A stretch of DNA of 55,151 nucleotides from Candidatus Nealsonbacteria bacterium (GTDB lineage: Bacteria; Planctomycetota; Planctomycetia; Pirellulales; Thermoguttaceae), in assembly GCA_013202865.1 (NCBI GenBank), contig JABMRB010001404.1, forward strand, positions 1 through 55,151. Reading direction: 5' to 3'. Shown here in pieces: positions 1 to 55,151 of the stretch (the first letter of the stretch is position 1; each line of letters starts with the position of its first letter). The position numbers and the translations under genes were made by a program. A model generated the notes under the pieces. It worked only from the letters and a program-made list of their open reading frames with translations, was not told the origin of the DNA and searched no databases.

Positions 1-626
1 AAAGCAGTATGTGTTTTGTCACGGTTTTGCCGCTAAGGCTGTAATATGTGCTCTCCGAATCGTGCCTAATAAACGCAACAAGCCTGCAGAGCATACGAAA
101 TGCGCTGCAGGCAGTGTGTTATCTATCTAATATGTAATAAGGTGCCAGTTACTTCCCAGAGAAGTGCTGACAACACAAAAACGTATTCAAGTACGCAGGA
201 TGATGAGTACGGCAGATCTCTTTTCGACGCTAGCGATCGGGAAGAACGCCTTCGGTCGATTCGTTCAGTCTATCACCCAGGATCGTTCAGGTAAAGGAAT
301 CCAACTACGTGTTTTTCGGAATATCGCAGCATTTGGGAGTCATACCACCATAGAGCGCCAACTTGCGGCAGACAGAAGACGGCACGTGTGAGCGAGGCCA
401 ACGGTTCGAACGCATGTCCCGCTCAAGTCTGAAACCCACGAGGGACAGATATCTCGGTTCCCGACTATCCCATCTTCCATCAGTCTCCTGCTTGTTGGTC
501 GCACTAGATTGGTCGGGCCGTGAGAAAGTCCCTGCTTGCCATCAGGTGACCACGAAGAACAAGGCAGCGGATCAGAACCTGCAGTGTGATAAAGGGCGCT
601 AGAAGCTTCCCAAGAAAAGGTGGCGG

Positions 627-1016
627 ATGCCCTGCCATCGACGGCAGGTTGGTGATTTGGATTGCCTTGGCGACACGAGTTTCATCACCGAGTACCAGAG
701 GAACATCAAGAATGCCATCGACTTGGGGCTGGAGGCAAGCCCCATTGCGGCAGCCGTCAAAGAACTGCTCTCCGATGGCACCATCGGTTTCATTCCTGGA
801 CGCTGGGAAGGAACGGCGACCGAGTTATTAACCAAGTTGGATGAACGGGTCAGCTACCAACAGTATGTCCAGAAATCGTACCCCAAGAGTGCCAAGGCGC
901 TGAGCAATCGTCTCCGCCGAGATGCCCCAGCCATGAGGGTCGTCGGTATCGACGTGGAGTTCCAGAAGTCGGGGTCTGTCCGCGTGATCAAGTTCTCACC
1001 CGTTAATAATCGGTGA
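627..1016 (+). CDS. hypothetical protein; possible C-terminal remnant of a mobile-element replication (primase/helicase-type) protein
   Basis: 129-aa ORF. An in-frame TAG at 600-602 lies just upstream, and 1-600 has no convincing long ORF. The tail KSAKALSNRLRRDAPAMRVVGIDVEFQKSGSVRVIKF resembles C-terminal tails of plasmid/phage primase-helicase proteins, recalled from memory only. An iteron-like repeat array follows immediately. Confidence 0.3.
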   Translation: MPCHRRQVGDLDCLGDTSFITEYQRNIKNAIDLGLEASPIAAAVKELLSDGTIGFIPGRWEGTATELLTKLDERVSYQQYVQKSYPKSAKALSNRLRRDAPAMRVVGIDVEFQKSGSVRVIKFSPVNNR

Positions 1017-1030
1017 TATCCTCGACCTTC

Positions 1031-1250
1031 CTAACGTCCCAATGATGTCCCATTTGGGACGTTAGTGGGACATTAACGTACCAAGGGAAACCCCTATATT
1101 ACAAGCATTTGCCGAGATTTGGGACATTAGGGACGTTTCGTTGCCTACCATTACACTCAGCACCAATGGGTAAGATAGTGGAAAAGGAGGAAGGAAGAAG
1201 AGACTCCAGGAGTACGTATCCAAACGTCCCTAACGTCCCAAATGTCCCAA
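1031..1250. repeat. array of about 9 copies of TGGGAC(G/A)T in both orientations (iteron/operator-like)
   Basis: Read directly. Minus orientation: CTAACGTCCCA 1031-1041 and ATGATGTCCCA 1042-1052. Plus orientation: TGGGACGTTAG 1055-1065 and TGGGACATTAA 1066-1076. TTTGGGACATTAGGGACGTTT at 1118-1138. AAACGTCCCTAACGTCCCAAATGTCCCAA at 1222-1250, which is the inverted counterpart of 1118-1138 with one extra unit. Confidence 0.85.
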
Positions 1251-2471
1251 CTCGGTCTCCCTGTGAGTTCGCCCCCTGGCAAGATTGGGTTGCTTGCTGG
1301 GCGGCTATTAACGTCGTTTCAATCGGTTGGCGCGGCTACTTCGACTTTTGCCAGACGCCCGGCCCCAACACTCATGGATGGGACTTCTTGCTGTCGAGTC
1401 AAAAGCTCCGGTGCCGCTTTTTACACGAACGTGCTCGTTGCATAATTGATAACTCAACAACTATTTCCAAAAAGCTCCGGGGAAGGGTGGTCGGGCCGCC
1501 CTACTGGCGACGTCCACGCCGCTTCTGTTGTGCCGCTGGCTTGCATCTGGTGGCAGGGCGGTTTAGGAAGGCCGGTGTCAAGTGGCGTCGCCGGATGGCG
1601 TGCCGTCATACATCTACCGATGGTTCACGTATCAGAATGCCCCGCATATCTCGGCTTTGGGGACGGTTGGCGTGGCAGGATAGGGTCTGGGCTTTGTTGT
1701 TCACGAGCAATCAACCTCCAGCCGCCTAACTCCCGGACGACATCTTGACCTTTCCTGGTCAGCATCAGGTGTGTCGTCGCCCGGCTGCCTGACGGACTGT
1801 TTCGCTCGATTAAGCGGAAGCGGCAAGTCTTCCTGCCGGATTCGAGAACTTCACCCACTCTGGCCGCTGAGCGTCTCGGCGTCGCTGTCGCATTGCCCAC
1901 GACACGCCCAGGCCGGGTTCACTGAGCCCGCAACGTTGGGCGTCGAATAGGCCCAATAGCCCGGATTATTCACGATGACGCGGAATCTCGGTATTCGCAG
2001 TACCGGCCCGATACATAGTGTCTATGGGGGGCGTGTTTGTAATCGCCTTTGTCACAACGACTTACGAGGACACTGAGCTTTCTTGTGAATAAGCCGGGAT
2101 AGTAGTTCCATTTGTGCCAGTGTCAGTTGATTGTTCATTGGCGTCGCTCAATGCGGTGTGTGTCTTGGGTCGGTCAAGCCGTATGAGTACGACGTGAAGG
2201 CCGAAGACAAAGAGATCGTCACGAAATGACTGATCTTAGGGGTTGCCGAGACGATTGAAGACCGTCATGACGGGTGGTGGACGGCGGATCCGGCACTTGA
2301 CACTCGCTGGCCCACCAGTCATTATAGGTCTTAGGGAGTTTCGTTTACGGGTGCTCCGCGCTCCCACTTTCTCCTTGGTGTCGTAGAGGTCTTCCGATCG
2401 ACGCCTACTTGCCATTTCCGACACGCAGCCGAGACGAATGTCTCCCGACCACCTTGAGGAGTTCCCCGCGA

Positions 2472-3167
2472 ATGACTAGCGAACGCAACGTAGAAGTTTA
2501 TTGGCACGAACATGCCGTCTCGCGCGATGAGCGGGAACAGTTTTTCGGGCATCGTGGATGCGTCATCTGGTTTACCGGCCTGAGCGGCTCCGGCAAGAGC
2601 ACGATCGCCAATCTGGTCGACCACAAACTGCACTCGATGGGCGTGCGCAGCTTCGTGCTTGATGGCGACAATGTCCGCCACGGCCACGGCCTGAATGCTG
2701 CACCGGCCGGCCTGAAATCCCGCCATGGCGAGGAGTTCGCCGACCGGTTCGGACTGGGGTTCTCGGCCCAGGACCGCGAGGAGAACATTCGCCGGATCGG
2801 CGCCGTGGCGAGACTCTTCTGCGACGCCGGGCTGATCGCGGTTACGGCGTTCATCAGCCCTTATCGGGCCGACCGGGCAGGGGCTCGAGCGTTGATCCCG
2901 GCGCCCGACTTCGTCGAGATCTTTGTCGATGTCCCCCTGGATGTGTGCGAAGCACGCGACCCCAAGGGACTCTACAAGAAGGCCCGGGCGGGTGAAATCA
3001 AGGGGTTCACCGGTATCGACGCCCCCTACGAACAGCCGGAAAACCCGGAACTGGTGCTCGACGCCGACGCGAAATCGGCCGAGATGCTGGCCGACGAGGT
3101 GATCGCGTACCTGCGGGCGACCGACAAGATCGCCATGGGGTCCGAATCGGCGGTTGGTGCCACGTAG
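2472..3167 (+). CDS. cysC: adenylylsulfate (APS) kinase
   Basis: P-loop [66 protein letters not shown]. ATG at 2472 is chosen over the upstream ORF start at 2409. There is a ~19-aa insertion after DGDNVRHG relative to E. coli CysC as I remember it. Confidence 0.93.
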   Translation: [231 protein letters not shown]

Positions 3168-3384
3168 GAATCGAGTTCGAAAACGACCAGTTGGGGCAGA
3201 GTGAGTTCGACTGCGCTACCGGTCTACCGCTGGATCTACCGATCAAAACCCCTCTAACGGGCCGTTTCGCGAAAATTTCTTCGGCGGCTTGCGACAAATG
3301 GCGGTTCGGCGGCCAATAGGTTTCCAGAGAGGCGGTTCTCTCTCGGAAAACATCAGAGACGGTATTCATTCAAAGGGAAAGATC

Positions 3385-3552
3385 ATGAAACGCTGGATTC
3401 TCGGATTGGCTGCATTGATGGTACTGGTAAATGCTGGACAGGTTCAGGCGAGTGCAGGAAATGACGTTGTGCCCGAACCGTCGACCGTCGTCATTTGGTC
3501 GGTGCTGGCAGCCCTCGGCGTGGCTTACACTTGGTGCCGGCGGAAACGCTGA
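3385..3552 (+). CDS. minimal PEP-CTERM sorting-domain protein (55 aa)
   Basis: Signal peptide MKRWILGLAALMVLVNAGQVQA is followed after 7 residues (SAGNDVV) by PEPST, a hydrophobic helix VVIWSVLAALGVAYTW and a basic tail CRRKR. A purine-rich AAAGGGAAAG lies upstream of ATG 3385. Confidence 0.8.
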   Translation: MKRWILGLAALMVLVNAGQVQASAGNDVVPEPSTVVIWSVLAALGVAYTWCRRKR

Positions 3553-3806
3553 ACTGTAGCGAGCACAGACCTCCATACGCGGATCCTGCCGAAAAATCGA
3601 CGAACGTCGTGTGGCCCGGGTTCTGGCTGTCGCTGCCCGTGTTGCACTCGAAGGCACGCTGCGAACGGCTTGCATGCGAGCCTCCAATTCATAGCCCCTG
3701 CCGATGCATGACCGAGTTGATCGCAAATACGTATCCACGGATGGCAAGATGGCGTGGATGCGCGGTATACGCAAGTCAATCCCCCCCAGAAAGTCGAGGG
3801 TGCTAG

Positions 3807-3835
3807 TTGACTTGTGGGGTATTGGGGAATAAACT
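3807..3835 (+). promoter_or_regulatory. candidate sigma70-like promoter (TTGACT-17 nt-TAAACT)
   Basis: TTGACT 3807-3812, 17-nt spacer, TAAACT 3830-3835, about 300 nt upstream of the NusG-like gene. Whether the E. coli consensus applies in this organism is unknown. Confidence 0.2.
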
Positions 3836-4139
3836 AGGTACTCCTTGGCGAAGGCACGGTCGCCTTTGCGAAGGGAGTTTCGGTTGAACGAAAGGACCCC
3901 GTCCCGAGCGCCGCAAGCAGGTTCACACTTCGGAGAGTTCCCACCACACGTTTAGCAGAATTCCCACCCCCCAGGTTTGGCAGTCATTCAACCGTTCCCT
4001 GGCTATCGGTTGTTCGCTCTGCGCGCATCCCGAGCGGTCGGCACGGTTGGTGAGATTTCGGAAATCCGCGGTGATTGACCACTTTGAGTGGCAGGAACAC
4101 AGCCCGGACATGCCGATTCGGAAAAGGAGAAGAGAAAAG

Positions 4140-4787
4140 ATGCCTATCGCAGACCGCGATACGTTTGTCAGCGGCGCGGAGCCGACCATTTATCCGAACG
4201 ATTTGTTCGACGTCGCCCGAGATGGCCGGCCCGATCATCGGTGGTGGGTCCTCCACACGAAATCTCGCCAAGAGAAGGCGATTGCCCGAGAATTGCGCGA
4301 ATGGCGCGCGCCGTACTATCTGCCGCTGGTTGAGAAAACAACCGTTTATCCTCGACGGAGAGTGACTTCGTACATTCCATTGTTGCGAAGCTACATTTTT
4401 CTGTACGGGTCGGAAGACGACCGGAACCGCGGCCTGAAAACGAACCGCGTTGTGCAGATTCTCGCCGTGCCCGACCAAGACGAAATTCGAGAGGATCTTC
4501 ACCGGCTCTACCGGTTGATCGCTTCTGGTGCGCCGCTGACCGTCGAAAGTCGATTTCGCCCGGGCCATTGTGTTCGCATTCGGCGAGGGCCTTTTGCGGG
4601 ACTTGAGGGCACGGTGATGAAACGTCGGGACGAGACGCGGTTGATCGTGAGTGTCAACTTCCTGCAACAGGGAGCTTCCGTCGAGATTGAAGACTTCATG
4701 CTGGAGCCGATCGATACGGCTTGCTACGTCTCGAAGGGCAACATTGAGGATCGACACGGCTCACTATGTCTCGAAGGGCAACATTGA
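4140..4787 (+). CDS. NusG/RfaH-like transcription antitermination paralog (NGN + KOW)
   Basis: NGN-like HRWWVLHTKSRQEKAIARELR...YLPL, and KOW-like GHCVRIRRGPFAGLEGTVMKRRD. AAGGAG-like RBS before ATG 4140. The present stop at 4785-4787 is created by the 40-bp tandem repeat. Confidence 0.72.
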   Translation: MPIADRDTFVSGAEPTIYPNDLFDVARDGRPDHRWWVLHTKSRQEKAIARELREWRAPYYLPLVEKTTVYPRRRVTSYIPLLRSYIFLYGSEDDRNRGLKTNRVVQILAVPDQDEIREDLHRLYRLIASGAPLTVESRFRPGHCVRIRRGPFAGLEGTVMKRRDETRLIVSVNFLQQGASVEIEDFMLEPIDTACYVSKGNIEDRHGSLCLEGQH

Positions 4788-4830
4788 GGATCGACACGGC
4801 TCACTATGTCTCGAAGGGCAACATTGAAGT
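4711..4830. repeat. three tandem copies of a 40-bp unit
   Basis: Copies at 4711-4750, 4751-4790 and 4791-4830. Copy 2 vs copy 3 has 2 mismatches; copy 1 vs copy 2 has 4. The copies are contiguous with no spacers. Confidence 0.95.
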
Positions 4831-4954
4831 GAAAGTGATTGAGCGGGTGCCGATTTGAAAGAAGCGAGCAACCTGCACTGTTAGAAGTAGGGATTTTGGA
4901 TTGCCACCCATTTCTCTGACGATTTGCCGGAAGAAAAGACGGGAGACCACCACG

Positions 4955-5689
4955 ATGCACCCCGAGCCAACTGTCTTTGTGGTCGACGAAGATGCGTCGA
5001 TCTGCGAACTTGTCGTGGATCTTTGCCGGACGTTGGACGTACGTTGCGAGGCGTACACGTCGGGCTTGACGTTCCTGGACGAGTATGACGGCAGTTCTGA
5101 CGGTTGTCTGGTCGTTGAGGCCCGAATGATGGGAGCCAGTGGTCTGCAGATTCAGCGGCGGCTGGTTTCCGAGAAAATTCCCTTGCCGGTGATTGTGATG
5201 ACGGAGCGGGCAAACATCCCGATGGTTGTGGCGGCGATGCGAAACGGGGCAATCGAATTCCTCGAGAAGCCTTTCCGTCAACACAGAATGTGGGAGGCAA
5301 TCCAGGAAGCGCTTCGCCTGGGCCGTGAGCGATCACGTATGCGCCGACGCCGCAAGGAGTTGAATCGTCTTCTCGATAACTTGACGGCCAGGGAGCAGGA
5401 GGTGCTCCAAATGCTTCGCACAGGAAAGGCAAATCGAGGCATTGCCGAGAAAATGGGTGTGTGTGTGCGGACGATCGAGATGCATCGGGCCAAATTGATG
5501 ACGAAGCTCGAAGTAAGGACTCTGCCGCACCTGGTAATGGTGGCGGAACTCGCGGCCGAGCCGTCGTCCGATAATGAGAAGGTGTCTCTGGTGGGCCCCG
5601 GACGGCATATCCACTCACGGATCGATCCGGGCGACTCCTATGGAACACCCGCGGATTCCCTCGTGAAGGCCAAGTTCATGACCGAGTGA
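4955..5689 (+). CDS. FixJ/NarL-family response regulator (receiver + LuxR HTH), acceptor Asp replaced by Glu
   Basis: Receiver: VFVVDEDAS, LVVEARMMGASG (Glu where FixJ has D54), VIVMT, EKPF. HTH: LTAREQEVLQML..GKANRGIAEKMGVCVRTIEMHRAKLMTKL. GGGAG lies about 10 nt before ATG 4955. Confidence 0.85.
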   Translation: MHPEPTVFVVDEDASICELVVDLCRTLDVRCEAYTSGLTFLDEYDGSSDGCLVVEARMMGASGLQIQRRLVSEKIPLPVIVMTERANIPMVVAAMRNGAIEFLEKPFRQHRMWEAIQEALRLGRERSRMRRRRKELNRLLDNLTAREQEVLQMLRTGKANRGIAEKMGVCVRTIEMHRAKLMTKLEVRTLPHLVMVAELAAEPSSDNEKVSLVGPGRHIHSRIDPGDSYGTPADSLVKAKFMTE

Positions 5690-5828
5690 CAGGCAGTGCG
5701 TCTTCTGGCCGAATAGGGGCCGTCGGCCACCGAATCGACTCAGTTGACAGGGGCCGTGCTTGCAGGAGTTCCGCTGGCCGGGGTAGTGTGCGTGGTTGCC
5801 CGTGAAGAAGTGCGGATAACCACATCCA

Positions 5829-6359
5829 GGATTCGCAGGACCGCATGACAGTTGCGGAGTAAGAGGAAAGCACTCGGTTTTTGGCAAGAACTTCCGCAAT
5901 CCCGCAAGAATATTGCGGTCCGGCTATTGCCCCCCGCTTGCGTTGCTACCATACTAGACCCACCTGCATGGAGGCGTGGGGTCATCTCGAAACGGAGTTT
6001 GTCCGATGTGCAGAGATTGTTCACAGCCACGAAGGGATGCGACGCAGGTTGCATAAGCCAAGGGGACGGAGTCTATCCACTTAGGTCGGTGTGGGTGGCC
6101 ATGGCAGGCTTCGCGGGACCGAACGACACCTACGGAGTAAAGAAAAAGCATCCGGTGTTTGGCAGAAACATTCGGAATCCCGCGAGATAATTGCGGTCTG
6201 GCTATTGCCCCCCGTTTGATCTGCCACGATAATGCTGGACTGGCCCGCGCGGGATCGCGGTGTCATCTTGAAACGGAGTTTGTCCGATGCGCAGAGATTT
6301 CTTACAGCCACGAAGGGATGCGACGGAAGTTGCATAAGCCAAGGGGACGGAGTCTACCC
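5829..6359. repeat. diverged tandem duplication of a noncoding module, roughly 250 bp per copy (possible structured RNA/leader)
   Basis: Copy A is 5829-6078 and copy B is 6107-6359, with an offset of 278-281 nt and roughly 75-80 percent identity by eye. Weaker similarity extends about 40 nt upstream of each copy. Conserved hairpin: CCGCAA-GAATA-TTGCGG (5902-5918) versus CCGCGA-GATAA-TTGCGG (6180-6196). Confidence 0.85.
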
Positions 6360-6397
6360 GGGCGAGTTGCTTTGACGTACTGCTCTGATCCGTTCTG

Positions 6398-7969
6398 ATG
6401 GAATCTCAAACAGCACTGAACTGTCTGGAACAGGCGGTCCTGCTGATCTCCGTCGCGCTCAGTCTGCTGCTGACCGCGTGGATCCGCAAGGGGGCGCTAT
6501 GGATAGGTTTTGTCGACCGTCCGGACGACCGCCGTAAGCTCCACGAACAGCCGATACCGTTGGGTGGGGGGTTGGCGGTCTACTTGACGGTAGCGACCGT
6601 CCTCGGCGTCTTGCTGCTCATTCCGGGCAGACTGCACGAACTCCTCTGGTCGCGATGTCCGGACCTGCCCGCGCTGCTGGTGGCCAGCGGGGTGCTCATG
6701 GTCATCGGATTGATTGACGACTACGTCGGATTGCCGGGCAGACAGAAACTACTCGGCCAGATTCTGGTAGTCCTCGGGTTATTGCTGGTGGCTGACGGGC
6801 TGGTCGTGAATCGAATCGAGATAATGGGCCGCGTGATCGAACTCGGTCCGTTTGCCTTGCTCTTGACGGCCTGCTGGTTGCTCGGCGCCATCAATGCCCT
6901 GAACCTGTTGGATGGGATTGACGGTTTGGCGACCATGGTGGGGATTATTTTGAGTTGCACGATCGCGCTGATGGCCGTGTTGACCGGTCACATGGCAACC
7001 GCGATTGTCGCGTTTGTGATGGTTGGCAGTCTCGCCGGGTTCTTCCGCTACAACTTTCCTCCGGCAAAGATGTTTCTTGGGGACGCGGGTAGCATGTTGA
7101 TTGGATTCTTCCTGGGAGTCCTTGCCATCCAAGGGTCGCTAAAAGGGGCGGGGACGGCTTTGCTGTCGGCTCCGCTGGCGATCTGGGCCATCCCCATCTT
7201 CGACTCTGGCACGGCCGTTCTGCGACGGAAGCTGACCGGCCGCAGCATTTTCGCGACGGATCGGGCCCACCTGCATCACCGACTGATGCAGCTTCTTGGC
7301 AACAATCGAAGGGTGCTCGCGTTTGTGGCAGTTTGCTGCATCATGACTTCGCTGGCTGCCCTGATCGGTGTCGCTGTGAAAAGCGATCTGGTTGCCATGA
7401 TCGCCTGTTTTGCGATCTTTTTCGTTCTCGTGGCTACCGGTATTTTCGGGCGAACAGAGTTCTTGCTGCTGACAAACCGGTTACGCACGTTTGGCGGGAC
7501 CTTTGTGTCGCCAACTCGCCGAAAGCAGAAACAACACGGATCTGCTATCGTCCGAATACATGGTTCGCGGCGATGGGAAGGGCTTTGGGCCGAATTTGTC
7601 GAATCGGCCGGAACCTCGTTCATTCGGGAGATCCGCCTGGAAATAGATTACTCGGGTGAACACGAGACGTATGAGGCGTTTTGGCGACCAGCGGAAGCCG
7701 ATTCAGAAGATCGGTGCTGGGAAGTGAGACTGCCGATTCTCGTAGCCAATCGTCCCCTGGCACACTTGGCAGTCGTTGGCGAACGCAATGGGCTTTCTCC
7801 GTTTGAAGAGATTCGTCGGTTGCTGGAGCTTGTTGAACCTTTCGAGAAGGAACTACAGGCGGATTCAGACGACCGCACCATGCAATCGGTACCGGCGGGA
7901 TTCTCCCTGCTGAAAGGGAAGCGACACGCAACGAGAGTTGCGAGTCCCGCGGGGAGGCGACCCAAGTGA
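6398..7969 (+). CDS. WecA/MraY-family (GT4 polyprenyl-phosphate sugar-1-phosphate transferase) initiating enzyme with ~170-aa C-terminal extension
   Basis: IDDYVGLPGRQKLLGQ, NALNLLDGIDGLA, FRYNFPPAKMFLGDAGSMLIGF, IPIFDSGTAVLRRKLTGRSIFATDRAHLHHRL. A non-membrane tail starts at about aa 355. Confidence 0.88.
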   Translation: MESQTALNCLEQAVLLISVALSLLLTAWIRKGALWIGFVDRPDDRRKLHEQPIPLGGGLAVYLTVATVLGVLLLIPGRLHELLWSRCPDLPALLVASGVLMVIGLIDDYVGLPGRQKLLGQILVVLGLLLVADGLVVNRIEIMGRVIELGPFALLLTACWLLGAINALNLLDGIDGLATMVGIILSCTIALMAVLTGHMATAIVAFVMVGSLAGFFRYNFPPAKMFLGDAGSMLIGFFLGVLAIQGSLKGAGTALLSAPLAIWAIPIFDSGTAVLRRKLTGRSIFATDRAHLHHRLMQLLGNNRRVLAFVAVCCIMTSLAALIGVAVKSDLVAMIACFAIFFVLVATGIFGRTEFLLLTNRLRTFGGTFVSPTRRKQKQHGSAIVRIHGSRRWEGLWAEFVESAGTSFIREIRLEIDYSGEHETYEAFWRPAEADSEDRCWEVRLPILVANRPLAHLAVVGERNGLSPFEEIRRLLELVEPFEKELQADSDDRTMQSVPAGFSLLKGKRHATRVASPAGRRPK

Positions 7970-8119
7970 GTCGACGGATTTCGGGGCGAGGTTGCACCGC
8001 AAGGGGTGCGTGCAGTTCTGTTGAGGGCTTGGTGGTATCTCAGTTCGGACAAGCAGTTCGCTCCCGATCTGAAGTGAGTTCAGACATGATGGAACGTGCG
8101 AATAGTGAGGGTGATTACT

Positions 8120-8851
8120 ATGGTAACTGAGCCGACTGTTTTCGTGGTTGACAGTAATGCCGAGGACCGCGCAGTTGTCGCCAAGCTTGCCGAACAGATG
8201 AGCTTGTCTTGTAAGGAATACAAATCGGGCCAGGACTTCTTAGCCGAATACGAGCAGTCCTGGCCGGGTTGTCTTGTGGTGGAAGTCAGGATCCCGGACG
8301 TCGGCGGCTTGCAGATCCAACATGCTCTGGCTCGAGACGGTGCGCCGCTGCCAGTGGTTTTCCTGACCGGATACGCTGATGCTCCAACCGCCGTGCGAGC
8401 GATGCGGGCTGGAGCCGTGCAGTTTCTGGAGAAACCGTCCAACGATCACACCTTGTGGGATGCGATCCAAGAGGCGATCGCTTTGGATGCTCAACTCCGA
8501 CGCGAACACGCAGAACACCAGGAACGGGAAGAAGTCCTCGGGCGTCTGACGGAGAAGGAATATCAAGTATTGGAGTTGGTTCTCGACGGCAAGTCAAGCC
8601 AACGGATCGCCAAGGAACTGGACGTGTGTGTACGGACGGTCGAGATTCGACGCTCTTCGATGATGAAGAAGCTGGAAGTTCGATCGGTGCCGGAACTTCT
8701 GAAATTCGCGGCAACTGTGATCCGCGGAAACTTAGGGAACGAAGAGTATCTGCAGAGCCCCTGGCACGATGGCTCACCGCTACTTCGGCCCCATCGCGAG
8801 CCGGTGGCCGGGATTGCCAGACGCGGTAATGGAAATGGAAACGGACGGTGA
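8120..8851 (+). CDS. FixJ/NarL-family response regulator paralog, acceptor Asp replaced by Glu
   Basis: VFVVDSNAED, LVVEVRIPDVGG (Glu at the acceptor position), VVFLTGYADAP, EKPS. HTH: LTEKEYQVLELVLDGKSSQRIAKELDVCVRTVEIRRSSMMKKL. GAGGG lies before ATG 8120. Confidence 0.85.
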   Translation: MVTEPTVFVVDSNAEDRAVVAKLAEQMSLSCKEYKSGQDFLAEYEQSWPGCLVVEVRIPDVGGLQIQHALARDGAPLPVVFLTGYADAPTAVRAMRAGAVQFLEKPSNDHTLWDAIQEAIALDAQLRREHAEHQEREEVLGRLTEKEYQVLELVLDGKSSQRIAKELDVCVRTVEIRRSSMMKKLEVRSVPELLKFAATVIRGNLGNEEYLQSPWHDGSPLLRPHREPVAGIARRGNGNGNGR

Positions 8852-9815
8852 ATCTAGCGGTCCTCGTAGTATCAGCCGAGTAAGCATCGTGAAACCACCG
8901 ACATCCCGAATATCGAACACCCTGCCGGTGAACTCATGGCCGTTGCTGGCATGGGTCGTATTGGCCGGCCTTGTCGCATGGTCGTATGGCGAGGCACTCG
9001 GCGGGAGTGCTCACCGTTGGTGGAACGAGCCAGACTACCTCTACGGCTTTCTGGTGGCACCGTTTGCCGTGTTTCTGCTGTGGCGTCGGCGGGACATGTT
9101 TCAGCCGACGGGCCAACGGGGGAGTTGGTGGGGGCTGGTGCTGCTTGCGCTGGCAGCCGCGATTAGGTGTGCATCCGCCTATTTTAACTTTGCTTTGCTG
9201 GAGCCGTTGTCGCTGATCCCTTGCCTGGCGGGAATTGTGCTATTGGTCGGCGGATGGTGGGCGATGCGATGGACATGGCCATCCATTGTGTTCCTGGTCT
9301 TCATGGTACCGCTGCCCGGATTCCTTGCCGAAGCCTTGAGCCATCCACTTCAACGTGTTGGGACGATTGTCGGCACGTACGTGATTCAAGGCTTGGGGAT
9401 CCCCTCCGTGGCCCGGGGAAACGTTATCATTCTCAGCGGGGGTACAGAGCTTGGGGTCGCCGAGGTATGCAGCGGCTTGCGGATGTTGATGTTGTTTGCC
9501 GCCGTATGCACAGGTGCTGCGTTGATGTCGCGCCGCAACGCCATCGAGAAGGCGGTGATCATCCTGAGTGCTGTGCCGATTGCGGTATTCGCCAATGTGA
9601 CACGAATTGCCGTAACGGCTACGCTCTACGCATGGGCAAGCGACGAACTGGCTAAGGCCGTATTTCACGACCTGGCAGCGTTCCTCATGCTGCCGATGGC
9701 GTTCCTGCTCTTGTGCGGAGAGATGCTTCTGCTGGACAAGCTGTTTCTCGATCCTGAGCCGGAAGGCCCGATGCCGATACGCGTAACCACGGAAACGGCC
9801 TCCGACAAGATCTAA
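8829..9815 (+). CDS. exosortase (EpsH/Xrt family)
   Basis: Multi-pass membrane protein with YLYGFLVAPF, a Cys motif AEVCSGLRML, NVTRIA and FHDLAAF. Start is uncertain: ATG 8829 or 8835 overlap the regulator stop at 8851, and GTG 8889 is the alternative. Subtype not assignable by eye. Confidence 0.85.
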   Translation: MEMETDGESSGPRSISRVSIVKPPTSRISNTLPVNSWPLLAWVVLAGLVAWSYGEALGGSAHRWWNEPDYLYGFLVAPFAVFLLWRRRDMFQPTGQRGSWWGLVLLALAAAIRCASAYFNFALLEPLSLIPCLAGIVLLVGGWWAMRWTWPSIVFLVFMVPLPGFLAEALSHPLQRVGTIVGTYVIQGLGIPSVARGNVIILSGGTELGVAEVCSGLRMLMLFAAVCTGAALMSRRNAIEKAVIILSAVPIAVFANVTRIAVTATLYAWASDELAKAVFHDLAAFLMLPMAFLLLCGEMLLLDKLFLDPEPEGPMPIRVTTETASDKI

Positions 9816-9887
9816 CGCGGCACAATGGAAGGCCGCAGAACGGTTTCCAAGCTGTCGCGATCTTATTTCGGGAAGTAGAATACACCC

Positions 9888-12101
9888 ATGTCTGACAGGA
9901 ATGATTCATTGCCATTGAGCAACTTGCCAAGCCCCGGTGGACCGGTAACGCATTCTCCGGTCTCCGCTGGCTACACAGTTGACTCGACGGAGAGTGGACT
10001 CTCTCCGGCAGCAGCGCCTCACATGTCCTCATCTTCAGCCATGTCGGCGTACTTGCACTCGCTGCGACGTCGTTGGTTGCTTGTCACATGCATCGCCGTG
10101 CCGTGTGCCGTGTGGGCAGGGCTGGCCGTGGCGTGGGCAACTTCGGGCGACCAATACACAGCCACGGCGTTGCTCCGCATCAAGTCGTCGGAAGGTACCG
10201 TCATTGCGAACAGAGGGACTCAAGAGTCGTTTTCCGTCTACAAGGCAACCCAGCGCGTGTTAATCACAAGTGATTTAGTGATCGCGGCCGCGCTAGACAA
10301 ACTAAGAGATACCAAGCTTCCGATTGTCCAGCAAAACGAAAACAACCCGGAACGTGCGATTGCGGACGGACTGACAATAGTCTTTCCGGAAAACGCCGAG
10401 ATTCTGCGAGTGAGCTTTACCAGCAGCGATCGTGGCGAGACGGCCAAGCTGGTAAATGCCGTGGTCGAAGCGTACATGAGCGAAGCGGTAAATACCAATC
10501 AGAACGAGAAAAAGGGGCGACTCAAAAACCTCGAAGTGGTTTTCGTGAGCAAGAGCAACGAGCTGCGCGAAAAGCAGAATACTCTCAAGGGGCTGGTGGA
10601 TCAACTTGGGCTCGCAGACAGTACTGCCATTCGCCTGAGCCAACATACGGCGGTGCAATTGCTGGGCGAATACCAGAGGCAGATCATGGCGATATCCTTT
10701 GATCTGTACACTGCGCAAGTCAAGTGCGACCTCGCCAAGGCGGCGGTATCGAAAACCGTCGACGACATTGATGTCTCCGAGAAGGAGTTGGATTCCCGAA
10801 CGGCGTCGGATTCGACCAGTAGCCAGATGTTCTTTCAACTGACTCAGCTCGAACAGTTGCTGGAAGTAACGGAGTCGGTCGACCTGCAAGGTCAACGGAC
10901 GGAGGAACTCCGAGGCCAACTGAAGGAGATTAAGGAACTCTACGAAGCTCGACGCAACGAGTTACTTACCCGGCTAAAACATGGTAGGCACGAGGAGTCC
11001 CGTGTGGCGGTGGCCCGGTTGGAGAGCCAGATTCAACTCCTCAAGACCCAGATGCAAATGTTTGAGCAGAAGCTCGTCGAGCAACGACAGGAAGTCGCGA
11101 AGTACGGCGGGTCTTCTTTCGATGTTGATATGATGAAGGACGAGATCGAAGATATCAAGGGCGTTCTCGCTAGGGTCAGCGAAAGGATTCAGGTCATGAA
11201 GATCGAGTCTCTGAAGCCCTTCAGAGTATCGTTGATGCAGAAGGCCTCGCGACCAAAGACTCCGGACGACAACCCGCGCCTGGCAAAAACTGCCCTGGCG
11301 ACGCTGATGGGGCTGATGCTACCCGCGTTCGGCATTGTCTGGTGGGAAAACCGCACGCATCGCATTAGTTCGTCCACGGAAGTATCCAACGGACTTAGTC
11401 TGTCGGTGCTCGGGTCCGTGCCGCTCGTTCCCCGACGGTTTGTCGGCGCGTCGGATTCTTCATCCGTCGCCGGCAAGTATTGGCATTCACTGCTTGCCAA
11501 GTCCGTTGATGGAATCGTGGCCATGTTGCTCTGCGGCGACGAACGGGAACAAGACAAGGTGATTCTGGTTTCCAGCGCAAGCGCCGGCGAGGGAAAGACG
11601 ACACTCGCAGTCCAACTCGCCATGAGTCTCGGTAGGTCCGGCCGGCGCACGATGCTGATCGATTTCGACCTCTATAAACCGGCAATCCACAAGGTGTTCG
11701 GTCTTCAGATGGAGCCGGGGGTCGGCGAAATCCTCAGCCACGAAAAGGAGTTGGAGCAAGTAGTACAGCCGTCTCTCCACGATAACTTATCGGTGATTAC
11801 GGCGGGCCGTTGGAACAAGAACGTCACGGAGGTGCTGAGCAACAGCGTGTCGTCGGCGTTGTTCGAGAAGCTCCGTGCAGATTACGAGTTTGTCATCGTC
11901 GACACCGCACCAATCCTTCCTTCAGCAGAGACGCGGCTTGTCGGCCAATACGTGGACGGAGCCATTCTGTCGGTCCTGCGAGACGTTAGCCAGGCCCCCA
12001 AGGTCCTGGCCGCAAGCGAGTTGCTCGCAAGGTTCGGTATTCGCTCCCTGGGGGCCGTCGTTACCGGTGCCGGTGAAGCGGTGTACTACGACTACAAGTG
12101 A
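9888..12101 (+). CDS. polysaccharide co-polymerase (Wzz-like) fused to BY-type tyrosine autokinase
   Basis: N-terminal TM, a long coiled-coil region, a second TM, then SASAGEGKTT (Walker A), LIDFDLYKP (A-prime), VIVDTAPILP (Walker B) and a terminal Tyr cluster VYYDYK. Confidence 0.88.
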   Translation: MSDRNDSLPLSNLPSPGGPVTHSPVSAGYTVDSTESGLSPAAAPHMSSSSAMSAYLHSLRRRWLLVTCIAVPCAVWAGLAVAWATSGDQYTATALLRIKSSEGTVIANRGTQESFSVYKATQRVLITSDLVIAAALDKLRDTKLPIVQQNENNPERAIADGLTIVFPENAEILRVSFTSSDRGETAKLVNAVVEAYMSEAVNTNQNEKKGRLKNLEVVFVSKSNELREKQNTLKGLVDQLGLADSTAIRLSQHTAVQLLGEYQRQIMAISFDLYTAQVKCDLAKAAVSKTVDDIDVSEKELDSRTASDSTSSQMFFQLTQLEQLLEVTESVDLQGQRTEELRGQLKEIKELYEARRNELLTRLKHGRHEESRVAVARLESQIQLLKTQMQMFEQKLVEQRQEVAKYGGSSFDVDMMKDEIEDIKGVLARVSERIQVMKIESLKPFRVSLMQKASRPKTPDDNPRLAKTALATLMGLMLPAFGIVWWENRTHRISSSTEVSNGLSLSVLGSVPLVPRRFVGASDSSSVAGKYWHSLLAKSVDGIVAMLLCGDEREQDKVILVSSASAGEGKTTLAVQLAMSLGRSGRRTMLIDFDLYKPAIHKVFGLQMEPGVGEILSHEKELEQVVQPSLHDNLSVITAGRWNKNVTEVLSNSVSSALFEKLRADYEFVIVDTAPILPSAETRLVGQYVDGAILSVLRDVSQAPKVLAASELLARFGIRSLGAVVTGAGEAVYYDYK

Positions 12102-12170
12102 CAACGTGTCTGCCGTCCACCCGTTAAGTAACGTACTGAATCGACAACTCATTCCTGTCTCACCGCGAGC

Positions 12171-12812
12171 GTGTCCACCATGGGAGTAACCATTCGTTTC
12201 CTCGTCGCGTGTATCGTCGTCGTTCTCATCTACGCGACGACCTCCATGCTGCGCGAAGGAGGGTCGGCAGGGGGAGTGAGGCCGCTTAGGAAGGACTTGC
12301 AGGAGTTGCCCTTGTCTCTCGGGGAGTGGGAAGGCGAGGAAGGGGAGTTGGACCCCGAGATATTCCAGAAGACGGGAGCCGTCGACACCATCGACCGCAC
12401 GTATCGAGATGCAGCAGGACACCAGGTAATCCTTCACAGCGCCTACTGGGACGAATACGGAGTGGGGCCACCTCACGACCCACACGTCTGCTATCCGGGC
12501 GCAGGCTATCGGATCACCCATGAGAAAGACGTCCTGCTCGACGGACCGAACAAATCCACCTGCCGGGCACGCCTGCTAACCTTAGCTCTGGACGGCCGGG
12601 TGGAGTATGTCCTGTACTGGTACCAACACGGCGATAGCGTTTTCGTCGACCGTGCCGGGCTGCGGAAGTCCCGCCAGAAGTGGCGTGGCCGGAAGGTTTG
12701 GCCACCCGTCTTCAAGGTGATGCTTCAAACCGACGGCACGGGAGCGGAACAGGCCGTCAAACGACTTCAAAGTATTGCTGAACCCACGTTCGGTTGGACG
12801 CAGGAACTCTAG
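12171..12812 (+). CDS. EpsI-family exosortase-associated protein
   Basis: Single N-terminal TM, LPLSLGEWEGEE, and HDPHVCYPGAGYRI resembling the EpsI H-P-x-x-C-x-P-G-x-G motif. Located in the exosortase neighbourhood. ATG 12180 is an alternative start. Confidence 0.7.
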   Translation: MSTMGVTIRFLVACIVVVLIYATTSMLREGGSAGGVRPLRKDLQELPLSLGEWEGEEGELDPEIFQKTGAVDTIDRTYRDAAGHQVILHSAYWDEYGVGPPHDPHVCYPGAGYRITHEKDVLLDGPNKSTCRARLLTLALDGRVEYVLYWYQHGDSVFVDRAGLRKSRQKWRGRKVWPPVFKVMLQTDGTGAEQAVKRLQSIAEPTFGWTQEL

Positions 12813-12864
12813 CGACCCAGAGGCTTTCGAGAGATCTATTCTCGTTTTGAATTCCTAGGTTACG

Positions 12865-13769
12865 ATGCAAGAAGAAACTCAGACTGTGTGTGTCCCCACT
12901 TCGTCACCGAAAGCGGGAGATTCCCTGCAAAGTCCATCCACTCCCCCTGACCCCGGTGTCCTGGTGATACAGCCCTCGTCCGGCTGGCGGGCGATCGACT
13001 TTCGCGAGTTTTGGCGTTATCACGAGCTGCTGTTCTTCCTCACCTGGCGTGACGTCAAGGTCCGTTACAAGCAGACCGTCTTGGGCGCCCTTTGGGCGAT
13101 CATCCAACCGGTGATGACGATGATCGTCTTCACGATCTTCTTCGGCCGGCTCGGCGGCATGTCGCAACACACCACGGTCGCCTACCCGATCTTTGTCTAC
13201 GCGGCCCTGTTACCCTGGCAGTTTTTCTCCGGCTCGGTGAGCAAGAGTGGACAGAGCCTGATTACCAGCGCCAATCTGCTCACCAAGGTTTACTTCCCCC
13301 GACTGATCATCCCCTGTGCGTCGGTAGGCGGTTTGCTCGTCGACTTCGCCATCTCGTTCGGCGTGATGGTGCTGTTGATGTTCTACTATGGTGCCGTGCC
13401 GACGATCAACATACTGTTCGTGCCCGTGCTGGTGATGGGCACGATCCTGGCCGCGTTGGGCGTGGGCACGTTTCTGTCGGCCTTGGCAGTGGCTTACCGC
13501 GATTTCCGTTACGTGATCCCTTCATGGTCCAACTGTGGATGTTTGCCAGCCCAGTAGCCTATCCCTACAGCGTCATCCCCGAACGCTGGCAGTTAGTCTA
13601 CGCCCTGAACCCCATGGCCGGTATCATCAGCGGCTACCGGTCAGCCATGCTGGGCGAACCGTTCCGCTGGGCTGAGATGGCCATCTCGTTCCTCGTGGCC
13701 GCGGTGCTGTTTTCCATCGGGGCCGTTTACTTTCGCCGCATCGAACGTCGTTTCGCCGATATCGTCTAA
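12865..13769 (+). pseudogene. wzm: ABC-2 type polysaccharide export permease (Wzm/KpsM-like), interrupted by a 1-nt frameshift
   Basis: Frame A reads ...WRDVKVRYKQTVLGALWAIIQP...AVAYRDFRYVIP up to about 13520. Frame B continues FMVQLWMFASPVAYPYSVIPERW...YFRRIERRFADIV to 13769. The switch sits at the C-run 13518-13520. Confidence 0.85.
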
Positions 13770-13775
13770 TATCCC

Positions 13776-13796
13776 CCCTCTCCCTCCGGGAGAGGG
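13776..13796. repeat. perfect 9-bp stem / 3-nt loop hairpin (REP-like) between wzm and wzt
   Basis: CCCTCTCCC-TCC-GGGAGAGGG read directly, followed by a G-rich tract TCGGGGTGAGGGC. Confidence 0.8.
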
Positions 13797-13865
13797 TCGG
13801 GGTGAGGGCCTTTGGAAATCAAAGCGAGCCCAACCCCCCCACTACCACCGAAGACCGACCATCGC

Positions 13866-15155
13866 ATGACCCAACCCACCATCCGCGTCGAAAACCTCGC
13901 CAAGCAGTACCAGATCGGTGCTCAAGAGAAGGGCTACGGCACCTTCCGCGAGGCAATCATGGACCTGGCCGCCGCCCCGTTCCACCGCTTCCGCCGCCTC
14001 GCCGGTCGCAGCCACCAGCACGAAACCTTCTGGGCGCTGCGGGACATCTCCTTCGACGTCCAGCCCGGCGAAGTCGTTGGCATCATCGGCCGCAACGGCG
14101 CCGGCAAGAGCACGCTGCTAAAAGTTCTCTCCCGCATTACCGAACCGACCGAAGGCCGGGCCACTGTTCGCGGCCGCGTGGGCAGCCTGCTGGAAGTGGG
14201 CACCGGCTTCCACGCCGAGTTGACGGGCCGAGAAAACGTCTTCCTCAACGGCGCCATCCTGGGCATGAGCCGCGTGGAGATTAAGAGCAAGTTCGACGAG
14301 ATCGTCGCCTTCGCCGAGGTCGAAAAGTTTCTCGACACACCCGTCAAACGCTACTCCAGCGGCATGAAAGTCCGCCTCGGTTTCGCCGTCGCTGCCCATC
14401 TGGAGCCGGAGATTCTGATCGTCGACGAAGTCCTCTCGGTCGGCGACGCCTCCTTCCAGAAGAAGTGCCTCGGCAAGATGAACGAAGTCTCGGTCGGCGG
14501 CCGGACCGTGCTCTTCGTCTCGCACAACATGCAGGCCGTGCGTTCGCTTTGCAGTCGGGCCGTCATGCTACACGAGGGCAAGCTTCTCGAAGATGCCGAA
14601 GTGAACGAGGTCGTCGACACCTACCTGAGCACGGCCCTGGCCACCAAGACCAACCAAACCTGGGACACCCCCGAGTCGGCCCCAGGCAACGAGTGGATCC
14701 GCCTGCACAAGATGCGCATCGTCCCGGCCGATGGCTCCGACCCCAACGAAATGGGCCTCGAAACCCCCTTTGCCGTCGAGTGCTGCTATTGGAATCTCAA
14801 AGCTGATACCCACCTCAATCTGAGCATGCAGCTGTATAATGGGGAGAATGTTTGCGTCTTCGCCACCAACACGGGTAACGAACGACGTTGGCACGGCCAG
14901 GCCTTTCCGGCGGGCCTCTTCCGTAGCGTTTGCCATATCCCGGCCAATCTCCTTAACGACGGAAGCTACCGTGTCAAGATGATGTTCGTCAAGGATCGAT
15001 CTCGGCCGGTGTGCGTGCTCAACGATGTTCTGATATTTGATATCCACGAATACGAACGCGGCGGCAATTGGTTCGGCAAGCGCCCCGGTGCCGTCCGCCC
15101 GGTGCTCGATTGGACTACGGAACGCATTTCCGCCGACAGGATTGAAAAATGCTAG
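13866..15155 (+). CDS. wzt: polysaccharide ABC exporter ATP-binding protein with C-terminal extension (Wzt-like)
   Basis: GIIGRNGAGKSTLLK (Walker A), YSSGMKVRLGFAVA (signature), LIVDEVLSVGD (Walker B), VSHN (H-loop). About 190 aa of extra C-terminal domain. Confidence 0.9.
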   Translation: MTQPTIRVENLAKQYQIGAQEKGYGTFREAIMDLAAAPFHRFRRLAGRSHQHETFWALRDISFDVQPGEVVGIIGRNGAGKSTLLKVLSRITEPTEGRATVRGRVGSLLEVGTGFHAELTGRENVFLNGAILGMSRVEIKSKFDEIVAFAEVEKFLDTPVKRYSSGMKVRLGFAVAAHLEPEILIVDEVLSVGDASFQKKCLGKMNEVSVGGRTVLFVSHNMQAVRSLCSRAVMLHEGKLLEDAEVNEVVDTYLSTALATKTNQTWDTPESAPGNEWIRLHKMRIVPADGSDPNEMGLETPFAVECCYWNLKADTHLNLSMQLYNGENVCVFATNTGNERRWHGQAFPAGLFRSVCHIPANLLNDGSYRVKMMFVKDRSRPVCVLNDVLIFDIHEYERGGNWFGKRPGAVRPVLDWTTERISADRIEKC

Positions 15156-15904
15156 GTGTTCGAAGATTGCTGCGTCGTGCGGTACGGTCATACCGTTGGC
15201 GGATTTGTCACCGTTGGCGAATTCGTCGGCGGAGGAAAATTAAGCTGTTTGGCATTGGGCGCAATAAGACAGGCACCACTTCGCTCGCTACCGCGATGCA
15301 TGATCTGGGCTATATCTGTGCTCCACAACGACCTTTTGAACTTCTGTTTGACGATTGGGTGGATCGTCGATTCGACCGCATACTCAAACTATGCCGTAAC
15401 TACGAAGCATTTCAAGATACTCCTTTCAGTCTGCCCTATACGTATCAGGCTCTCGATCGGGCTTTCCCTGGCAGCAAGTTCGTGCTCACCGTTCGCGATA
15501 GTGCGGAGGCCTGGTACCGCTCCGTGACCCGATTTCACAGCCGTCTTTTCGGCGGCGGTGAGATTCCGACCTCGCGGATGCTGCGCGAAGCCGCTTACTG
15601 CTACCCGGGATGGATGCTCAAGGTGGTGCAGGGAGTGTATCATACTGATCCGGAAAACCTTTACGACCGCGACGCGCTCATGCGCACGTATGAGAGACAC
15701 AACGAATCGGTGGTGGACTACTTCGTAAATCGACCTGACGATCTGCTTGTCCTGAACGTGGCCAGTAGCGGTGCATACGCGATGCTCTGTGAGTTCCTCG
15801 GGCAGCCATGCACCACGCAAGACTTTCCGTGGAAGAATCAAACCGATCACATAGCCGTTCGTGCGGTAAGTACCGCAGCTCCCAAATCAGCTTCGACGCC
15901 ATAG
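15149..15904 (+). CDS. sulfotransferase family protein (ST1)
   Basis: 5'-PSB-like FGIGRNKTGTTSLATAM and 3'-PB-like LTVRDSAEAWYRSV. The start ATG overlaps the wzt stop (ATGCTAG). Confidence 0.72.
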   Translation: MLGVRRLLRRAVRSYRWRICHRWRIRRRRKIKLFGIGRNKTGTTSLATAMHDLGYICAPQRPFELLFDDWVDRRFDRILKLCRNYEAFQDTPFSLPYTYQALDRAFPGSKFVLTVRDSAEAWYRSVTRFHSRLFGGGEIPTSRMLREAAYCYPGWMLKVVQGVYHTDPENLYDRDALMRTYERHNESVVDYFVNRPDDLLVLNVASSGAYAMLCEFLGQPCTTQDFPWKNQTDHIAVRAVSTAAPKSASTP

Positions 15905-16011
15905 CCGCTTCCACCCTTCCCGCTTCGTACTTGCAGTGCTCAACTCGTGACCCGATCCTGTTGGATCTCTCGGCAACTGCAAATGGGGAGTACGATTTGC
16001 CTCCGCACAGC

Positions 16012-16377
16012 ATGAGAGAAGTAGCCATCTGGGGTGCCGGTGGCCAAGCACAGGTTGTCGCGGACATCATCCGTACGGGAACGGTTTGCGAGCCACGTTG
16101 GCACGGGCGAGCCTTTCCCGCGGGCCTCTTTCGCAGCGTTTGCCACATTCCGGGCAACCTGCTTAACGAAGGCAGCTTCCGCATCAAGATGATGTTCGTC
16201 AAGGACAAGTACCGGGCCGTGTGCGCGCTCGACGACGTCCTTGTGTTCGATGTTCATGAATACGAACGTAACAGCAATTGGTACGGCAAGCTGCCCGGCG
16301 CGGTGCGGCCGATGTTGGAATGGTCAACGGAACTAGTCCCGAATGCCGTGGCAACGCCGCCGAGCGAAGTTAATTAA
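16012..16377 (+). pseudogene. chimeric relic: NeuD-like acyltransferase N-terminus fused to a paralogous Wzt C-terminal fragment
   Basis: MREVAIWGAGGQAQVVADIIRTG has the NeuD/PglD-type N-terminal signature. It is followed by PRWHGRAFPAGLFRSVCHIPGNLLNEGSFRIKMMFVKD...EYERNSNWYGKLPGAVRPMLEW, about 75-80 percent identical to Wzt residues encoded at 14878-15125. Confidence 0.6.
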
Positions 16378-16461
16378 CGCCTCACGGGGCAGTTGACTGA
16401 ACGATCTCGATCGGTTTCTGGTGCAATTGCCAACAGAGAAAAGAGTCAATCGCCAGTAATT

Positions 16462-17163
16462 ATGCGGCTAGGAATCATGCAACCGTACTTCTTGCCGTAC
16501 CTTGGCTACTTCCAACTGATGGCAGCAACGGAGAGGTTTGTCCTGCTCGACGACGTCAACTACATAAAGGGCGGCTGGATCAATCGCAACCGCATTCTTC
16601 TTGACGGTGAAGCTAGGTGGCTGACAATGCCGCTGGCAAAGGCGAGTCCCAACAGGCTTATCTGCGATATAGAGATTGAATCGGGCGCGGCCTGGAAACT
16701 GAAGATGCTGCGTTCGGTAGAGGCCGCGTATGGAAAAGCCCGATTCTTCACTCAGGCGTTCGCGATCCTAGAGGAGATTCTCACGACCAGCGAGATTGGC
16801 CTATCCCGGTTCCTTTATCGGTCGCTTTCAATCCTTAGTGACAATTTGGGTATGGACTCGGAAATCGTGCAGACTTCGGCCGTTTATCCCAATCGCGAAT
16901 TGCCCGGGGCCAGACGGGTTCTTGATATCTGCCTGAAAGAAACAGCCAATATCTATGTTAATGCCCCGGGAGGAAAGGGGTTGTACGACCCCGATCTATT
17001 CCGGCGGGCGGGAGTAGAATTGCAGTTTCTCAGCCCGATTCTACCTCCGTATGCCCAGAATACGAAAGAGTTCGTGTCGGGGCTTTCCATCATCGACGCA
17101 TTGATGTGGAACACCCCGGAGGAGGTTCTCACGATGATTCAGCAGTACGAGCTTTCAAAATGA
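16462..17163 (+). CDS. WbqC-family protein
   Basis: MRLGIMQPYFLPYLGYFQLM...LLDDVNYIKGGWINRNRI...WLTMPL. Confidence 0.8.
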   Translation: MRLGIMQPYFLPYLGYFQLMAATERFVLLDDVNYIKGGWINRNRILLDGEARWLTMPLAKASPNRLICDIEIESGAAWKLKMLRSVEAAYGKARFFTQAFAILEEILTTSEIGLSRFLYRSLSILSDNLGMDSEIVQTSAVYPNRELPGARRVLDICLKETANIYVNAPGGKGLYDPDLFRRAGVELQFLSPILPPYAQNTKEFVSGLSIIDALMWNTPEEVLTMIQQYELSK

Positions 17164-17371
17164 CGGGCATCGGCGGTTATCTGGAATGGGAGTTGGTTCG
17201 AGGGACTCAAAGCCTGCACTCCGGCGATTGCCTCGCCCTGAAGAGCGGTCGTGCATGCGTCCGTTGTTTGGTAGGCTCTTTGGCCAAGATTGCTACGCGA
17301 ACATCGTGCGCGAAAAGGGTGTGACCGAAACCACGTGTTTTCCTGCTTACCGCCAGGGCGAAATTCGGGCA

Positions 17372-18220
17372 ATGACAACGCAGGTGATGGCGCCTTGGTC
17401 CAATGAACGGAAACCGCAAATGTACGAAGAAGCAATCTTCTTGATGGGCATGGCACGTTCGGGCACGAGTTGGGTAGGGCAGATCTTTGATAGCTGTCCG
17501 GAGGTCCGATATCGATTTCAGCCCTTGTTCGCCTACCAGTTTCGTGAACGAGATTTCTCGAAGGAATTGCTGCGAGAGATTTATCTCTCCCGAGATCCGT
17601 TTGTCTGCCAAAGGAACTTGGCGGAGTTCCTGGCAAATGAGCAGGATTACGCACCATTCACGAATGTCGACGACCCGACGACGATGGTTCTTAAGATGAT
17701 TCGGTTTCACCATTTAGTGGAACGCATAATCGAGGATAGTGCAGTGGTCTATCTGGTGCGACATCCTTGCGGGGCGATCAATTCGTGGCTGAATTCGCCT
17801 GAGTGTAAGGTTCGAGACAACCCTGAGGAATGGCGTACAGGCGAAAAGAAAAAGGAAGGGGAAAGAAACAGATCGGGCATACGCGAATACTGTGGCTTTG
17901 ACGATTGGAAGACTGTAACACTAGACTATCTGCGTTTGGCGGAACGATTCCCCGATCGCTGTAGAATTCAATCGTACGAGGCAATGGTCGACGATACGCT
18001 AGGAGAAACGCAGGCCTTGTTTGATTGGTGTGACATACCTTTCACCGAGCAAACACAGCAGTTCATCGAGCTTAGCAGGCGTTCACATTCCGACGATCCC
18101 TATGCAGTCCTGAAGGATTCGCGTCGCGTAAGCAAGCAATGGGAACGCCAGTTGGAACCCCAGATCCGCGACGTGATTATCGGCGAGGTCACTGGTACGC
18201 CGCTGGAAAGGTTTGTGTAG
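17372..18220 (+). CDS. sulfotransferase family protein (ST2)
   Basis: 5'-PSB-like FLMGMARSGTSWVGQIF and 3'-PB-like VYLVRHPCGAINSW. Start is uncertain; the ORF opens at 17186. Confidence 0.7.
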   Translation: MTTQVMAPWSNERKPQMYEEAIFLMGMARSGTSWVGQIFDSCPEVRYRFQPLFAYQFRERDFSKELLREIYLSRDPFVCQRNLAEFLANEQDYAPFTNVDDPTTMVLKMIRFHHLVERIIEDSAVVYLVRHPCGAINSWLNSPECKVRDNPEEWRTGEKKKEGERNRSGIREYCGFDDWKTVTLDYLRLAERFPDRCRIQSYEAMVDDTLGETQALFDWCDIPFTEQTQQFIELSRRSHSDDPYAVLKDSRRVSKQWERQLEPQIRDVIIGEVTGTPLERFV

Positions 18221-18261
18221 TGCGCTGCTTTGTCTTGGGCTTTCTCCGGGAAAAGGAATGA

Positions 18262-19536
18262 ATGAAACAACGTGTGACCCACAGTAGTGCAGAGTTGGCC
18301 ATCTTCGGCGGAGATCTCGATTTCCGGGAGCCCCTTCACGTGGGTCGCCCCAACCTGGGTAGCCGCGAGGCGTTTCTCGCTCGGATCAACGACATGCTCG
18401 ACCGCGACTGGTTGACCAATAATGGGCCGTTTGTCCGGGAGTTTGAGCAGCGGATTGCCGACATGGTGGGCGTGAAGCATTGCGTGGCGATGTGCAACGC
18501 GACCATCGCGTTGGAAATCGTCACCCGGGCGCTGGAGCTAACCGGCGAGGTGATTGTCCCGTCGTTTACGTTCATTGCAACCGCCCACGCTTTGCAGTGG
18601 CAGCAGATCACGCCCGTCTTCTGCGATATCGATCCCCGCACGCACACCATCGACCCCGCGCGCGTGGAGGAACTGATTACGCCACGCACCACGGGCATCA
18701 TCGGCGTGCATACATGGGGGCATCCGTGCGACGTGGAGGCATTGACCGAGATCGCCCGACGCCGCGGGCTGACGCTGATGTTCGACGCGGCCCACGCTTT
18801 CGGCTGTACGCACCAGGGCCAGCCGATCGGCCGGTTCGGCGCGGCCGAGGTGTTCAGCTTTCATGCCACGAAGTTTTTCAACAGCCTCGAAGGCGGGGCC
18901 GTGATGACCAACGACGACGATCTGGCCGCCAAGATGCGACTGATGAAGAATTTCGGTTTTGCCGGGCCCGACAACGTCGTCTACATCGGCACCAACGGCA
19001 AGATGACCGAAGTATCCGCGGCAATGGGCCTGACTTCGCTGGAAAGCCTGGAAGCGTTTCGCCAAACGAATCGAGGCAACTACGAGGCGTACCGTCGCCA
19101 CCTGCAAAGCGTGGCCGGGCTGCGACTTATGGAGTACGACGATCGCGAGAGCAACAATTTCCAGTATATCATTTTGGAAGTCGACGAGTCGGCGTGTGGC
19201 CTAAGCCGCGACCAGTTGCAGAAGGTATTGCAGGCCGAGAACGTGCTAGCCCGTCGCTATTTCCATCCCGGTTGCCACCGCATGGAGCCGTATCGGTCGT
19301 ACTATCCCCACGCCCACCTGTTGTTGCCCGCCACCGAATCGGTATCCAGTCGCGTCCTCGTGCTTCCGACCGGAACGTCGATCGGTTCCGACGATATCGA
19401 GACGATCTGCCAGATCATCGCCACGGCCATCGCCCATGCGGACGCGGTGAAGGCACAACTGGCCACCACCCCTGAGATCGCCATCGAGGACGCATTGTCG
19501 TCCGCTCCCGCCCATCCGATTCGAGGTGAATTATGA
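18262..19536 (+). CDS. DegT/DnrJ/EryC1/StrS-family sugar aminotransferase
   Basis: LTNNGPFVREFEQRIA, CNATIALEI, VIVPSFTFIATAHA, and FSFHATKFFNSLEGGAV containing the PLP lysine. Confidence 0.9.
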   Translation: MKQRVTHSSAELAIFGGDLDFREPLHVGRPNLGSREAFLARINDMLDRDWLTNNGPFVREFEQRIADMVGVKHCVAMCNATIALEIVTRALELTGEVIVPSFTFIATAHALQWQQITPVFCDIDPRTHTIDPARVEELITPRTTGIIGVHTWGHPCDVEALTEIARRRGLTLMFDAAHAFGCTHQGQPIGRFGAAEVFSFHATKFFNSLEGGAVMTNDDDLAAKMRLMKNFGFAGPDNVVYIGTNGKMTEVSAAMGLTSLESLEAFRQTNRGNYEAYRRHLQSVAGLRLMEYDDRESNNFQYIILEVDESACGLSRDQLQKVLQAENVLARRYFHPGCHRMEPYRSYYPHAHLLLPATESVSSRVLVLPTGTSIGSDDIETICQIIATAIAHADAVKAQLATTPEIAIEDALSSAPAHPIRGEL

Positions 19537-20432
19537 AAGTAAGCGTCTGCATGATCACCTACAACCACGAGCCGTTCATCGCCCAGGCGATCGAGAGCGC
19601 GCTGATGCAGGAAACCGATTTCGACTACGAGATCGTCATCGGCGAGGATTGTTCGACGGATGGTACTCGGGAGATCGTGCGCCAATACGCGCAGAAGTAC
19701 CCAGACACAATTCGGGCGATGTTGCAGGAGAAGAACACCGGGGGGAAACAGAATTTCTCGAAAAGTCTGGCTGCCTGCCAAGGTGAATACATCGCGTTGC
19801 TCGAAGGCGACGACTATTGGACCTATCCACAGAAGCTGCAAGAACAGGTGAAACTGCTGGACGTGCATTCCGAGTACTCGATGTGCTTTCACAACGTGTA
19901 TCAAGAGTCCTCTAATGGCCGGCGAGTTGATCGGATGGAGCGGTTTTTGCGGTCGCGAGGCCAAATATGTAAGCAGAGAATCACGCTCGATGACATCGTA
20001 CGAGGATACGCCGTGCCAACCAACTCCGCGGTCGTGCGACGGGAAGTATTCCCGCTTCCGGCCATCGTGAGTCGTTCCGCTGGTTCCGATCGATTCATTT
20101 GGACTGTGGCGGCACAACGTGGCGACCTCGCATATATCGATGAACTTTGGGCCGTGTATCGGGTACATGATGGGGGTGTATTCTCCGGAATCTCAGCGAT
20201 AGACAAGCTCCAGCATTTGCTGAAGAACGACCACCTAATGAATGAAATGCTGGAGTACAAGTATGACGTGCAGCTTCGCCGAAGAATGGCCGATCGCCAC
20301 TATCAAATGGCGAAACTCCTGTTGAAGGATCGTCAGAAACGAAGCGCAGCAAGACATGCTTGGCGCTGCTTTCGGAATCATCCGCTACATCCTGGCCTTG
20401 CTCGGCTTCTTGTAAAGATGCTTCTGCGATGA
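19533..20432 (+). CDS. family 2 glycosyltransferase
   Basis: VSVCMITYNHEPFIAQAIESAL, EIVIGEDCSTDGT, LLEGDDYW. ATGA overlap with the upstream gene. Confidence 0.88.
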   Translation: MKVSVCMITYNHEPFIAQAIESALMQETDFDYEIVIGEDCSTDGTREIVRQYAQKYPDTIRAMLQEKNTGGKQNFSKSLAACQGEYIALLEGDDYWTYPQKLQEQVKLLDVHSEYSMCFHNVYQESSNGRRVDRMERFLRSRGQICKQRITLDDIVRGYAVPTNSAVVRREVFPLPAIVSRSAGSDRFIWTVAAQRGDLAYIDELWAVYRVHDGGVFSGISAIDKLQHLLKNDHLMNEMLEYKYDVQLRRRMADRHYQMAKLLLKDRQKRSAARHAWRCFRNHPLHPGLARLLVKMLLR

Positions 20433-20540
20433 CGCTTTCCGCCGGGCCAGAGAAGCTGTCTATCCCGTGCAAGTTTCCCAAATCGCGATGATCTCCGTGA
20501 CGGCAGTCGAGAACGCGTAATCGTTTCCAAGTTCTACCAC

Positions 20541-21971
20541 ATGCACATCCTCCTCCCCACATTCCTATTCCCACCCTTTTGCAGTCCTGGGTCGATGCGG
20601 CTGGGGCGGTTTGCGGGGCATTTCGCTTCGTTTGGGGGGCGGGTGACTGTGGTCACGGCGGCCATGGATGATTATCAAGCCGGATTTCCCAAGCGGCGGC
20701 ATCTGGACAAGACGCTGGTCGAGAGCTTGCCGCCGGAAGTGCGGATCGTGCGGACCGAACCGGTGCGGCCGGGTCTGATCTATCATTGGCTGCACCGGCA
20801 TCGGATGAGACGGCTGGTCCGATGCTGGTACTCGCCAGACATGGTCATCCGATGGCAGAGGGCGGCCGTTCGGGCATGCAAGGCCATCTGTCGGGACGAT
20901 CCGGTCGACAGCATCTACACCAGTTCCAATCCGCTCAGCGGCCATCTCGTTGGAATGGCTTTGTCAAGGGCGACTGGCTTGCCCTGGATCGCCGAGTTTC
21001 GCGACCCGTGGACATGCAGCCCTTTCAGGTCGTGGGAATCGGTTTTGCATTACCGTTACGAAAGGCGCCTGCAGGCGAAGATACTTCACCACGCCACAAA
21101 GACACTGATGAATACACCCGTCGCGCGAGCCCAACTTTTGGACGAGTTTCCCTGGCTCGCCCCGGGAAAAACGGATGCGGTCACCAACAGCTTCGAGCCA
21201 AGTGAAGTGAAAGAGGCGCGCAGTAAGCCAAGCGGCAAGAGCGACTCAAAGGTGATGCTAGTGGCCCACGTGGGAACAATGCGTGGAGTATCTCCACGAA
21301 ATCAAGAAGGAAAGCCAGGATTACACGGGAGAATTCGGCGGTTTCGCGACAACTGTGCGCGATATAGGCCGGTAGGAAGCGAACCACTTGGGAACAGTCC
21401 GTGGTTCTTGTTCCACGCATTGCGGGAACTGGTGGCGAGGCATCCCGAAGCGCGCGATCGCATAAGACTGGTGCTGGCGGGAAACATCGCCCTGGTAACC
21501 AACCCGGTGCGGGAATTGCGCAAGCTCGTGTCGGAAATGGGACTTGAGGGAATGGTGGAATATCTGGGCGAGATTCCCCACGAGGATGCGCTGACCTTGA
21601 TGCACAATGCCGACGTGCTGCTGGTCAATCAGGAGCGTTTGCTGGACGGACGCGCCTGTCCTGTCGTGGCAGCCAAGACCTACGAGTACATGGCAATGGA
21701 AAAGCCCATCCTCGGCTTGGTGCCGCCGGGGGATACTCGGGAGTTTCTTCTGAAGTCCGGCCTGGGGGTGATTACCGCTCCGGACGACGTGTCTGAAATC
21801 GCCGGGAAACTATTTGAACTTTACCAAGAACACACCAACGGCGGCATTCGCCGGACGCCGGACCGCGAGTTCATTGAGCAGTTTCGTAGTGATCGGTTGG
21901 CCCGAAAAGTGTGGGATATCTTCGAGGAAGTGACCGGGAAGAATCGCGCACTGGCGGCAATCCATGAGTGA
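20541..21971 (+). CDS. GT-B fold glycosyltransferase (GT4-like)
   Basis: N-terminal MHILLPTFLFPP...GRVTVVTA and C-terminal AAKTYEYMAMEKPILGLVPPGD. A weaker match than the other GT4 calls. Confidence 0.6.
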   Translation: MHILLPTFLFPPFCSPGSMRLGRFAGHFASFGGRVTVVTAAMDDYQAGFPKRRHLDKTLVESLPPEVRIVRTEPVRPGLIYHWLHRHRMRRLVRCWYSPDMVIRWQRAAVRACKAICRDDPVDSIYTSSNPLSGHLVGMALSRATGLPWIAEFRDPWTCSPFRSWESVLHYRYERRLQAKILHHATKTLMNTPVARAQLLDEFPWLAPGKTDAVTNSFEPSEVKEARSKPSGKSDSKVMLVAHVGTMRGVSPRNQEGKPGLHGRIRRFRDNCARYRPVGSEPLGNSPWFLFHALRELVARHPEARDRIRLVLAGNIALVTNPVRELRKLVSEMGLEGMVEYLGEIPHEDALTLMHNADVLLVNQERLLDGRACPVVAAKTYEYMAMEKPILGLVPPGDTREFLLKSGLGVITAPDDVSEIAGKLFELYQEHTNGGIRRTPDREFIEQFRSDRLARKVWDIFEEVTGKNRALAAIHE

Positions 21972-23109
21972 AAACAACGCGATCAAGGCCGGCGGGCCGG
22001 CGGGCGAGAGTCCGGGCCACGGGGTGAATCTGTCGTTTTTTTCCCGGGCGCTTGCCGCAGTGCGGCGACGCGTACGCCCACGCTTGGCGACGGCCGATCG
22101 ATGCCTGAGACACATTGCCGGGCCGTCGAGCTTTCTCAGTTCGCTCTACTATGCCCTATTCTCCCGAGCATTTGGTCGGGAACACCGTGGTGTACTGGCC
22201 GGGCGGAAGCGGTTTGCCGAGGAGACGGCGCGGCCGAGGGGGAGTTCGGCTTTCTTAAGGCGCAGCACGCACCGACTCGAAAAGGGACTGTTGATGCGGC
22301 CGCGGCGGCCCGTTTTCGGGCTGGATTTCATTCGGGAGATGGTTGACTGCTACGAGCGGGCCCTGGAACTGGCCGCTGGCAGGGACTGCTGTGGCGACGC
22401 AGAACTGCAGTGGCCCCACGAAGTGCTGGCCGAATACTTCAAGGTCGTTGCGTCCCATCCGCGAGTCGATCCGCTGAAGGAGCGATTTTCCGCGTTGCCA
22501 ATGCCGACAAACGGCGACGCGCGTGCTACCTGCGTGCCATACCGGCGAGACTTGTCGACTGCTTCACCGATCTCCTACGACGAACTGCTACAACTGTCGA
22601 TTCATCGCCGAAGCGTCCGCTGGTTTCAGCAGAGGGCCGTCCCAAGGGAGATGATCGACAAGGCGATCAAAATCGCGGCCTTGTCGCCAAGCGCCTGCAA
22701 TCGCCAGCCGTTCGAATTCCGAGTGTTTGACGACCCTGGCTGGGTCCGGAAGGTCGCCAACTCGCCGTACGGTACGAGCGGCTACGCGGACAACATTCCC
22801 GTGATGATCGTGGTAGTAGGTCAGTTACGGTGCTACTCAGAGGAGCGGGATCGCCACTTGATTTACATTGATGGGGCATTGGCATCAATGAGTCTCCTTT
22901 ACGCGTTGGAGGTTCAGGGCCTGAGTTCTTGCTGTATCAACTGGCCGGACGTGGAGGAACGCGAACGGGAACTGGCCGGGCTTATGAATCTCGATCCGGA
23001 TGAACGTGGCATTATGCTCATCGCGGCCGGCTATCCTGACCCAGAGGGGATGGTCGCCAGTTCCCGCAAGAAGCCGTTGGATGCCATTCGCAGGTACAAC
23101 TTCGAATGA
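21964..23109 (+). CDS. nitroreductase-family protein with ~190-aa N-terminal extension
   Basis: IHRRSVRWFQQRAVP, SPSACNRQPFEFRVF, IYIDGALASMSLLYALEVQGLSSC. ATGAGTGA overlap with the upstream gene. Confidence 0.75.
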   Translation: MSENNAIKAGGPAGESPGHGVNLSFFSRALAAVRRRVRPRLATADRCLRHIAGPSSFLSSLYYALFSRAFGREHRGVLAGRKRFAEETARPRGSSAFLRRSTHRLEKGLLMRPRRPVFGLDFIREMVDCYERALELAAGRDCCGDAELQWPHEVLAEYFKVVASHPRVDPLKERFSALPMPTNGDARATCVPYRRDLSTASPISYDELLQLSIHRRSVRWFQQRAVPREMIDKAIKIAALSPSACNRQPFEFRVFDDPGWVRKVANSPYGTSGYADNIPVMIVVVGQLRCYSEERDRHLIYIDGALASMSLLYALEVQGLSSCCINWPDVEERERELAGLMNLDPDERGIMLIAAGYPDPEGMVASSRKKPLDAIRRYNFE

Positions 23110-24242
23110 TCGTCGAAGTCTGTAGATGCAGCACGCGCAACAAAGGCGCCGAGTTGATGCTGGCGGCCATCCGGCAGCATTTTCAGCAGTCCAACGGCTG
23201 CGTTCAACTGGCGGTGGAACGTTGGTTCGGAAGCTACGAGGAGCGGGTCGCCTACGGCCTGTACCACAAGCTGGGAGAAACTCGTATTGGCCGGTCGGCG
23301 CTGGCCGTGTGGTTAATGCCGCGTTCATTCAGGAAGGCGTACGGGCTCGTCCATGAAGCGGAGATTGACGCGGTATTGGATGCTTCCGGCTTTGCCTACG
23401 GCGACCAACATGGTCCAGGACCATGCGAAAAACTGGCAGCGTGTGCGAAACGATGGAAGAAACAGGGCAAGAAGGTCGTCCTTCTGCCGCAAGCGCTCGG
23501 CCCGTTCACTGCTGCCTACGTGCGTACGGCCTTCCGGCGGGCGTATGACTGTGTCGATCTGGTCTATGCCCGAGAGAACGTTTCCTACCAACACGTGAAG
23601 CAGCTTGTCGGCCGCGACGACCGTCTCCGGCTTGCTCCCGACTTCACGAACCTGGTCGAAGGGCATTTGCCGCCAGATTGTGAGTGCAAACCGCGACAAG
23701 CGTGCATTGTTCCTAACAGCCGCATGATCGAGAAGACGGAAGCTCAGGAAAGCCGCCGGTACGTGCCGTTCCTTGCGGAGTGTATTTCCGAACTCGGTCA
23801 GAAGGGCATCGAGTCGTACATCCTCATCCATGACACCGCATCCGACGAGCCTTTGGTTGAACAACTACAAGCGGCCGTTGGTCGCCCGTTGCCCGTGGTG
23901 CGAGAACCGGACCCTGCCAGACTGAAGGGCATCCTGGGCAGCGCTTACGTGGTCGTTGGGTCCCGATTTCACGCCCTGGTCGGCGCGCTCTCGCAAGGCG
24001 TCCCGTCTCTTTCGACGAGTTGGAGCCATAAGTACGAAATGCTCTTTGACGACTATCGATGTCCGGAAATGGTCCTGCCGGTTACGGCCTCTCGGGAGAA
24101 GATTCGCGAGGCCGTCGCAGGCGTGTCAGACGAGCCGAGTCGCTCAGCCGTGCTGGATCGCTTGCGGCAGGCGAGTAAGGACCAGAAGAAGGCAACCGCT
24201 GGAATGTGGCAGGAAGTTGACGGTGTTCTCGGTGTCGGCTAG
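23106..24242 (+). CDS. polysaccharide pyruvyl transferase family protein (WcaK/CsaB-like)
   Basis: STRNKGAELM, VVLLPQALGPF, VVGSRFHALVGALSQGVPSLS. ATGA overlap with the nitroreductase gene. Confidence 0.75.
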   Translation: MIVEVCRCSTRNKGAELMLAAIRQHFQQSNGCVQLAVERWFGSYEERVAYGLYHKLGETRIGRSALAVWLMPRSFRKAYGLVHEAEIDAVLDASGFAYGDQHGPGPCEKLAACAKRWKKQGKKVVLLPQALGPFTAAYVRTAFRRAYDCVDLVYARENVSYQHVKQLVGRDDRLRLAPDFTNLVEGHLPPDCECKPRQACIVPNSRMIEKTEAQESRRYVPFLAECISELGQKGIESYILIHDTASDEPLVEQLQAAVGRPLPVVREPDPARLKGILGSAYVVVGSRFHALVGALSQGVPSLSTSWSHKYEMLFDDYRCPEMVLPVTASREKIREAVAGVSDEPSRSAVLDRLRQASKDQKKATAGMWQEVDGVLGVG

Positions 24243-25572
24243 CACCACCCAACGAGAAGAAGAGTTGCCCGGCAGCTCCCGAGACCCACAGCTTTTGTCT
24301 TCCGCTGAGATTGCCCGTACGGTTCAACGGGGTCGGCCCGATCGCTGCCTGTTCGTACAGTATACGGCAGAAGTCAGTGGATCAACGGTGAGCGGCCACA
24401 TGATCGCCAAGGCGCTCATCGATTCCGATTGGTGTGTGGATGTGGCCTTTGGGGTGAGCGGCCCGTTCTGCTGCAAGTACGAAGAGATTGGCTGCACGAG
24501 TCACGTCGTTCCTCATGGCCAGTGGCTTGTTGGTGGAAACCTGTGGAGGTCATGCCGCTGCTGGTACCGCGAGGGCCTGGCGATGTGCCGCTTCATCCGT
24601 CTCATGCGCAGAGTGCGACCTAAGCTAGTCTACGTGAACACGATTATGGGAGTGGCGGCAGTAGCTGCCGCACGCATTCTGCGGATCCCGAGCATTTGGC
24701 ACATCCGCGAACTGTTCGATGACGTCGGTGGAGAGATGATACCTCCGTCACTGGGTGGCAGGTACTTAGTTCGAAACGTGATAAGACGTTTGCCCGACCG
24801 CGTAATCGCCATCTCGCGAGCAGTCGTGGACAACATAGTGGGAGACCGCGCAACACGCAACGTGCATGTTGTTCCGAACGCCGTCGCTTCGGCGTTTTTC
24901 GAGGAGAACTGCCCGCAACGTGAATGTCGCACACGCTTGAAGGTGCCTTGCGAGGGGCCGCTGATCGGCGTGCCCGGCACGCTTCGGCCTGTCAAGGGAC
25001 ACGCTTTCTTTCTTGACGCGGCAGCCATTGTGGCACGCAAGTGTCCCGACTGCAACTTCGCGATTACAGGTGACGGGACCTCGAGATTTCGCGAGGAACT
25101 CCAAGAGAAAGTCGGCCGACTCGCGATTGAGCATCGCGTGCATTTTGTTGGGACAGTGCCAGACATGCGATGCTTCTACCGCGCGTGCGATCTGGTGTGC
25201 GTTCCTTCAAGGTCGGAGTCATTCGGCCGCACCGTCATTGAGGCGTTTGCGGCAGGTGTGCCGGTCGTTGCCAGTGCAGTAGGCGGGATTTGCGAGACAG
25301 TCGATCACGAAGCGACTGGCCTGCTGGTTCCTTTTGGGGACGTAGAAGGGCTCACGCGGCAACTCGTTCGACTACTCGAAGATCGGCCGTTGCGTGAGAC
25401 GCTGGCTGCCCGGGCTCAACAGAAGGCCAGAGCATGCTATAGCGAAACCGTCCACGTGGACCGTATTCGGTCCGTTGTGGAAGAGGTTGCACGCGTTGAT
25501 ACTGACCCTCGTGCAATGGTCGCCAAACATATCGTGAGTCGTTCGGACCGCAGACGCGGTAGGCAAGAGTAG
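24217..25572 (+). CDS. family 4 (GT-B) glycosyltransferase
   Basis: CLFVQYTAEVSGST N-terminus and ESFGRTVIEAFAAGVPVVASAVGGICETV. Start is uncertain: TTG 24217 or GTG 24223/24232. The ORF is open from 23956 but overlaps the previous gene. Confidence 0.85.
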   Translation: MTVFSVSASTTQREEELPGSSRDPQLLSSAEIARTVQRGRPDRCLFVQYTAEVSGSTVSGHMIAKALIDSDWCVDVAFGVSGPFCCKYEEIGCTSHVVPHGQWLVGGNLWRSCRCWYREGLAMCRFIRLMRRVRPKLVYVNTIMGVAAVAAARILRIPSIWHIRELFDDVGGEMIPPSLGGRYLVRNVIRRLPDRVIAISRAVVDNIVGDRATRNVHVVPNAVASAFFEENCPQRECRTRLKVPCEGPLIGVPGTLRPVKGHAFFLDAAAIVARKCPDCNFAITGDGTSRFREELQEKVGRLAIEHRVHFVGTVPDMRCFYRACDLVCVPSRSESFGRTVIEAFAAGVPVVASAVGGICETVDHEATGLLVPFGDVEGLTRQLVRLLEDRPLRETLAARAQQKARACYSETVHVDRIRSVVEEVARVDTDPRAMVAKHIVSRSDRRRGRQE

Positions 25573-25594
25573 AGTCAGTCAATTCGATAGGCCG

Positions 25595-26443
25595 ATGAAA
25601 ACAGATCTAGCGAGACAGGTGCGAGGCTTTGTTAGAGACAAAGTGAAGCGTTTCTGCTACAAGGCAACGATCACTTTCCGATATCACTGCCAGCCCCGGC
25701 AACCTAAACAGGTGTTTTTCGTCATCACGCGAGCAAGGAGCGGCAGCACTCTATTCGACAGCTACCTAAACTCGGTATCGGATGTTGCTTCGGCGGGCGA
25801 AGTGCTTGGTGTCAGATTGCCCCAGGGACTTCCTCGCCGAGTTAAGTCAGAAAAGCAAGTACTTCGGCACATCTCGTATTGCCTCAACAACCTACCCGAG
25901 CGTGTCAGTGGAGCAAAACTACTGTTAGGGCAAATGCACTTGCGTGAATTGACAATTGAAGATCTTCACGTCCGATTTCCAAACGCAAAGTACCTAATCC
26001 TCTACAGGGGCTCCGTCGTAAAGAACTTTCTTTCCTGGACAATCGCGAAGCAGACGGGCAAGTGGGTCCGTGCCCAGTTCGACAAGACGATTCACATTGC
26101 CCCGGAAGACTTCCTTCAGTTTTGCAAACGCGGCGAGTTGGCGTTTCGCGAGATCCTTCAGCACGACTGGTTACGCAGCCAAGCCAGTATCGTTCGCTAT
26201 GAGGACCTGGCGACCGACCAGCAGAGGGTTTTTGAACAAGATGTCTTCCCGCTCTTGGATCTTCCCGTTACGTCAGTCCATACCAGCATGGCAAAGCAGA
26301 GTCGCAGAAGACCGTGCGACGTGGTTGAGAACTACGACGAAGTCAGAGAACTGTTCGAGCAATATGGCACAATGAAACTGTCGTGGGACGAACCATACGT
26401 CGACATAGGCAACGTCGCATCTGATTGTACGTCTAAACGATAG
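25595..26443 (+). CDS. sulfotransferase family protein (ST3)
   Basis: 5'-PSB-like FFVITRARSGSTLFDSYL and 3'-PB-like LILYRGSVVKNFLSW. Confidence 0.65.
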   Translation: MKTDLARQVRGFVRDKVKRFCYKATITFRYHCQPRQPKQVFFVITRARSGSTLFDSYLNSVSDVASAGEVLGVRLPQGLPRRVKSEKQVLRHISYCLNNLPERVSGAKLLLGQMHLRELTIEDLHVRFPNAKYLILYRGSVVKNFLSWTIAKQTGKWVRAQFDKTIHIAPEDFLQFCKRGELAFREILQHDWLRSQASIVRYEDLATDQQRVFEQDVFPLLDLPVTSVHTSMAKQSRRRPCDVVENYDEVRELFEQYGTMKLSWDEPYVDIGNVASDCTSKR

Positions 26444-26444
26444 C

Positions 26445-27425
26445 ATGTTCTCTGCCACTGTCATTGTCGTTGCCTACCACGCCGACCGTTGGATGCCTCG
26501 CTGTGTCGAGACACTTCGGGAGGCGTTTCAGGAGCATTCGCACCTTGTCCTGGTCGACAACGGAGGCACATCCAGAATGGAAGGGCTTCCGCTGACGGAA
26601 TTCGACCATCTGATCTTGCCAACCTCGGGACCGCTGGGGTTCGCGGAGGCCAACAACTTCGCGTTGCAACAGGTTGGCCTCACCCGGAAGGCCGTGTGCT
26701 TTCTGAACCAGGACACTCTCAGCACGGCCGGTTGGTTGGCTGCCTGTCTGGCCTGCCTGCGTGATCACCCCGAAGTCGGTGCCGTGTCTCCCTTGATTCG
26801 TACGTATGATGGGACTGATTGGGATCCCGCCTTTCGCGATTGTGCCAAGAAGTCGCTGGGGCTGCTTGAACGGCTGGACAACGAACAGGAGGTGCCTTCG
26901 TTTTGCGAAGTGCCAATGATTACTGCTGCGGCGATGGTGGTACGGTCTGACGTGCTGAGAGAAGTCGGTCCGTTTGACCCAATCTTCCGCAGCTATTATG
27001 AAGATTACGATCTCTGTCGGCGAATCCGGTTGGCCGGTTGGAGAGTGGGAATCTGCACGCAAGGTCGAATCGCGCACTATTCCGGATCCGCTACCTTCAG
27101 CGAGAAGGCCCAACGACGGCGTATCCGCTGGATTGTGCGCAACCGCGCGATTCACCAGATCCGGTTGGCCGACCGACATCGCTTACGAGCCATGTTGAGG
27201 TATCTCACGTGCAACTTCGCTCGCAATCTCTGTCGAAGCGTGTGGCACACACCGTCTTCGCAGCCGTTGCGAGAGTTTCTTGGCGCGCATCTGGACTTGT
27301 TGCCGCTGCTGGGCCGGCTGGTCTCTGAGAAACGCGATTTGCGTTCATGGAAGCGTTATTTGGATGAACTGAACTGGATGGCCTTGCCGTCTGGGCCATT
27401 TCGTGGCCACAACTCAAACGATTGA
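26445..27425 (+). CDS. family 2 glycosyltransferase (rhamnosyltransferase-like)
   Basis: TVIVVAYHADRW, LVDNGGTS, GFAEANN, FLNQDT, YYEDYDLCRRIRLAGWRV. Confidence 0.85.
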   Translation: MFSATVIVVAYHADRWMPRCVETLREAFQEHSHLVLVDNGGTSRMEGLPLTEFDHLILPTSGPLGFAEANNFALQQVGLTRKAVCFLNQDTLSTAGWLAACLACLRDHPEVGAVSPLIRTYDGTDWDPAFRDCAKKSLGLLERLDNEQEVPSFCEVPMITAAAMVVRSDVLREVGPFDPIFRSYYEDYDLCRRIRLAGWRVGICTQGRIAHYSGSATFSEKAQRRRIRWIVRNRAIHQIRLADRHRLRAMLRYLTCNFARNLCRSVWHTPSSQPLREFLGAHLDLLPLLGRLVSEKRDLRSWKRYLDELNWMALPSGPFRGHNSND

Positions 27426-27429
27426 CAGC

Positions 27430-28713
27430 ATGAGAATACTTCATTTGACAACGTCTCTATCGTGGACTGGAGGGATTGAAACCTACCTTCTAACTTTGCT
27501 CCCAATACTGGAGGAGAAGGGCCACCCTCAAGTCGTCGCCCATATTAACGGAGATGTTCGGCCGGTCCGTCAGGTGCATCACGTTCCTTCGCTGGGAAAG
27601 GGAGGCAGAACGGCGGAACGGCAAGGATATGACGAAATACGACGGCTCATTGCAAAGGAAAAGCCAAGTATTGCCCACGTACACAACATCTACAACATCG
27701 GTGCTATATCGGCATGTCTCCAGAACATTCCTACAGTTGTTACGACGCACAACTACCAGTATATCTGTCCCGCTACCACCCTGTACTACCAGCGCAACAA
27801 GCAAATCTGTAGACATTCGTGCGATTTGCGGTGCTTTGTGGCGGCCCTGACGAAACATTGCATGAGCCCCTATCCACAACGTGCCATTAAACAGTACCGG
27901 CGTTCTCGTTGGGCGTTAAGACATGCAAAGGAATTCGCCGGAATCATAGCACCCAGCGGAGTGGCGGCCGACTTGTATGCTCGTGCCGGATTTCCAGAAG
28001 ATCGGATCACCGTATTGCCCTACTTCTGCAGTGTCCCCCCCGCAATGGGCCCGAGCGTTGCGCCGACAACCCCCACCGTGATGTTCATGGGACGCGTGCG
28101 TTCCTACAAAGGGTACGACTATTTTATTCGTGCTCTGGGACTACTGCCCTCCCATGTCCGTGGAATCATCGTTGGAGACCTCTCTTCAAAAGCCGCGCAC
28201 GAGATAGACCGTATTGCGTCGGATGCCGGATGTGGAGACCGCCTGGAACGAAGGCCTTGGGCCGGTCGAGAATCCGTTGCAGCTGTCCTGGCGGAGGCCA
28301 CCGTGTTTGTCTTTCCGTCAATCTGGCCAGAGACCCTGGGAATCGTGGGAATCGAGGCTCTTTCCTGCGGTATACCAGTCGTGGCCTCTGACGTTGGGGG
28401 TGTGCGTGAATGGCTGCGCGACGGAAAGACGGGCATCTTGGTGCCCCCCAAAGACGAACAAGCACTGGCTGCAGCTGTTAGACGCATTCTCGAATCGGAC
28501 AAGACGCGACAGGCGATGGCACGTAACGGGCTGGCCTTGATCCGCGAAGCATTCTCACCTGAGGTCCATGTAAGGAAGCTCCTCAGCGTGTATGAAAAGG
28601 CAATCCGAGGATCGTGTTCAGGTAAGGCCGAACAAGGAACGCTTCCAAAGCCATACGCCAACCAAACTGATGGCGACGCCGCAAATGCTGATGGGAGCAA
28701 ACAACATGACTGA
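27430..28713 (+). CDS. family 4 (GT-B) glycosyltransferase
   Basis: MRILHLTTSLSWTGGIETY and ETLGIVGIEALSCGIPVVASDVGGVREWL. Confidence 0.88.
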   Translation: MRILHLTTSLSWTGGIETYLLTLLPILEEKGHPQVVAHINGDVRPVRQVHHVPSLGKGGRTAERQGYDEIRRLIAKEKPSIAHVHNIYNIGAISACLQNIPTVVTTHNYQYICPATTLYYQRNKQICRHSCDLRCFVAALTKHCMSPYPQRAIKQYRRSRWALRHAKEFAGIIAPSGVAADLYARAGFPEDRITVLPYFCSVPPAMGPSVAPTTPTVMFMGRVRSYKGYDYFIRALGLLPSHVRGIIVGDLSSKAAHEIDRIASDAGCGDRLERRPWAGRESVAAVLAEATVFVFPSIWPETLGIVGIEALSCGIPVVASDVGGVREWLRDGKTGILVPPKDEQALAAAVRRILESDKTRQAMARNGLALIREAFSPEVHVRKLLSVYEKAIRGSCSGKAEQGTLPKPYANQTDGDAANADGSKQHD

Positions 28714-29656
28714 ACTCCAGGACCACAGAAACCATCCTCTGGTGTCAATCTGCATCGCGACCCGGAATCGAAGGGATGACGTTCTCACGGCATTGGATTC
28801 CTGCTTTGCCCAAACCTATCGGCCGATCGAAGTGCTCGTATACGACGATGCCTCGACCGACGGCACGGAAGCAGCGGTGCGGAAGCGCTTTCCCGCAGCT
28901 TGCGTTTTCCGTCAGAATGAGCAGGTTGGAATTGCGGGAATACGGAAGCGAGGATTAGAGGACGCCAGAGGCGAATACGTTTTCTCGATCGACGACGACG
29001 CATACTTCACAGATCGGAGTACCCTTGGCGAGGCCGTTGAGGCGTTCGAGAAGCATCCGAGTGCTGCGATCGTTGCTCTTCGGTACGTTGAGGCGAATCG
29101 GGACATAGGACGCGACTTGGACTCTCTTCGGGGTGAGGAAGACGCCGTAGTGGAACTGGGCAGTTTCACATCTTGCGCGTATGGAATCAGACGCGAAGTT
29201 GGTATTGGGGTGGGAAACTACCGAGAGTATCTGCGATATCGTGGTGAAGAAAAGGACTTGGCAATACGCGTTCTTGATAGTGGCTTCTCAGTCATCTATC
29301 TGTCCACCCCCCCCATCGTGCATCTGTATAGTCCTAGTCGCGACTGGCACGATATGATGTGGCTGGAGATCCGAAACAATTATCTGTTTACCTTTCTGAA
29401 CTTACCAGCCTTGTTTGTTCTGCCGCGCTTGCTGATTAACTGTGTCAACTCGTGGCGTCACTACTTCTCTCTTGCGAAGCTGCCGCGTCTCCTGTTATTC
29501 TCGCTTTGCGGTCTATGCAATTGCCTCAAGTATACGGCTGAGCGTCGCCCTGTTTCAATCAAGACCTACCGGCGTTATCGGTCCCTGCCAGCTCATCCAG
29601 CCCAGAGATCAGAAGGCTTTGGAGATCTAAGCCCCGTGAGAACGAAGCCAAGCTAG
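28706..29656 (+). CDS. family 2 glycosyltransferase
   Basis: VSICIATRNRRDDVL, VLVYDDASTDGT, FSIDDDAYF. ATGACTGA overlap with the upstream gene. Confidence 0.85.
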   Translation: MTELQDHRNHPLVSICIATRNRRDDVLTALDSCFAQTYRPIEVLVYDDASTDGTEAAVRKRFPAACVFRQNEQVGIAGIRKRGLEDARGEYVFSIDDDAYFTDRSTLGEAVEAFEKHPSAAIVALRYVEANRDIGRDLDSLRGEEDAVVELGSFTSCAYGIRREVGIGVGNYREYLRYRGEEKDLAIRVLDSGFSVIYLSTPPIVHLYSPSRDWHDMMWLEIRNNYLFTFLNLPALFVLPRLLINCVNSWRHYFSLAKLPRLLLFSLCGLCNCLKYTAERRPVSIKTYRRYRSLPAHPAQRSEGFGDLSPVRTKPS

Positions 29657-30007
29657 ACAATGTTATTCACAAGTTACTTTCCAAGCTCAAGAGTCATCGC
29701 GGTCTTACGGATCTTCTGCGAAGTATCCCCGATGAGGAGGTGCCGGACCTCTTTTCCATGTGTGATTGGGTCGCGCTTCCCTAACAGCCGTAGCTTCACG
29801 TTGCAGAGTGGCATCTTGAGCGTGGCCGTCCATAATCGGCGGCCGGTGCTCGTCCCGGGGGCTCCCACCTTCGGGGAGACCGTTGGGCGATGTGAAATCG
29901 GCGTGTTAGTCGAACCGGATGACGGCGCTGCCTTGGAGCAACGTGTGCGAGAGATACAAGATCGGGGCCGCATGGATCACCAATTTGAATTCGAACAGTA
30001 TTCGTGA
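29657..30007 (+). pseudogene. relic of a GT4 glycosyltransferase (C-terminal third only, frameshifted)
   Basis: One frame reads ...LTDLLRSIPDEEVPDLFSMCDWVALP then stops at about 29781. The next frame continues NSRSFTLQSGILSVAVHNRRPVLVPGAPTFGETV..GVLVEPDDGAALEQRV. No N-terminal domain can exist because the previous gene ends at 29656. Confidence 0.65.
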
Positions 30008-30130
30008 CACTTCGGGTGGAATGAAAACGCGCGGAGGACGGTGGAGGTCTATCGGGCGCTATTGCAGTAATGCGTGCTGGGCAAGCTTGGACCTGACCAT
30101 CGACAACTCGATCCGAAGCCAGGAAAGCCA

Positions 30131-31282
30131 ATGAAAGTCGCCGTCGTAACGCCGATCCCGACTCCATACCGCGATCCGTTCTGGAACGAAGTGGCACGCC
30201 AGCCCGGGATTGAACTTCACGTCTTCTACTGTTCTGCGGGCAAGCAGGACCGACCGTGGGAAGTGTCCTGGTCGCGAGAGTACTATTCAGAGATCCTGCC
30301 AGGACGCAATCTCATGGCCTGGCGCGGTAGTTCGGCGTCGTGTTTCTGGAATCCTTGTATCGTGCAGCGTCTGGCTGCCGGGAAGTACGATGCGTTGGTA
30401 GTCAGCGGATACAACCATCTCACGATGCTGGCCGCAATGCGATACGTCGTCCAGCAGCATGTGCCCTATTTCCTGACGTGCGAGTCGCATGTGCGGGAGC
30501 CACGGCGGTTCTGGCGACGGTGGCTCAAACACGGACTTGTCCGAAAGGTGATAACACGCGCTGCGGGTGGATTCCCCACCGGCACACTTGCGCGCGACTA
30601 CCTGCTGTACTACGGGGCAGACCCAAGGAAGCTGGCGCTCATTCCGAATGTACCAGACGTCCTCGGCCTTGCGCAATCAGCAGACCGTCTACAGGCCATT
30701 CGCGGCCGACTCCGTCGAGAGCACGGTCTCGCGGATCATCGCGTTGTGTTGTTTGCTGGGCGGCTAATTCCCATGAAGAGAGCCGATGCACTGATTTGCG
30801 CCTTCCGTGATGCAGCTCCGGAAGACGATACCCGCCTTATAATCCTCGGCGACGGCCCAGAAACATCGGCGCTCAAGGAACTTGTATCTCGGTTTGACCT
30901 GCAGACGCGGGTTCAGTTTGCGGGCTTTGTGCAGCCGGTGGACATGCCACAATGGTACGCAATGGCCGATTTGTTCGTGCTACCATCGTCGGAGCCCTGG
31001 GGCGTCGTTGTACTGGAATCGCTGGCTTCCGGTGTGCCTGTAATCGTAACCGATGAGGTGGGGTGTTATCCTGACGTAATCAACGCACCTTCCGTCGGTA
31101 CCGTGGTCCCAATCCGAAATCACGAGAAGCTTGTAGACGCTATTCAACGACGCATTAAGGAACCCATTTCGCGAGAAGCGATAGTCCGAGCGTGGGCTCC
31201 CGTTCGGAGTCACTTTGAATACAGCACCCTGGCTAGGCGCATGGTTGAACTGCTTCAGGATGCCCGCAACTACACTGATTGA
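30131..31282 (+). CDS. family 4 (GT-B) glycosyltransferase
   Basis: MKVAVVTPIPTPYRDPFW and EPWGVVVLESLASGVPVIVTDEVG. AGGAAAG RBS before ATG 30131. Confidence 0.88.
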   Translation: MKVAVVTPIPTPYRDPFWNEVARQPGIELHVFYCSAGKQDRPWEVSWSREYYSEILPGRNLMAWRGSSASCFWNPCIVQRLAAGKYDALVVSGYNHLTMLAAMRYVVQQHVPYFLTCESHVREPRRFWRRWLKHGLVRKVITRAAGGFPTGTLARDYLLYYGADPRKLALIPNVPDVLGLAQSADRLQAIRGRLRREHGLADHRVVLFAGRLIPMKRADALICAFRDAAPEDDTRLIILGDGPETSALKELVSRFDLQTRVQFAGFVQPVDMPQWYAMADLFVLPSSEPWGVVVLESLASGVPVIVTDEVGCYPDVINAPSVGTVVPIRNHEKLVDAIQRRIKEPISREAIVRAWAPVRSHFEYSTLARRMVELLQDARNYTD

Positions 31283-31419
31283 TCAGTTGCGCGGGTGTGA
31301 ATTCGCACTTGCATCATATCGGCTGCCGACTCTCTGTGAGAGACTTTGTGACCAGTGTGGGGCACGCCTGGGTACGCGACTTCGCCAGCCAGCAGCCTTC
31401 TTGTCGGATCGATCGAACA

Positions 31420-32298
31420 ATGCGACTTCCCTCATTCCTAGTCATTGGTGCCATGAAAGCTGGCACGACGTCATTGTGTCAAGACCTGCAATCGAACCCC
31501 GACGTGTTTTTTCCTTCAGTCAAGGAACCACATTTCCTCTGCACCGACCAGATCCTTACCCCCTCAGCCACAAAGCAGTATGCTGCACTGTTCAGAAATG
31601 CTCAACCACACCAAATGTGCGGCGAGGGTTCTACGGGATACTCAAAGCTTCCCGATATCCGTGGCGTCCCCGATCGTGCCCTGCAAGTCATCGGATCCAA
31701 GCTGAAGCTGATCTACATTGTGCGCGAACCCGTTGCTCGGGCGATTAGCCATCATTACCACCTCTATCGTGCTGGCAACGCCATCGCTGATATCAATGAG
31801 GCGGTTCGCAGCACGAGTGCATTGATTGAGTACGGACGCTACGCCCTGCAACTACGACCCTGGCTAAAGATCTTTGGGCGCGAGAATGTGTTCATTCTTC
31901 CGTTTGAGGAATACATAACGAAGCGTCGGCAATCGACTGCGGAGGTCAGCCAGTTTCTCGGAATCACACCGCGTCCGGAACTTGTGGTCGCCGAAAAGAT
32001 TCATAATGCCGCAGAAGATCTAGGGAGGCTGTCCCCAGTGGTCATGCCGATCGTGCGCGCCATGACCCGGAGCAAGTGGTACAAGGTCCACATCCATCCA
32101 AGGATGCCTCGCTGCGTCAGCCGCTGTCTAAAGTCCGCAGTTTCCGGTGATCCTCCACCAAGGCCCGCCCCCCCTTCACTGACCACCGTGAAACACGTTA
32201 TCGACCGCGTTCGAGAAGACGAGGAAGAACTACGTTGCATCATGGGAAGAGTGCATCCCATTTGGGATCGTGAAGAGAGACTTCAGCGTTTCCTTTAG
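31420..32298 (+). CDS. sulfotransferase (classical Sulfotransfer-domain type, ST4)
   Basis: 5'-PSB FLVIGAMKAGTTSLCQDL and 3'-PB IYIVREPVARAISHY. Confidence 0.82.
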   Translation: MRLPSFLVIGAMKAGTTSLCQDLQSNPDVFFPSVKEPHFLCTDQILTPSATKQYAALFRNAQPHQMCGEGSTGYSKLPDIRGVPDRALQVIGSKLKLIYIVREPVARAISHHYHLYRAGNAIADINEAVRSTSALIEYGRYALQLRPWLKIFGRENVFILPFEEYITKRRQSTAEVSQFLGITPRPELVVAEKIHNAAEDLGRLSPVVMPIVRAMTRSKWYKVHIHPRMPRCVSRCLKSAVSGDPPPRPAPPSLTTVKHVIDRVREDEEELRCIMGRVHPIWDREERLQRFL

Positions 32299-32375
32299 AG
32301 AGCCGACAGATACTTTCCGGCATTTGCCAACCAGTTCCTACTGAGGCATTACACGAACAAAGAGGTCTGCCGTAG

Positions 32376-33767
32376 ATGAGTGATCCTTTGATTCAAACCT
32401 GTTCAACTCGAATCCGTGCGACTCAGTCAGACACTTTCCGTTCTGAAGCAAATGCCGCAGTTTCGTTGGGCTTCAGCATTTGGAGGGATGGTTACGCATG
32501 CATTCTCTTCATCTGTTTGTTGAGCTTGGCCATGATAAATCTCAGGGGCATGGGGGGCTTCGGGGAGTGGTTGTTTAGCGCTCGTTGGGGAATCCTGTGT
32601 GTTGCTGCCTTTGCAGGCACCCTTCAAGTAGCATGTGCGAGTAATCACCGCCGCGCTCTGACTGGAGAACACTATTGCTTGATTGCCATGATGATTCTGG
32701 GGATGTTGAGTTGCTCGTATTCATTCATGCCGCTGTACAGTATTCAGCGATTGGCATCATTTGCCCTTCTCTGGGTCACGCTTTTCGGAGGAGCATGGAC
32801 CTGGCTTCAATCGTATCGGAACGTGCTATTGGGCACTCATCTGGTCTTCGTGTTGATCTGCGTCGTGTCATTCTTGTCACTAGTTCACCTCGGCCAAGAG
32901 GGACTCGTAGAACGAACCATCCGTGCCAAGGGGGCGTTCGGTCGTCCGACCGGCGCCGGTGGATTCGCTGGCGTGGCAATCCCAATTGTCTTATGGAAGA
33001 TACGTTATTCGCGAGGTCTTGTTTTGTGGATTGCACTTCTCGTGTTGGCAACGCAGGGGTACGTGCTCTTGTTCTCAGGAGCGCGCGGTGCGATTATTGC
33101 AAGTGCGATCAGCTTGCCAATCATGGCTTGGAGGCTCTATCGCTCTTCGCGGGGTGTTATTGTAATACTGCTGCTCGTTACGGGAAGCGGAATTGCTGGC
33201 GGATTTCTCGGTCTAAGCAACCTGCCTGACTACGTCGTACGAAGGGACACGATTGAGGGGTTGTCTGGCAGAACTTCGCGTTACGAAGTGGCGTGGCACC
33301 TCATCAAGAAACGCCCCTTGCTGGGATGGGGCTTTGGAGTGGCACGATATGCGACTTCCATGGATCGGGAAGCACTCGCTATTCTCTCAGGAGAGGGCAC
33401 TTTCTCCGAGTCGTCCGCATACATGGAAAAACAACTTGCTAGCGGGACCCCTGTCGCTGTCGCGCTACACAGCGAGCAACTGGAAAGGCTTGTTGAAACG
33501 GGCATACTTGGAGGGTTATGCTTCATTCTCTTCTGGGGGCTCCTGACGCGAGACATCTGGCTTGCACTTGTTGGACCGCAAAACTCAGCATCGGAACTAG
33601 TCGTAGCTCTTGCAGCGTCGTGTTGGTTTCTTTTCTTAAACACCTTTTTACACGCGGAGTTGTTTGCCATCGGCATGGGAACGACAACATGTTACTGGTT
33701 CATTATTGTGTTGACGATTGCAGGCAGTCGGCACCACCAATCGATGAGTCATGGGCGCGTCGCGTGA
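32376..33767 (+). CDS. O-antigen ligase / Wzy-like polymerase family membrane protein
   Basis: Many hydrophobic segments. Has a Wzy_C-like region SGARGAIIASAISLPIMAW and RPLLGWGFG. Confidence 0.75.
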   Translation: MSDPLIQTCSTRIRATQSDTFRSEANAAVSLGFSIWRDGYACILFICLLSLAMINLRGMGGFGEWLFSARWGILCVAAFAGTLQVACASNHRRALTGEHYCLIAMMILGMLSCSYSFMPLYSIQRLASFALLWVTLFGGAWTWLQSYRNVLLGTHLVFVLICVVSFLSLVHLGQEGLVERTIRAKGAFGRPTGAGGFAGVAIPIVLWKIRYSRGLVLWIALLVLATQGYVLLFSGARGAIIASAISLPIMAWRLYRSSRGVIVILLLVTGSGIAGGFLGLSNLPDYVVRRDTIEGLSGRTSRYEVAWHLIKKRPLLGWGFGVARYATSMDREALAILSGEGTFSESSAYMEKQLASGTPVAVALHSEQLERLVETGILGGLCFILFWGLLTRDIWLALVGPQNSASELVVALAASCWFLFLNTFLHAELFAIGMGTTTCYWFIIVLTIAGSRHHQSMSHGRVA

Positions 33768-33882
33768 GAGCAGAGGTGCCCTCAAGGCGGCAATCGGCAA
33801 GGGGCGGTAGCGCAGTCTGGCCGATGACGTGGATTCCCCGCGTCAGAAAATTCGGAATCAACAATGGACCGAGAGCTAAGTC

Positions 33883-35082
33883 ATGAAAGTTCTTCATGTC
33901 ATCCACAGCGTGGATGTCCGATCTGGCGGGCCGAGTCACGTGATTCGGAAACTGGTCCGCGAACAGGTCCGCTTGGGACATCAGGTCTCGCTACTTGCCA
34001 CGTCCGTCCAGTCCGCTCAACCGTGGGAGGCACGCGAATCATTCACGCAAAGAATGCAGAGTGACTTGGCCTTTGAAGGAGTTGAGGTGTACCTTGGTGC
34101 GGCCTTTGGGCGTCGCCAACTCTGGTCGAAATACGCGTTCTCGCCAGACTGCGCGAGGTGGCTCCGTCGCCGGCTTGCGGATCCGGACCAGTCACCCAAT
34201 GTGATTCACATTCACGGCGTGTTTAGTCACTTGACAAGCACTGCGGCCGCTTGCGCCCGGAGGTATTCGATTCCCTACGTCCTCCGAATTGCCGGTACTC
34301 TTGATTCGAAGTGCCTTCGAATGGGGCATTCGCGGCTGAAGTCCGTCTTCACGCGGCTCTTCTTGCGAAAGGACTTGCAGCGCGCTGCCTGCATTCACGC
34401 GACTTCGCACTCGGAGGCAGAGGAACTTCGTCACTGGGTGTCTAAGGACAGTATCCGTGTCATTCCCCACGGTGTTGATGTCCCCGATTTCGACTATTCT
34501 GAGGCAAGAAACGAATTCTTGAATCGGTTCCCTCAACTCCGTGGAAAGCGAGTCATTCTCTTCTTGTCGCGGGTCGTCGCCAAAAAGCGGCCTGAGTTAA
34601 TTGTCCAAGCGTTGGATGAACTAAGGCCACGGCACGATGATGTTGCGCTGTTGATCGCGGGCTACGAAACCGGGCACATGGCGGTTCTGAAGGCTTCCGT
34701 TCAACGACACAACCTGCAGCAATCGGTAGTGTATGCTGGGTTCTTGCAAGGGAAACAGAAACGTGGGGCATTTGCCGCGGCGAGCATGTTTATACTGCCT
34801 TCACTTGACGAGAACTTTGGAATTGCCGTGCTTGAGGCTATGGCCCATGGCGTTCCCACTATTGTGACTCGCGGCGTCGCCTCTCACATCTATGTTGACG
34901 AGAGTGGCGGGGGGGTCACCGTCGACGGGAGTCCTGAGGCCATCGCTGAAGCGATCCGAGAAGTGCTTGATGCCGGGTCGCGCGGAATGGGGGATCGAGG
35001 GCGAGAGTACGTCAAGCAGCATCTGTCCTGGCCGGCGATCATTGAGCAGTTGGATAGCTTGTATTGCGATGTCCTGGCTTGA
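33883..35082 (+). CDS. family 4 (GT-B) glycosyltransferase
   Basis: MKVLHVIHSVDVRSGGPSHV and ENFGIAVLEAMAHGVPTIVTRGVASHIYV. Confidence 0.88.
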   Translation: MKVLHVIHSVDVRSGGPSHVIRKLVREQVRLGHQVSLLATSVQSAQPWEARESFTQRMQSDLAFEGVEVYLGAAFGRRQLWSKYAFSPDCARWLRRRLADPDQSPNVIHIHGVFSHLTSTAAACARRYSIPYVLRIAGTLDSKCLRMGHSRLKSVFTRLFLRKDLQRAACIHATSHSEAEELRHWVSKDSIRVIPHGVDVPDFDYSEARNEFLNRFPQLRGKRVILFLSRVVAKKRPELIVQALDELRPRHDDVALLIAGYETGHMAVLKASVQRHNLQQSVVYAGFLQGKQKRGAFAAASMFILPSLDENFGIAVLEAMAHGVPTIVTRGVASHIYVDESGGGVTVDGSPEAIAEAIREVLDAGSRGMGDRGREYVKQHLSWPAIIEQLDSLYCDVLA

Positions 35083-35120
35083 CACGTGGTCGACAGCTTG
35101 AACCCGTTTCGAGGTGAACT

Positions 35121-36005
35121 ATGTCGGACTGTAGTAAACTGCCGATTTCAGTTGTGATTCCAATCCTGAATGAGGAGAAGAATATCTCCGACTGCCTCGA
35201 TAGTGTCTCTTGGGCAGAAGAAGTCTTCGTTGTCGATTCCCAAAGCACCGATCGCACTTGCGAGATCGCCCAACAGTACGGGGCTAAGGTGGTTCAGTTC
35301 CAGTTCGAGCCTGGTGGCCCTCGCAAGAAGAACTGGTCCTTGGATCATCTCCCTTTTGCCAACGAGTGGGTGCTGATACTTGATGCGGATGAACGTATCA
35401 CACCGGCATTGCACGCGGAGATCGAGCGGGAATTCACAAACGGTCCCAAGCACGACGGATACTACCTCAACCGAAAATTGATCTTTCTGGGAAAATGGCT
35501 CCGCTGGGGAGGGCAGTACCCAAGTTGGAACCTGCGGTTGCTGAAGCACCACGCTGGACGTTACGAGAAGCTCGACACGGAACGCCTCGCTTTGGCGGGG
35601 GATGTGGAGGTGCATGAGCATGTGATTCTAGACGGATCTGCTGGCTGGTTTAAGGAACCAATGCTGCATCTCGATTTCAAAGACCTGTCCAGCTTTATCG
35701 ACCGCCACAATCGCTATTCGACGTGGGAAGCTCAAATGCGCCAGCGACTGCGCGACGGCGGCGACTTGGCAGGTTCAATACGCCCGAGCTTGTTTGGTGT
35801 CCCTACACAACGAAAACGCTGGCTAAAGAGGATCTGGGTTCGATTGCCGTTTCGGCCCCTGCTGTTGTTTATCTACCAGTACTTTCTGCGAGCCGGCTTC
35901 CTTGACGGCCGTGTCGGGTTCATTTATGCCCTGTTCAAGACAAAATACGAGTTTGAGACCAACTGCAAGATGTATGAGGTTCAACTCAGGCGCAAGAACG
36001 GCTAA
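35121..36005 (+). CDS. family 2 glycosyltransferase
   Basis: ISVVIPILNEEKNI, VVDSQSTDRT, LILDADERI. Confidence 0.85.
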   Translation: MSDCSKLPISVVIPILNEEKNISDCLDSVSWAEEVFVVDSQSTDRTCEIAQQYGAKVVQFQFEPGGPRKKNWSLDHLPFANEWVLILDADERITPALHAEIEREFTNGPKHDGYYLNRKLIFLGKWLRWGGQYPSWNLRLLKHHAGRYEKLDTERLALAGDVEVHEHVILDGSAGWFKEPMLHLDFKDLSSFIDRHNRYSTWEAQMRQRLRDGGDLAGSIRPSLFGVPTQRKRWLKRIWVRLPFRPLLLFIYQYFLRAGFLDGRVGFIYALFKTKYEFETNCKMYEVQLRRKNG

Positions 36006-36219
36006 GAGAATCATACGAAGAAAGGGGTAGATTAGTACACTTTTGACAAAGTGATGTCCGAATCTGCGGAGAACCCCGCCGGTTGTACGTTAGCCTAGCC
36101 GTCCAAGGCTCGCTCTGCCGCGCACCTCCGCTTTCCGGGGTCGCATCGCTTTGAGAATGTTGGATAGTGGAGCGAAGGTAGTCACTTTCCGCACGCTTCC
36201 TCCAGATCAACCTTAAACT

Positions 36220-36942
36220 ATGCATCCATCCGTAGCTTTCCATGATGAACTGGCGCCTCAGTGGGCAACGAAATATGACTCTGGTTCGTTCCAGGCACGG
36301 GCTTCGGCTATGATGACTCTGCTGGATAATCGGGACTTAGCAGGGGAAACTTGGCTCGACGCAGGGTGCGGCTCGGGCACGCTTTCTTGTCACTTGGCCC
36401 TGCGCGGCTGCGCGGTGACAGGCGTGGATGCCTCAAGCGAAATGGTCCGTTTTGCGAAAGAGTTGGTCTCGCAAGAAGGCACGGCGTTTCCCTTTGCGCC
36501 GACTTTCAAGGTTGTGCAAAGCATCGAGAAGCTGAGCTGGCCAGATTCCAGTCTAGATGGCATACTCTGTTCCAGTGTACTGGAGTATCTTGACCGACCG
36601 CAACATTGTCTTCGTGAGTTCGAGCGAGTGCTTAAGCCCGGCGGCTTGCTCCTGGTCTCTGTGCCCAATCGACGGTCATTCTACCGCCGCGCCGAGAAGT
36701 TTTGTTTCTGGACCAATGGTGGAGCGTGGCCCAAGTATCTGGGCTTCTCCAAGAATGAATACAACTGCAATGAGTTCTACAGGCTTCTCGAATCCTACGG
36801 CCTAGATTTCATCGCCAACTCTTATTACGGCGCAAGGATGCCGCGATGGTTAGGCCGGTCTCGTTTCTTTGGGGGCTTACTCCTGGTCTTGGCGACTAAG
36901 CGGGGAGCCTCGCTTACGCCACAGCTCCGAGGGAGTCCATAG
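36220..36942 (+). CDS. class I SAM-dependent methyltransferase
   Basis: WLDAGCGSGTLSCHLALRGCAVTGVDASSEMV and LKPGGLLLVSVPN. Confidence 0.85.
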   Translation: MHPSVAFHDELAPQWATKYDSGSFQARASAMMTLLDNRDLAGETWLDAGCGSGTLSCHLALRGCAVTGVDASSEMVRFAKELVSQEGTAFPFAPTFKVVQSIEKLSWPDSSLDGILCSSVLEYLDRPQHCLREFERVLKPGGLLLVSVPNRRSFYRRAEKFCFWTNGGAWPKYLGFSKNEYNCNEFYRLLESYGLDFIANSYYGARMPRWLGRSRFFGGLLLVLATKRGASLTPQLRGSP

Positions 36943-37035
36943 CAGCAGGTTGGGCATGGTCGCGTGCGCAGTCCATTGGCGCAGTGAAGAGGTCCGCTCA
37001 CCTGGATACTGGGCATCCGCTCATTAGAACGCAGC

Positions 37036-37251
37036 ATGGCATACGAAATAGCCAAGTTATTACTGGAACACGCCGGGAGTTCCCTGCAGCGCGCCGAGGC
37101 AATCGACAGGGCAATGTACCTGGGGATGCCCTTGAACGAGATCGAGGAGTACCTCGATTGGTTGGACGTGGTGAAAGGACAACAGGATCAAGGGAACTCG
37201 ATGGACGAAGGCCCCCGGCCACATCGGCGTCGGCGTCGGGAGTTCGAATAG
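37036..37251 (+). CDS. small hypothetical protein (71 aa)
   Basis: Coding-like codon usage with GC-rich third positions, a helical N-terminal half and a basic tail PHRRRRREFE. No family recognised and no clear RBS. Confidence 0.35.
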   Translation: MAYEIAKLLLEHAGSSLQRAEAIDRAMYLGMPLNEIEEYLDWLDVVKGQQDQGNSMDEGPRPHRRRRREFE

Positions 37252-37360
37252 TCTGCTGCATTCGTCGGCTGCGACTCTCCGTCGTACCCAACCAGAAAAA
37301 TCGGCGATGCTGCGAGGCGTGCGTCGACGAAAACACCTTGTTTGAATTCGGTACACCGTA

Positions 37361-37888
37361 ATGACACACGACACACATGATATTGCGGCTTCGGACGGGC
37401 CCTGTTTGCCGACCGCCTTTCAAGAAGGGCCGATCGAAGGGGTTGTTTGCAGACAGCTCACATCTTACGAGGACGGCCGCGGGTGGCTGGTAGAACTCTA
37501 TCGAGAAGACGAGCTCGAGCCAGGCGACAATCCCATGATGGCCTACGTCAGTCAAACACTTCCGGGCGTGACTCGTGGACCTCATGAGCATCGCGAGCAG
37601 TCCGACTATTTCGCCCTCATCGGACCCGGCGACTTCAAGCTGTATTTGTGGGACAACCGTCCCGACTCCCCGACGTGTGGTCACAAGCAAACGCTGGTTG
37701 CGGGCGAGTCGAACTTGCAAGCCGTTCAGATACCACCGGGCGTCGTCCACGCCTACAAGTGCATCAGCGACGCCCCGGGCGTGGTCCTCAACTTCCCAAA
37801 CCGACTCTACGCCGGCCGGGGTAAGCGGGAGCCCGTCGACGAAATCCGCCATGAAGACGACCAAGACAGCCCCTTTGTGATGAACTAA
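37361..37888 (+). CDS. dTDP-4-dehydrorhamnose 3,5-epimerase family (RmlC-like cupin)
   Basis: [32 protein letters not shown]...[11 protein letters not shown] parallels the RmlC pattern R..SPT.G...IP.G..H. The exact reaction cannot be assigned. Confidence 0.68.
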
Positions 37889-37908
37889 CGGATCGGATTG
37901 TTGTGGAC

Positions 37909-38973
37909 ATGCGAACGATCATAGTAACTGGCGGTGCCGGCTTCATCGGCGCCAACTTCGTCCGGCAGTGGATCGGCGAAGAGCGAACCCGCGTGGTCAA
38001 CCTCGATAAGTTGACGTACGCCGGGAACCTCGACTCGTTGGCCGAGGTGATGGAGCATCCGCTCCACGTGTTCGTCGAGGGCGATATATGTGACGGTTCA
38101 CTGGTGAGCGGGCTATTGGAGAAGCATCGGCCACAGGCAGTGGTCAACTTCGCGGCGGAGTCGCACGTAGACCGCTCCATCGACGGGCCGGCTGCGTTTG
38201 TGGAGACAAACGTCGTGGGCACTTTCCGGATGCTGGAGGCGGCGAGACGACATTGGGAAGGCCTGCCCGATTCCGAGCAATCCGAATTCCGGTTCCTGCA
38301 AGTTTCGACCGATGAGGTCTACGGCTCATTGGGACCCGAAGGTTTGTTCACCGAAACCACTCCCTACGCGCCAAGTTCCCCCTATTCCGCATCCAAGGCG
38401 GCCGCCGATCATTTCGCCCGAGCCTACCACCACACCTACGGGCTGCCGGTGCTGACAACCAACTGCTCAAACAACTACGGACCATATCAGTTCCCCGAAA
38501 AGCTGATTCCGCTGATCACGCTGAACGCTCTGGAAGGAAAACCGCTGCCTGTCTATGGCGACGGACAGCAAATTCGCGACTGGCTCTACGTCGAGGACCA
38601 TTGCCGGGCAATTCGGACCGTGTTGAATCGAGGCACACCCGGCGAAGTGTACAACATCGGCGGCGATTGCGAGCAAGCCAATTTGGACGTCGTCAAAACA
38701 ATCTGTGCTATCGTCGATCAACTGCGGCCCGACTTGCCGCACGGGCCGTGCTCCTCGTTGATCACCTACGTTACCGACCGGCCGGGACACGACCGCCGAT
38801 ACGCGATCGATGCGAGCAAGATCGCCAGTGAATTGGGATGGAAACCACAAGAGAGCTTCCAGTCCGGACTCGAACGAACGGTCCGGTGGTTTCTCGACAA
38901 TCCGGCCTGGGTCGAACGAATCACGTCGGGAAAGTACCAGCGCGAGCGGCTGGGCCTCAACGCAACCAGTTGA
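37909..38973 (+). CDS. rfbB: dTDP-glucose 4,6-dehydratase
   Basis: [53 protein letters not shown]. Confidence 0.93.
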
Positions 38974-38989
38974 CTTCCAAGAGCAGACA

Positions 38990-39892
38990 ATGAATACGAC
39001 TCCACATTGCAGTAAAGGCATCATCTTGGCCGGCGGGTCCGGTACCAGGCTTCACCCCATCACCATGGCGGTAAGCAAACAACTGCTGCCTGTCTACGAC
39101 AAGCCGATGATCTACTATCCGCTGTCCACGCTCATGCTGGCCGGGATCCGCGACGTCCTGCTGATCTCCACGCCGGAGGACATCGGGGGGTTTGAACGAC
39201 TCCTGGGCGACGGCAGCCAAATCGGCATTTCCATCCGGTACGCCGTGCAGCCGAAGCCCGAAGGCCTGGCCCAGGCTTTCATCATCGGGCGCGAGTTTGT
39301 CGGCGGGGATCACGTGGCCTTGGTGTTGGGCGACAATATCTTCTACGGCCAGGGTTTTCAGGTAATGCTCCAACGGGCAGCCAGCCAACGCTCGGGTGCT
39401 ACCGTGTTTGGCTACGTGGTCAAGCACCCGCAGTCGTACGGCGTGGTCGAGATCGATGCTCAGGGAAACGCGATCGCAATTGAAGAGAAGCCGGCCCAAC
39501 CAAAATCGAATTATGCCGTTACGGGCCTCTATTTCTACGATGATCAGGTGGTCGACATCGCCGCCAACCTTCAGCCGTCTGCTCGCGGGGAACTGGAGAT
39601 CACCGACCTGAACCGCGTGTATCTCGAGCGGGGCCAGTTGCGGGTGGACGTCTTCAGCCGCGGCTTCGCGTGGCTCGACACGGGCACCCACGAGTCACTC
39701 TTGCAGGCGGCCACTTTTGTGGAAACGCTCGAACAGCGACAAGGCCTCAAAATCGCCTGCATCGAGGAAATCGCCTTGTACAAGGGATTCATCACGCTCG
39801 AACAATTCGAACAATTGGCCCGGTCCTGCAAAAGCAGCTACGGCCAGTATCTGCTCGACTTGCTCGCAAGGCCGGACGGCTTGGGGCGATAA
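38990..39892 (+). CDS. rfbA: glucose-1-phosphate thymidylyltransferase
   Basis: [63 protein letters not shown]. Confidence 0.93.
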
Positions 39893-39926
39893 GTTGGCCG
39901 CCAAACTCTGATCAAGGGATATTGTG

Positions 39927-40568
39927 ATGACAGCTACTCCAGAATACTGGCATTCCGAAAAGACACCGTGGGACTTCCCACTCTTGAGAACCTGTGTTGA
40001 TTCGCTAACGCAGCATATGCACCCCGGAATGCGAGTCTTGGATGTCGGCTGCGGTAATGGCTTCTGGGCTAACCGATTCTCGAAACAAGGATGCGAGGTT
40101 GTTGGGATTGATCCGTCTCGGAAAGGTGTTAAAAAGGCAAGGCTGGCATATCCGGCCATTCGATTTGAACAGTTAGAAGCTGGCCCAGACGTGCTATCAG
40201 AGCTGGCTGAAGATCCGTTCGACTTGGTAGTTAGTTTCGAGGTGATCGAGCACTGCTATGGGCCAATGACATGGGCTTCGGGTTGCTTCAACGCACTGAA
40301 GGCTCCAGGTACATTTATCTGTTCCACTCCGTATCACGGATACTTGAAGAACTTGGCGATATCCATCGTCAACAAATGGGACTGGCACTGGTTCCCTATT
40401 CGGGAAGGCGGGCATATCAAGTTCTGGAGCCGAGCAACGCTTGGTCGACTACTTGCCGAGACTGGATTTGACCGTGGCCACATCCAATTCAGGGGAGCCG
40501 GCCGATTGCCATTCCTTTGGAAGACAATGGTCGTGAAGGCAGTGAAGCAAGAGCACTCCACAATGTGA
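39927..40568 (+). CDS. class I SAM-dependent methyltransferase
   Basis: RVLDVGCGNGFWANRFSKQGCEVVGIDPS. Confidence 0.82.
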   Translation: MTATPEYWHSEKTPWDFPLLRTCVDSLTQHMHPGMRVLDVGCGNGFWANRFSKQGCEVVGIDPSRKGVKKARLAYPAIRFEQLEAGPDVLSELAEDPFDLVVSFEVIEHCYGPMTWASGCFNALKAPGTFICSTPYHGYLKNLAISIVNKWDWHWFPIREGGHIKFWSRATLGRLLAETGFDRGHIQFRGAGRLPFLWKTMVVKAVKQEHSTM

Positions 40569-40635
40569 GGTGGAGTGTCCAATTTCAGTAGCCGAAGTAT
40601 TAGAACACGCCAAGAACCTTTTTGAGTACACAACC

Positions 40636-42804
40636 GTGAGACAACTCGTTCAAAACCTTCGATCCGGCAACCTGACCGTTGAAAACGTACCGGCTCCCCT
40701 GCTGAGAGACCAGGGAATCCTCGTGCAAACTCGCGCCTCGCTGGTCTCCGCAGGAACCGAGCGGATGATGCTGGAGTTGGCGAAGAAGAGCCTGATCGGC
40801 AAAGCGAAGGAACGCCCCGATCTCGTCCGAAAAGTGCTCGATAAACTGCGCCGCGACGGGTTCCTAGCAACCTTCAAGACCGTCCGCGACAAGCTGGACA
40901 GTGACGTGCCCATGGGCTATAGCGCCTGCGGGAAGGTCACTGAGGTCGGCGCCCGGGCTCGCGAGTTCGAGGTGGGACAGTACGTCGCTTGTGCCGGCGC
41001 AGGCTACGCCAATCACGCCGAAGTGAACTACGTGCCCCGGCTGCTCGCCGTGCCCGTGCCGGAGGGCGTCACTCCCGAAGCCGCCGCCTATTCCACGGTC
41101 GGCACGATCGCCCTGCAAGGGGTCCGCAATGCGGACGTGCGAGTGGGTGAAACGGTAGTCGTGCTCGGACTGGGGCTGATCGGACAACTCACCGTGCAAC
41201 TGCTGAAGGCCTCCGGCTGCCGAGTCGTGGGACTGGATCTTGCCAAAGCTCGCGTGGAACTGGCGGCAGAAAACGGGGCCGACCTTGCCTTGGTGCTGGA
41301 TGGAGATCGTACCGACAAGGCAGTGATCGGATTCACTCGCGGCCGCGGCGCCGACGCGATCTTGATTACCGCGGCCACCGCCAGCAACGCACCGGTCGAA
41401 CAGGCCGCCGAATTGGCGCGTGACCGGGCCCGCGTGGTGATGGTCGGTGTGACGGGAATGCACATCCCCCGGACTCCCTATTTCAAGAAGGAACTGACGT
41501 TCATCGTGTCGCGTTCCTACGGCCCCGGGCGATACGACCCGCAGTACGAAGAACACGGCCACGACTATCCGGCCGGGTACGTCCGCTGGACCGAGAACCG
41601 TAACATTGAGGCCTTCCTGGACCTGGTGGCCGCCGGAAGCGTGCGACCGGAAGTATGCACCACGCATCGTTTCCCCGTCGGCGACGCGGAAGACGCGTTC
41701 GACCTGATCCTCACGAATAGCCAGCCGCACCTTGGCGTGGTCTTGACGTACCCCGAGGAGTCAGCGGAGAACGTCGCGGGGCAGTCGCAGAGGATTTCAT
41801 TGGTCTCCTCCAACGGAAAGAAGCCGACAGACAAGGTCGGCGTGTCGGTAGTGGGCGCCGGCGGGTTTGCACGATCGGTCCACCTGCCGACTCTTGCCAA
41901 GCTTCCGAACGTCTCCTTGCGAGGGATCGTTGATGCGTCTGGAATTGCCGCCAGCAGCGCCGGCAAGAAATTCGGCTTCGCATACTGTGCCTCGGACGAC
42001 GGCCAGGTCTTCGACGATAACCAGACCGACGCCGTGATCCTGATGACGCCCCATTCGCAGCACGCCGACGGCATCTGCCGCGCCTTGAAGGCCGGGAAGG
42101 CAGTGTTCGTCGAGAAGCCGCTGGCGATCAACCTCGAACAGGTCGATCAGATCCGCAAGACACTCGAGTCGCATCCGAATCGCCTGATGGTCGGATTCAA
42201 TCGACGGTTTTCTCCACTGGCAAAGCAACTGAAGGAGTTCATCGGTGGGCGAGGTCCGCTAACGGTCTCGTATCGTTGCAACGCGGGGCCGTTACCGACG
42301 GACCACTGGATCTCGGACCCCGCAGAGGGCGGCCGGATCATCGGCGAAGCCTGCCACTTCTTCGATTTCTTCGCCTACCTGACGGACGCGACTCCCCAAA
42401 CCGTCTCCGCGGCCGCTCCGTCTACCGGGTCGCCCGACGACGCAGTGGTCACGGTAACATACGACGACGGCTCGGTCTGCCAACTCACCTACACCACCGT
42501 AGGCCCCGCCTCCTTCAGCAAAGAACGCATCGAAGCCTTCGCCGGCGGTTGTGTGGGCGTCCTGGAAGATTTCCGCAGGCTTGAACTCCACGGCGGAGGC
42601 AAACGGGCCAGACGGCGGAAGACGCTACAAGCGGACAAAGGGCACGCCGCTGAGCTGGAGGCCTTTCTTGATGCCGTACAGGAGGGTCAAGAATCGCCAA
42701 TCCAAATCACCTCCCTCCTTGCAACAACCCTTACGAGCCTTGCCGCCTTGGAAAGCATGCGCTGTCAACGGTCTGTCGATTTGCCGGAACTCGGAGGACA
42801 GTAG
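40636..42804 (+). CDS. bi-domain oxidoreductase (MDR/Zn-ADH-like N-domain + Gfo/Idh/MocA C-domain)
   Basis: The N-half has the Rossmann motif GLGLIGQL. The C-half has VGVSVVGAGGFARSVHLP and VFVEKPLA. Start is uncertain: GTG 40636 gives MRQLVQNLRSG, typical of this family, and the ORF opens at 40570. Confidence 0.8.
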   Translation: MRQLVQNLRSGNLTVENVPAPLLRDQGILVQTRASLVSAGTERMMLELAKKSLIGKAKERPDLVRKVLDKLRRDGFLATFKTVRDKLDSDVPMGYSACGKVTEVGARAREFEVGQYVACAGAGYANHAEVNYVPRLLAVPVPEGVTPEAAAYSTVGTIALQGVRNADVRVGETVVVLGLGLIGQLTVQLLKASGCRVVGLDLAKARVELAAENGADLALVLDGDRTDKAVIGFTRGRGADAILITAATASNAPVEQAAELARDRARVVMVGVTGMHIPRTPYFKKELTFIVSRSYGPGRYDPQYEEHGHDYPAGYVRWTENRNIEAFLDLVAAGSVRPEVCTTHRFPVGDAEDAFDLILTNSQPHLGVVLTYPEESAENVAGQSQRISLVSSNGKKPTDKVGVSVVGAGGFARSVHLPTLAKLPNVSLRGIVDASGIAASSAGKKFGFAYCASDDGQVFDDNQTDAVILMTPHSQHADGICRALKAGKAVFVEKPLAINLEQVDQIRKTLESHPNRLMVGFNRRFSPLAKQLKEFIGGRGPLTVSYRCNAGPLPTDHWISDPAEGGRIIGEACHFFDFFAYLTDATPQTVSAAAPSTGSPDDAVVTVTYDDGSVCQLTYTTVGPASFSKERIEAFAGGCVGVLEDFRRLELHGGGKRARRRKTLQADKGHAAELEAFLDAVQEGQESPIQITSLLATTLTSLAALESMRCQRSVDLPELGGQ

Positions 42805-42957
42805 GCCGACGACCACGAATAGCCATTGGAACAGCCCTGAGAGAAAGAGGGAAGAGAGTTCGTTTGCCCCTTCGCGCTCATGGTGTGTTGTTAAGGCTGA
42901 TGACTCTCCAAGTACGATCATCAGCCAACCCGTCTCCCACAACTTGATGCGTCTACA

Positions 42958-43776
42958 ATGAGAATCGAAACGTCCGAAATAGACAAGAAGGGATTCCTAG
43001 CGACCCCCTCGCATTCTTCCAATCGTCGCTCTATTTGCAAAGCTGAGGGCCCTGAGCGCACCGTGGTATTGCTTCAGTCCTCCTACATTCCTTGGAGAGG
43101 CTACTTCCATCTAGTCAACAAGGCGGACATCTTCGTCTTCCACGATGACTTGCAGTACACGCACTCGGATTGGAGGAATCGCAACAAAATCAAGACAGCT
43201 AGCGGCTGGAGCTGGCTCACGATTCCCGCGGGGAGGAACGAGAAACGCCTGATTAGCGAGGTCGAAGTAGATGATCTGTCGTGGAAGGGAAAACACCGCC
43301 GGGCAATTGAGCAGAACTACTGCAAAGCTCCACACTTCGAGGGATACGCACATGTCTTGGATTACCTCTACGCGAATGACATCACGAATCTCGCGATGTT
43401 CAACCAGCGCGCTATCCGATTCATCGCAACATTGCTCGGCATATCGACAACGTTCCTCGACTCCCGAACGCTCAATGCCAAGGGACAGAAGACCGACCGA
43501 ATTGTTGACATTATGCTGAAGTTGGGCGCCACCAAGTACCTGTCCGGGCCGTCCGCTAGGTCGTACATTGAGCCAGGACAATTCGAGGCTGCCGGAATTC
43601 AACTTGAATACATCACTTATCGCTATCCAGAGTATTCCCAACTGTATCCCCCCTATTGTCCGCAGATGTCAATCCTCGATCTGCTGTTCATGACCGGGCC
43701 CGAGGCCCCAGCATACATCTGGGGTACGGAAGCCACGACACCTCCCCCTAACACTGAGTCCAGCCGCTCTTTGTAG
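42958..43776 (+). CDS. WbqC-family protein (second copy)
   Basis: VVLLQSSYIPWRGYFHLV...FHDDLQYTHSDWRNRNKI...WLTIP. The true start may be GTG 43063. Confidence 0.78.
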   Translation: MRIETSEIDKKGFLATPSHSSNRRSICKAEGPERTVVLLQSSYIPWRGYFHLVNKADIFVFHDDLQYTHSDWRNRNKIKTASGWSWLTIPAGRNEKRLISEVEVDDLSWKGKHRRAIEQNYCKAPHFEGYAHVLDYLYANDITNLAMFNQRAIRFIATLLGISTTFLDSRTLNAKGQKTDRIVDIMLKLGATKYLSGPSARSYIEPGQFEAAGIQLEYITYRYPEYSQLYPPYCPQMSILDLLFMTGPEAPAYIWGTEATTPPPNTESSRSL

Positions 43777-43809
43777 TCGCCGAATCTAACGGGAAAGAAC
43801 ACCGCTACC

Positions 43810-45039
43810 ATGACAACAATCCCCTTTAACACACCATTCATCGCAGGCAAGGAGCTCTACTACATCGCCCAGGCGGTGACGTTGGGCAACATTGGCGGCG
43901 ATGGTCAGTTCACCCGTAAGTGTTCGCGACTCCTTGAGGAACGGTTCAACATTCGCAAAGTGTTGCTAACACCGTCTTGCACGGCAGCTCTGGAAATGGC
44001 GGCGATGCTATGTGGTCTGGGCCCAGAAGACGAGGTGATCGTCCCTTCGTTCACGTTTGTTTCAACGGTCAACGCGTTCGTGCGAGTAGGGGCGAAGCCT
44101 GTGTTTGTTGACATTCGGCCCGACACGCTGAACATCGACGACAGCCTGATCGAAGAAGCCATTACTCCAAACACCAAGGCCATTTGGCCGGTCCACTACG
44201 CCGGAGTGGGATGCGAGATGGATCGCATCATGACCATTGCAGAGAAGCATGGCCTTCTAGTCGTGGAAGATGCGGCTCAGGGAGTCAACGCCTTCCACGA
44301 TAGTCGCGCGCTCGGCTCCATCGGCCATCTGGGCGCCTACAGCTTCCACGAGACGAAGAACTACATCTGCGGAGAGGGAGGCGCGTTGTGCATTAACCGT
44401 CCGGAATTCGTCGAGCGTGCCGAGATCATCCGCGACAAAGGCACTAATCGCCAAAAGTTCCTCCGCGGTGAGGTAGACAAGTACACGTGGGTAGACCTAG
44501 GCTCCTCCTATGTTCCCAGCGAGATCTGCAGTGCGTACCTGTACGCACAGCTTGAGATGGTTGACACTATCGCCGAGCGCCGCCGCCAGATCCATGAATT
44601 CTATCGGCAGCGTCTGGAGCCGCTTGAGGCGAAAGAAATGCTCCGACTACCCCACATCCCCGAGGACTGCCGGGGCGGCCATCACATGTTCTATGTCCTC
44701 CTGCCAGACGTAGCGACCCGCGATGGCCTGCTTGCCTATCTCAGGTCCCGTGGCGTTCATGCCGTCTTCCACTACGTGCCGCTTCACAGTTCCCCCATGG
44801 GGAAGAAATATGGTTACCGAGACGGTGACCTTCCCGTCACAGAGGAACTCAGTGGCCGGCTTCTGCGGTTGCCATTCTATCACAGCATCACCGAACAGGA
44901 ACAGATGCAGGTGGTCCAAGCAGTGGGCGAGTGTCTTCAGAGAAAGAACGCACAACGGGTGCAGCGCCAGCTTGCTGGTGATGTGCCGCGCTGCTTGGTC
45001 AATGTGCCTGGTGCCGCCTGCCCCGAGCATGATAGGTAG
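43810..45039 (+). CDS. wecE: dTDP-4-amino-4,6-dideoxyhexose (WecE/RffA-type) aminotransferase
   Basis: IPFNTPFIAGKELYYIAQAV, LTPSCTAALEMAA, VIVPSFTFVSTVNAF, AYSFHETKNYICGEGGAL, DKGTNR..F..GEVDKYTW. Confidence 0.85.
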   Translation: MTTIPFNTPFIAGKELYYIAQAVTLGNIGGDGQFTRKCSRLLEERFNIRKVLLTPSCTAALEMAAMLCGLGPEDEVIVPSFTFVSTVNAFVRVGAKPVFVDIRPDTLNIDDSLIEEAITPNTKAIWPVHYAGVGCEMDRIMTIAEKHGLLVVEDAAQGVNAFHDSRALGSIGHLGAYSFHETKNYICGEGGALCINRPEFVERAEIIRDKGTNRQKFLRGEVDKYTWVDLGSSYVPSEICSAYLYAQLEMVDTIAERRRQIHEFYRQRLEPLEAKEMLRLPHIPEDCRGGHHMFYVLLPDVATRDGLLAYLRSRGVHAVFHYVPLHSSPMGKKYGYRDGDLPVTEELSGRLLRLPFYHSITEQEQMQVVQAVGECLQRKNAQRVQRQLAGDVPRCLVNVPGAACPEHDR

Positions 45040-45087
45040 ATCGAATACTCGGTTTGTTAAGATTGGGATATCCAAGGAGTTACTACC

Positions 45088-46116
45088 GTGGCAAATCAAT
45101 CTGTACCCGTCCGACAACGCGACGTTCCGGAGAAGAGAACGGAAGTCGACCTTTCTGGCGATCAACAAATGGTGGATGCGTCTAGGCAACGCGTGACGGT
45201 TAGTGTGGTCATTCCGGTCTATCAATCGGAGCAAACGTTGCTGCCCCTGGTTACGCGGCTGCGCGACGTATTCGCCGAGATGGGTGTTGGCTACGAGATC
45301 GTGCTGGTGGACGATGCCAGCGCCGACGATTCATGGAAGGTCATGCAGCGGTTGAGATCCGAATACTCTGGAGTGAAGATCATTCAACACATGCGTAATT
45401 TCGGGCAGCACAAAGCCATTCTCTGCGGCTTGCGGCATTCGACCGGCGAGTTCGTGATTGGCATGGACGACGACCTGCAGCATCCGCCGGAAGAAATTCC
45501 GAAGCTGCTTGAAGCTCTTGAGGGAGACGAAGAGACGGACGTCGTTGTCGGGGCCTACGAGACAAAACGGCACTCCTGGCTCCGGAACTTGGGAAGTTGG
45601 GCGGTCAATCGGATCACTTCCCGTGTGTTTGGCATAGATCCGAACCTGAAGATGACCAGTTTCTACATCCTGCGGCGCAGTGTGGTCAAGGAAATGGCGA
45701 ATGCGACCTGCAACAACCCACGCATCAGCCAGCTTCTGCTCTTGACAACGAACCGCATCAAGAATGTGCGAGTGGCACATCACGCGCGACAGAACGGCCT
45801 GTCGGGTTATTCGTTTTCGAGACTAGTCACCGACGCGCTAGACAATATCCTCAGCAACTCGTCCCTCCCGCTACAACTGGTGAGCTACTTGGGATTCGGC
45901 TGCTCACTCATGAGCTTCGTGGTGTCCATCTGCTACCTATGCAAATATCTATTCGGCACCATTACGGTGCCAGGCTGGACTACCATCATACTACTTCTTC
46001 TGTTCTTCTTCGGCATTGTTTTGTTCTCGCTGGGTGTTGTGGGGGAGTACCTGATAAGAATCTTGAGGCAAGTGCAGCAGCCATCGCGATGCACCATCAG
46101 GCAGAAAGAGGTCTGA
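45088..46116 (+). CDS. ArnC/GtrB-like GT2 polyprenyl-phosphate glycosyltransferase
   Basis: VSVVIPVYQSEQTL, VLVDDASADDS, RNFGQHKAILCGL, GMDDDLQHPPEEI, and two C-terminal TM helices. AAGGAG lies before GTG 45088. Confidence 0.8.
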   Translation: MANQSVPVRQRDVPEKRTEVDLSGDQQMVDASRQRVTVSVVIPVYQSEQTLLPLVTRLRDVFAEMGVGYEIVLVDDASADDSWKVMQRLRSEYSGVKIIQHMRNFGQHKAILCGLRHSTGEFVIGMDDDLQHPPEEIPKLLEALEGDEETDVVVGAYETKRHSWLRNLGSWAVNRITSRVFGIDPNLKMTSFYILRRSVVKEMANATCNNPRISQLLLLTTNRIKNVRVAHHARQNGLSGYSFSRLVTDALDNILSNSSLPLQLVSYLGFGCSLMSFVVSICYLCKYLFGTITVPGWTTIILLLLFFFGIVLFSLGVVGEYLIRILRQVQQPSRCTIRQKEV

Positions 46117-46139
46117 CGAGCTGGCCTGAGCCCACCCGT

Positions 46140-46421
46140 ACGTGCGAGTTAGTGCATGCACTGCCCGATCGACGATCACCTCCTTGCCGAACCACGGATG
46201 CCATGGATAAACCACCTCTGCCTTGGTGCCATGGGTCTTCTGTTGTCGAGTTGTACAATGATCGCCGACCTCATTGGGCATTGATCCCAGAAGAAGGCGG
46301 CGATCCACTGGTCCCGAAGGAAGTGTACACGAGCGCCCGCTCGATCCAGATTCCGAAATGGCAAGGCTGGGCGAAGGGCGCCAAGGAGAAACTCGACCGA
46401 ATGATGTCCGAAGCGGCGTGA
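46140..46421 (+). mobile_element. relic of an IS transposase (C-terminal end of an rve/integrase-core domain)
   Basis: ...VVELYNDRRPHWALIPEEGGDPLVPKEVY matches the Y-N-x-x-R-P-H-x-A-L tail of IS3/IS481-type transposases. No upstream catalytic domain is present, and no terminal repeats were identified. Confidence 0.5.
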
Positions 46422-46674
46422 GCAGGGCCCCAACTCGGGCTCACCAGCAGCAGGGCCGCCCTTGCCTTGTCTTCGCCGTCGCCGACGTCCTCAGGGCGGG
46501 GCGAAGGACGTACGGCGGCGGCTGGGCTCACCGAGATCCTATTTCAGACACGAAACACCCCCTGAAGAACTCTCACACAAAATCGACCAGAAAAATTCCC
46601 CTTAAACTGCGAGTTAAGACACGCCGTCAACCGTGCTGTTCTCTGAAAGACCCTTCTCTGCGAGCGAAAAGAGA

Positions 46675-48201
46675 ATGATTCCTTCCTCGTTAGCCCGAAG
46701 AGTCGCGCTGCTACTGGTGCTAGCGGGTGCCACGTGTGGCCTGACTCGCTGTAAAACTACGTGGTTCGATGAGACAGCTTATGCGTCGTCCGCGGTCAAC
46801 TGGTGTGTGAACGGGAACACCGGGCCTTCAATCTATCCCGGCTTGGATGGGGCGGACGTTAGCATTTACCCGGCTCATGCAATCACGCTGGGAATGTTCT
46901 ACAACGTCTTCGGAATCGGCTTGCTGCAAACCCGGGCCTTCGGTCTGATATGCTATGTTGGGGTTCTTTGCACATTCTATCTCCTTGTCCGACAACTGGG
47001 TTGTAGAGCCGTTGTTGCACAAATGGCTCTGCTGCTCGTCGCCACTGATCGATCTTTAGTGTGGCAAGTACGAACTGGGCGACCTGATATCTTTGCAATT
47101 CTGCTGATATGTGCTAGTTCTTACGCGTTGGTGTATAGCGTACAGAAGTCGAACGGACATCTGGCCCGTCTTGCCGCGAGCCTTGGCGGCGCCTTTGCGC
47201 TTCTGGCACCTTTGGCGCACCCTTACACGGTACCGGCTGTACTGATTATTTGCCTAAGTTTCTTTGTTGCTTTGTGGCGGGGGAAGCTGTTCGGGCTCTT
47301 GCTAGTTCCTCTTCTGCTTGGGTGCCTGCTGCCTGCAATTCCATATCTCGGCTACCTATATTACCACCGAGAAGTAATCGTTCTGCTTTTCTTCCGTTCG
47401 TCCCAATTTCTCAACGAGGTGAACACCCAAACGCCCGGCCTTGGCGATCTTCTAAGGCAGGAGATTACCCAACGCTGGGTACCCGCGATCGCCGTCGAAC
47501 CCTTTCGACTTGTGCTAGCTCTGTGTGGCGTTGCGATTCTGTGGAAAAGGAATCGCTGTATCCTTGGCATCGTCTCAGTATGGATTGTAACGTACTTTCT
47601 GATTTGCTGGCTGAAGGTTCCGAAGGACACGCATTACCAAGTTTTGCAAATCACGATCCCGATGGGTGTCCTCGTGGCGATGACGATGGAGGCTGCGGGA
47701 ATTGCACTTGGCAAACGCGAGGCTGTCAGCACGTCCACTCTCGCAAGGACTGTGGCGATAATGTGGTGGTGTTCGTTTGCGGTCGGCATTGGACTATTGA
47801 TGCTGTATCCCTTGACTGCCATAATGCAGTGGCAGGAGCGTTCTCACAACAATCTGGTCTTGGAAATATCCAATTGCATTCCGCGGCACTCGATCGTGGC
47901 AGTGGATCCAAGTGCCTATTTTGCTTGCTTGGAAAACGACTGCAGGACCTGCTATTGGCGTCTCAAGGATCGTGGGTCCTGGGGAGATGAAGATATGCAG
48001 AAAACCTATCAGCGCGGCCTTCTGGATCGAGGGGTAGAATACCTCGTCCTGAATCACACATCATCACGATCTACTTCTCTCTCGAACCAGACTTGCCGAA
48101 TAGAATTCCTCGATACAATTGGGATGCCGAAAGCGAATCTTCCATTTGCGAAAGATCCTCCCTACCATTTCGATGTGTATCGCGTTGTAAGAGCCAAGTG
48201 A
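46675..48201 (+). CDS. GT-C fold glycosyltransferase (ArnT/PMT-like)
   Basis: Many TM helices. The first loop has TWFDETAYASSA (a DE motif as in ArnT/PMT enzymes), and RTGRPDIFAILL is also present. About 100-aa soluble C-terminal domain. Confidence 0.58.
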   Translation: MIPSSLARRVALLLVLAGATCGLTRCKTTWFDETAYASSAVNWCVNGNTGPSIYPGLDGADVSIYPAHAITLGMFYNVFGIGLLQTRAFGLICYVGVLCTFYLLVRQLGCRAVVAQMALLLVATDRSLVWQVRTGRPDIFAILLICASSYALVYSVQKSNGHLARLAASLGGAFALLAPLAHPYTVPAVLIICLSFFVALWRGKLFGLLLVPLLLGCLLPAIPYLGYLYYHREVIVLLFFRSSQFLNEVNTQTPGLGDLLRQEITQRWVPAIAVEPFRLVLALCGVAILWKRNRCILGIVSVWIVTYFLICWLKVPKDTHYQVLQITIPMGVLVAMTMEAAGIALGKREAVSTSTLARTVAIMWWCSFAVGIGLLMLYPLTAIMQWQERSHNNLVLEISNCIPRHSIVAVDPSAYFACLENDCRTCYWRLKDRGSWGDEDMQKTYQRGLLDRGVEYLVLNHTSSRSTSLSNQTCRIEFLDTIGMPKANLPFAKDPPYHFDVYRVVRAK

Positions 48202-48221
48202 GGTGCCCGGCGGTTAGCAAG

Positions 48222-48242
48222 AACCTCAGAGACCCTGAGGTT
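48222..48242 (+). terminator. stem-loop 20 nt after the GT-C stop (no U-tract)
   Basis: AACCTCAG-AGACC-CTGAGGTT, a perfect 8-bp stem. It is followed by GCAACG rather than a T-run, so terminator function is doubtful. Confidence 0.2.
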
Positions 48243-48446
48243 GCAACGAAAGTGTGAGTACGCAGGAGTGCTTCTTGCAGTTCGCTCAATGAGGATACTA
48301 TTCCTAAGCCATTACCTCCCTCCGGGAGTCCGCCAGCCCTAGGCCATCGCAATATATGCTTATCCGAGACGCACCGACACACGATGCTGAATGCTGCGAG
48401 AACCCACGCGATGAGTGAAATCACAATGGATAGGAATTAGCCACCG

Positions 48447-49682
48447 ATGCGCATCCTTTACGTTTCCCAGTACTTTCCTCCCGAGATGGGAGCGCCAGCT
48501 GCGCGCGTTTACGATCTCAGCAAGGAGTGGGTACGGCTTGGCCACGACGTCACCGTCCTGACGGCTTTTGCTCACCATCCGCTTGGAATCAAGGCGCCAC
48601 AAGACCGCCGGGTCCTGACGCGGCGGGAGCGGGTTGACGGTATTGATGTAGTGCGCGCGTATGTCTATGCTGTTCCCAACAAAGGAACTGCAAAACGCAT
48701 GCTGTCGTACGCGTCATTCATGCTCTCAGCGACGGTGTTGGGGAGAATTCGAGTTTGCCGACCCGACGTGGTGATTGCCACCTCTCCTCAACTGTTATGT
48801 GGTCTAGCCGGCTATTCTCTGGCGAGGATGATGCGAGTGCCCTTTGTGTTCGAGGTACGGGATCTCTGGCCAGAAACCATGGTCGCGATCGACGCGGTGA
48901 AAGAAAAGAGCCTTGTCTTCCGTGGACTGCGTGCTCTTGCCCGCGCCTTATACACGCGCTGCGATCGCATCGTCACTGTGGGTGAAGGATATGCCGAGAG
49001 CATCAACAGACTCTACGGCATTGACCGCAGTAAAATGGGCATAGTCCACAATGGGATCGACCTGGAGCTCTTCAGACCAAGCCCCAAGGCGAATGACGTG
49101 CGACAGGAGTACGGCTGGTCAGACAAGTTCGTCGCGATGTATCTCGGAACACATGGGATGTGCCATGGTCTGGATTCTGTGCTGAAGGTCGCCCGAGAAA
49201 TGCGACACGATGGCAAGAGACTGTTCGTCTTCGTCGGCGAGGGAGCAGAGAAAGGTCACCTCAAAGGTCTTGCTGCACAATGGCGATTGCCGAACGTTCA
49301 GTTCATAGACCAGCAGCCGAGAGACCGGGTTCCTAAGTTCTATGCGGCCTGCGACATAGGAATAGTCTGTTTGCGCGACAGCCCTCGTTTTAGGGAAGTG
49401 CTGCCATCCAAGATCTTCGAGTATCTCGGAATGGAGCGTCCGGTGTTACTAAGTGTTGATGGTGAAGCGCGCAGACTTGTGGAGAACGCCGGGGCTGGCG
49501 TCTGTGTTCCGCCGGAGGACACCGACGCAATGGTCTCCGGGATCGAACGGCTTTGTCGAGAACGGCGGCAACTGGAGGAGATGGGCCGGAATGGGAGGGC
49601 TTACGTTTCGCGGCATTTTGATCGGAAGAAACTTGCCGAGAAGTACATTTCGATTCTTGAAGAAGTCATAGCAAAGCAGTAG
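48447..49682 (+). CDS. family 4 glycosyltransferase (WbuB-like)
   Basis: MRILYVSQYFPPEMGAPAARVYDLSKEW and LPSKIFEYLGMERPVLLSVDGEA. Confidence 0.85.
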   Translation: MRILYVSQYFPPEMGAPAARVYDLSKEWVRLGHDVTVLTAFAHHPLGIKAPQDRRVLTRRERVDGIDVVRAYVYAVPNKGTAKRMLSYASFMLSATVLGRIRVCRPDVVIATSPQLLCGLAGYSLARMMRVPFVFEVRDLWPETMVAIDAVKEKSLVFRGLRALARALYTRCDRIVTVGEGYAESINRLYGIDRSKMGIVHNGIDLELFRPSPKANDVRQEYGWSDKFVAMYLGTHGMCHGLDSVLKVAREMRHDGKRLFVFVGEGAEKGHLKGLAAQWRLPNVQFIDQQPRDRVPKFYAACDIGIVCLRDSPRFREVLPSKIFEYLGMERPVLLSVDGEARRLVENAGAGVCVPPEDTDAMVSGIERLCRERRQLEEMGRNGRAYVSRHFDRKKLAEKYISILEEVIAKQ

Positions 49683-49717
49683 TCAGCCGCGTCGCAACAA
49701 CCTCTGAAAGAACAGCA

Positions 49718-50512
49718 GTGTCCACGTTGACCAAGTACGTTTTCGTCCAAGACGACCCATTCTATCTTCCCAAAGTACTTGACAAGTACTTGCGCGAGTT
49801 CTCCGATTCGACAGTCGGGATCAACGTACAGTCGGTTACGATGGGCAAGCGGACCGTTTTCCGTACGGCCTGGGAGTTGCTCAGACTCTACGGTCCCTAC
49901 TACTTCCAGTGGAAACTTCGCCGATTCATGTGGACTCGAATAAAGGCAAAGGTCTGCAATGACATATTTCGGTCGACCTCACACTGCTATTCTATCCGAG
50001 CAGTAGCTCGAAAGTACGGAGTACCAGTGGATGAAACAGAAAGTGTCAACGGTGAGGGGTTTCGGGCGTTGTTGCGCGAGAAAGGCGTCGAACTGATTGT
50101 GTCAGTTTCTGGCACTGAGTTTTATGGAAAGAAGCTACGAGAACAGACGCCCCGTGGGATCGTGAATTGCCATGGAGCGCTACTGCCGAAGTATCGAGGC
50201 CTGATGCCTTCTTTCTGGACCTTGGCCAACGGTGAACGTGAAGGTGGTGTGACGGTTCACTTCGTCGGGGACAAGTTGGATAATGGACCGATCGTGGTTC
50301 AGCGGCGTTACCGGATCCATCCGCATGATACGCTCGAGGATATCATGGCTCGAAGCAAGGATCTCGCGGCGGAAGCGATAATCGACTCCGTTCGGATGCT
50401 CGAACGAGGAAAGGCCACGCTGCTACCTAACGATGAGGGGGCGACTTGTTACTCGGTACCCACTCGAGCTGATGTAAAGCGATTCCGGAACCACGGCCAT
50501 CAGTTCTTCTAG
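49718..50512 (+). CDS. formyltransferase family protein (Fmt / ArnA N-domain-like)
   Basis: VNCHGALLPKYRGLMPSFWTLANGEREGGVTVHFVGDKLDNGPIVVQ. Confidence 0.8.
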   Translation: MSTLTKYVFVQDDPFYLPKVLDKYLREFSDSTVGINVQSVTMGKRTVFRTAWELLRLYGPYYFQWKLRRFMWTRIKAKVCNDIFRSTSHCYSIRAVARKYGVPVDETESVNGEGFRALLREKGVELIVSVSGTEFYGKKLREQTPRGIVNCHGALLPKYRGLMPSFWTLANGEREGGVTVHFVGDKLDNGPIVVQRRYRIHPHDTLEDIMARSKDLAAEAIIDSVRMLERGKATLLPNDEGATCYSVPTRADVKRFRNHGHQFF

Positions 50513-50549
50513 AGGTGGGAAACAACGAGTGAGAGAAACACCGCGTATC

Positions 50550-51416
50550 ATGCATGCCTTGTCCTTCGATATCGAGGATTGGTTCCACATCGTCGAGACT
50601 GAAGCTGGTGAGAACCCGCATCAGTGGTCGGCGTTTCCGTCCATTGTTGAAGGTCGCACCCGTCAGATCCTCGAATTGCTGAGAGAATTCGACGTGCGGG
50701 CGACATTTTTCATTCTGGGATGGGTGGCCGAACGGTATCCCAGCGTCGTTCGCATGATCGCCGACGAGGGGCATGAAATTGGAACACATTCGTTTTGGCA
50801 CCGGAAGGTCTACGAACTGACCCCGGAGGCTTTCCATGAAGACCTGCTTGATTCCATTGATGTGATCCGCGAGCATTCGGGAGTTGAAGTACACGGCTTC
50901 CGCGCCCCGTCGTTTTCGATCATCCCGGGTACGGAGTGGGCGTTCGACGTAATCAGAAAGGTTGGATTGAAATACGATGCCAGTCTCTTTCCTGCTCGAC
51001 GTGCCCACGGCGGCTATCCTTGTGAGTGTGGTCCCCATTTGCAGAACGGAAGGGACTCCGAACCGATTCCCGAGCTGCCGATGAGTGTTCTGCCGTTGGG
51101 GCCCTTTCGCTTCTGCTTTTCTGGAGGGGGCTATTTTCGTCTTTTGCCGGCCTGGCTAATTGAACGGGGTTTCGAGCTTGCCGAAAGGGCGAAACGGCCT
51201 GCTGTGGTCTATCTTCATCCACGCGATTTCGCAACGGACTGTCCGGTAGCCGCCATGTCGGCGTTCCGTCGCTTCAAGTGCTATGTCGGCCAGGGAAGCA
51301 CCGAGGGGAAACTTCGACGATTGCTTGAGAAATATCGTTTCACGACGTGCTACGAGGTCTTACGGCATGCTAATCTTGCACCGTTGGTGACGGCGGAGGC
51401 TGAGGTCCTGCGGTGA
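50550..51416 (+). CDS. NodB-type polysaccharide deacetylase (PEP-CTERM-locus / ArnD-like subfamily)
   Basis: HALSFDIEDWFH and ATFFILGWVAERYPSVVRMIADEGHEIGTHSFWH. Confidence 0.8.
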   Translation: MHALSFDIEDWFHIVETEAGENPHQWSAFPSIVEGRTRQILELLREFDVRATFFILGWVAERYPSVVRMIADEGHEIGTHSFWHRKVYELTPEAFHEDLLDSIDVIREHSGVEVHGFRAPSFSIIPGTEWAFDVIRKVGLKYDASLFPARRAHGGYPCECGPHLQNGRDSEPIPELPMSVLPLGPFRFCFSGGGYFRLLPAWLIERGFELAERAKRPAVVYLHPRDFATDCPVAAMSAFRRFKCYVGQGSTEGKLRRLLEKYRFTTCYEVLRHANLAPLVTAEAEVLR

Positions 51417-51510
51417 GGCACCCCCCGTTGGCTTCGTGTCAGGCAAGCGCCACCCGGGCTAGCCGTGATGTTGAGCGGGCTCGGGGGGACCACTTTGGAA
51501 TGACACGATC

Positions 51511-53418
51511 TTGTTGAACTCTTCGGATATCCCCGCGAGACTGGCTTGGTCTGATTGGGCAGGCCGCTGGTGGTATATCTTGCGATACCACCGCAAGTCG
51601 CAATTGGCCATGCGGCTGGTGAACGTTGCGCGGCGGCGATTGCTCGGGCTGACTGGCGGCAGACGCTACCGGAGCTTCTCGGACGTTTCGCCTCGCTTGC
51701 GAGAAAACCCCGATCTGACCGCTTTGACGGCCCAGAAGCTTGCCGGTCGCACGGCGAACGGGGCGTCCGCAAGGGCCGCTGAGATTATCGACGGCCAATT
51801 CGAGTTTCTCGGCCAGCAGCACGCCCTGCCGGACCCGATCGACTGGCGGCTGAAGTGCCGGCCGGAAGCGTCGCACCTGTGGCGGTTCGTGCTGCACTAC
51901 AACGAGTTCCTCCTGGACCTCGCGGCCGAAGGGCGTCAGCGGGGCACAACCGCGTGGTACGACCGTGCCTGGGACCTCGTCCGGCAGTGGATCGAGGGCA
52001 ATTCGCTCCGCGACGCACGTGTCCTGAACGATGCGTGGCATCCGTACTGCATTTCGCGCCGGCTCCCTGCCTGGATCTTGCTCTGGACGGCTTCGCCTCC
52101 GGATGGTGAGTTGCGAGAACAGGTCCTGCGTAGCGTGGTCGCCCAGGCGATGTATCTCCAGAAGCACTTGGAATGGGACGTGCGAGGCAACCATCTTCTA
52201 GAGAATGCCAAGGCACTCGTGCTGGCAGGGGCGTTCCTCGAGGGCCCCGATGCCGACCGGTGGCTTCGACGGGGAAGCGAAATCCTGCGAAAGGAGCTTC
52301 GCGAACAGATTCTGCCCCACGGCGAGCATTTTGAACGTTCATCCATGTATCACGCACTGATGCTCGATGTCGTGCTGGACGTACGGGATGCCACGAAGAC
52401 CGTCGTGCCGGACCTGTCTGAATTCTGCGCCGAAACGGCCGACAAGATGGCGGCCTTCCTGGAACAAACAGTCCACCCAGACGGCGAGATCCCGCTGCTG
52501 GGCGATGCATGCTTTGGTGAGACGCCACCCGCCGAGCATCTGATCACCCGGGCCACGCGTCAAACTGCCGAGACGACACGCGTCGCTTCCGGAACGGCCC
52601 AGCCAAGCGGTTCAGAGCCCAGTACGCGTACGCCGGGTGACTACTGGATCTATCGGCACGATGGGGACTTCCTGCTGTTCGATGCCGGTCCGGTAGGGCC
52701 CGATCACCTGCCGGCCCATGCGCATGCCGACTTGCTCACCTTTGAAGCGACGGTCCGAGGCCGCCGGCTGTTTGTCGACAGCGGTGTGTTCAACTACCAG
52801 GACGACGCGATGCGCCGTTACTGTCGATCGAGTGCCGCCCACAACGTCTTGACGATCGACGACCGGGATCAATGCGACGTATGGTCGCGATTTCGCATGG
52901 GGTACCGTGGTTGGCCTCGCGGCTTCGCGTCGGGAGAGACCCACGGCTTCCACTGGGCTCGCGCTTGCCACAACGCGTACCGCCGGCTCGGGGTACCCAC
53001 GGTCGGCCGTTGGGTTGCTTGTCGGCCGGACGGGCCGTGGTTCTTTGTCGATTGGGCGGAGGGAAAGGGTACCCACAAGCTCACGAGTCGGCTGCACCTG
53101 CACCCCGACTTTGACGCGGAAGTTAGTGCGGCAGACGAAGTGCTGATTCGTGGTCCGGGCGGCGCCTATCGTCTGCGGGCTCTCACTCCCGGCTCGGTCG
53201 CCGTCACCAAGGGATGGTACTGCCCGGGATTTGGGCGCCGAATTGCGACCTCCGTGGTAGAGTGCAGTGCAACGGTGACCTTGCCCGCCGTGTGTGGATG
53301 GTTCTTCGCTCCGGAAGACGTCGACGGGGAAGCGGCTCTCAGCCGTGACGACGGGCAGGAGCCCGTGCTTTCGTGGCGCGACGACGTGAACCGATTACAA
53401 CTGCAACCGTTTGCGTGA
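51511..53418 (+). CDS. heparinase II/III-like family protein, no signal peptide
   Basis: DAWHPYCISRRLPAW, GNHLLENAKALVLAG, PHGEHFERSSMYH, HPDGEIPLLGD, HAHADLLTFE, AAHNVLTID. The N-terminus is not hydrophobic. Confidence 0.75.
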   Translation: MLNSSDIPARLAWSDWAGRWWYILRYHRKSQLAMRLVNVARRRLLGLTGGRRYRSFSDVSPRLRENPDLTALTAQKLAGRTANGASARAAEIIDGQFEFLGQQHALPDPIDWRLKCRPEASHLWRFVLHYNEFLLDLAAEGRQRGTTAWYDRAWDLVRQWIEGNSLRDARVLNDAWHPYCISRRLPAWILLWTASPPDGELREQVLRSVVAQAMYLQKHLEWDVRGNHLLENAKALVLAGAFLEGPDADRWLRRGSEILRKELREQILPHGEHFERSSMYHALMLDVVLDVRDATKTVVPDLSEFCAETADKMAAFLEQTVHPDGEIPLLGDACFGETPPAEHLITRATRQTAETTRVASGTAQPSGSEPSTRTPGDYWIYRHDGDFLLFDAGPVGPDHLPAHAHADLLTFEATVRGRRLFVDSGVFNYQDDAMRRYCRSSAAHNVLTIDDRDQCDVWSRFRMGYRGWPRGFASGETHGFHWARACHNAYRRLGVPTVGRWVACRPDGPWFFVDWAEGKGTHKLTSRLHLHPDFDAEVSAADEVLIRGPGGAYRLRALTPGSVAVTKGWYCPGFGRRIATSVVECSATVTLPAVCGWFFAPEDVDGEAALSRDDGQEPVLSWRDDVNRLQLQPFA

Positions 53419-53463
53419 TCGGGACCTTCGGTACGGCACAGAACGTCGTTACGACCAGCCCAC

Positions 53464-53889
53464 GTGCGTAAATTCACCGACATCACGTTACGCGTCCTCT
53501 GCCTCAGCTACCTGGTCGCCCTGAGCCTGCTGTTGCTGAGTGAGGAGCCGCTGCGCTTCTTCGGGGTGGACTCTCCGTTGCGCGATTTGGCCCCACGAGC
53601 GCACTTCCCGAGCTTCCTGGTGCTGACGATACTGGCCTTGGCAGCCAGATGGACCATGCCGCAGTGGGCCGTGATCTCGTGCCTTGTTACGTACGCGGGA
53701 GCCACCGAATTCTTGCAGGCGTTTGTGCCTGGGAGGAGCCCCAGTATTGTGGACGGTCTCCACAACCTTGCCGGGATCGCAGTCGGATGCACCGTCTGTT
53801 GGATCGTTGTGGGTGTCGGCATCCTAGTGTCGCGCGGATTCAACCGGCGCGGGGTAGTGCTAGTCAACGGAGAGAACACTTCACAATGA
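53464..53889 (+). CDS. VanZ-like family membrane protein
   Basis: Four hydrophobic segments, with ATEFLQAFVPGRSPSIVDGLHNLAGIAVG. GTG start. Confidence 0.65.
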   Translation: MRKFTDITLRVLCLSYLVALSLLLLSEEPLRFFGVDSPLRDLAPRAHFPSFLVLTILALAARWTMPQWAVISCLVTYAGATEFLQAFVPGRSPSIVDGLHNLAGIAVGCTVCWIVVGVGILVSRGFNRRGVVLVNGENTSQ

Positions 53890-55028
53890 CAGACTTACAC
53901 CTAGCTTGCGTCGTCGGCGCCCGGCCGAACTTCATGAAAATGGCGCCCCTGCTGCGGGCGTTGGAAGCCTATTCTCACGTACATCCCATATTGATCCACA
54001 CGGGGCAGCACTACGACGAGAACCTCTCCGACATCTTCTTTGATGAACTGGGGATGAAGCGGCCGGACGTGTCTCTCGACGTGGGCTCCGGCAAACACGG
54101 GGTGCAAACGGCAAAGGTCCTGAAACGGTTTGAGGCGCTCCTGGAACAGGGGACACCCGGGGAGGGAAATCGCTACGATCGCGTGGTCGTCGTGGGCGAC
54201 GTCAACTCGACGATGGCCGCCACGTTGGCAGCGGTCAAGCTGGGTGTGCCGGTTGCCCACGTCGAAGCCGGACTGCGCAGCTTCGACCGTTCCATGCCCG
54301 AGGAAATCAACCGCATGGTCACCGATTCGATCTGCGACATGCTGCTGGTCTCCGAGCCGGCCGGTCTGGAGAATCTTCGCCGTGAAGGGCATCCCGACGA
54401 TCGATTGCACCTGGTCGGTAACGTGATGATCGACACGCTGAGACGACTGTTGCCGAAGGCCAAGGCACGCGATACGCTCAACGACTACGACCTGAATCCC
54501 GGCCGATACGGAGTGATCACGCTGCACCGCCCGGCCAACGTCGATGCACCCGAGACACTGGCCCGGTTGTTGGACGTGCTGGTGGAGGTCTCACGCGAGC
54601 TTCGCTTGGTGTTTCCACTCCACCCGAGAACGAAACAACGAATCGAGCGGTTCGGATTGGCCGAACGGCTTGATGCTGCCAAGGGAATCTTGCAGTTGGG
54701 CCCCCTGGGCTACCTCGATTTCCTCGCGCTGACGTCACAAGCAAAGGTCATTATTACCGATTCCGGAGGTCTTCAAGAAGAATCGACGGCGCTGGGGATT
54801 CCTTGCCTAACTGCGCGACCCAACACGGAGCGCCCCATTACAGTAACCGAAGGCACAAGCACACTGGTAGACGGTGACCCGACGAAACTACGGCACAACC
54901 TGCGGGCCGTGCTCGACGGAACATACAAGCAAGGCCGTTGCCCAGCACTCTGGGACGGTCGGGCGGCCGAACGCATCGCACCGCTGCTGGCCGGCGTTGC
55001 CGGGCAAGAGCAGATAACGACGGGCTGA
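53886..55028 (+). CDS. wecB: UDP-N-acetylglucosamine 2-epimerase (non-hydrolysing)
   Basis: VVGARPNFMKMAPL, HTGQHYD, GDVNSTMA, HVEAGLRSFDRSMPEEINR, TDSGGLQEE. ATGA overlap with the VanZ-like gene. Confidence 0.92.
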   Translation: MTDLHLACVVGARPNFMKMAPLLRALEAYSHVHPILIHTGQHYDENLSDIFFDELGMKRPDVSLDVGSGKHGVQTAKVLKRFEALLEQGTPGEGNRYDRVVVVGDVNSTMAATLAAVKLGVPVAHVEAGLRSFDRSMPEEINRMVTDSICDMLLVSEPAGLENLRREGHPDDRLHLVGNVMIDTLRRLLPKAKARDTLNDYDLNPGRYGVITLHRPANVDAPETLARLLDVLVEVSRELRLVFPLHPRTKQRIERFGLAERLDAAKGILQLGPLGYLDFLALTSQAKVIITDSGGLQEESTALGIPCLTARPNTERPITVTEGTSTLVDGDPTKLRHNLRAVLDGTYKQGRCPALWDGRAAERIAPLLAGVAGQEQITTG

Positions 55029-55151
55029 ACGTCCTTGACGCATACCAAAAGACATCACTTGCATCGACTAACACTACAATCTGGAAAGGCTACTGCGGAG
55101 TCTCTTTCCGGAATTCGAGAGAAACGAGGTATATCATGAAGCGGTTGAATA

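Follow-up and report, generated by a model that had tools for sequence, protein, structure and literature searches.

The gene set at 37361-51416 of the window (by which we mean the whole 55,151-nucleotide stretch of DNA analysed) most likely puts a dTDP-derived 4-amino-6-deoxy sugar on a lipid carrier, from which an ArnT-like enzyme then attaches the sugar outside the cell. We read this carrier gene set as a variant of three-component periplasmic glycosylation and not as the Arn pathway rebuilt, because the formyltransferase and deacetylase encoded beside it belong to a separate conserved module. On balance we lean towards reading these 14 kb as three juxtaposed modules and not as a single pathway, all within a large ABC-transporter-dependent locus, probably planctomycetal, for a sulfated surface glycan: a dTDP-sugar supply set (module A), a carrier side branch (module B) and the separate module C. 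Each of the named genes is found on the + strand, close to or exactly where the first-pass annotation had placed it:

37361-37888, + strand, divergent cupin of the dTDP-sugar isomerase/epimerase family (PF00908, 44.7 bits; gathering score 27)
37903-38973, + strand, RmlB, dTDP-glucose 4,6-dehydratase (TIGR01181, 500 bits; cut-off 365)
38990-39892, + strand, RmlA, glucose-1-phosphate thymidylyltransferase, ATG start at 38990 (TIGR01207, 488 bits; cut-off 361)
39924-40568, + strand, class I SAM methyltransferase, 214 aa (PF13489, 80 bits)
40570-42804, + strand, two-domain oxidoreductase, 744 aa, Zn-ADH-like (ADH_zinc_N) plus GFO/IDH/MocA
42958-43776, + strand, WbqC-family protein (PF08889, 252 bits)
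43810-45039, + strand, WecE-type dTDP-4-keto-6-deoxyhexose 4-aminotransferase (NF008687, 581 bits, cut-off 375; TIGR02379, 543 bits, cut-off 435)
45169-46116, + strand, ArnC/GtrB-type polyprenyl-phosphate glycosyltransferase, GT2 (PDB matches and two C-terminal TM helices)
46117-46674, + strand, non-coding gap of 558 bp, candidate decayed transposase remnant (motif only)
46675-48201, + strand, GT-C glycosyltransferase of a small ArnT/PMT_2-related subfamily, with a C-terminal soluble alpha/beta domain of about 120 aa
48447-49682, + strand, GT4 glycosyltransferase, WcaI-like, backbone assembly (41% identical to its ortholog in the syntenic Thermostilla marina locus)
49718-50512, + strand, Formyl_trans_N formyltransferase (PF00551, 94 bits)
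50529-51416, + strand, NodB (CE4) plus DUF3473 deacetylase (PF01522, PF11959)
53464-53889, + strand, VanZ

Much of the first-pass annotation stands at the level of single genes. Its RmlB, RmlA and WecE-type aminotransferase all score above curated cut-offs, and its WbqC, GT4, formyltransferase, NodB-type deacetylase and VanZ are present as named. The RmlC-like cupin is there as well, though the RmlC equivalog model reached only 28 bits against a cut-off of 155.75; its match to FdtA is weak and its best PDB match is 3ejk, a "dTDP sugar isomerase" (2.4e-06). As also reported earlier, no RmlD-like protein was recognised among the ORFs scanned (nearly all those of at least 200 aa outside larger genes). 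RmlA and RmlB together would yield dTDP-4-keto-6-deoxy-D-glucose, which the cupin, the methyltransferase (a possible sugar methylase) and the two-domain oxidoreductase may tailor. The rhizobial WbqC-GT2 modules discussed below encode a class I SAM methyltransferase of similar size (about 210 aa) that gave no tblastn match to the window protein.

Module B begins with the run of WbqC, aminotransferase and GT2. The aminotransferase reached only 197 against 631 with the ArnB model. The best solved relatives of the GT2 are ArnC (9hwj, 5.6e-43) and GtrB (5ekp, 3e-36), with DPMS as a further PDB match (7e-23), and two hydrophobic C-terminal TM helices are predicted at residues 264-282 and 300-318 (numbered along the long ORF), in agreement with its earlier description as ArnC-like. 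Its homologs are about 308-320 aa long, which supports the ATG at 45169. The window also contains two genes overlooked in the first reading, a second WbqC (16393-17163) and a second, DesI-like 4-aminotransferase (18262-19536) beside main-chain genes.

The association of these genes recurs in other genomes. On a metagenome contig (L003), RmlB (75% identity), RmlA (69%), WecE (72%) and GT2 (65%) are contiguous, and at two further loci (L005, L007) RmlB lies immediately upstream of GT2 with a DegT gene nearby. In T. marina (L057), orthologs of the oxidoreductase (58%), WecE (68%) and GT2 (53%) are contiguous, followed in synteny with the window by a GT4, a second ArnC-type GT2, a polytopic protein with a weak match to the GT-C profile (5.7e-08), a heparinase and WecB. 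The L003 and T. marina synteny may in part reflect common descent instead of independent selection. On plasmids of Azospirillum, Peteryoungia and Rhizobium, WbqC homologs (37-41% identity) lie directly upstream of a window-type GT2 (155-180 bits to the GT2 profile, with C-terminal TMs), and a small EamA or GtrA membrane protein is close by; three of the four plasmids also have WecE (51-64%) close by, and one of these loci (L055) has RmlB plus RmlA. Since the WecE-GT2 association recurs in this way, a polyprenyl-phosphate-linked 4-amino-4,6-dideoxyhexose branch is plausible, and it appears to be undescribed. We infer the use of a dTDP rather than a UDP donor by the GT2 from gene neighbourhoods only.

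The adjacency of WecE and GT2 might instead be coincidental, with the WecE product feeding cytoplasmic Leloir glycosyltransferases of the main chain while GT2 and GT-C add ordinary UDP-derived Glc or GlcNAc in the classical Gtr style. GtrB is almost as near to the GT2 as ArnC is, dTDP-amino sugars could be taken by many of the GT4 and GT2 enzymes encoded in the locus, and the GT2 homologs at L009 and L010 have neither RmlB nor WecE within 10 kb. We nevertheless consider coincidence unlikely: WecE or RmlB directly adjoins the GT2 in the window, L003, L005, L007, T. marina and Rhizobium N731, the WbqC-GT2 pairing is found on three more plasmids, which belong to a different phylum (WecE being nearby in two), and the main-chain genes already have the DesI-like enzyme (18262) beside them.

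The proposed carrier branch ends in the GT-C enzyme, and here the earlier assignment of 46675-48201 was borne out by structure prediction. The AlphaFold2 model (pLDDT 93.9, pTM 0.94) retrieves ArnT (5f15) first in Foldseek (1e-08, TM 0.59), with GT-C enzymes at every rank through 32, and a profile of 121 relatives matches ArnT 5ezm over the whole TM domain at 2.1e-25. The sequence shows about 10 hydrophobic segments, with a WFDE motif after TM1, and the membrane portion of the model consists of about 13 helices. D32 and D138 align with the DE and TLD aspartates of ArnT (D55 and D158); D32 hardly varies across the 121 aligned sequences and not at all in 11 closer relatives, among which D138 is nearly invariant. 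The GT-C fold is thereby confirmed, and the layout of the active site is ArnT-like.

Whether this enzyme works with the GT2 is a separate matter. The gap between the two genes had been described as an IS relic (about 46120-46420), a label that neither Pfam nor tblastn upheld with any match in the region; the sole transposase-like trace is YNDRRPHWAL, in the frame of ORF 45597-46421, which we take to resemble the C-terminus of an rve-type transposase. Because of the 558-bp gap, rearrangement may have joined the pair, or expression of the GT-C may be low. Rearrangement around a mobile element could have placed beside the GT2 a GT-C that uses another donor, or that acts like a ligase or oligosaccharyltransferase on the glycan exported by Wzm/Wzt; alternatively the branch could be inactive, given the absence of a flippase and a possibly polar insertion. 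The relative at L048, the sole one with long context, is flanked by a WecA-like gene and Wzm/Wzt, and about 10 kb of downstream sequence contains no ArnC-type GT2; the nearest GT2 homologs are paired with ATP-grasp and LPG_synthase_TM genes and not with a GT-C. Against such a separation, the GT-C is full length, confidently modelled and retains its catalytic Asp residues, and no ArnC/GtrB-type enzyme other than the GT2 at 45169 was recognised in the window. At L011 the order is WecB, GT-C (40%), a GtrA-like gene (PF04138, 30.5 bits) and an RmlB 71% identical to that of the window. T. marina likewise combines this GT2 clade with a GT-C-like protein, as does L010, where a PMT-type GT-C stands with two small EamA-like proteins and a GT2 that shares 63% identity with that of the window. 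L010, L011 and L048 all give a GT-C relative surroundings like those of a three-component system. A GT-C unconnected with this GT2, or a dead branch, is in our view rather improbable.

The strongest form of the Arn comparison, proposed in the first-pass annotation, is that the formyltransferase formylates dTDP-4-amino-4,6-dideoxyhexose, the GT2 loads it on Und-P, the NodB/DUF3473 protein deformylates it and the GT-C transfers the free-amine sugar. All five genes share a strand and together span no more than 7.6 kb, and the best solved relative of the GT2, ArnC, uses a formylated donor. The N-H-D motif of the formyltransferase (N150-x-H152 and D188) is intact, with the ArnA formyltransferase domain among its best PDB matches (ArnA, Fmt and FDH at 1e-13 to 1e-16; sugar N-formyltransferases at 1e-7 to 1e-10). 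In addition, no N-acetyltransferase adjoins WecE in the window, in contrast to the rhizobial loci and L010, so an N-acylating enzyme may be needed; the N-substitution of the donor is therefore not fixed, and the nearby formyltransferase could provide it.

The distribution of the two genes argues otherwise. The formyltransferase is 64-78% identical to a conserved Planctomycetota family, and among 32 Planctomycetota loci GT4, formyltransferase and deacetylase occur in the same order in 20-22, the deacetylase following the formyltransferase in 20. Within 10 kb (491 kb over all 32 loci) there is no ArnC-type GT2, ArnT-like GT-C or DegT aminotransferase, nor any match to WecE, DesI or WbqC; the regular neighbours are homologs of the window GT2 at 35121 and GT4 at 33883, together with sulfotransferases at the Phycisphaerales locus looked at in detail (L038). 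Conversely, both genes are missing from the syntenic T. marina locus and from every GT2-homolog locus examined, and the rhizobial and metagenomic relative modules carry no deacylase. The deacetylase itself (FDIED, HSFWH, RAP and LHP motifs present) is close in sequence to the XrtA-system deacetylase family TIGR03006 (243.9 against a cut-off of 276.2), and its NCBIfam matches at E<=0.001 are confined to nine NodB-type models; it hence has no ArnD match, provided that the library includes an ArnD model.

Because module C is conserved without carrier genes, T. marina lacks both genes and the deacetylase is not ArnD-like, an Arn-style cycle of formylation and deformylation is unlikely, and we rate the complete five-gene scheme as quite improbable. 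Judged by the first-pass annotation's own yardstick, joint occurrence of the five genes in other genomes, the five-gene analogy fails while a three-gene core survives: the GT2 type, the GT-C fold and the link to RmlB, RmlA and WecE hold, and the formyltransferase and deacetylase drop out. To judge from these sequence comparisons, the latter pair is a module of its own, apart from the lipid-carrier branch. By analogy with other GT4/deacetylase/re-acylation systems, module C most likely would remove N-acetyl from a backbone HexNAc or a lipid-linked precursor and re-acylate the freed amine with formate.

For module B we propose the following route. The WecE-type aminotransferase, clearly identified by its models, would form dTDP-4-amino-4,6-dideoxyhexose, as expected for its family, and WbqC, given its repeated adjacency, probably modifies this sugar. 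The GT2, with the family membership and architecture of a carrier-loading enzyme and a donor suggested by conserved neighbourhoods, would then load polyprenyl phosphate with it on the cytoplasmic side of the membrane. Some flippase would export the lipid-linked sugar (GtrA- or EamA-type in relatives); as noted earlier for ArnE/F, the window encodes no small membrane protein of the GtrA, EamA, ArnE/F or LPG_synthase_TM type. Finally the GT-C, with its ArnT-like fold and catalytic Asp residues, would hand the sugar to an acceptor on the periplasmic side, most likely the Wzm/Wzt-exported glycan, with lipid A or a protein as possible alternatives.

Several known systems share parts of this arrangement. 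The sugar N-formyltransferases VioF, WlaRD and Rv3404c have the catalytic fold of the window formyltransferase, but that enzyme is no closer to them than to ArnA, Fmt or FDH, and its conserved neighbourhood has no aminotransferase. The dTDP-Fuc4NAc and dTDP-Qui4N pathways of ECA and O-antigen (RmlA, RmlB, WecE or VioA) have in common with the window RmlA, RmlB and WecE above equivalog cut-offs; their cytoplasmic glycosyltransferases use the dTDP sugar directly, whereas the window links its aminotransferase with a GT2 of the polyprenyl-phosphate type. Lipid A and core are modified with GalN, GlcN and GalA, delivered from UDP sugars via polyprenyl phosphate, by systems that pair an ArnC-like with an ArnT-like protein: Francisella FlmF2/NaxD/FlmK, Bordetella LgmABCD and Rhizobium RgtE/RgtA-D. 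In some of them a deacetylase acts on the lipid-linked sugar and is genetically tied to the ArnC/ArnT homologs, unlike the deacetylase of the window type.

Arn itself (PmrHFIJKLM; ArnB, ArnC, ArnA, ArnD, ArnT and ArnE/F, delivering L-Ara4N to lipid A) shares a 4-aminotransferase of the DegT family whose substrate is an NDP-4-keto sugar, a GT2 of the ArnC type with its pair of C-terminal TM helices and a GT-C for which ArnT is the closest structure, with the D55 and D158 equivalents kept. However, Arn converts UDP-GlcA to a pentose and the window is built on a dTDP-6-deoxyhexose scaffold (RmlA, RmlB, WecE). The window lacks the ArnA decarboxylase domain, an ArnD-type deformylase and ArnE/F, the ArnB, ArnC and ArnA equivalog models fall far under their cut-offs, the position of ArnT K85 is not conserved in the GT-C, and the formyltransferase and deacetylase are assigned to another module.

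The three-component periplasmic glycosylation systems, namely GtrA/GtrB/Gtr*, Klebsiella gmlABC and the Citrobacter pentofuranose systems (Kelly et al. 2024, PMC11127046), combine, as here, a polyprenyl-phosphate sugar synthase with a GT-C inside a glycan locus, which in the Klebsiella example is likewise ABC-transporter-dependent. The window has no flippase gene, and GtrA or EamA candidates for that role occur in its relatives. The window would differ from these systems in its donor, a dTDP-derived 4-amino-4,6-dideoxyhexose, for which the literature searched gave no report, and in its consistent extra partners, WbqC and the two-domain oxidoreductase.

The window is a single long glycan locus on the + strand, in which the following features frame and make up the finding region (37361-51416).

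2409-3167, + strand, APS kinase
within the window, + strand, a NusG-like protein and two LuxR-type response regulators
6398-7969, + strand, WecA-like initiating transferase
8769-9815, + strand, exosortase (best models XrtD, XrtW and XrtA, each under its specific cut-off)
9888-12101, + strand, tyrosine autokinase
12171-12812, + strand, DUF3485/EpsI-like protein
12865-15155, + strand, Wzm and Wzt (ABC exporter)
15149-15904, 17186-18220, 25595-26443 and 31279-32298, + strand, four sulfotransferase-family proteins
within the window, + strand, many GT4 and GT2 enzymes and a pyruvyl transferase
32376-33767, + strand, Wzy_C/ligase-like protein
42958-43776, + strand, WbqC
43810-45039, + strand, aminotransferase
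45169-46116, + strand, ArnC/GtrB-type GT2
46675-48201, + strand, GT-C protein
48447-49682, + strand, GT4
49718-50512, + strand, formyltransferase
50529-51416, + strand, NodB/DUF3473 deacetylase
51511-53418, + strand, heparinase II/III-like protein, 3' of the finding region
3' of the heparinase, + strand, VanZ and then WecB (start placed at 53886 from homolog lengths)

The APS kinase, the four sulfotransferases and the heparinase II/III-like protein indicate that the product of the locus is a sulfated polysaccharide. Sulfotransferases and a hyaluronidase-like gene also occur in L038, the sole related Phycisphaerales locus inspected. The exosortase, the DUF3485/EpsI-like protein and the tyrosine autokinase share their locus with a Wzm/Wzt ABC exporter, and at 21964-24242 a nitroreductase-family protein (381 aa), an unusual partner in a glycan locus, overlaps, from directly 5', a CsaB-like polysaccharide pyruvyl transferase. 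Scans of the window for promoters and terminators gave counts at chance level, and an Arg-rich ORF at 36984-37361 (125 aa, zero family matches) was rejected both as a gene and as a GtrA-like flippase.

Every gene named in the first-pass annotation was found in the window. RmlA (start placed at 38990 from homolog lengths) and RmlB each score above their equivalog cut-offs, as in the dTDP-L-rhamnose pathway. By Pfam, the protein encoded at 37361 is a cupin of the dTDP-sugar isomerase family; it reaches 28 against the RmlC equivalog cut-off of 155.75, so it is not an RmlC equivalog; RmlD, earlier reported missing, is indeed absent among the ORFs scanned in the window. The aminotransferase exceeds both WecE models (NF008687, 581 bits, cut-off 375; TIGR02379, 543, cut-off 435) and is not of the ArnB type (NF008658, 197 bits where 631 is required).

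The GT2, whose start is the ATG at 45169 by homolog lengths, aligns end to end with solved structures of ArnC (5.6e-43) and GtrB (about 3e-36). It has the architecture of ArnC, scores only 166 against the cut-off of 529 of the ArnC equivalog NF007986, and ends in two hydrophobic helices; as a GtrB/ArnC-type polyprenyl-phosphate sugar synthase it matches one component of three-component periplasmic glycosylation systems. Its closest homologs (53-65% identity) were compared by neighbourhood. In L003, RmlB (75%), RmlA (69%), WecE (72%) and the GT2 (65%) form one contiguous block; in L005 and L007, RmlB lies directly 5' of the GT2 with a DegT gene near, and RmlA is also near in L007. Around the GT2 homolog of L009 neither RmlB nor WecE lies within 10 kb, and the L010 locus holds a PglD-like acetyltransferase, a PMT-type GT-C and two small EamA-like proteins. 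A recurrent cluster on the metagenome contigs L003, L005, L007 and L009 combines the GT2 with an ATP-grasp ligase, a flippase-like LPG_synthase_TM protein, octopine-dehydrogenase-like and B12-binding radical-SAM-like proteins, and often RmlB, RmlA and DegT; this cluster may be a pathway for an aminoacylated lipid-linked amino sugar.

Independent support for the link between the GT2 and the dTDP-amino-sugar genes comes from another phylum, where WbqC homologs lie directly 5' of an ArnC/GtrB-type GT2 on plasmids of Azospirillum brasilense, Peteryoungia desertarenae and Rhizobium sp. Q54. The plasmid GT2s score 155-180 bits against the profile of the window GT2 clade, align over their full length, and carry the RNFGQHKA motif and C-terminal TM helices; 3' of them lie a methyltransferase, a hexapeptide acetyltransferase, a conserved hypothetical protein and a small membrane protein of the EamA or GtrA type. 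In Azospirillum and in Rhizobium Q54, WecE (51-64%) lies a few kb away at most, and Q54 has RmlB and RmlA as well; around the Peteryoungia module, WecE, RmlB and RmlA were not seen. The GT2 of Rhizobium sp. N731 adjoins WecE instead, with WbqC and EamA close. Beside the WbqC-GT2 modules of Azospirillum (L051, 11012-12595, - strand, 527 aa) and Rhizobium N731 (L056, 348-2198, + strand, 616 aa) lie hypothetical proteins with 10-11 TM segments, one of which has an HDDWY motif after TM1. Neither has a Pfam match or a detectable relation to our ArnT-like GT-C profile; they may be novel GT-C-like transferases.

The window itself holds a second WbqC (16393-17163; PF08889, 228 bits), 29% identical to that at 42958 and located just 5' of a sulfotransferase, a DesI/VioA-like dTDP-4-keto-6-deoxyglucose 4-aminotransferase (18262-19536; TIGR04427, 552 bits, cut-off 650) and a soluble GT2. 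With two pairs of WbqC and a 4-aminotransferase in the window and more elsewhere, WbqC is tied repeatedly to the synthesis of 4-amino-4,6-dideoxyhexoses. No functional data for WbqC were found in the literature searched; as a lead, its name presumably stems from the E. coli O121/Shigella dysenteriae 7 cluster, whose O unit bears N-acylated Qui4N.

By sequence alone, the GT-C protein is nearly an orphan: a word-indexed search of 5.8 billion proteins returned two relatives, and an exhaustive HMM search gave 70 cluster representatives below 1e-10, 13 of them below 1e-30. Pfam scores stay below cut-off (PMT, 17 bits; PMT_2, 22.9 bits for the 47% identical homolog). A profile of 121 relatives matched Cupriavidus metallidurans ArnT over the entire membrane domain (2.1e-25) and Pmt1/Pmt2 more weakly. 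AlphaFold2 with the 121-sequence alignment yielded a model of pLDDT 93.9 and pTM 0.94, which was used in place of an unusable three-sequence run (pLDDT 47.6). In a Foldseek search of the PDB with this model, GT-C enzymes alone were retrieved down to rank 32, led by ArnT (E 1e-08, TM 0.59/0.56) and followed by ALG12, PglB, AglB, STT3, AftA and Emb. The GT-C fold, on which the earlier interpretation had been staked, is thus upheld by profile, model and structural search. Two aspartates stand out: D32, part of a WFDE motif just past TM1, and D138, part of GRPD. The first is nearly invariant in the 121-sequence alignment and invariant in the 11 closer relatives, in which the second is nearly invariant, and they align with the ArnT aspartates of PDEGRY and NTLDM, which we take to be the catalytically important D55 and D158. 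The protein therefore shares with three-component systems a GT-C fold with a catalytic Asp after TM1; the residue at the position of the phosphate-binding K85 of ArnT is not conserved. The database gene call P0001 (435 aa) for the GT-C (46633-48201) begins at an internal Met and so loses TM1 and the DE loop; we place the start at 46675 because homologs have a conserved N-terminus.

The GT2 at 45169 is the sole ArnC/GtrB-type enzyme recognised in the window and hence the natural donor-synthase partner of the GT-C; the evidence that the two belong together is thinner than that tying the GT2 to the dTDP-amino-sugar genes. No GT-C relatives were found in GTDB species genomes, and JGI metagenomes gave just two short contigs that were already known; the context of the subfamily comes from L011 and L048, L001, L002, L012, L013 and L050 being too short. 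In L011 a 40% identical relative is flanked by a WecB C-terminus, a GtrA-like protein (PF04138 above cut-off) and RmlB (71% to that of the window). In L048 a 35% identical relative lies between a WecA-like gene and Wzm/Wzt, with no ArnC-type GT2 within 10 kb downstream; a soluble GT2 of this locus is not ArnC-type.

Room for doubt on the pairing is also left by the 558-bp gap between the two genes (46117-46674) and by the missing flippase. The gap holds the tail of a short ORF whose YNDRRPHWAL motif is reminiscent of rve-type transposases. An IS relic, once proposed here, could not be substantiated, with zero Pfam matches, zero tblastn matches in plasmids and no similarity to the IS3 transposases of Thermostilla marina. 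The reported lack of a small flippase was borne out: among window ORFs of at least 80 aa with at least three TM segments, only WecA, the exosortase, Wzm, Wzy_C and the GT-C were found, besides a sixth, antisense inside the WbqC gene, that was discounted. A small multi-TM protein resembling GtrA, EamA or LPG_synthase_TM is lacking from the window, as are ArnE/ArnF and a dedicated flippase (GtrA, SMR/EamA or MATE) such as three-component systems have. VanZ, with just two strong hydrophobic segments and no precedent in this role, was rejected as a candidate. Beside relatives, flippase candidates are GtrA-like in L011 and L055 and EamA-like in L010, L051, L054 and L056.

Synteny with the window at 40570-55028 (41-69% identity) was found in Thermostilla marina (L057; GCA_054657455.1, 2390418-2411344). 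The order there is a two-domain oxidoreductase (58%), WecE (68%), the GT2 (53%), a sulfotransferase, a GT4, a WcaI-like GT4 (41%), another ArnC-type GT2, a 479-aa polytopic protein, an intact IS3 element, a heparinase (41%) and WecB (69%), that is, the gene order of the window minus WbqC, formyltransferase and deacetylase. The polytopic protein matches the GT-C profile weakly (hmmsearch 5.7e-08, hhalign probability 65%).

The first-pass annotation had proposed that the aminotransferase, formyltransferase, GT2, deacetylase and GT-C might form one five-gene Arn-like cycle. This interpretation is supported in part, and the five-gene cycle itself fails, since the formyltransferase and deacetylase form a module with a GT4 in 20-22 of 32 loci, among which ArnT-like, ArnC-type and WecE genes were not found. 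Proteins that are 64-78% identical to the formyltransferase belong, with few exceptions, to Planctomycetota (Phycisphaerales, Pirellulales, Isosphaeraceae and others); this and the synteny with Thermostilla marina point to a planctomycete origin of the window. The 32 loci, mostly from Phycisphaerales, come from a scan of GTDB species genomes (63-71% identical formyltransferases; 491 kb). By tblastn, GT4, formyltransferase and DUF3473 deacetylase (55-63%) follow the order of the window in most of them; neighbour clustering places the GT4 in 22 of the 32 and the deacetylase in 20, and homologs of the window GT2 at 35121 and GT4 at 33883, as well as SDR enzymes, are further regular neighbours. 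Across all ORFs of these loci, HMM searches gave no match to the ArnT-like profile, and the ArnC-type profile drew just weak, generic GT2 matches; WecE, DesI and WbqC were all missing by tblastn, and no DegT-family aminotransferase lies within 10 kb on either side of the formyltransferase that could couple it to a sugar aminotransferase.

Judged by their residues, both enzymes look catalytically intact. The formyltransferase has NCHGALLPKYRG from residue 150 and LDNGPI from residue 187, and so the catalytic Asn-His-Asp and HxSLLPxxRG-type motif of sugar N-formyltransferases, as established for the Formyl_trans_N family. It is not an ArnA, as its domain scores 74.7 bits on NF005998 against a cut-off of 777 and the decarboxylase domain is absent. 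The deacetylase matches nine NodB-type NCBIfam models at E<=0.001 and, provided the set includes an ArnD model, not ArnD; it falls just under the XrtA-system model TIGR03006 (243.9 against 276.2), carries DUF3473, for which no functional data were found in the literature searched, and is without an ArnC-type GT2 in the 32 loci. A conserved context of their own in Planctomycetota suggests that the pair has a job of its own. Our best guess, modelled on the GT4/deacetylase/re-acylation systems PIG-A/PIG-L, MshA/MshB and BshA/BshB and on a deacetylase-FemAB pair in L048, is that a HexNAc residue, perhaps of the backbone, would be de-N-acetylated and its amine then re-acylated with formate, and the GT4-formyltransferase-DUF3473 triad might give rise to N-formyl-hexosamine residues throughout Planctomycetota. 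That the formyltransferase also moonlights on the dTDP-amino sugar, as remains of the first idea, is unlikely given these neighbourhoods; in its favour, WecE has an acetyltransferase nearby in the rhizobial loci and in L010 and none next to it in the window. Co-linear sugar genes need not form one pathway, and the formyltransferase-deacetylase pair probably has its own chemistry on planctomycete glycans.

The WecE/WbqC/ArnC-like/GT-C association is recurrent and cross-phylum, and apparently uncharacterised. We tentatively propose, at somewhat less than an even chance, a widespread undescribed lipid-carrier pathway that would occur in Planctomycetota, in several lineages known from metagenomes, and on plasmids of Rhizobiaceae and Azospirillum. 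A dTDP-4-amino-4,6-dideoxyhexose would be tailored by a WbqC-family protein (or an ATP-grasp ligase in sister loci). Enzymes of a distinct ArnC-like clade would load it onto polyprenyl phosphate, and its transfer would take place extracytoplasmically, here by a so far unrecognised ArnT-like GT-C subfamily onto a sulfated planctomycete glycan or lipid A. If the core of this proposal is true, polyprenyl-phosphate-linked 4-amino-4,6-dideoxyhexoses would add a class to the periplasmic glycosyl donors, and ArnC/GtrB-type enzymes would accept dTDP sugars as substrates. The orphan WbqC family (PF08889) would also gain a testable context: its substrate would be what a WecE- or VioA-type aminotransferase makes, either before or after loading onto the lipid. 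Since Azospirillum brasilense, Rhizobium spp. and Thermostilla marina are culturable carriers, genetics and LC-MS may allow the idea to be tested.

No description of a dTDP-based Arn-like system was found in the literature searched, which leaves most subscription journals outside it. The core does not belong to the Arn pathway: ArnB, the ArnA decarboxylase, ArnD and ArnE/F were each looked for in the window and not found, and the likeness of its GT2 and GT-C to ArnC and ArnT is at the level of family or fold. Three-component periplasmic glycosylation has been defined for the Gtr, Klebsiella gml and Citrobacter pentofuranose systems (PMC11127046), and it is like such a system, and like the ArnC/ArnT part of Arn, that the core would work. 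What appears to be new is the proposed donor, a dTDP-derived 4-amino-4,6-dideoxyhexose on polyprenyl phosphate, and, it appears, the consistent association with WbqC and the two-domain oxidoreductase.
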